From Microbotryum violaceum (Eukaryota), in NCBI GenBank assembly GCA_001244265.2, contig CDLV01000009.1:806001-870000 (forward strand): 64,000 nucleotides of DNA, read 5' to 3'. Shown here piece by piece: positions 1-64,000 of the stretch (position 1 is the first letter of the stretch; each line of letters starts with the position of its first letter). The translations under genes and the position numbers were made by a program. Below the pieces are notes generated by a model. The model was not told where the DNA came from, did no database searches, and saw only the letters and a program-made list of their open reading frames with translations.

Positions 1-3000
1 TCGCCTCGTGAATTGACGCGCTGGACCCGCGGTATCTACGAGGCACTTCGCCCTCTCGACAGCCTGCCCGTCGAAGGTCTAGTGCGCGTGTGGGCTCACG
101 AAGCTCTGCGCCTCTTCCAAGATCGTCTCGTCACGGAGGAGGAGCGTCGATGGACCGACGAAACGATCGATGCCCTGGCGCTCAAGCACTTCCCGACCAT
201 CAGTCGCGAGGAAGCGCTTGCTCGCCCCATCTTGTACTCCAACTGGCTGTCGAAGAACTACGTCCCCGTTGACCGCGAGCAGCTGCGGGAATACACCAAG
301 GCTCGACTGCGCGTTTTCTACGAAGAGGAGCTTGATGTGCCCCTCGTGCTCTTCAATGACGTGCTCGATCATGTTCTTCGCATCGATCGAGTCTTCTGTC
401 AAGTGCAGGGGCATTTGCTGTTGATCGGGGTCAGCGGTAGTGGAAAGGTAAATTGCGACTGTCCAGATCAACGCGCTTTGCGAGCTCAAAGCTGACCCTC
501 AGTACCTACTTCTCAGACGACCTTGTCGCGCTTCGTGGCCTGGATGAACGGGCTGAGCGTGTTTCAGATCAAGGTGCACAACAAGTACTCCGCCGAAGAC
601 TTCGACGATGATCTCCGAAGCGTCCTGCGCCGCTCCGGTTGCAAGGGCGAGAAGATCGCCTTCATCATGGACGAATCGAATGTGCTCGACTCGGGCTTCC
701 TCGAACGCATGAACACGCTGCTCGCCAACGCCGAGGTCCCTGGTCTGTTCGAAGGGGACGAGCACGCCGCGTTGATGACGGCGTGCAAGGAAGGCGCACA
801 ACGTGATGGTCTCATGCTTGACTCGCCCGAAGAGCTGTACCGCTGGTTCACGACCCAAGTCGCCCGCAATTTGCACGTCGTCTTCACGATGAACCCTCCC
901 GCTGACGGGCTAGCGTCTCGTGCGGCGACCTCGCCCGCGTTGTTCAACCGGTGTGTGCTCGACTGGTTCGGAGACTGGAGCGATCAAGCCTTCTTCCAGG
1001 TTGGCATGGAGTTCACCAACACGCTCGACCTCGACACGCCATCGTACGCGCCGCCTGCAGCTTTCCCCGTCGCGTATCGCCAACTTTCCCTCCCGCCCGT
1101 GCACCGCTCAGCGATTATCAATGCGCTCGTCTACGTTCACGCGTCGATGTACGAGACGAACAGGCGACTGTCACGCCGCCAAGGCCGGACGAACCACGTC
1201 ACGCCGCGCCACTACCTCGACTTCATCAATCAGTACGTGCGCATCTTCAACGAGAAGCGCGACGAGCTCGAGGAGCAACAACGCCATCTCAACGTTGGAC
1301 TCGACAAGCTGCACACGACAGTCGTGCAAGTCGAGGAGTTGCGCAAGAGCCTGGCGATCAAGCGAGGCCAACTCGAGGCCAAGAATGCTGAGGCCAACGA
1401 CAAGCTCAAGCGCATGGTTGCCGATCAGCAGGACGCCGAGCAAAAGAAGGTTGCTTCGATCGAGATGCAGGCCGCGCTCGAGACGCAGAAGAAGGAGATT
1501 GCCGAGCGCAAATCGCTCGTCATGGGCGAACTTTCCGATGCCGAACCGGCCGTCGAGGAGGCGCAGTCCGCCGTCAGCAACATCAAGAAGCAACAGCTAA
1601 CCGAGGTGCGATCGATGGCAAATCCTCCCGAGGCGGTCAAGCTCGCGATGGAGTCGGTCTGCACAATCCTCGGATTCCAGATCGACAGTTGGAAGACGGT
1701 GCAGAGCATCATCCGTCGTGACGATTTCATTGCGAGCATCGTCAACTTTGACACGGCCAGCTCGATGACCCGTCAGCTGCGCGAGAAGATGCGCCGCGAG
1801 TACCTCAGCCGCCCGAACTTCAACTTCGAAACGGTAAATCGCGCTTCCAAAGCCTGCGGTCCGTTGTGCAAATGGGTCATCGCGCAAGTCAACTACTCGG
1901 ACATTCTCGACAAGGTCGGACCCCTCCGTGACGAGGTCATGGCGCTTGAGAACCGCGCCGAGACGACGAAGCACCAGGCATCTGCCATCATCACCATGAT
2001 CGCCGAGCTGGAGGCTCGTATCGCATCGTACAAGGACGAGTACGCCCTTCTGATCAGCGAAACACAAATGATCAAGACCGAGATGGAGCGCGTGCAGCAA
2101 CGTGTCGATCGGTCCATCACGCTGCTCGACAGTCTTGGTTCCGAGAAGACCCGATGGGAGGCTGGAAGCAAGACCTTCGAGGTGCAGATGAGCACCGTCG
2201 CTGGTGATGTGCTCCTGTCGGCCGCTTTCTTGGCGTACGCCGGTTATTTTGATCAGCACTACCGCGAGTCGATGTGGTCTGGATGGGCGGCCCATCTTGC
2301 CGAGGCCGGGATCAAGTTCAAGCCCGAGCTGTCGCTCTCCGAATACCTGTCGACAGCTGACGATCGCCTGTCCTGGCGTGCTAAGTCGCTGCCCGATGAC
2401 GACCTCTGTACCGAGAACGCAATCATGCTTAAGCGCTTCGATCGATACCCGCTCATTATCGATCCTTCGGGCCAGGCCACGACCTTCTTGCTCAGCGAGT
2501 ACAAGGATCGCAAGATCTCGGTCACGTCCTTCCTCGACGAAGCTTTTCTCAAGAACCTCGAGTCCGCGCTACGATTTGGAACACCCCTACTGATCCAGGA
2601 CGTCGAGCACCTCGACCCGATCCTCAATGCGGTGCTCAACAAGGAGCTACGTCGTGCCGGTGGCCGTGTGCTCATTCGGCTCGGCAACCAAGACATTGAT
2701 TTCTCGCCTGCCTTCACGTGAGTGACAATCTGCATGAGCGTCTGCTTCTTTGTTCATCTGATCAAACAGCGGTTCCTTGAATGCAGGCTCTTCTTGTCGA
2801 CGCGCGACCCTTCGACCGAGTTCCCCGCCGATCTTAACTCCCGAGTGACGATGGTCAATTTCTCCGTGAGTGATCGTAGACAGGACGAAAGACTGCAGGC
2901 TTCGATGGCTAATATATCTCGCCCACCTGTCTCGCCAGATCACTCGTGCGAGTCTTCAAGCCCAGTCGCTCAACCAGGTGCTGCGGGTTGAGCGGCCCGA

Positions 3001-6000
3001 GACGGATCGCAAGCGCTCCGACTTGCTGCGCCTGCAGGGCGAGTTCCGCGCCAGGCTGCATCACCTCGAAAAATCGCTCCTGTCCGCTCTCAACGAATCG
3101 CAAGGCAACATCCTCGATGACGACAAGTAAGTCATCTCATTGTCGGATACACTTTGAGCAAAGGAAGCCCGCTGACTCTAGGAATGATCATACAGGGTCA
3201 TCGAGACACTCGAAACACTCAAGCGCGAGGCGGCCGATGTCACGCGCAAGGTCGAAGAGACGGATGCGATCATGGCCGAGGTCGAGCAAGTCACGAGCGA
3301 GTACCTGCCCTTGGCGCAAGCCAGCAGCTCGATCTTCTTCATTCTCGATGAGCTCTACCTGCTCCACCACTTCTATCAGTTCTCTCTGCGCTTCTACCTC
3401 GACATCTTCGACTATGTGCTCTTGCGCAATCCGTCGCTCAAAGGCGTGACTGATCCTCAGCAGCGACTCTCGATTCTCATCGGAGACTTATTCCTGCACG
3501 TCTTTAAACGCACTTCGCGTGCTCTGCTCCACTCCGACCACGTCGCCCTCGCCGTCCTGCTCGCGCAAGTCAAGCTGCGCAACTCGAACATCGCTTTTGA
3601 CGAATACGAGTTCAGTTTCCTCCTTGAAGGTGGCGATGGCGCGCCGCCTGAGTCGGCACCGGAGGCGCGTTCGTCCCTCCTCGACGCAATTCAACAGCGT
3701 CGACTCCGATCGTTCGCCCGTCTGGCCTCCTTCAAGGACCTGCGCGAGCATATCGAAGCCAACGAAGATGAATGGAAAGCCTTCTTTGTTTCAAGTACTC
3801 CGGAAACCGCTGTGCCGGAGATCTGGTCGGATGTGTCTCGTGAGTCCCGAAAGGACATTAATGGTGCAAATGGGAGTGGCTTAGCTGACTCCCCATATCC
3901 CCCTCGATCAGCACTGGTTCTTGCCTTACGCCGAATTCTTATCGTCAAGTGCCTGCGGCCCGAACGGCTGCTGCCTGCGTTCGGGGCCTTCGTCAACCTC
4001 GTTTTCGAGCGCGACATGTTCGTTGAAGCGACCTACTCCCTCGAGAGCATGGTCTCGAACGAGGTCGATGCGGCGTCGCCCGTGTGCTTGTGCTCCGTTC
4101 CAGGCTACGATGCCAGTTACCGCGTCGACAACCTCGTCGCTACGACCAAAGTCAAGTGCGTTTCAGTTGCCATGGGATCGCAAGAAGGTTTCGCACTGGC
4201 CGACCAAGCCATCGCTGCCGCGGCTCGCACGGGCCACTGGGTCTTGCTCAAGAACGTGCATCTCGCCCCTTCGTGGCTCAGTCAACTCGAGAAGCGACTC
4301 CAGAGCTTGAATCCGAACAAGGCCTTCCGACTTTTCCTCACTATGGAGACGAATCCGGCGATCCCGGTCAACATCCTGCGACAAGGACGAGTTCTGATGA
4401 ACGAGCCCCCGCCCGGTATTCGAGCCAACATTCTCGAGTCGCTCAAGAGCATCTCGCCGGCCCGCCTATCGACTGGCCCTGCTGAGAAGACGCGTCTGTA
4501 CTTCTTGCTCGCTTGGTTCCACGCCGTCGTTCAAGAGCGTCTGCGCTATGCCCCCCTGGGTTGGAGTAAGGTCTACGAGTTCAACGACTCCGATCAAGAG
4601 GCGGCACTGGGAATGATCGACTCATGGCTTTCGGCCACCGCCAAGGGTCGCGCCAACGTCGACCCCGCTCTCATCCCGTGGGACGCAATCCGCAGCCTAA
4701 TGCGCGAGTCCGTCTACGGTGGTAAGATCGACACCGAGTTCGACCAGATCCTGCTTGACAGCTTCGTTTCGTTCCTCTTCTCGCCGAGGGCTTACGACGT
4801 CAACTTCGAACTCGTGCCGAGCGGGCCTGGCGAAGCCGGCCTCGTCATGCCTGATGCGACTCGATTGGAGCAGTTTGTATCGTGGGCGAGCGGCTTGCCC
4901 GAGCAGGAGCCCCCCTCGTACCTCTCGCTGCCGCCTTCGGCCGAAAAGGTCATCGCGGTCGCTCAAGGGAAAGCCCTTCTTGCTCGACTGCTAAAGATGC
5001 GTTCGCTCGACGACGACGACGAAACGGTCGCTGTAGACGTCAAGAAGACCGCCGGCTCCGTGTCGCAGCCGGCATGGATGCGAGCCCTTCGAGACTCGTG
5101 CGCCCAATGGCTCGAGCTTTTGCCCAAGGTGAGCTATCTCGTCGCATTCAACTACTTCATTCGGCTTACTGACATTTGCAGCGTTTACAGACTTCGGTGG
5201 CCCTCGCAGACCGCAATGTCGACTCGGTTCACGATCCATTGGCTCGCTTCTTCGACCGCGAATGCGCCTTGGGCAAGAGTCTGCTCGCGAAGATCCGCCA
5301 AGACTTGACCATAATCATCCGCGTGTGCGATGGCGAGCAGAAGCAAACGAACGACATCCGATCGTTGCTGCAAGACTTGACGAAGGGAAGCGTGCCATCG
5401 CCCTGGCGCCGATACCGCTGTCACGATCTGGCTGCCGGAGCTTGGATCGCAGACTTCGCTCAACGCCTCGCTCAACTCGCACGGATCGTGGAATCCGGCG
5501 GTAAACTCGGCTCGGCTCCGACTTCCCTTGGATTGTTGTTCCATCCGCATGGCTTCGTTACGGCTTCTCGCCAAGCAATCGCGCATGCAACGCACACCTC
5601 ACTCGAGCAATTGAGTCTCCAACTCGACCTCGAGGAGACCGGCGCGCCCAGAGCGTACACCGTCGAAGGTGAGTTGATGGTGCTTGTGGGAGTCGGAAGT
5701 GTTTCAAATCGCCTTTGCTGATTTCTATCCTCCCCATTTTCAGGCCTCGCGCTCATTGGTGCCGAGTGGACGTCCTCACGCCTCGTGCTCAACGATGGAG
5801 CGACGACACGCCTCGCGCCATCACAAATTCGGTGGACGAAGGCCGAGGATACCTCTGCTGTCTCGAAGAAGGGCTCGAATGTCGTGGGTATTCCCTGCTG
5901 GCTTGATGGCTCTCGCTCCGACGCGCTCTTCACCGTTCAACTTGACGCCGGTTCGACCGATCCTAGCGCCCTCAGTCAACGCGGAGTTTGCATCGTTGCG

Positions 6001-6012
6001 GCTCTGTACTAG
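1..6012 (+). CDS. DYN1: Cytoplasmic dynein heavy chain, 3' part (end of AAA3 to C-terminus), multi-exon; 5' end lies outside the window
   Basis: ORFs 13-495, 523-2721, 3272-5308, 5176-5721 and 5785-6012 join through GT-AG introns. Motifs: AAA4 P-loop [19 protein letters not shown], stalk/[17 protein letters not shown]5 [15 protein letters not shown]6 [12 protein letters not shown] and [12 protein letters not shown]. Confidence 0.97.
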
Positions 6013-6156
6013 AGTTACGCTAGTATTTCTTATGTTTATTCCATTATTTCAGTAGTTTTGAGTTTCTCCCTTTTTCTCAGTTCCTTTTTCATCCAGCACA
6101 TGCAATTTCGATCTTTCGGTCCGGTCACTCTACCGTAACGGCTACGAATATGTCAA

Positions 6157-6991
6157 TCATTTCTTGCTGGCCGAGATGGTCTTGGCCTGTGCATGCAGCG
6201 ATTTTCAAAGCATTAGCACAAGTGTGTACTTGGATAGGAGTAGTAATGGCTCACATTCATTGTGGGAAGTCCCGGGACAGACTTGGGAAGTCCAGGGACA
6301 TGCTTGGGGAGTCCAGGGACGGTACCGGTCTTCGTCGGAGCGACTTCGACTTTCTTGACTTTTGCTTGACCCTTGGTGCCTTGAATCGACGAGCTCGAGC
6401 GACGAACTTGTTCCAGACCTGTATCCGTCGAATGAGCCTTCAGTTTCGTTGAACAAACCTTAAGATGTTGAAAGCTTACCATACTCGATATCCTGCACAC
6501 ACATCAAGCGGGCCAAACCTCGTAAGCTGGTGGCCCCTGTCCCTCGGTGCCGTGACTGACAGCGACCTCACCTCCATGTAATCTTCCTTGGCCCATTTGG
6601 GAGCCTTGCTGGAGAAAACCTCGTCTATGATCGGGTTTTATTGCATACTTTGGTTGAACAGGGTAGGGCTTCGCCTCAGCAAGCTGGGCTTAATGCGCGA
6701 CTCACCTTCCATTTCATTGCCGACAGCGTAGATTGTTTTCTGCGTGCGGCCCCTGTGATGTGATGAACGAGGACTGAGCAAGCAAGTCATTCGCCCGAGA
6801 GGAAACCAGTTGAGTTTCCTCACATCTCAGCTAGATGACTTGAGTACCAATAAATCGACGACTACAACGACAGAGAGCGCACAGAAAGCGGCTACAAGAA
6901 AGAGGGCCCTGTGCGGCAGCTGATCGTTGTCCTGAGGGTGCAACGGTGCAACGGGCAAATACAATAGCCAAAAGTAGCGCAAAGAGCCCAT
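6157..6991 (-). CDS. Small putatively secreted protein, 129 aa, 8 exons (candidate effector)
   Basis: Hand-built model with exons 6991-6963, 6908-6883, 6830-6824, 6773-6706, 6624-6572, 6492-6480, 6418-6255 and 6186-6157. All introns are GT-AG and phase-consistent, total 390 nt. N-terminus MGSLRYFWLLALFLVAAFS is signal-peptide-like; C-terminus carries (VPGLPxx)x3. Confidence 0.7.
6263..6325. repeat. 3 x 21-bp tandem repeat encoding VPGLPK/T heptads on the minus strand
   Basis: Units tgggaagtcccgggacagact, tgggaagtccagggacatgct and tggggagtccagggacggtac. Confidence 0.9.
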
Positions 6992-7194
6992 TCCAGCCTA
7001 TTGCTCTCGTTCTGCGCTCCGGCTAACGATGGACCGGGCGTGGGGGCTAAGCAGGTGGCCCCTATCTCTCGACATTTTTTCATAACGCAAGGGGTGTCGA
7101 AGTAATAAATGCAGGGGTATGCTGAATATCATCATGTCAACACAGCAGAAAACCTGGGAGTACTACCCTAAAAATGCAAAATCTGAGCCATCCT

Positions 7195-9944
7195 TCAAAG
7201 CATCATGCGTGATTCTTTCTCCTCCTCGTCTTTTTCGGACTCAGACTCAGATTCGGTGTCATCGTCACTCGAATCGACAAAGGGTTGACTCAGAGATTGT
7301 TTCTCAGAAGGGGTCCGCCTAGGCTTCTTGGTGTTCGTCTTGATCCTTGACTTTGCGGCGATCCCTTCCTTGGTCTTGAGCCATTCTTTGTAACGGAGGT
7401 GGACTCCCGGCTCGGGGTAGCGGTTGAGCAACCACTTGAGCTTGTCTGCACGGTGAGGAGGAAAGTTCAAGGGGAATGAGTCACAAGTGACTGTAAAGAT
7501 ACGAACTAGAGTATCGACTAACCCGCATACGAGTAATCCTTCTTATCATCCTCTTTTTTCAGTGCCTTCAATGCCCGCTTGAGCAATCGGGTCCATCTAT
7601 CATGCAACGTCTTTGCACTGTGATGCTTGAGCGTCGGGTCGTCAAAATCCCACGACTGGATCTCACTCTCGTCCTTCACTTTGAGATCTTTGAGGCTGTT
7701 CGTAAAAATCTCAATCGTTAGCACCTTTGTGGGTTCACAGTGTTAATGGATGCGGTTGGACTTACGCGTGGACGAGGTTCGATCGATGTTCAGGGAGGGT
7801 GAGGCGCCTTCCCAGCTTGGGAGAGGCATTGCGCAGAGCAACGCCGTCATGCCTAGTCAGATGTACAAGCGAGATATTAGTATGGCTGTAAAATTCTCGC
7901 CAGACGTTTCGGTGAACTGACCACTTGGTCCTGCACTGCGCCGGCGTGCGTTGCCCGACGATCTTGGCCACCACGGACCAATTGTTCGAGCCATGCTTTG
8001 CAACGGCTTGTCGTAGACGGTCAGTCTCGTCGTCCGTCCAAGCTCCCGTCTTACGTTCGCTCTTCATCAAAAGTTGCTTCTGGTACCGATCTTGACAGTC
8101 GAAAGCCGCACGTCCGACCTCATCGCCAACCTGTTGCCAATTCGAACCATGTTCCTGATACGCGCGCCGCAGCGCCACGTCTTGCTCCTCCGTCCAAGGA
8201 CCCGCTCGTGCAAGAGGGTTGTACTTCCTCTTGACGTGGTTATAGATCGAAACAAGGGAACGTCGATCGACCGATGCAGCGATCTCGGGCCAGAATTCTT
8301 CGTGGCCTTCGAGGAGTTCCCTGATGTTGACGTCGGTTTGTTTCTTGTTCCTAGGGGTGGTGATGATGATGGTCATCTCGGCCTCGGTCAAGCCATGCGC
8401 AGACCGGTACGTTTCAACGGCTTGACGGATCTGCTCCTCCTCGGTACGGGTGAAGCGACCCGAGTTGTACCAGAACCCTGTAGCATGTCAAGGGGCATGA
8501 GCGAAACCCCACCAGCAATGCCGAACATGCGTTCAACTCACCAGGATTCGCCTTTTTGACAAGCTCAAGCTGCGGGGCCGTCAACCATTTTGATCGAAGC
8601 AGCTCCATCGGCTCCATGCCCTCAAAAGCAGCAATACCAGCCTCCTTGTCATCGTCATCGCGTCCTGGTAAGAACCTCGGGGCGGCCTTCTGCTTGCCCT
8701 TGTCTTTTTGCACCTTGCGTCCCTCCTCACCGCCGTTCGGAGTCGATTTCGGTGCCTTGTCGGATGTTGCGGCCTTGACTTTGGAGTTGGACTTGGGACG
8801 CGCGACCATGAGGCTTTGGATGAGGGTTTCGACGTCAATATCGGCATCGCTATCTGAGCCGTCAACGTCGACCTCATGTGCCTTGTGTACTTTGGCGGGA
8901 GCTGCAACTGGTTTCGATGTTGTAGCTTCCTGAATCGTTCCCTTTTTCCTGGAGTGAAAAGAATTCGGTCGAGTCTCGGATGCTGTGGTGACCGATGCTC
9001 TCGACGTGCCTGCGGTTTCGCTCGGGTTCTCTTCAACGGCTTTGGCGATCCCCTTGCCCTTCTTCTTCGTCTGCTCGCCGTCCTTCTTGCTTTGCTTATC
9101 GACGGAAGATTCCCCTTCAATGGCCTCTTCGTCTAGTTGTTGTTGCTGATCCGCCTCTTGCAAAGCTTGACGAGTCTGCGGCTCAGCCGCCGCGACGCGC
9201 TTTCGTTCCTTCTCGGCCTTTTTCAACGCCTTCTTCCTCGCCTTGGGATCGTCATCGTCTTTTTCAGCTGGTGCGTCTTCAATGGCCTCCGAAAAAGTAG
9301 TTTCGGCAGTTTTGCCACTCTTTTTGTGCTTCTTGCGACGCTTGGACTCGCTCTCCTCCGCTTGATGCTCCTCATTGACATCACGGTCGAGGTCCATCCC
9401 GTTCGACTCCGAGTTCGCACCAGTCGTTGGCTGGTTAGCCAAGGAACTGATTGAGTCAATCATCTGCCTGCATAATCTTGGAAGGAAGAGCTGCCGGTCG
9501 GACTCACGTCTGACGCAGCAGCATGAGGCTCCTCCCGACCTTTGTCCTTGTGAGCTCGGTTGGCGTCGTTGCTTGTACGACCGACGGGTTCTTGTTCGTC
9601 CTCTGGTTGATCGATACCCTTCTACGATGAGTATGAGGATCATTAGTCATAGCACTCGCATCATCAACACCACCAACGCCCATTTCGAGCCCCGAACTGA
9701 CCTCCCCCCTCTTCCTCTTTTTGCCCTTGTCCTCCTGCATCTTGTTCCCTTCCTTCCCGACCTCAACATCCATAATCCCCTGCCCATCCTTCATCATCGA
9801 CCCCGATCCCGACGCGCCAGCAACGTCGTGTAGCTGCCCGTCCTCCGGTTCTCGTCGTTGAAGCTTCTTCAACCGCTTCATCTCCTTCGTCGATGCCTTG
9901 CTCGACATCTCCATGAGGGAGTATTTGGTTTTGCCTTTGGCCAT
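7195..9944 (-). CDS. Myb/SANT-repeat DNA-binding protein, Reb1/TTF1/DMTF1-like, with a long Lys/Glu-rich N-terminus; multi-exon
   Basis: Tandem Myb repeats GPWTEEQDVALRRAY...WQQVG...R...CQDRY and GAWTDDETDRL...WSVVAKIVGQRTPAQCRTKW in ORF 7762-8391. The upstream basic/acidic region lies in ORFs 8414-9643 and 9504-10211. Start is approximate. Confidence 0.8.
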
Positions 9945-10280
9945 GATGAAGCAGGGAGGGGTGAATCTCTTGGGCTTGGGTGGAAGGGCGAGGTTGAAAG
10001 TGAAAGAGAGGAAGGGAGGGGGACAAGCGCGTGGGTTGATTGCTTCTGATTGGGCGATTTCGCAACGCGCCTCATCACGTGATCGTCGGATCGAGTGTAG
10101 AACCAGCAGTGACCTTGACTCTCCCAGGCCACAAAGAAGTACACCACTTTGATGGATAACAAAAAGAAAAAGAACGACTCTATAGTGCGAGAAACTTTTT
10201 CCGAAGAACAATCTCGTCCCACACCTGCTGCCCAGCGTTCTTCATGCGGTCACTTCTCTCTCCAAATCTTCGTTTTGCGT

Positions 10281-12247
10281 CTAAGCCAACCCAGCTTTGA
10301 CCATAGCCTATTTTCGCACCCAACATATCCCCAACAAAAAAAAAAAAAAAAGAGCGTCAGTACCGATCCAAACTCTGCCCACCACCAACCCGAGCTCCGA
10401 TACAATCGTGACGTACCTCCTTGAGCAAAGCGCCCAACTTGGCCGGCGAATCGGTGACGATCACGCCGGCCTGTTCCAGCGCCTTGACCTTGTCCTCGGC
10501 ACCACCTTTGCCACCGGAGATGATCGCACCGGCGTGGCCCTGAAGAAGTAACGATTGGGGAGGAGGTCAGTTCGGCGGCCTGGTGGGGTTAGAGGCTATT
10601 CGCGACCGAGGGACTCGCCATACGACGACCCGGGGGAGCGGTTCGGCCACTGTAGAGAGTCGAATACAAAACAACGCGTCAGCATCCTATATTCCATACT
10701 GTGTGGGTGAACAAAGGGGAGGACGTACGCGATGAATCCAACGACGGGCTTCTTCTCGACGTTGTACTTTTGCAGGTACTCGGCCGCCTCCTCCTCCATC
10801 GTGCCACCGATCTCACCGATCAAGACAATACCTGAAAGACACCCCCGATCAGCAATCAGCTACATGCACTCTCACCGCCATCTTCGCTCTCCTCCTCCAA
10901 GGACCGAACCCCAACGCACCTTTTGTCGCCTTGTCCTCCATTAACACCTTGAGCACGTCGATATGCTGCGAGCCAGGGAAAGGATCACCTCCGATACCGA
11001 CGCAGAGGGATTGGCCCAAACCGACTTTGGTCGTTTGGTCGACGGCTTCATAGGTGAGCGTTCCCGAACGCGAGACGACACCTGGGAGATGGACGCGGTC
11101 AGCGAGCTTGATCCGCAACCAGGATCGCGGCTTATTTTCCCCCGGGCTCACCGACTGATCCAGCCTTGAAAATGCTTCCTGATGATGAGAACGCCACAAT
11201 GCAGAAATGAACGATCAACATCTCCGGAGCTGAATCCCGCTCGCCGAAAAGCCAGCCAACCCACCAGGCATGATTCCAATCTTGCACCCGCCATTCACAC
11301 CGGGTGCAATGATACCCGGGCAATTAGGTCCCACCAAACGGGACTTGGTCTGACGACGCAACACCTGGGCCACGCGAACCTCATCGGATTGCGGGATCCC
11401 TTCGGTGATGCAGACGATGAGAGGGATTTCGGCTTCGATCGCTTCGATGATGGCGTCCGCGGCGAAGGGGGGAGGGACGTAGATTACCGTTGCGTGAGGT
11501 TTGGTTTGGTCGTTGGCCTGCGACGAGGGTGGGATCAAGTTACTGGATCAATTTTCGGGGATCACCTCAGCCGGGGTTTGATCGCTCCACAAACCTCTCG
11601 AACGGAACCAAAGACGGGCAAGCCGAGGTGTTCTGTTCCAGCCTTCTTGGGGCTGACACCGCCGACGAGTTGTGTACCAAACTGCAGCGCTTCACGGCAA
11701 TGGAACGTGGCCTGATTCGGAGATGTGTACGGGAGTGGCAGAGTTGCGGAGGATGTAGGGATGGGGGACGGCACGTTTCAGGTTAGCTTTCCTTCTTGAG
11801 TTGCGGGAGTATTCGAGAGTAGTTCGTAGAACGTACCGTCTTGCCGCTGTACGATAACGGGAAAGATCACAATCCTCAGCGTTCTGGACTGCCTCCCCAA
11901 AGAAGAAGCACCACGCGGCGGAGAGAGAGAGAGAGAGACACGAGGACCACGGAGTGGACCACCCTCATGTAGTGTCTCATCGCTCTCCCCGCGGACAACA
12001 CGCCGCAGAGGGACTCACGTGAATCCCTGGCAAATGACCTTGGAATCCTCGGTGATGCGCAGGTTGGGGATGGTCTGGTTGTACAGCTCGAGCGACGACG
12101 CGGCCGCGCGCGAGGTGCTGAACGCTCGGCGAGACGCTGCAGGGGAACCGGTACGACGTGGTCAGTGGTCTGTACGGTGAATGAGCTCTTCGAGTCCTTT
12201 CGTTGAACCGCACCTTGACGCAAAGGAGCAGCAGCGACGGAGAACAT
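10281..12247 (-). CDS. LSC1: Succinyl-CoA ligase alpha subunit, mitochondrial; many introns
   Basis: Spliced motifs [45 protein letters not shown] and phospho-His [12 protein letters not shown]. Ends AMVKAGLA*. Confidence 0.95.
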
Positions 12248-12567
12248 GGTGGTGGTGCTTGGCGGGAAGAGCGAAGGAGCGTGTGGTAGGCAACGGAGCG
12301 GGCCGTGAGGCCGTGAGGAGCCGTGCGGCGCAAGTCGGGAAGTCCCGCACCGCGGCAGAGCTCGACCCCCTTTTCTTGGCCGGGAAGTATTACGCGCCGT
12401 GCACCTCGGTCCGGTCGACGTCAGGAAGACATGTGTCGAAATGGACGAAACTTCAGTCTCGTTTCCAGAAACCATCTCGAGTGGGAGGCAAAACATGTCG
12501 ACTTGGTGTTAACGCAAAATATTTACAACAAACCAACTCCAAACGCCGAACAAGAGCCACAAGCTCC

Positions 12568-14160
12568 TCATAGATCCATCGCGTCCGCGTCCCTCCCCTC
12601 TGCGCCCTCGCCTTGCTCCCTCAACAAATCATGAAACGACCACTTGGGATAATCCACGTTCCGCTCATTCAACAACGTCTCCCCCCAGACCAACATCTTC
12701 ATCAACCCCGGCAATTTAGGATCCTTACTATGAGATTGACTGGTCAGGATCGCCGCGTTAAGTTCGCTGGCTGTTTCGAGGCGTTGGGATTGGTCCAGCA
12801 GGGACGAGATACTGGAGGGCATGGCAATGGAGGTATCTTCGGTCGTGAGACCTGATCCTTCCCCTCCTGCACCACTCTTGCGACTCTTCTTTCCAGCACC
12901 GCCGCTCGAAGCACGAGGAGCGGATGCAGCCAGAGCCAAATTCGTGGAAGGCTCCGTCGCAGCGAGTAGGGAAGGCATCTCGAAGGCCAGCAACGCCATG
13001 GTCCGTTCGAGCTCTTTGAGGAACTGCGGTGATTCCTCACCTCGAGGTGCGAGTTCGGATTGGGCAAAGGTGAGCGCCTCTTCGATTTCGCCTTGTCGGA
13101 TCAACTCGATCAGCTGCAGTTGCAGGAGGTGGAAGTGCAGCGCAGGGTTCGTGTCGAGGAGCTGAGAGGAACCCGTACGGTACGAGTAGGGACAATCCCC
13201 AAATCAGCACTCTCAGCACTCGTGTTCTCAAGCAAGCAGGGCGATCCGTTGTGGTGCCGGTAGGGTGAACAGCAATCGATTGAGCTCATTGTTGACGTTT
13301 TGGTTTGGTTGTCCTATTATCATCCTCGAGCGTGATCCGAGGGTCATTACAACCTGCGGACCTACTCTGAGAGTGGTGCATAGTACAGTATAATCTTTGC
13401 TCGACGACGGATCCGGTGGTGGGCCCGGCCCTCCGCGACGGAACGGGAACAGGAAAAAGGGGAATCGGAGCTCACCTCTGGATCCAGGTTGTTGACCAAC
13501 TCGGTCGCTTCTCTCACATCGCCCCTCTGCACGGCACGACGTATCTCCATGCGCGATTCGATACTGTCGAGGTCGATCGGAGGGGAGATGTTGGCCTCGC
13601 GAGAAAAGTGGGCGGCCGCATCGAGGTACCCTTCGGTGAAGAGGTAGTCGGAAATGATCGAGTTGAGATCACTGAGAAACGGTTCGTGAAGCGGTACATG
13701 AGGCAAAAGGGGATGCTACAGGGTCAGTGCGTGAACGCGGAAGTCAAGGCCACCGGGGCCAGCCCAGGTTGCGAAGGAGGCAGCCGTGCGGCGCGAGGGT
13801 CGAGTCGGTGATCAGAGGTATGTTATGAATAGTTTCCTCGTGGACGTGTAATTGGCACGCTAGGAGAGATTCCCACACAAGTTCTCATCATTCCAAAGAC
13901 AAGTGTCGGTAGTCGGGGCCATGGAGCGAGTCGAGGAGGGGTGTGCGAGGAAGCTCTTTTCGTTTGCGAGAGGAAAGGAAGGAACTCACTCTTTGGAAAC
14001 GTCGATGGCGGCGAGACGGTTGTTCCATTCTTCAGGAGTGGTGGCTAGCCTTTTCGAGCTCGAGGAAGAAGCCTGTCGAGGGGTCACAGAGTGGATGAGT
14101 TGGATGCGCCGTCATGGACGAGGTATGGACGGGGTGCCGCCTGGAGCGAGTACTGACCAT
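12568..14160 (-). CDS. GID8: GID/CTLH complex subunit GID8/TWA1 (LisH-CTLH-CRA)
   Basis: ATG|GTCAGT intron, then [27 protein letters not shown]. Lis[40 protein letters not shown] and [29 protein letters not shown]...[14 protein letters not shown]. Confidence 0.9.
13282..13402 (-). ncRNA. Intronic box C/D snoRNA, probable guide for 18S rRNA Um1269 (snR55/SNORD33-like) or Gm1271 (snR40/SNORD32-like), yeast numbering
   Basis: Minus strand: gagc stem, variant C box AAGATTA (13397-13391), guide CTATGCACCACT (13383-13372) complementary to conserved 18S GGUGGUGCAUGG, D' CAGA or CTCA, C'-like ATGATAA, variant D box ATGA (13289-13286), gctc stem. Lies in a GID8 intron. Confidence 0.6.
13808..13896 (-). 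ncRNA. SNORD79: Intronic box C/D snoRNA, SNORD79/U79-like (LSU rRNA A in GAGA*UUCCCAC)
   Basis: Minus strand: canonical C box ATGATGA (13891-13885), guide GTGGGAATCTCT (13876-13865) complementary to conserved LSU GAGAUUCCCAC, degenerate D', canonical D box CTGA (13815-13812). Lies in a GID8 intron. Confidence 0.75.
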
Positions 14161-15182
14161 GGGCGGAGACCAAGGGCGCGAGCAGCGGGCGCGCGCCAGG
14201 CAACTCGATGGCGCTGAGTACGGGCGAGCAGGCGGCTACGGGCGGGCGAACGACCGGCGAGCACGGACCTGGTGGAGGGAGTGTCGACCTTGCACCTACC
14301 ACGACAAAGTACGCGACTTTGAGGATCGGATATGCACGAGTTGAACGTGCAAAGTAAAGCTCTGTAGATACGGTCCAATGAGCTCGATGAACCGGTCGAT
14401 GACGAATGCTAGTGCGTGTGGAACGGATGATGCGCGGTTTTGTAGGTGGTGCAATCCCAATTTGGAGGCAAGAGGGATCGAGCCGGAGGATCAGGAGCAA
14501 TTCAGCTAAGAGGTGGTGTCTCGAGAGCGGTGGTTGGTGCAATGGAAAGAGTCGGCCAATGCGATGGGGTGGTCGAAGCGAGTGGGGCGGCACGCCTGCC
14601 AGCGCCTGCCCGCGTTGCACCGACCGATTGACGGACGGCGGCCAATCTCACGCCTCACTGCTCGAAATGCACTACGTCAACATGTCCCTTTTACTTTTCA
14701 TTCACTTTCAGCCACTTATGTAGTCTGTGAGCTAACCGGAAACCACAACCGAGCTTCAACATGTCCTGCATTTGATCGGAAAACTGAACCTTGGTCCAAG
14801 GAGTCGAAGACCCCGCCGAGACGGGGTAATCTGAGGCCGCCGGGTCTTCAAGTTCTGCTCGACACTACTGCACCTCCCATGTGTTTCTTGCCTAGCGAAG
14901 CTGTATCTGGAAGGTTCTGTTCATACGAATCTGATCAACATGGGGTGTCTGCGTGCCGATGATCTGCCCAAGTGTGATTTGCCCCGGTAGTACTACATAC
15001 TCAAGCGCAGATTCTTTCCGATTCGTGCTAGTCTGTGCTAGTTGTTAAGGAGGCCTCAGCGCAGGAGCACGCCAGAGCACGGCCCCTCTTTCTCGGGATC
15101 ACCGCGCGCTTAGTTCGAAGATCGTCGCTCTTCTCTTGGAGAGCAGCACCATCATTAGCACCGTCACTGATCGTTGGATGAT

Positions 15183-18100
15183 ATGACCAGTCTGAGCTAC
15201 CATACCCATGGTCTCAGTAGTGGTGGATCAGGTCCAGGCTCGTCAATGAGCGGCAGTGGTGGCTCCCCTTCCAACAGCGGCTCAGCCTCCCCCGCGAGAC
15301 CCACCTCTCCTTCGCTCGGCTCATCCAGCGCTTCAACCGCTACCGCTACCGCTACCGTCCCCCACCCCGCACCACCCGACACCGTCCTCACCGCCCTGAA
15401 CTTCACGCCCTTCAAGACTAAAAATACCCGACGTGATCTGACAACCTCGTACCGCGCCTTTAAGCAAGCCTGGTCCGCGATCGAACGAACGACGGTCCTC
15501 CAACACTCTGCTCGAAGATTAGGCGAACGAGCGGCCAATGTGCTGTTGGTGACGACCGACAAGTTGCAGGCTTATGAACCCGAGGATGAGAAGGAAAAGA
15601 TCTTGGGCAAAGTGCCCACTTATGAGTTCCAGGCCGAGGCGAACCCGCAAGAGACCATGTTCAAACTGCAGTCGTGAGTTCGCAGCTGGCAGCTAGGATG
15701 CGGCGTGGCCTCGTTCACCTCCTTTCCTGCGAGTCGCGCGGGTGGGAACGGGTCGAGGCGGGGGCGGAGGCAGCATATCTCGCGCGGGATGTCCCTCACT
15801 CGCTCAGATCCTGACAGCGCTATCTTATCTCCCTCTATCAGCATCATGATCGACCTCCAAACAGCTATGACCGTCCTCGCCTCGCCTCGTCAAGACCAAC
15901 AAGTGCTTCTCGTGCGCGACCTCTCCTCGACCGTCCGTTCACTCGAAAAACTCAACATCCAACTCACCAACGCTGTCGAGATGTACGAGCTCTTCATCTC
16001 GACCGAACCGTGGGCCCTCGAGAACGAACATGATCTTGCCGCCGACTATGCGGTCTTGCCTCGTCTTTTTCAACTCGCTTTTGCACTGAGGGGTCCTCTT
16101 TATACTGGTTTCCTCAAAGATCATCCCGCACCACCTGGGGAGATCGCTTCCATCTCCAAACGAAGGGACAATTATCTCGCTTGGTGTCTCGAGACGAATC
16201 CGCTGCTGAGACAAGATCCCTCGACACCGACGTCGGCGAAGAAGAGATGGGTACCGGTCACTCCTAGCCCCGAAGCGTCACCCGTGTCGCCGCTTTTCCC
16301 CAAGGGGGTTGCGGGAACAGTACCCGTTCTATCACGATCACGAGCACCATCTTCACCAACTGCAGATGCTCCCGCCGGTGGCTCGAGACGATTGAGAAGC
16401 TCAACCATGGTCAACGAAGTCAGCGGCTCGCCGCCCTCGATCAAAGCCGGAACCGTAGTAGAGACCAAAGATATCCCATCGAGTCCCACCACCAGTCCAG
16501 AAACGTCTCCAACAATCCCAAGCTCTTCCCCCTGGACAGCTTCTCTCTCAAATTCTCCCAAAGATCTCGGCGCCGATACCCCGGATTCTTCCCCTCCCAC
16601 CACACCCCAAATTGTGACCTCAATCTACCCCAACACAGTCGCCGATCGTGCCTCTCGCCTTTCCACCGACCCCAACGAACACTCTTTCCTCTCCATCGGG
16701 GACCATCCCAGCGCAAGCTCTGATTCCTCAGGTGCATCGGACGACGAACCCGATTCACCGACGTCGGGTACCCCACGTCGTTTGCTCGAGAACGGGTCAT
16801 CCAAATCAAGTCCGGCTTCCGAAGTACCACCTCCCAAAGGTTTAGGGATCCTCGATTCGCTCAATGCAGCGGCCCCTATCGAACCCGATGCGGCTCCAAA
16901 TTCCCCCGTGGAGGAGAAGAAATCGTACTTGCTTAGCTCACCCAGATCACCCCGACGCGTCCCTTCGATCCCTACCCTTCCCGCGATCCCAGAGGACGAA
17001 CTCTACCGACCCGAACCGCCGACCCCAATTCCCTCTTTCATCGTTCGACCGGCGACACCTCAGCGCGAATCCCTCCAAGCGGGGGAAATGGGATCAACAC
17101 CTCAAACCACAAGTTTGCGTATCCTCTCACTCGACGGAGGAGGGATCCGTGGCTTGACGCTCCTATACACCCTGCGCTCCAAACTCCCTAAAGACTCTCC
17201 ACCACCATATCAAGTTTTTGATCTCATCACGGGATGTGGAACCGGAGGATTGGTCGCGATCTTGTTGGGTCGATTGAGGATGACGCTTGATGAGGCAATC
17301 GATACCTATTTGTCGATCGCGAGGCAGGCATTCATCTCCAAGGAGCTCGTGCGCAAGAAAGGTCGCTGGAGTCGACTGTTCGGAGGTCCAGGTTCAACAG
17401 CTGACCCAACCCAAGTCGGCAAACTCCTTCCCGGAACCCGCGACCACGGGCTCGAAGAAGCCCTTCTCGAACACCTCGACGACGTCCCCATGCTCGAAGA
17501 ATCCTCTGCTCCCGAAGCGAAGCGATGCAAAGTCGCTATCCTGGCGTACGAACAAAGTTCCTACGGAGGCGACGGTGCCCCCGTCTGGTTCCGTTCTTAC
17601 CTCGACGATAACGACGAAAACCTCGATTCACCTTGCATCCGGACCGTCGTTCGAGCGACGATAGCTTCGAGCGCTTTCTTCAGACCTTTTAAAATCACCG
17701 AAGAGCGAGCATCTTTCATCGTCGCTCCTGAATCACTCAATCCCGCCGACCTAACGCTAGACGAAGCGCACCGCATCTCCGAGACCCTCGGACCGGAAGC
17801 TACCGAACTTCCCAAACTAGAGATCGTCCACTTCCTCTCCCTCGGCGTAGGCCAAATCCCTTCCGGCATCCGTCTTTCCTCCAAAACCAAGATGCGCTCT
17901 CTCAAACTCGTTACTCGGATAGTAGAAGAGAACCGAAGTGCTTATGAACGGGTTTTGAGAAGGGCGAGGAGGGAGGGGTGGTCGGAAAGGATCGAGAGGA
18001 TCGATGTGGATTTGGTGGGGAGGGATGATAAAGGGATTGATGAGTGGTTTTATCATATTCTTTTGAGGGACGCTATTGAACAGTTCGTGAACGGTGGGGA

Positions 18101-18513
18101 CCTGAGTACCACTACTTCGGGGGCTGCGAATAAAGTGGGGAGTGGGGATTTCGAGTTTCCTTCGCCGACCCCGACGGAAACGGTAAAGTCGACAAATCCA
18201 AGACGTGAGTATCTCGGTCGTTCTCTCTCCGGTCCTCCAAATCACTCACCTTCTTTCTTCTTCTTCAATCCCAGCCACTTCAATGCTAAGCACCTTCACG
18301 TTCCGCCGCTCCTCAATCCAGCGCTTATCCCTCCGGCCCGAAAGCTCTTCAAGCTCTTCAACAACCTCCCCCCTCCGTCGATCAGTTTCGCTGACCAACC
18401 TCCGTACAAGTCTCAATCCCATGTATCTACAGCGTGACACGTCGACGGCTTCCCTCGACGCGGATGTCGCGAGGGAGTCTCTCACGAGTTCAGGGACGAA
18501 TATTGATTTGTGA
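15183..18513 (+). CDS. Patatin-like phospholipase-domain protein with long Ser/Pro-rich linker; probably catalytically inactive
   Basis: ORFs 15174-15677 and 15705-18437 plus a last exon to 18513, joined by GT-AG introns. LRILSLDGGGIRG and FDLITGCGTGGLVAILLGRL are patatin motifs. Confidence 0.8.
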
Positions 18514-18721
18514 GAAGGGGTTGTCCGGCAAGGGATATTTATTCGGTCGGATTTCCGAGAGGGGTTGCTAGCCTGAAGTTTTTGGGGTAGCTTTCGGCTT
18601 ATGCGAGGAAAATGTACAAGCAGTTCTTTCCTGAAAACTGCGGCTTCTGTCTAATTCAAGAAGAGCAGTGAGAAGAAAGTATACACATCACCCAATTTCC
18701 ACCTTTCTAGCCCTCCACCCT

Positions 18722-21256
18722 TCAATATGCCGAATCATAAGGCGTCGAATCCCCCCCATTCGCACACTCCGCCGTCACCCAACTCATAATCTGATCAAAC
18801 GCCTGGCCATGCCCGACCATACTTTCCCCATGTTTCATCGCATGATGAACCTTGAGTCCTCCCCTAGTCGGCCCTACATTCTCCCCCCGTTTCACTTCCT
18901 TGATTCCCGAACGTTTGAGATAAGTCCGTACCCTTTCGGCGTTGAGGATCGCGTCCCTTCCCGCAAGATAGAAAGCCGAGTGATAAGGCGATGTGACACG
19001 CGGGATTTGACTCGGGAACAATAAGTTGGACGACCAATCGAACGTCCGTTGAAGCATGAACGCGACCCCTAGTTCCCTCGAAACGAAGAACCTCATGAGG
19101 TATTCCAACGGTTCACGTGGTTTCGAATAGAGGAAATTGTAGCAGACCCAGGGTTCCCAAAGGGAGAAACAAACGGGGTCGACGAAGCAGGAACGCACGA
19201 CGAGGTCGGGAAGTTCTTTGAGTATCCAGCCATGGACGATCGAGCCGTTCGAATGGGAGAGGATCGTCAGACCCGTGAGATCGAACTTCCATTTTTGAGC
19301 GATCGCGGCGATCCCGAGCCCGATGGATTTTTGCGTAGGTGGGGAGAGGTAGTCTCTTGAGAAGAAGGCCATCGAGATGTGAGGTTGGATCAGAACGATG
19401 ATGGGTCGATCGGCGAGGAGTTTGTTCGTCGCGAAATAGGACAACATCGAACCGTACTGTGGTAGTCCGCAGCCCAAGCCGTGCAGGACCAAGAGGGGAC
19501 GACTCGCTTCCGTGCAGTTTGCCGTGGGTTTCCACCCGGCGGGCATCCGAACGAGGTACCGTAGTCCACCATCTTCACACGTGACGAAGCCGCGAGCCCG
19601 GAGCTTGAACCCGACGTATTGTTGCAAACACCCGACGATAGCTGTACGCGATGCAACCATAGCTCGATGCGCTTAGTTCGGTGCACATTTGGCATGAAAC
19701 GAGCCACAAACACGTACAGTACAATAGGATGGGTCTCTGCGTGACTCTGACGGGGTCCAAGGTCAACCGAATAACTCTGCACCGAGGATTCCTCCCTTCC
19801 CTAAGCGAACCGCCAGCTCGGAACTCGACCAAATCCAAGCAGTGTTCCAAAAGGCCCAACTTATCCTGTTCCAATTTCAGGCCGCCTTGATCGACGTCTA
19901 ATTCGCCATAGAGATGTAGCGGCGGTTTTCCTGCCGCGACCCAGGCTTGCCGTTCCTCTTCGAGTTCTTCGAGGGTCGACGAGTAGAGGCACCATGCGAG
20001 CCAGTCCGCCATATTGAGCCGATATATCTCCTTGTAGTCTGGGCGTCCATGGCTCGAGGTGTTTGTCAGTAATTTTTAAGGTAGGGGTGTAGACCTTCAA
20101 GGGAAGACGCCCGCTCACCACATCCATTGAACCACAACCGAATAAAATCGCGAAAATCCTCAGCTCGTGGGTCCTCCGCGTCTAGCTTGTCCATGAACGA
20201 GGGCGTGTAACTCGAGCTCCTCGGTCGAACGCTGTGCTGCCCACCTCCGCTCCTTATACTCGGTCCGTACCCTTCGTCGTCCTCGACTTCATCATCCTCA
20301 TTGTCATCATCCGTATTTCTCGGTGACGCAGGTGAAGTATCCTCGACCTTGGGGCCATTCTTGTCGAGCTGTGGCAGATCCGCGACGCTCCCATTCAATA
20401 CGGCGGTCATCTCAAACTCGATCGAAGGCCTCTCCATCTCCGGTGTCGCCGCCCCATCTCCCAACCGAACCTGAGTCAAACTCCGACTCCTCAAAGCCTC
20501 TTCCACACTCGCCAAACCAGGAATAGCTTCCCTCAATCCTCCGGACCTAGGATTGGCCCTCCTCGATCTACTTCGCTCGAGCTCAGCACCCCCGCTAACG
20601 ATCTGTTCGCCGTCCTCGTCGTTCTGCAAGCCATTCTCCAAAGCCCTCTTGATGATATTTCTCAAAAACCTCCTCGAAGCTTGAGGCGCTTTCTTTCGCT
20701 TGTTGGCTCGAATGGCGAGGTAGCGGTAGTAGAGGGAGAAGGGGATCTCGACGGCGCAGTAGGACAACGTCATATAGTGAAACACCTTGAGGACGATGTG
20801 CGAAGGTGCTGGTCGTCCGGCGTGTAATGATGGGATCAGAGTCAGGAGGGTCCAGAGGACGTAGAGCCATGATAGAGGCGTTATGATCCAGACCAATCCG
20901 ATGGCTAGCCCTGTAGGATGATCATCAACGCCGGCACGGCTTCATCAGCCAGAGGATTCAGGCGCTTAGCCCCACGTCGCCAAAGTGACGGGCACGAGGT
21001 CCAAGCGCGTCCAGGTCCCCACCGCACCGTAATGGCCGGGCGAGCACTCACAGACCGCAGCGAGGGTGAGGTGAAACATGACTCGAAAGCCAATATACTG
21101 TTTCCGTGGTCTCCCCGACGTAGGTGAGGTAGGGGATGTCGCATCGTTGGACCGAGAACGCCTGAGACCGGCGCCATTTGTGCTCGAGGTTGACGTCGCT
21201 GCCTTGCCGTTCGCCGTTGGGCGCGCCGGTGGAGGGGTCGTACGAGGAAGGGACAT
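18722..21256 (-). CDS. Membrane-anchored alpha/beta-hydrolase-fold protein, multi-exon
   Basis: N-terminal hydrophobic helices in ORF 20066-20896. C-terminal PLLVLHGLGCGL, nucleophile elbow LSHSNGS, FVDPVCF, GRDAIL and HGE in ORF 18722-19660. Confidence 0.8.
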
Positions 21257-21936
21257 GATGCGTTGGACCCTACGTCGTCCTACCAAAAAACCACTACGAA
21301 TGAGAACCCGAGACTGGACTTGAAAAGTATGACTGCCGGTTACTAGTGAAGGGTAGGACGTCAACCCCAACCCACGGAGCGAAGCACAGGAGATTGCCGA
21401 CCGCTGTCATCGAGTGGCGACTGAGTGACGCGTGCAATCTGCCGAGCCAGGCCCAGCCCATCTGCTCCAAGACACCACGCTCCGAGCTCCAAGCGCTCCA
21501 CGCACAAGTGATCGGCGGCCCGTTGGACGTTCCTGGCGCCTTCAAGTGAAAAATCAGCGCTTGGCAAGGCTCGTTCGATCAAGCTGGTACGGAAGCGAAT
21601 TTCGTCACAGTAAACAAGGTATTTCGTTCCACCATCACACTCACACAAGACTACCGTGTCGAATATTTGGGGTTACGTCCCACCAATCGAGCTTGCAGGG
21701 ACTCTCATTCCCCTTTCCATTCCAGCGGACCGTCCATCGAATGCTTCATCCTCCAAAGGAACTCTTATTACACATCTTTCTTGAAACCAAGCCTTTCTAA
21801 TCCGTCTCATCTCCCTCTCCAAAGTCGCAATCCTCCCGCACACCAGCTTGTGATCAGGTTTCGTCGTTCGTCCTCGCTTCTTGAGCTATTCCTCCGGCCC
21901 ACCAACCCACTCCCACTTGCTCCCTCCAGGAAAATT

Positions 21937-23138
21937 CTACTTTTGGATCGGTCCATAGATCGGCCATGTCTTGTCGTGGATCTGCGGCCTGTCCTCGGGC
22001 GATCCGGGGATGTTCTTGGCCAATTTCTGTCTCGGCGGTAGATCGTAGGGGAGGAAGGGAAGTGGGGGTAGAGGAGCATATCGCACGGCGTGAAGTCGCA
22101 TCGATATATTCGATTGTTGGCATGGACGAGTCGGAGAGCGAACGAGGTTGAATCCAAGTCAGGGAGAGACGAACCGTTAGTAATCGCCCAAACCAACCTG
22201 GACCAATGCCCTAAACGTCCACGCACCAGTTTCTCGAATACGCAAGAGTTGAACACTCGTTCCGGTTTGCGACACAGGTAAAATTCCTGTACAAAAACCC
22301 AATCTCTGAGATCAATCTCGGCCCTTGCTCTCGACGGGGGGGAGGGCAACCCGATCTTACTGACCTGGTTGTTCCGCTCCAAGCACTCCCAATGGGCGTT
22401 GAATTCTGCCAGACACGTCGATCGCACCTTGGTGATCCTGTGCACAGCATGCAAAGCATGTTGGAGGTGTCGTCTGAGTCGCAGTCGACGATGAGGATGG
22501 GAGCGCTCACAAGTCCTGAGCACATCTCGTGACCTTGCGGCCTTCCTTCAAGCAATGTTCGGGGTTCCTGTCCTCGGCTTTGCACAGCATGAAATCCTCT
22601 GTGGTAAGCAGGGAAAGCCGGAGGTCAGTCGTGAAGTTCTACGATCGTCCCAAGTGGTGAGCCCGTCGTGAGGTGCGGAGTCGCCCTCGGCTCGGCTCGC
22701 GTTGAACCACTCCCGATATCCATCTCAACCTAGCCAGTTCCCAAACTGACCGTTGTACTTTTGGCAGTGTTCGCCGATGAAGAAGGACGCGGATTTGAGG
22801 GGAGCGGAAGTGACGCCGAGTTCGTCGACGTGTGGGATCGACGACGGCATCGGAGTTGGCCTGTTGAAGGTCATGCACGAGATCAGCTGGTGATTCTAAG
22901 TGGAGGCGAGTGGTCGAGACTGGTTGGCTTACTCGACATAGTCCTTGTCGGGGAATCTGAGGAGGGGGGAAGCAGTGCAGTGTCAGTCAATGCGGGATGA
23001 GCGGAGCGGGAGGGCGACGAGGGGGAGGGGAAGGAGGAGGAGGACCGACTTGGCTTCACGATGCGTCGACTGGTGCGTAGAACAAGCATGCTGTCAGCTC
23101 GGATGAATGATAAGCGCACTGCGGCGTGTACTGACCAT
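21937..23138 (-). CDS. NDUFA8: NADH:ubiquinone oxidoreductase subunit NDUFA8 (twin CX9C)
   Basis: Spliced model MSTHREAKFPDKDYVEPTPMPSSIPHVDELGVTSAPLKSASFFIGEHCQKYNEDFMLCK...HCLKEGRKVTRCA...HWECLERNNQEFYLCRKPERVFNSCVFEKL...PIQK*. Confidence 0.92.
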
Positions 23139-23329
23139 GCTGGATGAGGTGTGCCAAACGGGTGTGCGGGCCCAAGAGAGGCTCGCTGGTCGATCAGCCC
23201 GGCATCAAGCTCTGAGCGAAGCGCGCTGACGCTCGGACCGCTTTTGATGGATGGAGGCCACTCAGGCCCGGTCGCAGCTTGCCCTCGTCCTCATCTCTTC
23301 GGCACGCACTTCCATCCTTCGCTTACGTC
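23139..23329. promoter_or_regulatory. Short divergent (bidirectional) promoter region
   Basis: Only about 190 bp separate the ATG of NDUFA8 (23138, minus) from the ATG of the ubiquitin-like gene (23330, plus). Both genes begin with an ATG-only first coding exon followed by GTCAGT. Confidence 0.55.
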
Positions 23330-24094
23330 ATGGTCAGTTTGAACACATCAGCTATACTATACTCGTATTCATCTGCATAATCCACCTAACGCGTTTACCG
23401 GTTTTGCCCGTGATCCTCAGCCGCCTCGAAAGCACCCTCTGACAGTGTTTCGACTCAAGCTCAACAAGAGTGCGTTCGATCTATACACTCCTCTACGCGC
23501 ACTTGGCTGACAATATGTACTTCACACCACAGCCACCGTATTCCTCCCCGTATCCTCCTCCACGACGCTCTCCTCCTTACGTACGGACCTGATCCAAGCC
23601 CTCCAGCACGGACGTGACACCGAGGTCGATCCTTTACCCGCTTCACCCAACGAAATCGCTCTGTGGAGATCGTCTGGGGCGGAAGGGGAAGAAACATGGA
23701 CCCGATTGACAGATGAGAAGAGTACGGCTGACAAGTGGGGACTGTGAGTTGCAAGTCAGAGTGAACGAAAGTTCGGATCATTCCTCAATCGTAGCACGTA
23801 GTTGACGTCCGACCTGAGAGAGCGCCTTGGATCGTTGTCATCATCCTTGTATGAAGTATTCAAAGTCCCTTTGAGCATGTCCTGACTGACCCAACCGCCA
23901 TCTTGGTACAATCCAGTCAAGAAGCCGCCGAGATTGGAGTGTCGGTCAAATCCTCTGATGGTCAGTCTTACGATCGTTTTCTTCAGAAGCGGGTCAGGTA
24001 AAGTTCAAGCTCTAAACCAAGACGGTGCTTCTCAGCAGGAACATTCCCCGAACCGGCAGTGGAGCGACCGGTCGATTCTGACGATGAGGAGTAG
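23330..24094 (+). CDS. Small ubiquitin-like protein, 120 aa, 5 exons, Elongin-B-like
   Basis: Exons 23330-23332, 23421-23469, 23533-23743, 23917-23960 and 24039-24094 (363 nt, all GT-AG). Translation MPPRKHPLTVFRLKLNKTTVFLPVSSSTTLSSLRTDLIQAL...NEIALWR...LTDEKSTADKWGLQEAAEIGVSVKSSDGTFPEPAVERPVDSDDEE*. Confidence 0.75.
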
Positions 24095-24651
24095 TTCCCT
24101 TTGAACGAGCCCAGTCAACAAAAGGTCCGAGCGCTTCAGGGTTTCACGCCGACAAATCCAATATGATGCTCTGGACCACAAATGCACGGACTGACCGGAA
24201 TCACGCTGCAGTTTCTACGTACCTGTACTATGTTGTCATACACTCCACTCTTTGCGGTGCTCTGCGGAGCGCTGCGGAGACTCGCAGTATGCCGTCGTCG
24301 ACTCAAGTCATGACGAAATCCGCTCCAGACCGCTGCGAGTCAGTTAAGTCTTAAGGCCCAGTACAGACTGTCCTCCTAGTCATAGGAGGGGATGAGCGTT
24401 TTTAGCTGGCCATCTGAACCAGACCTACCATGACTTGAGGTGATGAGAGAGCAGCAGCAATCGCGGGGTCTCGTTTCGGGCAAGTCGAGTCACTTTGGGC
24501 GTTCGCGCCCAACTCCGAGTTGCTGGAGCGCGCTGCGCAAGTGACTCCGGTGCTGCGGATCCGGGTGACTCGAAATGATCCGTGTTCGCTCGAAAAGACG
24601 ACGCTTTTCTTCGTTCCCTCTCTCCGTCCTGATCCTCACATCTCTTCATCC

Positions 24652-25989
24652 ATGCTCAACAACATGTCCTCCTCATCCTCCTCCCACAACCCCTCCAAAG
24701 TCGAACTCAAGCTCACGCTACCTTCGGCCGGCCCTGCGCACCACACCACCACCCGTTTCCTCTCGGTGCCGGCGACCCCTTGCCCGACTTGGGACGACTT
24801 CCTCGTCCTCTTGCGCGAGCGCTTCCAACTCGATGCTTCAACCCCCATCATCGGTGTCACCTACCGTGATACCGAAGGTGACGAGATCCTCCTTTCTTCC
24901 AATGCCGAACTCCAAGATTGGTGGTCGACTTTGACCGCCGGATCGACTTCGACCGACTCCTCCACCATCACCGCCACCGCCACCGCCACCGCCACCACGG
25001 CTCGGATCCTCATCGATGAACAAGCCCAATCCGCCGCGCTGGATGAGGAACAAATTCAACTGCTCGGCGAAGTCAAGTCGATGATTCAAAAAGACCATTC
25101 GTTCGCTCATCGTGTCGGCAAGACCATCGGCGAAGCATTGCACCCCCACCACCACCCCTTTGGCGGTCGCCACAGCCACAGCCACAGCCACGGCCACGGC
25201 CACGGCCCTCCTCCTCCTCCTTTGGGCGGTCCTGGTCGTCACGCTCGTCATGCTCACGGCGCCCGTCATGGTGGTCGCGGCGGTCTCTTCAGCCATAGTC
25301 CTCGTTCTTCCGGCATTTTCGGACCCTCCGGTCTCTTCGGACACTCCGGCTTGTTCGGGCCTCCGGGCCTTCCCTCTTCGTCCTCGTCCTCCAGCTCGTC
25401 CGACTCTGAAACCGACGTCGAAGATGGTCGAAAGGAGAAGCACGGCAAGAAGAAGCAGTACCATTCCGGTGGTCGAAAGCGCGGACACGGTGACCACGGC
25501 AAGCACTCTCGTCTTCGTAAGTATCCCCTATTTGAGGCTTTATTGGGTTCCCATGACTCACTTTCCCCCGCTTTGTTCGCTCGTCGATCGGCTCGTTCGA
25601 ATGTAGCCCATGATCATCATCCTCGAGGACCTCCTTCCCTTCCTCATGCTCCGCCGCACGCACCTCATGAACCCCATGGTCCTCACCCACCTCACGCTCC
25701 TCAACCTCCTTTCCCCTTCATGAATCACGGCGATCATTCTCGTTACAGTCACGGATGCGGGCATGGACATGGACACGGCCACGGCCACCTCGCAGGCTCT
25801 TCTTCGCCCCTTCCTTTCGCCGGACACGACCACAGTCAACCAATGGGCGAGTTGGTCGATCTGGAATTCGAGATGCTCGATTTGGACGAACAAGAACGTG
25901 GACCACACGGCCGAGCTCGTCCTCATCATGGTCATGGACCTCATCGCCATCGTGTCGGAGGTCAGCATGGACTGGGTGGTCCTCATTAG
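24652..25989 (+). CDS. PB1-domain protein with His/Gly/Pro-rich low-complexity C-terminus
   Basis: ORF 24520-25989. PB1 beta1 KVELKLTLP and OPCA motif YRDTEGDEILLSSNAEL. Probable in-frame 90-nt intron at 25517-25606. Confidence 0.8.
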   Translation: MLNNMSSSSSSHNPSKVELKLTLPSAGPAHHTTTRFLSVPATPCPTWDDFLVLLRERFQLDASTPIIGVTYRDTEGDEILLSSNAELQDWWSTLTAGSTSTDSSTITATATATATTARILIDEQAQSAALDEEQIQLLGEVKSMIQKDHSFAHRVGKTIGEALHPHHHPFGGRHSHSHSHGHGHGPPPPPLGGPGRHARHAHGARHGGRGGLFSHSPRSSGIFGPSGLFGHSGLFGPPGLPSSSSSSSSSDSETDVEDGRKEKHGKKKQYHSGGRKRGHGDHGKHSRLRKYPLFEALLGSHDSLSPALFARRSARSNVAHDHHPRGPPSLPHAPPHAPHEPHGPHPPHAPQPPFPFMNHGDHSRYSHGCGHGHGHGHGHLAGSSSPLPFAGHDHSQPMGELVDLEFEMLDLDEQERGPHGRARPHHGHGPHRHRVGGQHGLGGPH

Positions 25990-26439
25990 CTAGATCGCCG
26001 GGCGATTGCCGGTTCTCAATTTGCTTCGGATTTGTAAAACTTTATTATCTGTGAAAAAAAGCTTGTGTGTTTAATTCAATCTGTTTTGTATAGTACCACT
26101 CCAAGAAACCTGATGGGATGAGAGGGAGAGAGATTAGAGAGAGAGGATAAGTTGACCGAACAAGTGAGCGCTTCGCACTCAAGTCTGAACTTGCACAGGT
26201 GGAGAGCGCCGGACGCCGTTAGTCAAACATCATGATCTCACCTTCTGAATTCTGTCTTGAACGGATAGGGTGCATTCTTTCCAGCCGGGCGAAAAGAGCG
26301 CTGACAGTGAACATCATCCGAACAAGTTTGAGTAACTTCATAACGACCATGACCTTTCGTGAGAGCGGTACTGACATTGCAAAAGACGGGTTATAAATGA
26401 CTCCGGCGGAGTCGGCTGTAACGTGACACCGCAAGACCT

Positions 26440-28963
26440 TCACTGAGGGCTCTCACCGCAGCGCCTTTTCCGTCTCGAAACAGGATCGCGCAAGTATCGC
26501 GGATCAAAGTCGAGTTGGGCGCGGTTCCAATCAATAATACAAACCGAGCCATCGCCCCGTAGCAAGATATTTTGATACTCTGCGTCAACGTATTGGATCC
26601 CTTGTTCGTAAAAGACCCGGAAGGCCGCCCTGCGCCAATCGGGTGAGGGGTTGCCGAAAACCCAATAGGGAAGAGTTGCGTCTCAGGTCTTCGTTAGTGG
26701 TGGATTGGCGGTCGGAGGAAGATGACAACACCATCTACGATAGGCCAACACTCACGCCTTCTTTTCTTCAAGTTCGGCGGTCTGGTCTTCGGGCCGGACA
26801 AGACGACCGCCGTATCCCAAGACCAACATCATCGCCTTCCCGTCCGTCGAACGGAACGTGCCATAATAACGAGGGAGAAGTGCTTGAGCTTCGGGAGACA
26901 AAAGCGGGAAAACGTGATCGTAGAAGAGCGATTCGGCAATGATAGAGTCCCAATCGTTCTTGCGGAAGGCTTTGATGACGACGGGATGATCCCAGGGCAT
27001 TCGGCTCTTCCTCGTCTGTAGTCGCATCGTCGAGCTAAGTGTTTGCCCATCATCGAGTTCGACGTTGAGTTTCCGGTTCACCAATCCCCTCTTGGTTGGA
27101 TTCGGAGAGGCATCCAACCTGTGCGCAGATTGCGATCGAGCTCGCCGCGACAGTTTGCCGCCATACACCCACCCCGTCCCGCCAAGAGCAACCAATTTCA
27201 GAAAGTCGAGCACGGGCACGTTACTCGCATTCTCCACACCGAGAGGCGATAAACAAGCTGGCTGTTTGATCCGTTCATGGCGTTGAGCACTGCCACGTTC
27301 CAGATAGGCCACCAAAGATGGAGGAAGAACGCTCAGGCGACGACTCGGTCGGTGCGCACGTCTCGGCTCTTCAGTGGATGGTTTCTCAAACACCTTGAAC
27401 TTGATTGCTTCCATCACGCTTGAATAGTCACCAAGGAATGGCTCCAAACGACCTCGGGTCCTGCAAACGAAGCGTTGCTGGTAATCAGGTGCACAGGACG
27501 CGTGTCAGTCAGTGGGGAGACGAGCCCGAACTGGGGCCAAGGTCCGAGTCGACGCTCACAGGTTGCTTGTTACGGTCGAGTTTGGCCCGCACGGTGAAAT
27601 ACCGGCCATTCCATACTTCAACCGACGATGGGAGTGGCGCCCAACCCGATCCGACTCGATAGGCTCGTTTCCGATCCTGCTTCGAAACGCTCCGAGACCT
27701 CGGTTGCTGAATGTCGACTTTTGGAGCACCGAACAGCCGCGCGATTGTTTCGGGTGGTGGCACCGGTGTATGGCTGAGGTAGCCGACCAATGCCGCGAGA
27801 GCGAGATGCGTCCGGGATCGAGTTTTGAAGCGGAAAGGCATAGGAAGATGGCGTTGTTTCTGGGCTACGTTGTCCCCCGGATCGAGAAGGATCGAAGAAA
27901 ACACGTACCCGACTTCCTGAGCATTTTGCGGGTTCTCGACTTGGGGGGAGCAAGCGTATGGAAGCGAGGTTCAGGATCCTCTTAGAACATATAAATTGGC
28001 GGTGAGGAATGATGCGTCATGCAATGCTAGAGCTCACCCATTTCTGCTAGGACGCTCAGACGCGAGCTCATTATCATGCCGAACCGAGGTGCGCTCAAAA
28101 TCGTCCCTGTCACCGAGTCTCGTAGAATGGCCGATTTCATTGCCACGGCCAGCTACGGGACAAAACATGTCCCGACGCGGTCAGGTCAGTGAACAGCGCC
28201 ATTACTCGTGTTCAAATTGCGGATCCATCTCCAAGTGATTGGACACTTGAGGTCTGACCTTGTTCAACATGGCCTGCGCACCATGACTCTTGCCGTTCGG
28301 GTCGAGCGGAATAGGATCCTCTTGCTCCAGATACACTGCGCATTGGTCCTTGCTCGCGAACAGATTCGGTTGCGGCCCAAATGTCAAGAAGCTAGAGTCG
28401 TGCTCGAAGATGATTGGCAGGCATGAGAGAGCGCCTCGACCTCTCTCGCCGAGAATAAGAGTAATTCCAGCCGGCTGGGAGGCATCGCGGGGGATGAACT
28501 GCAATCTTTTGTGAGTTGGATCCACAGGCGATCCCGACGTCTTGTAGGTGTAATGACGCAGAGCGAAATTGAGAAGGGGTTCGAGCACGCGGATGCGCCA
28601 CTCGTGTATCGTTGCCTCGCACGTTGGCTTCTCGTAGCAGAAAAGGGGATGTGGGGCGTAGTCCAACAGCGCTTCGGCCTTGGCGAGCACCTTGTCCGCC
28701 AGATCGTGTTCCCCAAGAAAGGTGATGAGGGCTTGATGCACACGTTCCTCGAGCGAGATGTCTTGTAATGCCGCAATCGGACGACGTGATCCGGGTGGGA
28801 GTCGTATCCGGGGCTCCAGTTGCTCGCCAACCGCATGGTAGTCAAGGTAGGAGACCCACCTCTCGCGCCAGCCGTACCCGTGCCAAACACTCGGATGATG
28901 CGTTGACGGTAGGAGAGGCGGGTCAGACAGATCGAGTCGAGAGGTTTGAAGAGAAGGCTTCAT
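26440..28963 (-). CDS. Multi-exon protein-kinase-like protein with a putative degenerate restriction-endonuclease-like N-terminal domain
   Basis: Exons from ORFs 28202-29113, 27509-27904 and 26752-27447, plus last exon 26629-26440. Kinase motifs: LGGTGWVYGG, VVIKAF, IIAESLFY, LLPRYYGTF, catalytic-loop-like GIQYVDAEYQNILL and IIDWN. Internal exon boundaries are approximate. Confidence 0.65.
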
Positions 28964-29132
28964 GATCGAAGCGTTATGAAAGCTCCCGTTCGCCGCTCTC
29001 AGTGGACGAGGATTTGAGAGCGAGTTGATCGATTTCAGAGCAAGGATCTGGAATCGCCAACTTATCACCAGCTGGTAAATCGCAGCAGATGGCGCGCTGG
29101 TGGCCAGGGTCACGGTGGCCGCGCAACTGCAC

Positions 29133-29185
29133 AGCGGGATTTGAGTCGAGTTGCAGTATCAGGCATGAAACCCGGCATCCCGTAA
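29133..29185 (-). repeat. B2 terminal repeat (53 bp), identical to B1
   Basis: agcgggatttgagtcgagttgcagtatcaggcatgaaacccggcatcccgtaa occurs at 29133-29185 and 30161-30213. Confidence 0.95.
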
Positions 29186-29323
29186 CAAACGGAATGGGTT
29201 GAAAGAAAGTCCCCACAAGACGAGAGACCCAGAGATCAGAAGAGAGATAATAAAAAGGAAAGAAAAGATACCAGCAAGGACTTTTTTTTTTTTTTTTTTA
29301 GAAGGGTGGGCGGGAGGAGCTCA

Positions 29324-30132
29324 AAAACAGGACACTTTGCTTGGAAAGCGTGGATCCTATTAGTACTCATAAATACTGCAAAGACTGGGAGGCTTGGCAT
29401 ACCTTTGCTTGGACAGCGTGACACACTTGAAAGGAGGGAACCGACCCTGAACGCTGGCACGTTGGGTGGCAAGTGTAGTCTGTAGCGGAAGGTAGCCAAG
29501 TAAGCCAACATGCCCAACAAGGACAGTTGTGAGCAGGAGTACCAAAAGGTAGAGCCTGATGCGGGGGAGTGATGTACCTTAGCTCCGGGAGCGTGACTCG
29601 GTACTCAGGAAAATAAGGTGCGGCTACACTGGCAGGTGTAGGGCAGAAACGGCTGCATACAGGGTATGAACAGTCAGTCAACAATCCAACAAGGAAGGTT
29701 GAGAAGAAGAGGCGTACGCAGTGGGCAGCTGTCCGTCGTAGTCTGGCAGGGCAGAAGACTGGGAGGCAGTTGCGTGTTTGTATCGCTGGGGAGGTCCTGT
29801 GAGATGCTCGGAACCTGTCAGCCAGAAGGCGTGAGGGCAGGAAGAGATCTAGGACGGCAACCAACCTTGGCAGGAGGTGGCAAAGGTACGCAGCGAATAC
29901 TGGTACGGCAACAGCAGGCAGTGCGGAACTGACCCAGTGCGGCGGGAGCGTGCTTGGGGAGATTCCTGCGCGGGTGCAGCTTACGGGCCAAGGCTTATGC
30001 TCGAGGCAGGCGTGCGAGCACGGCTTACTGCGGGAGGCCTGCGTGCGGGCACGGCTTACGGCTGCGGGTGTTGAAGTCGCGCGCGCTAAAGTCCTCAGCG
30101 TCAAACTCTTGCAGCAAAAGCCGAAAAGCGAT
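29324..30132 (-). repeat. A2 direct repeat (809 bp)
   Basis: Matches 35039-35878 apart from one substitution seen (gtgcagc vs gtgcggc) and one fewer 31-bp minisatellite unit. Confidence 0.95.
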
Positions 30133-30160
30133 CAACTCTTTCGTAGAAGCGCGGCTAGGT

Positions 30161-30213
30161 AGCGGGATTTGAGTCGAGTTGCAGTATCAGGCATGAAACC
30201 CGGCATCCCGTAA
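30161..30213 (-). repeat. B1 internal repeat (53 bp)
   Basis: Identical to 29133-29185; lies between the YR stop and A2. Confidence 0.95.
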
Positions 30214-30255
30214 TGTGTATTGTTGTTGATGATCGGGAGATGGAAGATACGGGGT

Positions 30256-31293
30256 TTATGCCGAGCTCAGGAGGGCTTGCTGCAGCTGAGGGGAGACCCG
30301 AACGTAATCCTCCCAAGCAGTGGAGCGCCAGCGACCGAGACGTTTGATGACTTCTGCAGGGAGGCCTCTGAGAGCATAGTGAGTGGCGCCGCCCGAGCGC
30401 AGAGAGTGGCCGCTGTAGCTCGGTCCAAAGGCGCGACGCAGGCGGCTGACAAACCAGGTGCGGGTGGGTGGGAGCCCCGCCTTCGTCACAAACAGGAGCG
30501 GGGAAGTCGGGCACCTTTGATCCCTAGCGTAAAGGTAGCGACGCAGAATAGTGATGAAAACGGGGGCGGTGGTGTTGCAAGTGAAGTAGAGGTACGAGCC
30601 TTGCCAGCGGCGGTCCGCCTTGTGGTACAGTAAATGGACCGAGAACCCACCGTCCTTCATTTGTACGGTACTCCGACGTGGGAGCTTGGCCGGGTCGCGG
30701 AATCGGATTGTTGATGGTAACGCAAGCTCCGCGCTACGAGCGCAGGAGGCAAAGCCCAAGGCGACCATTGCCACGAACAGTAACGAGTCGTAGTCAAGAC
30801 GAGGGTTACTCACTGCCGTGCGAAGCGCGAAAGCGACTGAGCGGAAACTTAGTGGTTTGGCTTGCTTCCGAGGGCGTCGCCACAACTTGATGCCGCCGAC
30901 AATCGTGTTCGTGACTAGTTGCGAGGTGCGAACCCTTTCCCATTCCGTACCGAGCCTTGGGCGAAAGGTGAACGCCAGGCCTGAGAGTGTTTGGGAGACC
31001 GAGGATACCGTCCGATAGCGGTGGCAAATAAAGGCGGAGAGAGTATCCTCAGTGGGGTCGTAGGGTAGGTGGTGGCCCATACTACGATAGTAGGTGATGA
31101 AATCAATCCACTGCCGTAGTGCGCGAGCGTAGTCTGAACGGGTTTTAGGTTCGAGCGCATCGAGGGCGGTTTCGTCGCGCAGGCGACGAAGTTCGCCAAG
31201 TGGAAGCATGGGCTGCGCTCGACGGCCATGCTCCAGGAGAGGACGGGGCGCAAAAGCAAGAATCCGTCCGTCCTCTCGTCTGATAGCGGTCAT
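30256..31293 (-). CDS. Retroelement tyrosine recombinase, 345 aa, catalytic residues intact
   Basis: N-terminal binding domain TRSDYARALRQW. Catalytic R in CARSAEL, K in YHKADR, HxxR in SGHSLRSGGAT, W in LGRWRS and Y in WEDYVR. Confidence 0.95.
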   Translation of the reverse strand: MTAIRREDGRILAFAPRPLLEHGRRAQPMLPLGELRRLRDETALDALEPKTRSDYARALRQWIDFITYYRSMGHHLPYDPTEDTLSAFICHRYRTVSSVSQTLSGLAFTFRPRLGTEWERVRTSQLVTNTIVGGIKLWRRPRKQAKPLSFRSVAFALRTAVSNPRLDYDSLLFVAMVALGFASCARSAELALPSTIRFRDPAKLPRRSTVQMKDGGFSVHLLYHKADRRWQGSYLYFTCNTTAPVFITILRRYLYARDQRCPTSPLLFVTKAGLPPTRTWFVSRLRRAFGPSYSGHSLRSGGATHYALRGLPAEVIKRLGRWRSTAWEDYVRVSPQLQQALLSSA

Positions 31294-33368
31294 AGCAACG
31301 TCCCCTCCAGTCCTGGAATGAAGGGGTCGAATTGCTTGAGGGGATGGAAGCGTTTTAGGAGCTGGTCCTCGTGCAGCCGAGAGAGGTCATCCGCCAGAGT
31401 GTTCTCTTTCCCATGGACGTGGATGACTTTGAGATCGAATTTGCGAAGACGTGCAAGGACGTAGGCCCGAAGGGTTAGAGTGCGAAGGGGCATGAAGTCT
31501 CCATCTCTGGCTGAGCCCGAGTCGATTGCGTAGACCGCCGGCGCCGAGTCCGTTCGCACGAGCACTCGGGAAAGCGGCTTGAAAGGGCTATTGGGGTCCG
31601 TAACAATGGACAAGGCGAGCACTACCGTCAAGGTCTCGGCAAATTGTATTCGTTCGTAGGTTCGCTGCGGTCTGCAGTAGTAGTGATGTACGGTGCCCTT
31701 CCACCGAAGCCAGAAGCCCAAGCCCGCTCCCGAACCAGTATTGTTGCTGAGACATGCGTCAGTGTAGACGACGACATCGGCGTCCTTGAGACCCCACCTT
31801 GTCAGGCTAGGGGCGTCGAGGGGAAGTGAGGGTGATCCCACAAGCAGTGTAGCCATCGCTGCGAGCGCCGTTGCCACTGAGGTGTTGATGTGTACACCCG
31901 CATCCGAGCGTTTCTTGCCGGCGATCTTGTCGTAGAGCGGAGTCAAGTACGGACGGGCCTGGGGTGCGACGTTGAGCGCCCAGCTCAGCCAGCCCGTCAT
32001 TTGGCGCCATTTGCGAAGCGTCGGGTGACGGGTTGGTTCGAGGAGGAAAGCATCAATCTCCGTGATGAGGTCGGATATCGACTTTTCGGGGAGAGATACC
32101 GAGAATGAGGCCAGGTTACACCGAATGCCTGTGATGGTAATACACCTGCCGTGTGGTGCCTTCTCTTGTGAAAGTTTGAAGGGTATCTTCAAGCCGCCCC
32201 ACAGCGTTGCCATCGCTGCTTGCTGGGCCGGGATTATGTGAATCGCCCCATTGTGCGCGAAGGGGACCATTGATCCTCCCAGATCAATCCCGAACGCGTC
32301 GTCCATGTATGCGAGAGGGTGCTCGATGCCAAAGGTGTTGTTGGCCGCCCACATTAGGAGTGACATGAACCTAGTCCAGAGGAACGGCATTGCTCGGCAG
32401 CCAAAGACGCCGCACCATTCAATGTAGTACCAGGTGTGCACGCTGCCGTCGGAAAATTTTCGCTTGATCGCTATGCCTTGTCGCGCCTGCCAACGCTTGG
32501 ACATGACCAAAATTTTGAACACCGAAGAGACGTCGAGCTTCCAGAGGACTGAGCTGTCCGTAAGGAGCTTTGAGGAGAAGCGATGCCAACGAAGCAGGCG
32601 AATGAAATCGATGATAGTATTGTACACCGTCGGACAATCAGATCGTTGGATCCCATCGTTGAGGCCAGAGGAGGTGTGGTCTGCCACCACACGCATCCTA
32701 TGGTTGGCCGATTCGACTACAAAGATCGAATTGTAGGTGACTCCGGGTAGAGGGAACGCGGAGCCCGGGGAGACCCAGCGCTTTGTAACTTCTTCGTCGA
32801 TGGTTGCTTGAATGAAGTTGCGGTGGTGCTCGCTTTTTGGGAACCGTACGGTGGAGGGATCGTCGCCGCGAGCATGACTGCCATCATGCTGTGGCTCAAA
32901 TCCGTCCGTACGGAAAGCGGAGATGAAGGAGTTGACCAGGATCAAGTTGGGGTGCTCTGCCAGAAGCCGCCCCAAATATCGATCGTCAATCGTTCGAGTG
33001 AAATTGAATTGAGAGGGATAAAGTCGTTGAGTTTCCGCGATGGTTGCGAGTCGCTCGACGGTGAAGGATGCGCGAGCGAGTGGTCCTGGGAGCCTGCCCA
33101 GCGACGAAGTCGAAGAAAAGAGAGGAGTGGTTGGGTAGTCTTTCGAGGGTGTGTCGAAGTGGAATTGCCTCTGGTACCTGGGTGCCAGCCCGAGGCCCGA
33201 AAGGTGAGAGAGAGAGGGATGGCCCGGAGGTCCATTGTCGTCTGACATGACGACCGATGGCGACGACTCGTCCGGGGTTAGTGAGTCGACGCCGTCCTCA
33301 AGGTATCTACTGCCGAGAGGCAGAACCAGCCGCTGATCCGGCCGCTGCCACGACAAGACGTCCTCCAT
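31290..33368 (-). CDS. Retroelement reverse transcriptase + RNase H, 692 aa
   Basis: RT motifs MRVVADH, WKLDVSSVF, FGCRAMPFLW and YMDD. DIRS-type RNase H motifs VYTDAC, FAETL, VRTDS and VIHVHGKENTLADDLSR. Confidence 0.95.
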   Translation of the reverse strand: MEDVLSWQRPDQRLVLPLGSRYLEDGVDSLTPDESSPSVVMSDDNGPPGHPSLSHLSGLGLAPRYQRQFHFDTPSKDYPTTPLFSSTSSLGRLPGPLARASFTVERLATIAETQRLYPSQFNFTRTIDDRYLGRLLAEHPNLILVNSFISAFRTDGFEPQHDGSHARGDDPSTVRFPKSEHHRNFIQATIDEEVTKRWVSPGSAFPLPGVTYNSIFVVESANHRMRVVADHTSSGLNDGIQRSDCPTVYNTIIDFIRLLRWHRFSSKLLTDSSVLWKLDVSSVFKILVMSKRWQARQGIAIKRKFSDGSVHTWYYIEWCGVFGCRAMPFLWTRFMSLLMWAANNTFGIEHPLAYMDDAFGIDLGGSMVPFAHNGAIHIIPAQQAAMATLWGGLKIPFKLSQEKAPHGRCITITGIRCNLASFSVSLPEKSISDLITEIDAFLLEPTRHPTLRKWRQMTGWLSWALNVAPQARPYLTPLYDKIAGKKRSDAGVHINTSVATALAAMATLLVGSPSLPLDAPSLTRWGLKDADVVVYTDACLSNNTGSGAGLGFWLRWKGTVHHYYCRPQRTYERIQFAETLTVVLALSIVTDPNSPFKPLSRVLVRTDSAPAVYAIDSGSARDGDFMPLRTLTLRAYVLARLRKFDLKVIHVHGKENTLADDLSRLHEDQLLKRFHPLKQFDPFIPGLEGTLL

Positions 33369-34592
33369 GTTGGAGGTGACGGTTCAGGCAGACAGCACTA
33401 TTAGCTGCGTGCCCACCCTTGCAAGATGAGCAGATATGCCTATAAAGGCAGTCCTCCTCAATGTGGTTCTCGCCTCTGTTGAACCTTTTGCAGGCGTTGT
33501 TGCGCTTTTTCTTGGGTGGGATTGAACCCTGACGAGAGTGCGATGAGGAGCCGCGGTTCGCCGCAGGCGGGCCCTCATTGCGAAAGGGAGTCGTCTGAGC
33601 TAGCCACCTGCTGATCAGTTTCGCGTAGACACTGTCGCCTAGATGCGCGTCGAGCAGCGAGTGGACCAACTTGTCGGGTCGGCGAGCTGTTTACGGTATT
33701 CGTCGTCGTAGAGAACCATGAAGTCAAAACCCAGTTGGGAGTCCTTCGCCAGCTCGCGTAGGAAGCGCGTGTAGTGCTTCCAATCCCGGCCTTGGTGATA
33801 GTTGAAGACCACCCCTTCAAGTCGTTCGAGTTCCATTAAAGCTTCGGTGTGTCCAGCATACGAGAGCGTCTTCTTGGGAAGGGACGCTTTCGATTGGATC
33901 ATAGCTTCGATCCCGTAGAACTTGCTACCGGAGGAGTGCTGGAACATATAGAACAAATCCGAGGGTGCGGGATTGTCGGCATCAACAGCGCTCACGAATT
34001 GGCCGGTAAGGACCTTCATGATTTCGATGACGTCGAGTTTGAGACCGTGGTTCTTTTTGAGGGTAGCTGCCTGTTTGTCCAGTCGGTAGACGTGCGAGCG
34101 GTGGAAAGTCAGGGCTTCCTTGTACATGTCTTCCTTATCCCTTCGCTTGAGGACGTAGTCGGGGAGCTCGGAGTAGGCCGTTGGGGGAATCGCCAAGGTC
34201 TGTTCGTACATCCGCGCTGCCTTGTCCCGATCCTGAGTGGGTGACATGGAAGAAGGGGCGTCCTCGTCGTCTGTGTCTTCGTCCTGGCGCGAGCGAGTAC
34301 CGCGAGCGAGCGCGGAAGGGCGGTACGCGGTTGGAGCCCGACGGGTCGAAGGGACGGGTAAGCTTTTCTTCTTCTTCCTGGCCTGAGGAGCAAGTCGATT
34401 AAGTTGCGCCATTAGCTCTTCACGTTGGGCTTCCTCCGAAGTTTCGTCGGCGGATTCCTCCTCGGTGTCCCACTGGTCGTCCTCCCGAGTAGGGCGCTTC
34501 AGATGCTTCGAAGCACGAAGAGCCGCAGGAGTCGCGGCCGGTGCGGTGACGGTAACGATCCATCCTCGAGGCAGGGAGGAGTACTTGTACAT
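33307..34592 (-). pseudogene. Retroelement gag-like ORF, apparently frameshifted near 33650-33670, with C-terminal zinc fingers
   Basis: ORF 33639-34592 (...YDDEYRKQLADPTSW) continues in another frame as ORF 33307-33669, which carries CKRFNRGENHIEEDCLYRHICSSCKGGH. The latter overlaps the RT ORF start. Confidence 0.75.
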
Positions 34593-35038
34593 GACGCAGC
34601 ACGCCGTGTCGCATCTATTCGAGGATTGGGGGACCTACTAATGTATGCCCCAGCGAACTCGACACCGATCACGACGGACGTCTCATCGTGCGCTCCAACC
34701 TGTTCATCGAAGGCGAACTTCCTTTATCTTCATACTTGTACATCACCTCATCGCCGGCAGGCAATGAAGATAAAGGAAGTTCGCCTTCGATGAACAGGTT
34801 GGAGCGCACGATGAGACGTCCGTCGTGATCGGTGTCGGCGACTCCTGCGGCTCTTCGTGCTTCGAAGCATCTGAAGCGCCCTACTCGGGAGGACGACCAG
34901 TGGGACACCGAGGAGGAATCCGCCGACGAAACTTCGGAGGAAGCCCAACGTGAAGAGCTAATGGCGCAACTTAATCGACTTGCTCCTCAGGCCAGGAAGA
35001 AGAAGAAAAGCTTACCCGTCCCTTCGACCCGTCGGGCT
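34335..35038. repeat. Nested perfect inverted repeat (fold-back duplication)
   Basis: 34335-34535 is the reverse complement of 34838-35038 (201 bp). 34660-34733 is the reverse complement of 34764-34837 (74 bp). Loop 34734-34763 is 30 nt. Confidence 0.95.
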
Positions 35039-35878
35039 AAAACAGGACACTTTGCTTGGAAAGCGTGGATCCTATTAGTACTCATAAATACTGCAAAGAC
35101 TGGGAGGCTTGGCATACCTTTGCTTGGACAGCGTGACACACTTGAAAGGAGGGAACCGACCCTGAACGCTGGCACGTTGGGTGGCAAGTGTAGTCTGTAG
35201 CGGAAGGTAGCCAAGTAAGCCAACATGCCCAACAAGGACAGTTGTGAGCAGGAGTACCAAAAGGTAGAGCCTGATGCGGGGGAGTGATGTACCTTAGCTC
35301 CGGGAGCGTGACTCGGTACTCAGGAAAATAAGGTGCGGCTACACTGGCAGGTGTAGGGCAGAAACGGCTGCATACAGGGTATGAACAGTCAGTCAACAAT
35401 CCAACAAGGAAGGTTGAGAAGAAGAGGCGTACGCAGTGGGCAGCTGTCCGTCGTAGTCTGGCAGGGCAGAAGACTGGGAGGCAGTTGCGTGTTTGTATCG
35501 CTGGGGAGGTCCTGTGAGATGCTCGGAACCTGTCAGCCAGAAGGCGTGAGGGCAGGAAGAGATCTAGGACGGCAACCAACCTTGGCAGGAGGTGGCAAAG
35601 GTACGCAGCGAATACTGGTACGGCAACAGCAGGCAGTGCGGAACTGACCCAGTGCGGCGGGAGCGTGCTTGGGGAGATTCCTGCGCGGGTGCGGCTTACG
35701 GGCCAAGGCTTATGCTCGAGGCAGGCGTGCGAGCACGGCTTACTGCGGGAGGCCTGCGTGCGGGCACGGCTTACAGCGAGAGGCCTGCGTGCGGGCACGG
35801 CTTACGGCTGCGGGTGTTGAAGTCGCGCGCGCTAAAGTCCTCAGCGTCAAACTCTTGCAGCAAAAGCCGAAAAGCGAT
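35039..35878 (-). repeat. A1 5' direct repeat (840 bp) containing a 3 x 31-bp minisatellite (35713-35805)
   Basis: Near-identical to 29324-30132; identity stops at ...ccgaaaagcgat (35878). Confidence 0.95.
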
Positions 35879-36247
35879 TATTGCAAAGTCCCAAGATCAA
35901 GCAAGCAGGTACACTCCAGTGGATCCGGCCATGTCCGAAGAGCGGAACACTTGTCACTCGGCGCTACCCCCACTTTTCACTTGTAACTCGGGATCTGCGC
36001 TTACAGCTGCTTACAATGCTTAATCCGCCTATGGCAGCCGGTTGGGCATCGGGTTCGCGCTCGCTCAAAAGCGCTCAAACAAGTGGAGGTGCGCGATCGC
36101 TGTCGATCGCTGGGCTCCACATTAGCTCCACATCATGGACGACTCGAAGCGACTCTCGGTCTGCCTTCCATTCCCACTCTCTTTCTTCTTCCTCCATCAC
36201 ACTCTCACTCCACACTTTCAAACCCCCGAACACCTACCTCTGCTACC

Positions 36248-37859
36248 ATGCCCTCCCTGTCTCAACCTCGCAAGATCGCTGATGTGCTTGTCGGTCCTTT
36301 GGGATACGGTCAGTCCCCTCGTCCTGAACCGTCCCCTCACGTCATGTTTCCGAGCTCCGTCATCGTCAGCCATCTTCACTCAACTCAGGTGCAGCGAAAC
36401 TGACCTCGTTCTTTCTTTCGCTCTATTCGTATTACAACAACCCATTCCATCATCCTCTCCTCGTCACTCGATGATCCTCTCCGACCTCTCCGCAGGCGCG
36501 ATGAACATGACGTGGAAACCCGAGGCTCAACACACCCCGGACGAGCAAGCGTTCGAGACGTTGAAGACCGCGATCGATGCTGTTCCCAAAGAGGCCAAGG
36601 CATTCATCAACTGTGAGCATTTCTGTTTTCAGATTTCACATCGAGTAGCAACGCTTATCTCTGTGCTGATTTTTTTACTTCGCAGCCGGAGAATTCTACG
36701 GACAACCGAAGAGGGAGTTGAACCTCGAACTGCTGGCAAGTCGGTATCTCCTTCTATAAGCGGCTTCAAGAAACACCAAGTCTTACCCTCTTTCGTTATA
36801 ACCAGGCTCGCTTCTTCAAGAAATTCCCCGATTACTCGGACCGAGTCTTTCTCTCGGTCAAGGCCGGTATGACGCTCGAGATGAAACCCGACTCGAGCCT
36901 CGAGGCGCTTCGTAAAAAGTGAGCTCTCATTTGAGGCATCCCTCAGCTCATCTGATTCTGCGGACTTGAGGGGACTAAACTATTCCGAATTTTGGGTACA
37001 ATTAGCTGTGAGAACATCAACAAGCACCTCGGTGGTCGCAAGATGGACTTGTTCGAGCCGGCTCGTGTGGACACCATCCGACCGATCGAGGAGGTCAGTA
37101 TTTGTCGAGGATGAAGTTTTCAAAGAAAGTCTTGATATGGTTCCCTAAGCTGACGTAAACCACACCACACCACACCACAGACGATGCGGAACCTCAAAAC
37201 TCTTCAAAAAGAAGGCCACTTTGCTTACATCGGTCTATCCGAGACCGCTCCGGCGACCCTCCGTCGCGCCGCGAAAGTAGGCCCCGTCGCAGCCGTCGAA
37301 GTCGAATACTCCCCCTGGTCAACCCAAGACATCGAAGGTCCCGACGGCATCATCGAAACCTGTCGTGAACTAGGCATCACCATGATCGCTTATTCACCCC
37401 TTGGTCGAGGCTTCATCACGGGAACGATCAAGAGTCGTGCGGATCTCCCCGAAGGGGATTCGAGGTTACATTTGGATCGTTTCTCGGAGGAGAACTTTAA
37501 AAATAATTTGAAGTTGGTGGAAAAGTTGGAAAAGATCGCGCAGGAGAAGGGGTGTACGGTCACGCAGTTGGCGTTGGCGTGGAACTTGAGTCAGGCCGAC
37601 TTTATTGTGCCTATTCCGGGATCGGTGAGTTGGAGGCGTGCTTCAGGATGGAAAGAGTTGACAGGGGCCACTAGGAAACTCAAGCTCGTGATCCGTCATC
37701 ATCACACAGACCCGACCCGAAGGCGTCAAAGAAGGTCTTGGAGCCCTCCAAGTCGACCTGAACTCACAAGACCTCGATGCGATTCGTGAAGTTATCGATA
37801 GCGTCACCGTTGTTGGAGGTCGCTACAACAAGCACATCGATGCTCATTCAATGAAGTAG
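36248..37859 (+). CDS. Aldo-keto reductase (pyridoxal reductase / AKR13-like), multi-exon
   Basis: GPLGYG|AMNMTW, EFYG, LSVKAG, YIGLSE, AVEVEYSPW, IAYSPLGRGF, QLALAW and VPIPGS; ends GGRYNKHIDAHSMK*. Confidence 0.92.
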
Positions 37860-38106
37860 AGAGGTTGGGTAATTGAGGTTGTGACGTTGTGATTACCTAA
37901 AAGCTGAAAATTCTGTAACTCGACCTTTTCCTCGTGAACGAAATGACAAGAAGCGTGGGGTCACGTATTCGTTCGGGCCTCACTCTCACGTCTCTTATGA
38001 ATGCTGCCTTTCACAATAGATCTCACGGCCAATGCATCTTGCAGAAGGGGCCCACCCCGCAAGGGACTACTTCATAACTATAACCAAATCTCTTTACACA
38101 TCGACT

Positions 38107-40104
38107 TTAAGCAGCGGCTTTGACGGCGGCGGTGGCGGCCTCGTCCAGTCCGTCAAACGCAAAGATCTTCATCCCACTCTCCTTGATCAACCTGAGAAAA
38201 GCACGACCAAAAAGAAAGAGCGCGAGGATCAGTCCAAGAACCTCACGACAATCCTGCTTAGATGAACTCACTTTTTCGCCTCGACCTCCTTGGTGCCTTG
38301 CAACCTCACGATCAAAGGGATCTTCAACTCGAGCTCTTTCGCAGCCATAATGATCCCCTCCGCAATCACATCACACCTCATGATACCGCCAAAGATGTTG
38401 ACGAAAATTGACTTGACTCCTTTATCCGACAGGATCAACTCGAAAGCGTTCTTGACCGCTTCGGCCGTAGCACCTCCTCCTACGTCGAGGAAATTGGCGG
38501 GTTTCCCACCGTTGAGGTTCAAGACGTCCATGGTGGCCATCGCGAGACCGGCACCGTTGACGAGGCAGCCGATCGATCCGTCGAGTTTGATAAAGTTGAG
38601 GCCGTACTTGGCCGCTTCGACTTCGGCGGGATCCTCTTGGGTCAAATCGCGTAGCTTGAACACGTCCTATGCGAAATGGATGCAAAAGAGGACATTAGAT
38701 TTAGCACATACCCCTTAACCTTCTTGACAGCGACGCTGGGTTCTTCATACCTTTTGTCGGAACTCGGCGTTCTCATCAAAGCCCAATTTGGCGTCCATGC
38801 ACAGCACATCGCCACCCTCGACCTCAGCCAAAGGGTTGATCTCGATTTGCGTCGCGTCCTTCTCTTTGAAGAGTCTGAACAACTTGACAAAGACGTCGGC
38901 GGCCTTGTCTTGGTTCGCGGATTCGAAACCGAGCTTCTGGGCGGCTTCTAATGCGGCCGAGTGGGAGAGACCTTGCTCAAAGTCGATGGGGACGGTCAGG
39001 ATCGCCGAGGGGTCGTCGCGCGCGACATCTTCGATGCTGTGAGAGGAGAGAGAGGGTTCGCGGTTGAGTATTCGGTAGGACGAGGATGGTGCGAACAACG
39101 AGGGACTGACTTCATTCCACCCTGCCTGGAAGCGACCAATGCGGGTCCGCCGAGTCCTCGGTCGTTGAGGATCGCGACGTAGTACTCGTGCGTGGGCTGT
39201 CTTCGCTCGGCCAACATGACCTGTGGGGTAAGGACTGAAGATGAGTAAGTGTTGAGCCAGAGACACGAGGTACAAGACCGAGAGCTCACGGCATTGCACG
39301 CTCGTCCTGCGGCTCCGGTCTGCTTGGTGATGAGCTTGTGGCCGATCATCTGCGCGGCGAACTTTTGTGCTTGTTCGGGGCTATTGGGTGGGTAGAGATG
39401 GAAGGTTAGAGTCCAATGATGAGAACGGGAAGGGTGTGCGGGGCGGGCGAGAGGCAACGCACGAATCGACCATCTGGACACCGCCCTTGAGTCCGTCTTT
39501 TCCGTCAAAGTGACCCTTGCCTCGACCACCGGCCAGAACCTGAGCCTTGATCACCAGCTTTTCAGCACCTGGGGAGTGGGGAGGGTGGTGTATGGTGTGA
39601 GTGAGTTGGGTGAAAGGCCAATGAGGGGTGGGCCAACTCGGGGAACGAGGCGAGCAGAGAGTGGGGTTTTGGCCGCTCTGCCCTCGCCGCCAAGCCGTCT
39701 CCCAAGAAGATGAACTGACCAAAGTTCTTGGCGACCTGGAACGCCTCATCGGCCGAAAAGGCGGGTTTGGATTTCGGTGTCGGGACGCCGTACTGCAACC
39801 CATAGTCGAGGGGGTCAGTTCTCTCGTGTGCGCCGAATGCCGACGACGACAAGATGGGTTGCGGGATGCGGGAGACTGACTTGGTTGAGCAGGTTCATGG
39901 AAAGGTACTCATGGATCGAGAGGTGACGGCGTTGTTGGGACAAGGTCGAAGGCTGCAGTTTGATCGCGGGAAGGGCGTTCGGGTTCGGCGACGATCGGGT
40001 GGAGGAGGAGCAAGGGTCAGTGAGCGATCCATTCGGTTTGGTGCGAGTGTGGATGAACTGACCCTGGGGAGCTTGGCTCGGGTCGATCGAAGTGCTGCCA
40101 GCAT
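38107..40104 (-). CDS. LSC2: Succinyl-CoA ligase beta subunit, mitochondrial; multi-exon
   Basis: [70 protein letters not shown] and [11 protein letters not shown]. Confidence 0.96.
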
Positions 40105-40965
40105 GGTGGGAGTGGTGGTCGGGGGGGAGTTGTGGGTCGAGAGAGGGACCAACGGGTGCAAAGCAAGCGTGGTCGGTCGGGAGCGGCCGCGAGTCGGAGC
40201 CGCGGGGAAACACCGACAACGATTACACCGCGGTCTAATGGGGTATTTACCCTCGAGGCGCGTCGCTAGTCCGGGCGGGACACCGCACCAGCCTCAGCAG
40301 CACGATGCCCCTTTTCCTCTTGCCCCAAAAAATAACGACGGCGGACCGTGAGACTGACCTTTTGATCGGCTCGGTTCTTTGCCCGTTTCGAGAGGTATCC
40401 CCGTCGAGGGGTGCGGGTTAGGATTGAAGCCCCTTACAGGGATCATTCGTTGCACACACCCCTCTACGACGACCAGTCCGCCAGATCGGGTGTCGATGAT
40501 GACACGGACCTCTATTGAGTTTGCGCTGGACGATCTCTCTTCACTGATGATTATATGTCCACGGCCAGTGCATAATTTTTGAGCGTCTACATTCCTCTTT
40601 GTTCTGTGGTGTAGCTGTTGCTGTGAAAGGGGTTACGCCTGTGCGAATGCCATAGTAGTACTCGAGCTGCGAAGCGGAGTGAACAGGTCGTGATCGGATC
40701 TTGTGACCCGTCAGGTGTTGAGCACCAATAAAGAATTTCACAATTCAAACTAGTCTACAAAGACGACTCCTGTACCGACATGCGCTCCAGCCAACTTCCT
40801 TCGCTTGTGTGAGCTGGGTCTAGCTATCGAGAGCTAACGAGCTCACACTCGGCGCTAATGACTCCGCCAGACTCCGCCAGACTCCGCCTCGGGCCCCCCT
40901 CGGCCTGCTCACCCCACCTTGGCCCGTGGCGCCTCGACCACGACCACGACCACGCACCAGCCAGC

Positions 40966-41705
40966 ATGGCCTCGCACCACCAGTTCAAAGATCGGTCACT
41001 GATCGCCACCATTGGCGATGAGGTCAGTCACCCGACGCAGCTTGGGCGCTACTGCCCAGTCGTCGAGGCAGACAACTGACACCCATCCCAACTCTCCTCA
41101 GGACACCATCACCGGTCTTCTCCTCGCTGGCACGGGGCACGTCGATGCGAGGGGGAAGAAGAACTTTATGGTCGTCACTTCCAGTGCGTTCGTGCCTCTG
41201 GTCGTGCTCACTGTTCGCTGTCATTCGTCCGAGACGTCCTCCTTGCTCGCTCGGCTCGACTCGACAGGATTGTCATCGCATACCGCCATGGGAAATCAAA
41301 CCCAGTGGCTGATCTCGGAAACACCTGCCTCTCTGCAGAAACGCCGGTCGCGACGATCGAATCCGCATTCGCAGAATACACGGACCGCAGCGACATCGCG
41401 ATCGTTCTGATCAACCAGCATGTTCGTACAAAGCTCAACCCACATCCACGGACGTGCCACGCCTGATATCCTCCTTGTGAACCTCGACAGATCGCGGACC
41501 AGATCCGTCCGTTGGTCGAAAAGTACGAGCGAGCGTTCCCGGCCCTGTTGGAGATCCCCTCCAAGGATCATCCGTATGGTACGTTCGATCGAGCCGCACC
41601 GATCCATCGTGCCAATCTCAGACTGATCAAGCTCGCTGCGAGGCGCGTACAGACCCTTCCAAGGACTCGGTCTTGAAACGGGTCAAGAAGCTGTTTGGAG
41701 AATAG
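40966..41705 (+). CDS. VMA7: V-type ATPase subunit F
   Basis: Spliced [33 protein letters not shown]...[56 protein letters not shown]. Confidence 0.95.
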
Positions 41706-41988
41706 ACGAGCGAGGCGGGAATAGGCGGAGGTGTTCTGGATTCACGCGTTTCTTTTTGTGTTTAACATATTTTTTTGTTTGCAATTGTGTGTCAACTTGT
41801 ATTTCGGAAGAAAATCTGGCGTAAATCAAGTCATTTTTTGCACGGGCTGCCCGATCGACGCCGAGCTCTTCAAAGTCGACGTGTTCGATTCAGATCCTCG
41901 TTTGCTCTGTCTTCCCGTTCAACTCGAAACCCGACGCGAGACACACGCTCCCGCCCAGAGCACGACACTCTCACGTGCTGTCACCAAC

Positions 41989-44915
41989 ATGGTCTCGGCC
42001 ACCACCCTGGACGACACCATCATCTCGGCAGGCGTGACAACCTCCATCACGGCCTTGCAAGCTCTCCTCGCCCCACCTTCCACCGCCTCTTCCCAACTCG
42101 CCGCTTCCAAATTCCTCTCCACCGCACTGTCCCCACCTTCCACCTCCACCTCCACCTCCACCTCTTCAACACCTCTCACCCCCTCCCACCTCGCTGCGAC
42201 CCTGCCCCTCCTCCTCAAACAGCAACAACACCAAGCGCAAACGCTCGAACGTCAATTCGAGCTCAGCACCTCCCGCACCTCCCAACTCGTCCTCCAAGCT
42301 AAAGACACTCTAGCGCACTTGGCTCAACGTACAAAGGAGTCCAAAACGAACCACGAGGCTCTGCACGACGCGTTGATAGATCATAGGGAGGCGTTGGTCT
42401 CGAGTGTCTCCGCCTCGACGACGGGCACCCATGAGGACCAGGGTGACCAAGGCGGTACCTTGAGGGAGAGGTTGATGGCCTATAGTAAGAGGAGGGAGCA
42501 GTTGAAATGCGTGTTGCAGTACTTTACCGTGTTGGCCAAGGCCGAGGAATTGGGGTGAGCTTCCCAAACTCTGGCTCGGGCGAAAACCTTGCCCACTCCC
42601 GACTGCCACTGACACCCACCTACACCCCTAAGACTCATCTCGTTACGAGCCCTCCAAGACGAATCCTTACCCGGCGCATTGTCGGGATACGTTCAGTTGG
42701 TCGAATACATCAGGAACATCCACGACAACGCACCGGCCTTGAATTTGATGACCCATTTGGTCGGCATGGCCTCGAGCGTCTGGTCCCAATTGCTCAAGGC
42801 TTTGTCCGCGTGAGTAGAAAGGTGTCGTGGCGTATTGGATACCCAGCGCTAAGTCTTCCTCTGATTATTTCTTGGTAGCCGTCTACTTCAACGCCTCGAG
42901 GCTCTCGGATGGCCCCAACCCATCAAGGAACCGCTTGACGACTATGATCAAGCCACCGCCGACTTTAGAGCCAGTTTCACCGACTTGCTTATATTAGAAA
43001 ACATGTTCGTCCATTCGAGCGAGCTCTGAAACAACGCTCTGCTACCCCTTACTGATGACTCGCATCCTGCTCCAGTCAAACCAAGCATCCTCTACCCTCA
43101 TCTTCGAACTCAGTCACCACTCAGCCCGCTCGACCTTTGCTCGCGTTGGCACCACTCGTGCATCCTCTGCTTTTGAGGTTCCGATGGCATTTCGATGGCG
43201 ACAGGAATACGAACCGTATTGACAAGGTAGATGACTCCTCATGTTCGAGCACAATGACTTCATACTGATTGATCGGAATCATTTGGCCTACAGCCGGAAT
43301 ACCCGCTCTCGCATGTGCTCAACTTGCTTTCGGCGCATGACGAGTTTCTCTCGACCGAGGTGCAGACTTTGCTTGATGAGAACGGATTCGAGCATGTCGA
43401 TGCCATCGTAAGCTCTTGGATCCTCTACATCTTCATCTCAATCAGATGCTGACCTAGCCCTGTCTCCTCCCTCAGATCGATTTCACGACCCTCCTCCTCC
43501 CCCCCTTGGCCGCGCGAATCAACCACCACATGCCCCAACTCCTCGACATGCCCCCGATCCTAGCGCACACCATCTTTCAAATCCTCGAATTCGACGCCGT
43601 GCTCCGATCCCGCAACTACCTCCCGCGAGGTCAAACTTCCGAAGATTGGAAAGGATTGAGCGAATTGATCCTCGGTCGTAAAGAATGGTTCGACCATTGG
43701 CTTTCGTCCGAGAAGACCTTCTTCGACGAACGCTATTACCTCGCCATCAGTTCCCCCGATGCCTGGCAAGTCGTCCCTCAAGACGAATACGATCCCGATT
43801 CGACTGACGCGCAATCCGAAACGAGGCCGACGGTCTCGGCGTTAAAAGTTGCCGATCTGGCTCACGCGATTACGGACCGGTACCGCCCTTTACCGATTCA
43901 ACATGGTCTTTCGTTCTTGTTCAAAGTTCACCTCCCTCTGATCGCGACTTATGCCGAACGCATCACCTCCTCCTTTGACGCGTTCGAGTCACTTTCGTTC
44001 GGTTTGTTACCCGGTGCCTTAGGCACCACCACAGCCGCTACAGCGGGTGTAGGAGGTTTATCTCGGATCGTACGAAGTGGTATCTCCGCGCGATGGATGG
44101 GGGAAAAGTGTCTTGAATGGGGTGAGGACGCCTTCTTCCTCGAACTGTACGAAAACGTCAAAACCCAAGGCGTGCCGTATGCGTTGGAACTGGTCGCCAA
44201 GGACGTGTTGGAACGGTCCGAAGGCACCTTGTTTGATCGAGAGCGGAGGACGTTCGAAGCTTTGGCCGACCGGGCCGAGGATTTGATCGTGAAACATGTG
44301 GCGAGGGAGGTGTTGGGGGAACTCAAAGCTTACCTAGCCAAGAGATGGGATTACGAACGACCGTCTTCCTCGTTGTCGACATCGACGACGATCACGCAAG
44401 AACACGATCCCGACCTTTCGCTTTCACAAGAACTGATCGCCCCCCTTTCGCTCTTCACGACCATGCTCAAGCAACTCGTGTCGGCGTACCCTCCCTCCAC
44501 GACGACCACTCTATACCGACGCATCTCCGTATCCCTCTCCACATCGTTGTACGATCGTCTTCTCGTCAATCGAGCCTGGTCTGAAGCCGGCGCTCTCCAA
44601 CTCGTTCATGATGTTCACAATGGTTTCTTACAGGCCGGTCGAGAAGCAGCGATCCAAAGGGGCGTAGGCAAGGGATGGGAATTGTTACAAGGTGGGGCGA
44701 GGATCATGGCTTTACCGGCGGCGACCTCCACCGTCGGGACGACCACGCCGGAGTACACTTTCTCCAAAGTGATGCAAATCGCTTTCGATGATTCGGAACC
44801 GGAGGGCGAAGGCACCAAGTTTGGGATCATGATGGATCAAATTGGGGTAGGGGAGGTGTTGGGCAAGCCGGAGGTGAGGCAGGTGATGAGGAGACGGCCC
44901 GAGTGTTGGAAATAG
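41989..44915 (+). CDS. TIP20: TIP20/RINT-1 family Dsl1-complex subunit, multi-exon
   Basis: Signature LRFRWHFDGDRNTNRIDK|PEYPL and LAHTIFQILEFD, ITDRYRPLP and WSEAGALQLVHD; C-terminal RRRPECWK*. Confidence 0.88.
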
Positions 44916-45342
44916 GTTGTGCTTGTCTGTAATGCTCGAGTCTCTCTCCACCAGATGGCCCGATTCAGTTTCCTGCGATGTCGATTGTTCGAGAATGCCA
45001 CAGAACGGAGCAAGCCACGAGCGAGACGAGCGAGGAGAGAGAAAGGGAGATCAGAGTCGTAAACATTGGTCGTCTGAGTCAGAAGTCAAAGCATTCTAAA
45101 ACACAAACGTTTCGTAAAGTGGAGTAAAAGAGTCAAACATAAAAGGGAGAAGGAGAAGGGAGAAAAGGAAGAAAAAGTGTAACATCCCGTTAGGGAAGAA
45201 ATGAAGATTGTCTATGGAAGCGCAACCTGTCAAAAGCACAGAAAGGCAAGATTGCGAGGACGAAATTCAAACAATGGCGTTGCATGCGCAGAAACATGAG
45301 GTGAGAGGGTTCCAAAAGCTCGCTCCTCTGTTGCGAAGGTTA

Positions 45343-48300
45343 TCACACTGCAGAATAGGAATAGGCGTTGATCAGCACTCATTCTTCGGTGAGGAACAAA
45401 ACTAGAAACGCGGGACTTACGATCATCGCAGACGGCGCAGTTCTTCAAATTGATCTTATTCTTGAAGATAATCTGCGAGGATTGCGCGAAGGCCCATGTC
45501 AGCCAGCATGCTCAACGCCATGACAATGGACCGCCAAGCAAGACTCACGGGCAAGACGATCAGGCAAGTGAAGAACGCAAAGACGAGACCGAACAAGACG
45601 CTGTACTTGGCGACGATGGTCTTGCGTAGTGCGCGTTGCTTGAAACTGAAGATGGGACTGCGGATCTGCTTCGACGGTCGCAGCCAGACTGAAAGGATGT
45701 GGCCGGATCAGTCAGTGGTCCAAGCAGGTCTCACTTCAAAGCTTACAGAGCGCAGTTGAATGAAGCGTGTCCATGCCCGGGATCAAGCACGGAAGGACGA
45801 GCAAGAACAAGAGCAAGTGCTGCAGGGCAAGGGAAGGGCGAGTCACACGTCAGCCCATTGCAGGCGATCTTACTGTCGCGGCCTCACCGTTACTTACTCC
45901 GGACAAGAAGTCGGCAGCAAAGAGCGACAGCTCGATGATCTTGACCATGTATTCTCGGAACGGTTGCGACCAAGCAGAGGACCCGAGACCGCGGCCGAAC
46001 CATCGCCCGGTCCAGAACGCGCGGTTCGTCTCGTCGTGCTTGAACTCGCGGGAAATGCAGACCGAGATGAGGATTTTGAACAGACACCTCTGGATAGCAA
46101 CGGTCGCGATGATGCCCAAGACGGCGTGGGACACATCCCATCGCTCGAGCAACCATAAGAATTCGAAGAAGGCCACGTAGCCGACGACACTGCCGATGTG
46201 GGCGATGCCGGCCATAACGGATCCAAAGTTGCCGCAGCAGCTGCCGAGAACAGGACCAGCTAGCAGCGCCGATAAGAAGAGGACGAGAAGCAGGACGGCA
46301 TTCCATGCGACGGGACCGATGGCGATGACGGCAACTCGAAGCAACGCATTGATGGGTGGGTCAGAGAACGACTGGAGAAGAAGAGACAAGGTCGCGTCAG
46401 GAAAAAGTCACAATATTTACGAAACTCTGTCACCGACTAGGCCAGCTCTACTCACCTTTACGAAGAGGTAAGCGATGGTCAAGATGACGGCCAAGGCCAA
46501 GGGCGCGAACACTTCGTTGACGAGGATGACCTTCCAGCTGACGCGGGGGACGTCAGCCGTGAGCTTCTCGGAGGGGTGACCCAAGCGCTTCTTCTTGAAA
46601 CCGGTGATCTTGGTGCGAGACAAACGGCAGTACCCGATCCACGAGTTGGCGTGGGCTCGCGAGTTCCCTCGCGACATCCAGCGCAGGTATTCGCGGTAAT
46701 CGATGATGAAGTCGCCAAAGGAGAATTGATGAGGGTTGAAGAGGAAGGGGGCAATGCAAAGGGCTAGAATGGAGATCCAGAAGTAGAGCACTGCAGCGGA
46801 GTGAAGCAAAGATCACACTGTCAGAGCGTCAATCGAGTGGAATGACCGGAGCGAGCGACGTACAGTGCCATAGCCAAACAGTCAACGTAATGTAGAGGAG
46901 CATCATGAGCGTGCGCAATCCAAGGTAGACACTAGGTCCTGCAAAACGCGAGTATAGAATGGCAAAAGACACGCGTGTTGTCGCAAAGCCGCGACCCGTG
47001 GCAATGTAGCGAGCACCACCGTACGTCAAATTGCTGAGGATCGAGTGCGACGAAATCTGCGTGCCGAACACCTCGAAAACGGGTGACAGTGAGATGAACT
47101 GCTTGCCGAGACGAGTGATAGCCGCAAGGACACCGTGACCGGTTAACTCTTGGAGGAACAGGGGCAGGAAAGCTAGGGATAGAGCAGGATAAAAGGTATC
47201 AGCGGGTGGTCAAGAGAGTTCCCAAACCGGGGAATCGGGCTCACCGATGAAGAACACAATGAAGATGGAGATGACGCAGCGCTTGATCCAGTCGAACGTG
47301 GGCACAATGTTGTAGCAACCCGCAGCAGAGATGAATTGACCGGCGGCGTTGTACTGACAGACCGTGAGCTGCTTGTTCATGGTGCCCAGAAATACGAGCG
47401 CGAACATGAAGAGCTGGACCGAAAGGATAACGAGGATATTGTTGATGTGGAAACCTGGTGGGAGCAGCATAGAATTTGGCTCGTTGAACATGCAACTCCA
47501 ACAGCCAGAGGAATCAGAAGACACGTACCAGGATGACCGTAATAGAACGTCAAGAAGCGATCCATGGGCAATTGCGTGCCGAGGTAGTAGTACTCGCGCG
47601 AAAGCATCTGCTCGCCCATACCACTCCCAATCTTGGTCTGGAAATTGAGAATTGTTCCAAACCCGAGATCTCGACCTTTACCGCATTGGTAGTACTCAGT
47701 GTGCTTGATGCGACCTCCTCGACCAAACGCGGTCATACCAGCGTAAATATCCTCGTTCAGGTGCAGACCTTTCTGCGCCTTCGAGACACCACCTCGCGTG
47801 GTCATGAAGATGGCGTTGAGGAAATCGGGATGCCCGTAGTGGAGCTTTCCGCCGATGTAGGCCATTGACCGTGCCGCGAGCGTACCGAACGTCTGTTCCT
47901 TACCGGCCGCGACGTCACCGAGGATACCGATGTTCTCGGAGAAGATGTATTCGCGAGCTCCAACGATCGCGACCGGGTCATCCGCGAAGTCGTCGGCCCC
48001 CTCGGCAGTGTACGGGTTGCGCGACGAGATGTGGTAGTCCTCGAACTCGCCGAGGATGTTGCGCACCTTGAGGCACTCTTCGAGGTAGTTGTCTTGATTC
48101 GCATCGATAAGTTGCAGGTACTCGCCGCGGTAGAAGACGATGGCGTGATTCTGATTATCTGATTTGCCGTCACCAAGTATAGGGTTTCCTGGTAGCTCGA
48201 TGCGGAACTTGGGTCGACGCTTGCCATCTGGGAGGATCTCGGAGTGGCCATCGATGAGCGAAGAGAAGATGCGGGGCTCGCCACCTTCCTTGCGTGGGCG

Positions 48301-51300
48301 TTCTTCGTCGAGGTAGGCAATCTGCAGGTCGGGGTACGCACGCAGCAAGAACTCGGTGTTTTCAAGCTCCTCCTTGGAGAACTTGGAGTAGCGCTGCATC
48401 GAGACGACGAAGCGGAACTTGCGTCTAGCCATGCGCTCGAGTTCGCGCTCGAGTCGCTCGGTGTTGCCGCCGAGGACCTGGACGACGTCGGGGTTCTCGA
48501 CACGGTAGAGGAGCTTGATGGCCTTGTTGTAATTCATGAAGCCCGAAACGGTGCGGTAGAGTGTCTGCGCTCGCAGCGACGCCCAGATCCGAGTGCGGAG
48601 CGTGTATTCCGGTGCGGCACTCTTGAAGCCAATGGTGTAGAATGGGATATCATCGGTCTTTTTGTTCGACTTCTCGTCCGCGAGGTCTATGTCGGCAGAT
48701 TCTTCGGCTAAAATCTTGGTGTCGCGTACAAAGTTGTCCCACTCGATCGGGTGCAGTTGCTTGAGGTATTCGAGCAATGTGACGCGCGTATTTTGGTCCT
48801 CCTCACGAATGATCTCTCGCAGCGACAGCAAAATCTTTTCCGAGTAGTGGGGTGTCAGTACGGTGAAGGTTGGCATGGTATCCACCCCGAGAGGCTCGGG
48901 TATCGCGGTCGACAAGGACTGTGCGAAAAACGAGATTCGACGCGCGGCTTCAGAGCCAGCGGGGAAGAACTCGGACTTGACACCAGAGCCATCTTGCGAG
49001 ATAAAGAAGAGAGGCGCGCGCAAAACACGCTTCCCGTCGACCTCAGAGGGCACCTGATGGTAGAGCAATCGCTGAACGTGGTCGATCGACAAAAGATGTT
49101 CCCGGTACATCGATATGACGATGGCGTTCCAGATTTGCGAGACGAGCACCTTGGGTTTGTACTTGACTTCCATCTCGGAGGTTGCGAGCACTTTCGAGTA
49201 GATACGCTTGGGCAAGCGCTCGAAGATCTCCTTCCACGGGGTCCAGATTGAGAGGCCGAGATGGAAAGAGCGAGCAACCGAGAATACTGAGTTGAGGCAT
49301 CATCAACACGTCAGCATCAATTCGTAATAATGGGACAACGGAGGCAGACGTGACTCACCAGTGTTCCAGATGACATACCACAGGAATGTGTCGAGAAAGA
49401 AAAGACAAAGATCCATGCAGAACATGATTGCCAATGCAAACGCAGGCTGGTTGCGGCACAGCGCACTGCCAAATATTTTGTCCGAGCACAGTTGCACCTT
49501 CATCCCGACGAGTACGCGAACCGGATTCTCGAACGAGAGCGCTAGAAAGAAGTAGGATTCGGTGAGCTTGCAGCCAAAGACGAGGACCCAAAGGGCGATA
49601 CTGGTCAATCGAGCCTGTCGCGACAGTTTGGGGTACGAGGCGGTGAAGGTTTGATTGGCGAGGTACTTGCGGTTCTTGCCGGCTACGCGATCACCGAACA
49701 GGCGACCCGAAGGCACGATGGCAAAGACAATGACGCAGATCAGCGAGAGCGCAAATTGGACCATACCGATGATCTTGGACGTTTGCGATGTCTGATCAAA
49801 GAAGGCGATATAGATGGTCGGGCCGGACGTGATACCGAGGCACACGCAGAGGAAGAGGAAGCGGGTGACGAGGTGCGACGTATTGTTCCAGGTGGTAGGA
49901 ACGTAGCTCAATTCAGCCAGGGTAGCCGCCATCATGATCAACGACGCGACACCACCGCCGAGCGCGGTGACACTCCAGCGCATCGCCGGATAAGCGTCAT
50001 TTGCCCCCGCAGGGGCGTAGATCTTAGTGGCTGTTGAGGCCGTGTAGAACCAAAAGACCGAGATGTGAAGAACCCAGATGCGGTTGAAGTTGACAAGCAG
50101 GTGCAGGAACGATCGTCGCTCGTAGTAGGTCTTAATGAACGCGCGGCCCCAGTCGATCTTGTCAAACTTCATGAATCGTTGCGAGGCCGGCACGTCGACG
50201 AGGCACGTGCGGTCGTTGAGGACGATGCGAGCGATACCTTCGGGATACCAGAAGAGCTGGTTGACGTCGTCGTATCCGATGATGTCCTCGTGGTCCTTTT
50301 CTCTTCGCAAGAACGCGCCGTTGATGACCTCGTAGCCCTGGTCTCGGATAAAACGGTACAATGGACGGACGACCGCGCGGAGGTACAGACCTTCCGGTAC
50401 CGGCTCGGAGCGGTTCTGGCACTCTGGTGATCGATAGTAGTCGTCCGCGCACTTAAAGATGAAGCACAGGCATTCGGGTACGAAGCGCACCTGCGCGGCT
50501 TCACCCCAGCAGAGGAGGTAGAGCGCGAGCTGGCGCACACGATCATAACTCGACATTTGCGCCATCGCGGTGCGCCATCGTGTCTGTGCCGAGTCGAGCG
50601 TCTGGACCGACGGTGGTGTTGCGGGTCCTTTGCTCACCCCAGCCTTACGGCTCGCTCGTCGTGTCAAACGACCAACGGGTCCGTGAGCATTTGCTTGACC
50701 GATCGCGTCATCAAGGTCGAGCTGCGCTGCAAAGTACCACTTGCGGTAGTTGGCGTGCTCGCCTCCGATGTAGTCAGCGTGCAGCGTCAGCAGCGCTTGG
50801 TTCGGCGACATACGCGACGCTCGCGAATCGAGCTGGATCATAAGGTGGTCGTACATGTTGCGCATCGAGTCGCGCTGGAAGCCGAACTTGTTGGTGAGGT
50901 CGATGAAGACGTCTTCAATCTCCTCCTTGGACAGCGGGATCTTTTGCTCGTTCGACCACGCTGGGTAAGGCTCGCGGTGACGAGACCAGGGACCATGGTG
51001 GGCCGACGACGAGTCGTAGTCGGTAAAACTGGCGGGTGAGTCAGCGCCGGATCGGTCGTACGGACCCTGGAAGGGGCCTTGCGGATGCGACTGCGGCCCC
51101 CCTCTTCCTCCATCGTCAGTCATCGGGGTGTGTGCGAATGGTATCTTGTCGTTGTAGTACTCTGCCGATCCTGTTAGGGAGTAGCGAAAGCGAGGAGACA
51201 AAGACAGAAGGCGGCGTCATGGTCGTGGAAAGGAGGTGAAACGATAAGGCCGAGCCAAGGAGCGTGCGCGTTAACAGGGGGCAAAGTGTCAGTCAGTACG

Positions 51301-51961
51301 GGTGCGCTCTGTTCGATGCGCCGTGACTACGCATCGAGCCCATGTTTGAGACGTTTTTGTTCATTCATCCTCAAACACAGAAACCCGACATCTCTTTTCG
51401 GAATTTGCCTTCAATGCAGCCCAACATGCGCTGTGCCCTCGGCTGCCAGCGCGGGTCTTGGCAATTGGGTCAGGGCTGGCCCCCATCAAAGTTGAGGTGC
51501 ACCGCACCGGTAAGGTTGGCTGAGCCGAGCCGAGCCGCGCCGCCGCGCCAAACATTCGCGCGCGAGCAAGCCAGAGCTCGGCCCCGGGGCTCGTCACGAT
51601 CATCATCGAGAGACGATGAGCCAGCGCGTGAGCATACCCTGGCGTCCATCGATCGGCAGGTGCCGTCGAGCGAGACACCGAGTGCGAAAGGAGGCAAGCT
51701 TAAAACAAAAAAAGGCGAAGACGTGTACTGACCTGCATGATGCTCGTCCTCTGCCGAGCCTGCCCCGTATGGGTCTCCGGCGCGTCGGTGGTACTCCTCG
51801 CTGCCGCTGCTGGCGTCGCCGCCCATCTCGTATGGGTCGCGGTCACCCGGCGCTGCATAGCGTGGCCCCGTCGCACCACCTCCACCACCTCCTGCGTGAC
51901 CGGTCGAGGCGAACGGGTTGGGTGCACCAGCGAGATGGTGCGGTGTTTGGTTGTACGACAT
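45343..51961 (-). CDS. FKS1: 1,3-beta-glucan synthase catalytic subunit, multi-exon
   Basis: [90 protein letters not shown] and [10 protein letters not shown]. Terminal exons are approximate. Confidence 0.97.
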
Positions 51962-53013
51962 CGCGTGTTACTCGTGATTTGAAAAGTTGAGAAAACGAGT
52001 AGGACGTGCGACGACGACGGGCGGAATCCGACTTCCCAAGCGTCGTTGCTCGGTTCGACGTTCGACGTTCGTAGACTTTGAGCCGGCCACAGTCCAATCA
52101 GCCGTCGACACAGCAGCAGTCGATCGTCAGGGCGGTCGGTCGCACGACGCGTTGGTCGGGGAACAGAAGCTTGCTGCTTGGCACCGACTCTATGTGACAG
52201 GAATCGAGTCCAAGTCCGAGGCGAGATCAGAGGTGTGAGGGGAGTTAGGCACATCAGTCTCGGCTCACCCACAGTCGCGGCTCGCGACTGCGCGCGGACG
52301 ACTCGCGGCTGTGCGCCTGCGGGGTCCATGCGCCACTGAGGTTACAATCTCCTCAGGCCCATCGTTGGACGAACAGCCGGCCAGGGGAGCCTCGCAGCGA
52401 ATCTCCGCGGACGGCGACGGCGGATGAGCATCACTCGTCTTGCACGAGGTCATCAGCGAAAACGAGATAACTCGAATTCCCGTTCAAATCATGTTGGCCA
52501 TCTTGTCGGGCGATTGGGTGAAAATGCTGGTTGTGATGACCAGATGCCTGGTCAAAAATAGATTGATAAAAAGTCGTGAGCGCCAAGACCAGAGCGTCCA
52601 GACTGCAGCGACAAATGCTTCGATTGACTAACTTGCACTGATACCTGATTACGATACAGTGCTCTGCTAACTTTGTGGTACAAACGAAATGAGGGCCCGT
52701 GCTCGCAGGTGCAGGGTGTGGTGCCCCTCTCCTGGTCAGAATACCGGCAGCTCCGAGTAGAATTATTCGTGTAGACTGGAGTGTTCGAACGCAAGGCTAC
52801 CTCGCGTGGCTATACGAGCTTATATAAATACGCTGGATCAGACCAGATTGCTTTGTAGAAAAAAAGGATAGCTTCCGGCACTGCAGACTGGCTCGCAGCT
52901 CGTGCTTGGTTGTGAGCGGGCAGAAAGGGACAGAGCGCAATTACCGATCGATTCGATAAGCCGGACCGTTCGCCTCGCTCCTTTTACCACCCTCTGCATT
53001 TGAACCCAGCGCC

Positions 53014-56000
53014 ATGGCCTCTGAGTATTCACAAGACAAAAGAACAGCAACATCGAACACCGGATCCACTATGACAGGCTACCCGTATTACACGCCTTCG
53101 AGAACGATGCTCGCGGCAGACGACGACGACGTGCACGTGAGCCCGAACTCGAGCCCGCCCGGGGGGAGCAGCTCGGATAAGTGGTTGCTGCTACCACAAA
53201 CGCCACCCATCAGGCTCGACCACATCGGAAACAGTCCAGTACACGTACTTTCATCATCCACCCCGTTCGATTCTCTCTCTTCCTTGCGTCGACGAGCTTC
53301 CATGGCGATGTCCAGCCTGCCGCAAACTCGCCGCGCCGATGGAGACGATCAGATCTCGGTGGCAGCCTGTGAGACCGATCTCCAGCGAGACGTCCGATCG
53401 GAATGCATGGGGCCGTCTGGTCGCCCACATTGTATTCTGTGGCAATCGTCTACGCTGTCTTCGTCCGTTTTTGACAAAGGCAAGGGTGTTGCTGTCGTCG
53501 AAGAGGAGCGATCCCCGGACTCGGACTGTGCCGTCACGGAGGCTCGTGCTCCCGGCCTCGACGCCGAGCAAGTGGGGCAACGGCGCGAGCACTGGACGGC
53601 GACCTCCACCGGTGATACCGCATCACAATATCTTGCAGGTCCATTAGTATCCGGACTCTTCCGGGGCCTAGCATCCTCGTCCGAACGAACCATGTTTGCA
53701 CAAGATGATGTATACTCCGCGGCATCGTCGACGGCGCCATGGCCCGCACCGGCTGAGATCCTGCGACTCGATCCCACCCCCACATCACTCGCGGCGGCCA
53801 TCGGCACGAGCATCGATGACGATGAGGGGTCGGCAGCATCCAACACCGGCTGGGCCACCCCATGTGCCTCGACATCTGAGGTAATGCACACTTCCTTAAC
53901 CGAACTTTCGATCCAATTGGCGTACGTGGAACGAATGCAGAACGACCTTCCCTCGCCTAGGGCACAATTTTCCAGTCACCGAGCTGAGCCACCGCGTCGC
54001 TTCTCCAAATCCTTCACCACCGCCTTGTCGCGAGCCTCGCCCTCGAGCAGAACTAGACCGCCCACACCATTCAGGCTGGATTCAACCTCTTTCCTGGCAG
54101 GCGTGACCACCTCGGCCGGTGCATCACCACTGACTCCGTTGCCCTCTTCAGCTCGCAACGCTGGAGGGAGTGGTGCGCGCCACCGCGAAGAGCTCCTAGA
54201 GCTTTCAACTTCCGAAGTATCTTCCGCTTCGACACCCTTCGTGGACAAGTCACCCTCGTCCGACATTTTTAGGGTACGAGCACGATCACGCTCGCTCCCC
54301 GTCATGCTGCAGAAACCCTTGCGCGTCACTCCTGTGGTTCAAGTCGAGTCCCGGCGGGCCAAGGAGCTCAACAGGCTGCTGGAATCGGGTTTCGTAACAG
54401 TCTTGTCGAGCCCGACCCTTGAATCGTCCCCGGTCGTCGGTTTGAATTCAAATCCGCAATCCAAGCCCAGGGACATATTTGGGGCGCTTCCTTACGAGGT
54501 GCAGGCTCGGATCTTATGCTCCCTCATCCATATCCATATCGACGAGCACGAACGCCTGGTCGCGGATGGCAAGTGGCGTGATCCAATCGTACTGCGATCT
54601 AGATGGCGCGGTGAAGCCTCTGGAAGGCGAGAGCTGGTCAAATGTGCTCGTGTAAGCTGATCGAGGCTCCTGTCTTCGAGCTCAGTGTACTCGCCTGACT
54701 GGAGAGTAACCGGCCCGTCTTTGCGCAGGTGTCTCGGCTTTGGAAAACTCTGGCCTTTGACGGGCAGACTTGGCCCGTACTCGACGCAGCATCCATCGGT
54801 CCCGACGTGTTCTCCTCTCCTGCACTGTTGCGACTCGCTGAAGGCGCCGGCACCTTTGTTCGAAAGGTGGATCTGTCCAACATGGCGCAGATGACGGGCT
54901 ATACGATCGTCGAAATGACCCGACTCGTGGGTAGCGAAAGGGGGCAGACGAACTTGACCTCAATTAACTTGCACGGTGAGGACAACCAACGCTTCCATTC
55001 CTTTGGGTCAACATAAATTTGACCATCTATCCACACCCAGGCTGTTCTTCAATCAGCAATAGCTCACTCGCGTTCCTCCTCGCGCGCTCGCCAAACCTCC
55101 GAAAACTCAACTTTCTTGCGCTCGCGGCGGTAGACGACGAAACACTCCGGATTCTGGGCGAGTCTGCTCAAGATCTCGAAGACCTCAACGTCAGTCGTTG
55201 CAGCGTCCTCCACGCCACGGATTTATATTTCATCGCGAGCCCACTCAAGCGACTCGGTGCAAGTCGAATGCATGGTGCAAGTGACCGCGTTATCGGGGAA
55301 GTGTTGAGACGACAAACCGCGCTTGAAAGCCTAGACTTGTCCTCGAGCCATCGCCTCACTGATCAAGTTTTCCAGTCGGATACTTCCCTATCGAGTCTGG
55401 ATGCCTTGCGCCACCTTAACCTCAGCTCGTGCCCACTTCTCACGGACGAGACGCTCGCGTGTCTGGTCGATCACGTACCACATCTTGAAACTTTCGAACT
55501 CGCACACAATCGTCAAATTGGAGCCAACAATGCTTTAAAACGGCTTTTGCACTCGACTCCGCTGTTGAAGCGGCTCGATCTTGAAGGCAGCATCGTGCTC
55601 GAAGATGTCGCACTTTCGGGAGTGGCGAATGACTCTGACCTTCCCGAGCTTGAATGGCTCGTCCTCTCGGGGTGTACAACCTTGACTCAACAATGCCTGG
55701 CGAGTATCGCTCGGTCACAAGGTCTACCGAAGTTGAAGATACTCGAACTGGACGGGACCCACATCGATGAAGTATCCATCGCCTCCTTCGTCATCCGGCA
55801 GCATCAAAAACATCTCCAGCCGTTCTCGCCACAATTGCCCTCGCCGGACGGCTCCTTACCCTGCTCAGCGCAAGAACTTCCGTCCAAAATTTCGATCTTG
55901 GACGCGCACTTTCATACGCGCCGACTCCAACGTCAATTGAGTCGTCACATCCGAACGCGCGACGGTCGACGAGGCTACGAGTTCCGTCACTTCGCCTACG

Positions 56001-56197
56001 CAGATTTCGACACCGTAGTACCTCAAGAGTCGACCTGGTCCATCAATCCGGCCATGCAAGAGCTTGAAGGTTCGACAAGAGTCGTATTGAGGTCGTTTGA
56101 AGGGAACGCAGATGTTGATGGCCTACATTTGAGAGCTGGGTCGAGTCGTGCCAGGACTTGGAGCGGATCGGGTAGGACGGGTTGTATTGTTTCATAG
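53014..56197 (+). CDS. F-box / leucine-rich-repeat protein with a C-terminal CaaX box (FBXL2/FBXL20-like architecture)
   Basis: F-box-like DIFGALPYEVQARIL...ARVSRLWKTLAFDGQTW; cysteine-containing LRRs (LNVSRC, LNLSSCPLLTD, LVLSGCTTLT); ends GCIVS*. Start codon uncertain. Confidence 0.82.
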
Positions 56198-56474
56198 TCA
56201 AGGACCTCCAGATGATGCAGCGCGCTCAGTGTGGAAAATGTCAGCATCCGCTGTTGATTCTTTTCGGTCCCCTGGATGTTGGGCTGCATGCATAGTGGTA
56301 AGAATTCGGTGTACAGCAAATCTTTTCTGTGACTTATCGCGGCTCTCCTTGCGAGCCCAAACTGGACACAAGATGAACGAGACCCATTTTTTCTATACCA
56401 AACACACAAAGAAAGACACATTCCCAACATTCGCAAGCAACGGAGGTCGCCCAATCGAATCTATACATGCAAAT

Positions 56475-59400
56475 CTACTCATCGTACTCTTCATCCAACT
56501 CGTCATAAATTCTCTTCTTCTTGGAGCTGGTCCCCGCTTGCCTGCCCGTCGAGCGACGACCCCGCTTCTTGGTTTTCCCAAACTCGTCGTCGTCGTCGTC
56601 TTCCTCGTAAGACTCTTCGTCCGAGTCATCGTCGTCACCGTCCTGTGCCCCCGGGACCGAGAAGTCACTTCCGTCGTCTCCCTCGGTCGGGTCCATGGCA
56701 TCGGTGATGGACTGGCGAGCCCGAGTTGATCGCTTTCCTCCCACGCCGGCCGCCGGGCCTGGTGTACTGCTCCCGACAGATGGTCCGCGTTCCTTGCGTG
56801 GCGACGAGCGCGACGGCCGGCCCGAAAGCGTCGTCTCCGCAGCAGCGTTCGTCTCCTTCTTGAATCGAGGCTTAAATAGATCATACAGTTCTTGTGCCTT
56901 CATCGTTGACCCTTCCGGAGCTGCGGGCTTAGTTTCGACTACTGGAGTGGGCTCTTGCGGTGATACAACAGTGGGGTCATCGACCTGCATTGGCTCGGGC
57001 GGGTCATCTTCCTTAACGCCACCGACCGAGGGAGCGGAAGCCGTTGCTTTGGCAATCTCCGTCGCTTCTTCGACTTCGGGCTTGGCATCCGCCCCGTCCT
57101 CCTGCACCGACATGCCTTCGGCGGGCGGCACATACTCATCGTGCAACTTCAAGAGTCGGCGAGTCGCCTCCTCCATGAGCTGCGTCTGTTCGATGCGATC
57201 GTGGGCGGCGGCGGCTTTGGTGAGCAAGTCGTTCAGCTCTTCGTCGCCAAAGCCAGCGGCGGCTTGCGCGAGAGTCAAAATGATCTGGCTTCGGCGGTGC
57301 TTGCGTTCGACATCAGCGATGTGCTTCGAAGCGGGCGACATCTCGCGACGACGACGACCGAGCTTCATTCCGAAGCCCACACCGACCGGCCGGTCGGAGC
57401 GGGCATCCTGGCGAGCCGAATCGCGAACAGCGCGATCGACAGCACGGTCGGCAAGGTTGACGGGGCGGAAGTCGTCGCCACTGTCACCATCAGAGCGCAC
57501 TTCTTCATCGACGAAGTCGTCCGACTCGGTATCGTCGTCGAATTCGTGGTCGCCCTTCCGTCGCTTGTTGTCCTTGGACTGCCCGTCCGTTTGGTAATGA
57601 ACCTATGATAATCAACAAGCGACATATGAGTTCGTGCTCTATACTAGAATTAATCAAGCAGATCAATGAGCTTACCGTAGACCGGCGCTTGCCACGCCCA
57701 CTCTGAGCACTGGCCAGCAGCCGCCTCTGGCGCTCCGCCTCTTCCTGCTCTTGCAAGATTGTGGACCAGAAGCCATGCATGTTCTCGCTCTCTTGCTCGC
57801 CATCGACATTGACGGTGTCCAGTTCCCCGCGTTCCCAAATCTTGGCTTGGGCGAACGTTCCAGCGGCCGACTGCGCCTCGGCCTTCAGCGGCTCGGCACT
57901 CCGGACCAACAGCTCGTCGATGTCGGCGTCGCTGTAGCGAATAGCCGTCGCCTCGGCCTCCTTGTCGTCGAAGACGGCCTTGGCACCGAACTGGAGGATC
58001 GTCTCGACGTCTTCCGTCTCATCCTTGGCATCGATTCGTTGAATGATCAAATGATCAAGACCGAGCTTGCGCGTACCAGCCGTGAAGATCTTCTCCTCGC
58101 AAGATTGCTTGACGAGGAGCTTGAACACACGAACGGGCTTCTTTTGTCCGATACGGTGAGCACGTGATATGGCCTGGATGTCCTGATGGGGGTTGAAGTC
58201 TGGAACGATGGAAACAGATTAGTCGTCTGCTCGCTCACTAGAGGATGGCGGATCGAACGACTCACCTTGATCGAACATGATGACCGTGTCAGCGGTGGTC
58301 AAGTTGATACCAACACCACCGGCACGGGTCGACAAGAGGTAACAGAAGTAGTCCGAGTCGGGCGCGTTGAACTCATCGATGCCTCGTTGACGGTCAAGTT
58401 GCTTAGTGTCACCATCCAATCGCAGGTACTTGAGCTTAAGCCCTTGAAGGAGAGGCTCGATGATGTTCAAGACGATCTTGAATTGCGAAAACTATGGAGG
58501 CCAGCGACAGAGATGAGTAATCGTCAGCTGAGAACGACATTAGAGAGCATGGGCGAATTGTCCAAGGGACTCACGATAAGAACACGATGCCCCGCAGCCT
58601 TGAGCTTGGGAAGAAGCTTCGACAGCAAGACAAATTTGGACGACGCCTCGATGAGATTCGTCAACTCTTGTTGCGGTCCGACTCCACGGGGTTCAATCTC
58701 GGGCGCGGTGATGTAAGGATGGCAAAGGACTTTGCGCAGCTCCATCAAAACATTGTTGAAACTCGTCTTACGCTTCTTCGTCACCGCCGTCTTTTGGAAA
58801 ATGCTCTCGATCGCCGCCGCGTTGTGCTCGAGCACGCTGCGATAGATCTGACGTTGGAGCACCGACATGGAAACGGGGACGACGATCTCGGTCAAGGGAG
58901 GCAGGTTGAGCACGAGATCTTTGGTACGACGTAGGAAGTAAGGCTTGAGGATCTCGCGCACTTCTTCGACCTTTTCGGGCGTGAGTTCGGCGTAGCGCTC
59001 TGTGATGACGTCCATATCGGTCCACTTCTGGGGATCGATGAAGTGGAGCAAGTTAAACAGCTCCTCGAGGTTGTTGTTAAGCGGCGTTCCCGACAACAAG
59101 ACACGATGGGTAATGCGCAGACTCTGCAACGCGACGAAGAGCAGACCATTCTTGCCGCTCTTGAGACGTTGGCCTTCATCGACGACGAGGCATTCCCAGC
59201 GTTGCACGCGTTGGAAAACGGCGACGTTTTTCTCAAGGGCTTCGTACGTCGCGAGGACGACGTGCGTCTTGAGCTGACCCTTGGGGTCGTACAGCTCGAA
59301 CTCCTCGATGATCTGACGGGACTCGACGTCACCACTGAAGGGGACGACGCGCATAGACGGGGCCCAGCGCTCGAACTCGCGTACCCAGTTGCCGATCGTC

Positions 59401-62400
59401 GAGTTGGGGACCGTCACGAGGAAAGGCCGAGCGGCGTGCTCATGGTGCAAGACCGACAGGAAGGTGATGATCTGCACCGTCTTGCCGAGACCCATCTCGT
59501 CGGCAAGAATGCAGCCCTTTCGTTGCCACCACTGGAAGTACATAAAGCTGACACCGGCGAGCTGGAACGGCATGAGTTTGCCTCCGACGATGTAAGACGG
59601 CTGCTCCGAAACCGGCTTGAAGGTGTCCCTATTGCCCCGAGGTTTGTCGAGGTCGTCCATCTGCTTGGGTGTGAGCGTCGGCACTCGCATGGCCGGCTGG
59701 TTCGCGATAAGGAAGCGCTTGTAGGCTTGAACGTATTCGGTATATCCAGGGTCGGTAGGCTCGGGCGGCTCCTCGCGCGTAGCCGATCCGTAAGGGAGGT
59801 CGCACCACTTGAAGAAACCCTTGGCAACGAGCTTGACGCTTTCAACGGGGTCTTCGGGACCGCCTCGCCAGTTGCGCCAGTTGACGGGCTCGCGACCCTC
59901 CGTTTTCGCGTGATAGAAGATGTCGAGAACGCGGTCGACGGTCTTCCAGCTCTTGGGAATGCGATCCTCGGCATCCGGGTCGGGCAAAGGGGCCATGATT
60001 GGGAGCTCACGCGGTTTGCTCGGGTCCTCGTCATCCTCGGGATCATCCTGGGTGGGTAGATCAAAGTTGACAGTCGACCCACGCGAGAGGAAGTTGTTCA
60101 GCTTGGCCGGGTATGCCGCAACGAGGAAAGCGTGGGGGACCCAGTCCAACATTCGGTAGGATGAGCCTTGCCACTTGACGAGGTAGCTGGCACGGGCAGA
60201 AGGATCTTTCGACGAAGGAATCTGGTAGACCTGGCCAGTCTTGGCATCCCTCTTTTCGACCATCGCGGGCTGGTCGACAATGTCGCCTTCTTCGACCGCC
60301 TCGGGTTCGGCTCCTTCGCCGGGCTTGTCTTCTCGCCACGCGAGGATGACATCGAGAGGGACATTCCACTGGTAGCAGTCGTGGCAGTGGCCGTCGAGGT
60401 AGTAGGATTCGGCTGACTCTTCGATCGAATTTCCGAAATAGTCGAGGCACTCATAGTGAGAAGCTCGTCGACATTTGCTGCAACGGAACATGAGGCCGCC
60501 TCCGGGCTCGTCGGCGGAACCGTCACCTCCTTCGCCGTTCACGAGTGATTGTGCTTTTGAGGTAGGGGCCGACTCCTCCACGAGCAGTGTAGGTGGCTGA
60601 GCGGCAATCGCCTTGACGGCCGGGTTTGTGGCGGCCTTACCATCCGCAGCGGCAGCATCATCGCCCGCGGCATTCATAGGAGCTGTGAGAAGATGCATCC
60701 GGACAGTGAGCACAGGTTGCATGGGTCCGAATATGCTGTCGGGATCTTCCATGCTGACGGCAAACGTACGAGGGAGATACTTGCGACCACTGACACCGCA
60801 AGAGAGGCATCGACGGCCACCGCGCTTTTTGCAGGTCCAGCACTTGCGCAGTTCAAAGATTCGGCGTACATCCTCTTCAATTTTGACACGCGTGGGCAAC
60901 GGTTGCGATGGCACGGGCGGGCCGGGGGGAGGAGGCACCATGCGACCCGTGACGGGATCAGGAATATATGTGGAAGGGTCCGGGTCTGGTACAGGCAAAG
61001 GCGGGTACTTGGCGAGGTGGTCTTGAAAATGCTCGTCCTTGAGGTCATCAACGAACTCCTTGCGCAAAGCGCCCGGAAGACACTGGTAGTGGTACACATC
61101 GATACAGACGCTGCACTTGAACCACGCGCCGAGCTTGCTGACACGGTACTCTTCTTGATCAGAGTCCTCCTCGAGATCGCTGTCGCGCTTACGCGAGTGT
61201 CGACGCTTTTTGTTGCCATTCTTCTTCTTCTTGGCTTTGAGGGCGCGAATAAGGACGGGTACAGGTTCCCGGCCGCATCGGCCGCAAAAGGTTCGGTGAC
61301 GGAACTGGGGCAGTTGCGAGTACTCGTACTCCTCGACCACGTTGCGGCCGGAATCCGAGGTTGAGGCACCACCGCGTTCGGCCTTTTGGGGCGCGACGGG
61401 TGAAGTGTCGGAATCTTCGCCTTCATCGCCAATTCGAGAGATAACGCGATCGCGCGCACCGCGACGAGCGCCTCGACCTTCGGCGACGGCCGAAGCGGTC
61501 TCGGACATGGAAACGTCGTCACCGTCGCCGAGAGGAGTACCCTCGGCGGAGAACCCAGGCACCCGTAGTGAGCGAGACGAGGTAATCTTGACCTTCTTGG
61601 CCGGCTTCTTCTTCTTCTTGCTGTTGCCCTTGCGCCCTTTGCGCTTTCTGGTGACGACGGCGTTCTCGTCATCCACGAAATCGGATTCGTTCGAGTCATC
61701 GTCGACATCCTCGGATTCAGACGTATCCTCACCCTGGAAGCTGTCGGCGTCGGCAACCGGGCGACTGCGCTCGAGCTCCTCCTCCTCATCATCATCATCA
61801 TCAGGACCTTCGGCATAGTGCTTCGCCCCAAGCGAGTTCTTGGCAGCGCGGGAGCGCGACTTGACGTCAATGCCGGTAAACTGTTCGATAGGAGGCGCCG
61901 GAACTGGTGCCGGTGCCAATTTTGGTTTGAAAATCGCTTTTTCGGCGTTAGCCGCGTCTGGAGCCAGTTCCTGCATGGCAGCATCCAAAGCTGGATCGAT
62001 AGCAGCAGTCAAATCACCGTTGATCACCGATGAAGAGCTTTCAGTGCTATTTTTGAGAAGAGAAGGAAGGGGGCCCGGGGCGTTGAAGGCAGCCACGAGC
62101 GCCGGTGCTTGAGCAGCCATTTCCTCCTTCGAGCGCTTTGAATAGAGCACAGAAGGCCAGGGACAGGAGAAGGTCAGTATTCAGGGCAAAATGATATGAT
62201 CGTGCAATTTGAGTGAGCAATGTGGCAAGAAGAGGCCGCAAAGTTATGCGCTGTCGCGGAGGCTGCGAGCATTCTAGAAGTCCCGTGACGGGACAGCGGA
62301 GCGCCGAACGCGTCGATCGACGCGCCCAAACAGCGAGCAATGCGCGCCGCAACACGACGGGCAGCCAATACAGCCATTGCAGCCCTCCAAAAACCCTGGC

Positions 62401-63128
62401 GAGCTGGGGCAACCCGGAAATGGCGATACACGTCGATGTCACAGATAAGACACTCGGGGCACTTAATCAAGTGACCACTCGGATCCAGATCTGAAAATCG
62501 CATAGATCCAGCGAGAGCAGCACGCGAGGCGAAACGCCAAAGTCGGGCCGGCCCGCCAGGCGTGGAGGACATGATAGCCACAGGACGCACGCACACGCAT
62601 CGCATCGCATCGGGATAGCATGGCGAACCTTCGATGACGGAACACTGTCGCGCATCATCATCACTACATTGACGGCATTCCATCCCAGCAGCCAGCGCAC
62701 TTCGGTGGGCAAATCGGCTCGGTCGATCCGGCTCGCTTCGACGGAGTCGTCGCAGTTCGACCGTGCTTGGGTGCTCGGGTGCTGGGGCTGCTGCAGCAGC
62801 AGACGAAGGCCGGTGCCGCGCACGATATACCAAGAGCACACACAAAGGCTCACACCACACTCCCCACACAGGCTCGACAGCGCAAGCTGCAACTCACCTC
62901 GATTGTACCGTTCTCGCCTTGTTCGCGAACGACAAACCCTTCGCCGGTGGCTTTCTCGGCGACAATCGTCGTCACCGTCGGGTTCGAGGGCAGCGACGAG
63001 GTCGAGGACGACGCGTTGGCGGGCTCAGCAGCGCTCGAGGCCTGCTCGGGACCCGGGGCCGAGGACGTCGACAACGCGGGGTCTACAGCATCCTGGGCAA
63101 CAGCGGAGGACGGATCGGTCGACAACAT
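56475..63128 (-). CDS. CHD/Mi-2-family SNF2 chromatin remodeller (PHD fingers, chromo-like domains, helicase), Mit1-like; 5' exon uncertain
   Basis: PHD-like CGRC...CSVCIDVYHYQCL and FRCSKCRRASHYECL; chromo YLVKWQGSSY; ILADEMGLGKT, VVDEGQRLK, LLSGTPLNNN, LLSTRAGGVGINL and QAISRAHRIGQ. Confidence 0.9.
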
Positions 63129-64000
63129 GGCGCAGGGCAAGTGCGCGTCGTCACAACCGTCTTTTGTGGATCCCGCACAGCAGCGAACAGGTGGGATTGG
63201 GTGGGTGTGCAGGATGGGGAACGCAGACGTCTGCGCGTCTACGCGCGCCGACTGGTCCAATATTCGATAGACCAATATTGGCCTGCAGTGGCCTGTGGAC
63301 AAAACATATCGCCAATCTTCGTACATTGACCGAGGTCATTCTCGGGCACAGTTTTCCTACAAGCTTCCTCGCCCTTGACGCGTTCAAGACGTCGAGTCTA
63401 GCCAGATCTGACTGTCCTTCGCAAAGTCGATCAGGAATCGACAAAGTAAGAAGAAGTAACTCAGGGCGCGCCCGGATGCGGGCAGGTACGTGGTGTGTGT
63501 GTTCAGGAGGTGGAAACAACGTAGGGCTGTGATAGACACTAGGTCATTCCAGTTACATAGTACTCCAAAGCCTTACTGGAACAAAGCGGCGTCGGCTTGG
63601 AGAGGAGTCCTCCCGAGCTATCTATCGGTCGACTGAACCCGAGGTCGTCCCAAGGTGGAGCAACAAGAGGTGTACAACGTTGAATTTGGTGTCGGTAAAG
63701 GTCTTGATGTCTATGTTACGGTGTTCGATCACGACCTAATTAATCAGACGTGTTGTGGAGAGACCAGGAAGGCGTGTTTTCCCTTGCGAATGTTCGGAAT
63801 GCCGATCTCATTGTTTCGGCCGAGCAGATCTGCCTTTGCCCGTCCTAAAGCGAGCAAGGTGGGAAGGGGGTGGAGAGAGGGGTCAATTAGGGGTCCGTGC
63901 GCGGACACTGCCCTTGAGCACTCACCTTCGGTGCGCCTGGTACATGCAGGCTGGCGCGTAGGGTTCTCGGGATTTGATTTCACCACTCCCCAGATATCTT

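What the first reader, a model, noticed from the sequence alone, without database searches (positions are those of the whole stretch)
34335..35038. Fold-back hairpin inside a YR retrotransposon: candidate 'killer' (self-silencing) allele
Seen: reading the element strand from the A1 repeat, the sequence runs antisense gag (201 bp), antisense leader (74 bp), a 30-nt loop, sense leader, 124 nt found only in the sense arm, then sense gag. Both stems look perfectly matched, giving about 275 bp of potential dsRNA. The duplication abuts A1 at a short gct microhomology, where A1 stops matching A2. Known: maize Mu killer is an inverted duplication of a transposon end whose hairpin transcript silences the family in trans, and many fungi process hairpins through Dicer/Argonaute. 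Inference: transcription from A1 would make a gag-specific hairpin RNA that could silence all copies of this Ngaro family, while RT and YR stay intact downstream. A template switch during replication or reverse transcription is a plausible origin. I know of no such allele described for fungal YR elements, but could not search.
Basis: partly seen in the sequence, partly recalled or inferred. Interest (0 to 1): 0.85.

Follow-up and report, generated by a model that had tools for sequence, protein, structure and literature searches.

The report
Scrambled 5' end of one Ngaro retrotransposon
One copy of a tyrosine-recombinase retrotransposon in an anther-smut fungus carries a perfect nested palindrome at its 5' end that other copies of the family lack; it could make hairpin RNA, but nothing yet shows that it is expressed or silences anything.

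Summary
The palindrome is real in the window: 201-bp and 74-bp arms, both 100% matched, with a 30-nt loop. It lies at the 5' end of a minus-strand Ngaro element at 29133-35875, with A1, gag, RT/RH, YR, B1, A2 and B2. The host is Microbotryum lychnidis-dioicae or very close kin.

Contigs of 4 of 4 public runs show a non-palindromic 5' region for this family, so the palindrome is not a family feature. The leader copy next to A1 is the native one. The copy next to gag, plus 67 of the "124 sense-only" bases, is inverted.

Two of those four runs have an empty site at this locus. None of the 20 holder runs holds more than 0.82 of the sampled words, close to the 0.85 expected if the four window-specific junctions are absent.

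This copy also has a 1-base frameshift in gag. Best reading: a strain-specific, defective copy scrambled by serial template switching. The hairpin-silencer idea is geometrically possible, and the species has Dicer, Argonaute and RdRP. It remains untested, and the junctions could not be checked against the source reads.

The parts
29133..35875 (-). Whole Ngaro-type YR retrotransposon insertion. The right end is ambiguous by 3 nt (35875-35878) because GAT is shared with the flank.
   Evidence: Repeat layout. Empty-site contigs in X1 and X9 join window 29107-29132 to 35876 onward with 4 other letters (GACA) between.
35039..35875 (-). A1 repeat, the presumed promoter-bearing 5' repeat.
   Evidence: Matches A2 (29324-30132) at 96.2% over 840 columns, i.e. 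one 31-nt indel plus about 1 substitution. X1 contigs cover 35039-35855 with 0 differences. Contigs of X1, X9 and X14 break within 1-7 nt of 35039, so this is the natural end of A.
34838..35038 (-). Inverted copy of gag nt 58-258. It reads antisense on the element strand and is the outer stem's 5' arm.
   Evidence: 100% reverse complement of 34335-34535.
34764..34837 (-). Leader block L (74 nt) in native orientation; the inner stem's 5' arm.
   Evidence: In X14 a contig runs 34733-34837 contiguous with gag. In X1, X9 and X13 the same arrangement appears as the joint 34592->34733 on opposite strands, with 20 nt between.
34744..34763 (-). Native 20-nt spacer that directly precedes the gag ATG in unrearranged copies (first two thirds of the 'loop').
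   Evidence: A 20-nt gap separates the two pieces of X1 record 1 and X9 record 23. X14 record 16 reads straight through it. That the 20 nt are this sequence in X1 and X9 is inferred.
34734..34743 (-). Duplicate of gag nt 1-10 (last third of the 'loop'). With 34733 it forms an 11-nt direct repeat of 34582-34592.
   Evidence: Sequence read. The X14 joint 34581->34733 'skips 151, both 11'.
34660..34733 (-). Inverted copy of L; the inner stem's 3' arm.
   Evidence: 100% reverse complement of 34764-34837. Its orientation is opposite to that in 4 of 4 runs.
34593..34659 (-). U: 67 nt of upstream leader, inverted relative to unrearranged copies. It is single-copy in the window and forms most of the unpaired bulge.
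   Evidence: Pieces '+34591..34733' lie in contigs whose gag part is on the '-' strand (X1, X9, X13). Three private differences from all or most runs sit at 34639, 34643 and 34647.
33639..34592 (-). gag ORF as it stands (317 aa). Nt 58-258 (34535-34335) is the outer stem's 3' arm. The ORF is cut short by a frameshift.
   Evidence: The N-terminus MYKYS... is shared with P0061 of M. silenes-dioicae.
33675..33675 (-). One-base deletion in a G/C run. It puts the C-terminal zinc-finger part of gag (33674-33307) out of frame.
   Evidence: 'Put in behind 33675: G' in 4 of 4 runs. P0061 and P0062 need a frame change from -3 to -2 at 33675-33678 on the window. P0001 continues into a Cys/His-rich tail.
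31290..33368 (-). ORF2, RT/RNase H, 692 aa, open.
   Evidence: YMDD at residues 354-357 is invariant in 12 of 12 aligned relatives. Pfam RNase_H E = 4e-4, below its cut-off. 1 of 16 relatives carries PF00078.
30256..31293 (-). ORF3, tyrosine recombinase, 345 aa, open.
   Evidence: Pfam Phage_int_SAM_4 E = 0.0012 and Phage_integrase E = 0.021. XerC-like chain 4a8e_A E = 0.0035 over residues 247-336. HSLRSGGAT and GRWRS...Y stretches are present (reading them as the YR catalytic motifs is recalled).
30161..30213 (-). B1 repeat.
   Evidence: 100% identical to 29133-29185.
29324..30132 (-). A2 repeat.
29133..29185 (-). B2 repeat, the element's 3' end.

Best explanation
This is a young, strain-specific and defective copy of a Ngaro-type YR retrotransposon of Microbotryum lychnidis-dioicae or very close kin. 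Its 5' untranslated region was scrambled in one replicative accident.

Unrearranged copies read A1 - X (several hundred nt) - U - L - 20 nt - gag. This copy reads A1 - [gag 258->58 inverted] - [L - 20 nt - gag 1-10, native] - [L and U inverted] - gag 1->. That requires four switches of template polarity with 0-2 nt of microhomology, loss of X, and an 11-nt direct repeat around the inner insert.

The most likely cause is serial template switching of a polymerase. It could be the element's own RT working on single-stranded cDNA, or a stalled replication or repair fork. The outermost junction lies exactly at the natural end of A1, where the element's replication is thought to change templates anyway.

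The product is a nested palindrome that would fold into about 275 bp of perfect duplex if transcribed from A1. The gag start codon would sit in the internal bulge, so the copy should be untranslatable. It is additionally frameshifted in gag.

Shown: the structure, its absence from other copies, the empty site in other strains, and the frameshift. Inferred: the mechanism of origin, transcription from A1, and any effect on RNAi.
For: The palindrome is perfect and is the only one in the 64 kb. The fold has z = -55.

Unrearranged form: it appears in 4 of 4 runs from 4 studies. The joint '34592->34733 opposite strands' is in X1, X9 and X13. In X14, 'skips 151, both 11' plus '34651->34837 opposite strands' describe the same order. 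A k=31 contig cannot jump an 11-nt repeat, so these contigs report real sequence that the window lacks. The last 30 nt of upstream leader seen as a loose end in X13 and X14 are absent from the window (0 matches with up to 3 mismatches).

Empty site: X1 record 7 (9346 nt, depth 45) and an X9 loose end run from 35876 into sequence that matches window 29107-29132. In X1 the internal part has depth 341 against 45 for the flank, so about 7-8 copies carry the unrearranged form.

Word share: the best is 0.82, in 11 of 20 holder runs. The expected share is 0.85 if words over the 4 junctions and the private SNP cluster are missing.

Youth: A1 and A2 differ by one indel and about 1 substitution, B1 equals B2, and the arms are identical despite 15 (outer) and 7 (inner) TCG/CGA sites per arm.

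Assembly quality: a neighbouring 6.6-kb host gene shows no frame breaks other than at intron-sized gaps, and its last exon is 375 of 375 identical to MVLG_01216. The copy has private substitutions, so it was assembled from locus-specific data.

DIRS-1 cDNA intermediates are single-stranded and mostly linear (PMC7192593, abstract), which would allow fold-back copying.
Against: No read or contig from any run bridges any of the four window-specific junctions: 0 of 4 runs in the tables shown (93 pieces and 13 loose ends were not shown). The source reads were not available, so reality in the source strain is unproven. Contigs drop rare variants, so absence elsewhere in those genomes is not shown.

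The sequence of X and of the native A1|X junction was not seen, so microhomology at the outer junction cannot be judged. Four switches in about 450 nt is an unusually complex event. The two indels relative to other runs (33675, 34647) are both in homopolymers, a pattern that long-read consensus errors also give.
Confidence: 0.6

Rival explanations
1. Assembly or library artefact. The palindrome was created by chimeric fold-back molecules or by mis-joining of reads from several copies of the repeat, and does not exist in the strain's DNA.
For: No independent data set holds the junction words (best share 0.82). 0 of 4 laid runs bridge a junction. Fold-back chimeras are a known long-read and amplification artefact (recalled). 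Both indels against other runs are homopolymer-length differences.
Against: The structure has four precise junctions nested inside a correctly flanked element with intact A1, B1, A2 and B2, unlike a single kb-scale fold-back. The surrounding assembly looks clean. The copy carries private substitutions as well as indels. The absence of junction words elsewhere is fully explained by the empty site in X1 and X9.
Confidence: 0.22
2. Functional 'killer' allele. The copy is transcribed from A1, the RNA folds into the 201 + 74 bp duplex, Dicer makes siRNAs from gag nt 58-258 and from L, and these silence the roughly 7-8 other family copies in trans. The structure would be real, so this overlaps with the best explanation.
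For: Fold of -662 kcal/mol. A1 is identical to the consensus of other copies and the outer stem is identical to family gag in X1 and X9. RdRP, 2 Argonautes and Dicer are present and expressed in M. lychnidis-dioicae (PMC4469406, passages). The YR retrotransposon DIRS-1 is held in check by RNAi in Dictyostelium (PMC7192593, abstract). Mu killer is a precedent (PMC3440606, abstract start in the listing).
Against: There are no data on transcription, small RNAs, methylation or family activity in carriers against non-carriers. The transcription start site within A1 is unknown. The insertion looks very recent, so no population signal can be expected. A dead-on-arrival copy needs no function to explain it.
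Confidence: 0.12
3. Normal structural element of the family, comparable to the inverted repeats and internal complementary region of DIRS-type elements.
For: YR retroelements of the DIRS type do carry inverted terminal repeats (PMC3783388, passages).
Against: 4 of 4 runs show family copies without it. 0 of 3 related metagenomic loci with 2 kb or more upstream of RT have an inverted repeat of 30 nt or more. The arms contain gag coding sequence. The element has the Ngaro A-B-A-B layout, not ITRs.
Confidence: 0.02

Closest known systems
Mu killer of maize (partial inverted duplication of MuDR)
   Same: An accidental inverted duplication of the 5' part of a transposon, including coding sequence, able to form a long hairpin RNA matching active copies (PMC3440606, abstract start seen in the listing; the original description is recalled).
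   Different: Mu killer derives from a DNA transposon, has a hairpin of about 4 kb, is transcribed by read-through from a flanking gene, and has genetically proven heritable silencing. Here the element is a YR retrotransposon and the duplex is about 275 bp, inside an otherwise full-length copy behind its own A1 repeat. There is no functional evidence.
DIRS-1 of Dictyostelium and its RNAi control
   Same: A YR retrotransposon restrained by RdRP/Argonaute-dependent RNAi. dsRNA arises from the element's own architecture (PMC7192593, abstract; PMC4482531, abstract start in the listing).
   Different: In DIRS-1 the dsRNA comes from bidirectional transcription driven by the two inverted terminal repeats that every copy has. 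Here the palindrome is private to one rearranged Ngaro copy, and Ngaro elements have direct split repeats.
Inverted duplications made by alternative transposition of Ac/Ds that start siRNA silencing
   Same: A transposition accident creates an inverted duplication of element sequence that triggers silencing of the family (bioRxiv 10.1101/2020.01.07.897926, abstract start in the listing).
   Different: That is a DNA transposon in a plant, with demonstrated silencing. The mechanism is alternative transposition rather than polymerase template switching.
5'-inverted LINE-1 insertions (twin priming) and microhomology-mediated template-switch rearrangements (FoSTeS/MMBIR)
   Same: Rearranged 5' ends or nested inverted duplications with short or no microhomology, produced while a polymerase copies the element (recalled; no paper read here).
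   Different: L1 twin priming gives one inversion junction at a target-primed insertion. Here there are four polarity switches in a YR element that is thought to integrate by recombination.

Membership tests
Ngaro (YR retrotransposon) | Terminal repeats in A - internal - B - A - B order (PMC3783388, passages) | tested here: met
   A1 35039-35878 matches A2 29324-30132. B1 30161-30213 equals B2 29133-29185. B1 lies 28 nt from A2.
Ngaro (YR retrotransposon) | Reverse transcriptase in the pol ORF | tested here: inconclusive
   There is no Pfam RVT_1 hit for ORF2 up to E = 5 and no PDB sequence hit. However, YMDD is invariant in 12 of 12 aligned relatives, 1 of 16 relatives carries PF00078, and one has the UniRef name 'Reverse tra...'.
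Ngaro (YR retrotransposon) | RNase H domain after RT | tested here: inconclusive
   Pfam RNase_H E = 4.2e-4, 21 bits against a cut-off of 25.8, at residues 530-617.
Ngaro (YR retrotransposon) | Tyrosine recombinase ORF instead of a DDE integrase | tested here: met
   The hits are weak but concordant. Phage_int_SAM_4 E = 0.0012 and Phage_integrase E = 0.021. XerC-like 4a8e_A E = 0.0035 over the catalytic C-terminus. H-x-x-R and a terminal Y context are present in the sequence (motif reading recalled).
Ngaro (YR retrotransposon) | No Dam-like methyltransferase domain (distinguishes Ngaro from DIRS) | tested here: met
   No such Pfam hit in ORF2 or ORF3 at E up to 5.
Mu killer-type hairpin silencer locus | Inverted duplication of transposon sequence matching active copies | tested here: met
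   201-bp arms equal gag nt 58-258, with no differences from the X1/X9 family contigs listed.
Mu killer-type hairpin silencer locus | Transcribed through both arms into one hairpin RNA | not testable with these tools
   No RNA holder is listed. Only contigs could be laid, and they cannot show starts or strands.
Mu killer-type hairpin silencer locus | siRNAs from the stems and Dicer/Argonaute in the host | not testable with these tools
   The machinery is reported for M. lychnidis-dioicae p1A1 Lamole (PMC4469406, passages). No genome is held for the window. No Microbotryum small-RNA study surfaced in the listing.
Mu killer-type hairpin silencer locus | Dominant, heritable trans-silencing of intact copies | not testable with these tools
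   Needs crosses and expression assays.
DIRS-type built-in inverted repeats (ITR/ICR) | The same inverted repeat present in all functional copies of the family | tested here: not met
   4 of 4 runs show copies without it. 0 of 3 related loci have one.

The most novel reading that the evidence does not exclude
A natural Mu killer-like allele in a fungus. A Ngaro retrotransposon copy, scrambled by its own error-prone replication, expresses from its own A1 repeat a 275-bp gag/leader hairpin that feeds the Microbotryum Dicer/Argonaute pathway and silences the family in trans. Because the insertion is present in one strain and absent (empty site) in others, it would be a segregating self-made suppressor, testable by simple crosses.
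Probability: 0.12. Interest if true: 0.8.

Novelty: new variant of a known kind. Interest (0 to 1): 0.4.

Why it matters
If the structure is real, it is a cleanly dated accident. The same family provides unrearranged copies, and other strains provide an empty site, so both the origin and the consequences can be studied in a natural presence/absence polymorphism.

How transposon silencing is first triggered is an open question. Well-documented triggers come mainly from plants. A hairpin-bearing copy in a fungus with an expressed RNAi pathway would allow a direct test. It would also be a test in the YR retrotransposon class, whose founding member DIRS-1 is known to be RNAi-controlled.

Independently of silencing, the outer junction lies exactly at the A1 boundary. 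That offers a rare footprint of where Ngaro replication switches templates, a step that has only been modelled.

If the structure is an assembly artefact, the finding has no biological value.

Tried and rejected
**Data that could not be obtained**
- No whole genome is held for the window, so other copies in the source genome could not be examined.
- No RNA holder is listed among the runs. The runs marked 'RNA?' are guesses and were not used as evidence of expression.
- PDB sequence searches with ORF2 alone and with a 12-sequence profile gave no RT hit.
- An exact 35-nt search of metagenome contigs for the leader block found nothing.
- Earlier-findings look-ups by place, sequence and words returned nothing.

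**Observations not used as evidence**
- Zero depth over 34838-35038 is no evidence. Contigs containing that sequence were placed on the identical other arm.
- X13 and X14 do not cover the right flank, so their state at this locus cannot be told.

**Ideas rejected**
- The 124-nt one-arm segment is not an intron missing from a cDNA-derived arm. It has no GT...AG ends on the element strand in any register that reproduces the junction. It contains the gag ATG. Other runs show that 67 of its bases are inverted leader.
- A simple inversion between short inverted repeats does not fit. The window keeps L-20 nt-gag1-10 in native order next to the inverted L, which requires duplication and not only inversion.
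- A second truncated element inserted head-to-head does not fit, because the L'|gag58 adjacency is not a family adjacency.

**Literature searches**
- Searches were: Microbotryum + Ngaro (3 papers); DIRS, tyrosine recombinase, hairpin, siRNA, retrotransposon (67 papers, 15 listed); Mu killer, inverted duplication, hairpin, fungi (77, 15 listed); Microbotryum small RNAs; retrotransposon, inverted duplication, hairpin RNA, template switching (22, 10 listed).
- No listed title or abstract start describes such an allele in a fungal YR element. Only listings were read and supplements are closed, so this is weak evidence of absence from print.
Full report

Yes, in the assembled sequence. The repeat finder and a self-BLAST give two perfectly complementary arm pairs. 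The first is 34335-34535 with 34838-35038 (201 nt). The second is 34660-34733 with 34764-34837 (74 nt). The central loop is 30 nt (34734-34763), and 124 nt (34536-34659) are present on one side only.

A minus-strand self-BLAST of the whole 64-kb window returns only these matches (3 of 3 hits). Chance is therefore not an issue. As RNA, the element strand 35070->34300 folds at -662 kcal/mol, against -276 +/- 7 for 20 shuffles (z = -55).

**2. Context**

The palindrome sits at the 5' end of a minus-strand element with these parts:
- A1, 35878-35039
- gag ORF, 34592-33639
- ORF2, 33368-31290
- ORF3, 31293-30256
- B1, 30213-30161
- A2, 30132-29324
- B2, 29185-29133

This is the A-internal-B-A-B order that defines Ngaro elements (PMC3783388, passages).

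ORF2 has an invariant YMDD (12 of 12 aligned relatives) and a sub-threshold RNase H hit. Pfam does not detect RVT_1 in it, and PDB sequence searches found no RT. ORF3 gives weak but concordant tyrosine-recombinase hits. No methyltransferase domain is found.

The gag and RT relatives are almost all from Microbotryum and other Microbotryomycetes. A neighbouring SNF2/Mit1-like host gene is 375 of 375 identical in its last exon to MVLG_01216 of M. lychnidis-dioicae. It is about 99% identical to the M. silenes-dioicae orthologue. The window is therefore from M. lychnidis-dioicae or a very close relative. No whole genome is held for it.

**3. What other genomes show**

Twenty public runs hold part of 34200-35300. 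The best share of sampled 31-mers is 0.82, reached by 11 runs. I laid contigs of four runs from four studies (X1, X9, X13, X14) on 33600-36000. Three results follow.

(a) *The family's normal 5' region is not palindromic.* In X1, X9 and X13 one contig carries window + strand 34591-34733, then 20 nt, then the minus strand from 34592 down through gag. The table lists this as the joint '34592->34733, opposite strands'. In X14 a contig runs on the + strand from gag to 34581 and jumps to 34733-34837 ('skips 151, both 11'). It then continues on the opposite strand from 34651. Both describe the same order on the element strand: ...X - U (the complement of the order seen at 34593-34659) - L - 20 nt - ATG gag. 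A k=31 contig cannot cross an 11-nt repeat by accident, so this is real sequence that the window lacks.

In X1 this form has depth 341, against 45 for single-copy flank. About 7-8 copies therefore share it. The last 30 nt of the upstream leader X, seen as a loose end in X13 and X14, do not occur in the window.

(b) *The locus is empty in other strains.* X1 record 7 (9346 nt, depth 45) and an X9 loose end continue leftward from 35876. They run into sequence that matches window 29107-29132, followed by four other letters, GACA. The whole 6.7-kb element is thus an insertion polymorphism. X13 and X14 do not cover the flank, so nothing can be said for them.

(c) *No contig shown bridges any junction that is specific to the window.* These junctions are 34592/93, 34733/34, 34837/38 and 35038/39. 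If the words over these four junctions and over a private SNP cluster (34639-34648) were missing, the expected share would be 0.85. This is close to the observed 0.82. It is a rough consistency check, not a proof.

**4. Corrected anatomy**

On the element strand the copy reads as follows:
- A1
- inverted gag nt 258->58 (35038->34838)
- native L (34837->34764)
- native 20-nt spacer (34763->34744)
- native gag nt 1-10 (34743->34734)
- inverted L (34733->34660)
- inverted U, 67 nt (34659->34593)
- gag from nt 1 (34592->)

The blocks alternate inverted, native, inverted, native. The 'loop' is the native sequence around the start codon. The '124 nt' is 57 nt of gag plus 67 nt of inverted leader.

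The inner event looks like a 140-nt inverted copy of the adjacent leader. It is inserted at the start codon and flanked by an 11-nt direct repeat, TACTTGTACAT, at 34582-34592 and 34733-34743. Microhomology is 2 nt (AT) at one junction and 1 nt (T) at the other. The outer event replaces X and U by an inverted copy of gag nt 58-258.

The outer junction lies at 35039. There, contigs of X1, X9 and X14 also break within 1-7 nt. It is therefore the natural end of the A repeat. The proper comparator is the native A1|X junction, which was not visible.

**5. State of the copy**

A1 is identical to the other strains' contigs over 35039-35855. A1 and A2 differ by one 31-nt indel and about one substitution. 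B1 equals B2. The palindrome arms are identical although they contain 15 and 7 TCG/CGA sites. The statement that TCG is the preferred target of Microbotryum's RIP-like mutation is recalled. All this points to a young copy.

The copy is nevertheless defective. It lacks one G of a G-run at 33675 that 4 of 4 runs have. At that point P0061 and P0062 change frame on the window, while P0001 continues into a Cys/His-rich tail. The gag zinc-finger part is therefore out of frame. ORF2 and ORF3 are open.

The surrounding assembly shows no frame breaks in a 6.6-kb host gene apart from intron-sized gaps. The frameshift is therefore more likely real than a consensus error. It is, however, a homopolymer-length difference, so an error cannot be excluded.

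**6. Most likely explanation (confidence about 0.6)**

This is a real, recent, dead-on-arrival or early-damaged Ngaro copy. Its 5' region was rebuilt by four successive switches of template polarity during one round of synthesis.

Two settings are possible. One is reverse transcription. The abstract of PMC7192593 reports single-stranded, mostly linear cDNA for DIRS-1, which would permit fold-back and inter-molecular copying. The other is a stalled replication or repair fork after insertion. The outer junction coincides with the A1 boundary, a place where the replication model requires a template change (model recalled). That makes me favour the reverse-transcription setting slightly. All of this paragraph is inference from junction anatomy.

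**7. Rivals**

- *Artefact (about 0.22).* No independent data contain the junctions, and I could not see the source reads. Against it are the four precise nested junctions, the intact repeats and flanks, the private substitutions, and a clean neighbourhood.
- *Functional killer allele (about 0.12; it presupposes a real structure).* The geometry is right and the stem matches family gag exactly. RdRP, two Argonautes and a Dicer are present and expressed in M. lychnidis-dioicae (PMC4469406, passages). There is no evidence of transcription, siRNAs or silencing. A defective copy needs no function.
- *Normal family structure (about 0.02).* Contradicted, and by 0 of 3 related metagenomic loci having any inverted repeat of 30 nt or more.

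**8. Comparison with known systems**

It works like, or could work like, Mu killer. It also resembles the inverted duplications that start Ac/Ds silencing (abstract starts seen in the listing). It is not shown to be a member of that functional class, because three of the four defining features (a hairpin transcript, siRNAs and trans-silencing) could not be tested.

It differs from DIRS-1. There, dsRNA comes from inverted terminal repeats present in every copy (listing; abstract).

In my searches (listings only, supplements closed) no title or abstract start describes a hairpin-bearing copy of a fungal YR retrotransposon.

**9. Verdict**

The finding is a new variant of a known kind (transposon-derived inverted duplication) and needs read-level confirmation.

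Interest is moderate (0.4). It is a well-posed natural experiment if real, but nothing yet separates it from an inert rearranged copy.

Noticed in passing
window 29132/29133 and 35875/35876: The empty-site contigs of X1 and X9 carry four letters (GACA) between the two flanks that the occupied site lacks, and there is no target-site duplication. This fits recombinase-type integration rather than staggered-cut integration. GAT at 35876-35878 is shared by the flank and the end of A.
   Followed up: partly
window 29186-29323: A 138-nt spacer lies between the end of the A2 homology and B2. It contains a run of 19 T on the + strand (A19 on the element strand, about 29285-29303). It has no counterpart next to A1 in this copy.
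   Followed up: no
window 35713-35878 vs 29998-30132: A1 carries a 31-nt indel relative to A2. Contigs of X1 and X13 show further length variants here (joints 35746->35822 and 35746->35836, with 13 and 30 letters between). This part of the A repeat is therefore length-polymorphic among copies.
   Followed up: no
window 34639-34648 and 33668-33699: The private differences of this copy from the other runs are clustered. Three lie within 10 nt in the inverted U block and three within 32 nt around the gag frameshift. One of them (33668) is a TCG->TTG change on the element strand.
   Followed up: partly
window 36135-37789 (+) and 28202-29113 (-): The element sits in a short region of about 280 nt (in the empty allele) between two divergently oriented ORFs. 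One of them belongs to an aldo/keto reductase gene (PF00248, E = 1e-29). The insertion may affect their promoters.
   Followed up: partly
window 544-5308, 47377-51123, 56478-63128: Host genes nearby are the dynein heavy chain C-terminal part, the FKS1 1,3-beta-glucan synthase, and an SNF2/Mit1-like chromodomain helicase (orthologue of MVLG_01216).
   Followed up: partly
window 24969-25227: Short CAC/GGC-type hexamer or trimer repeat runs lie inside an ORF with a PB1 domain (24652-25989).
   Followed up: no
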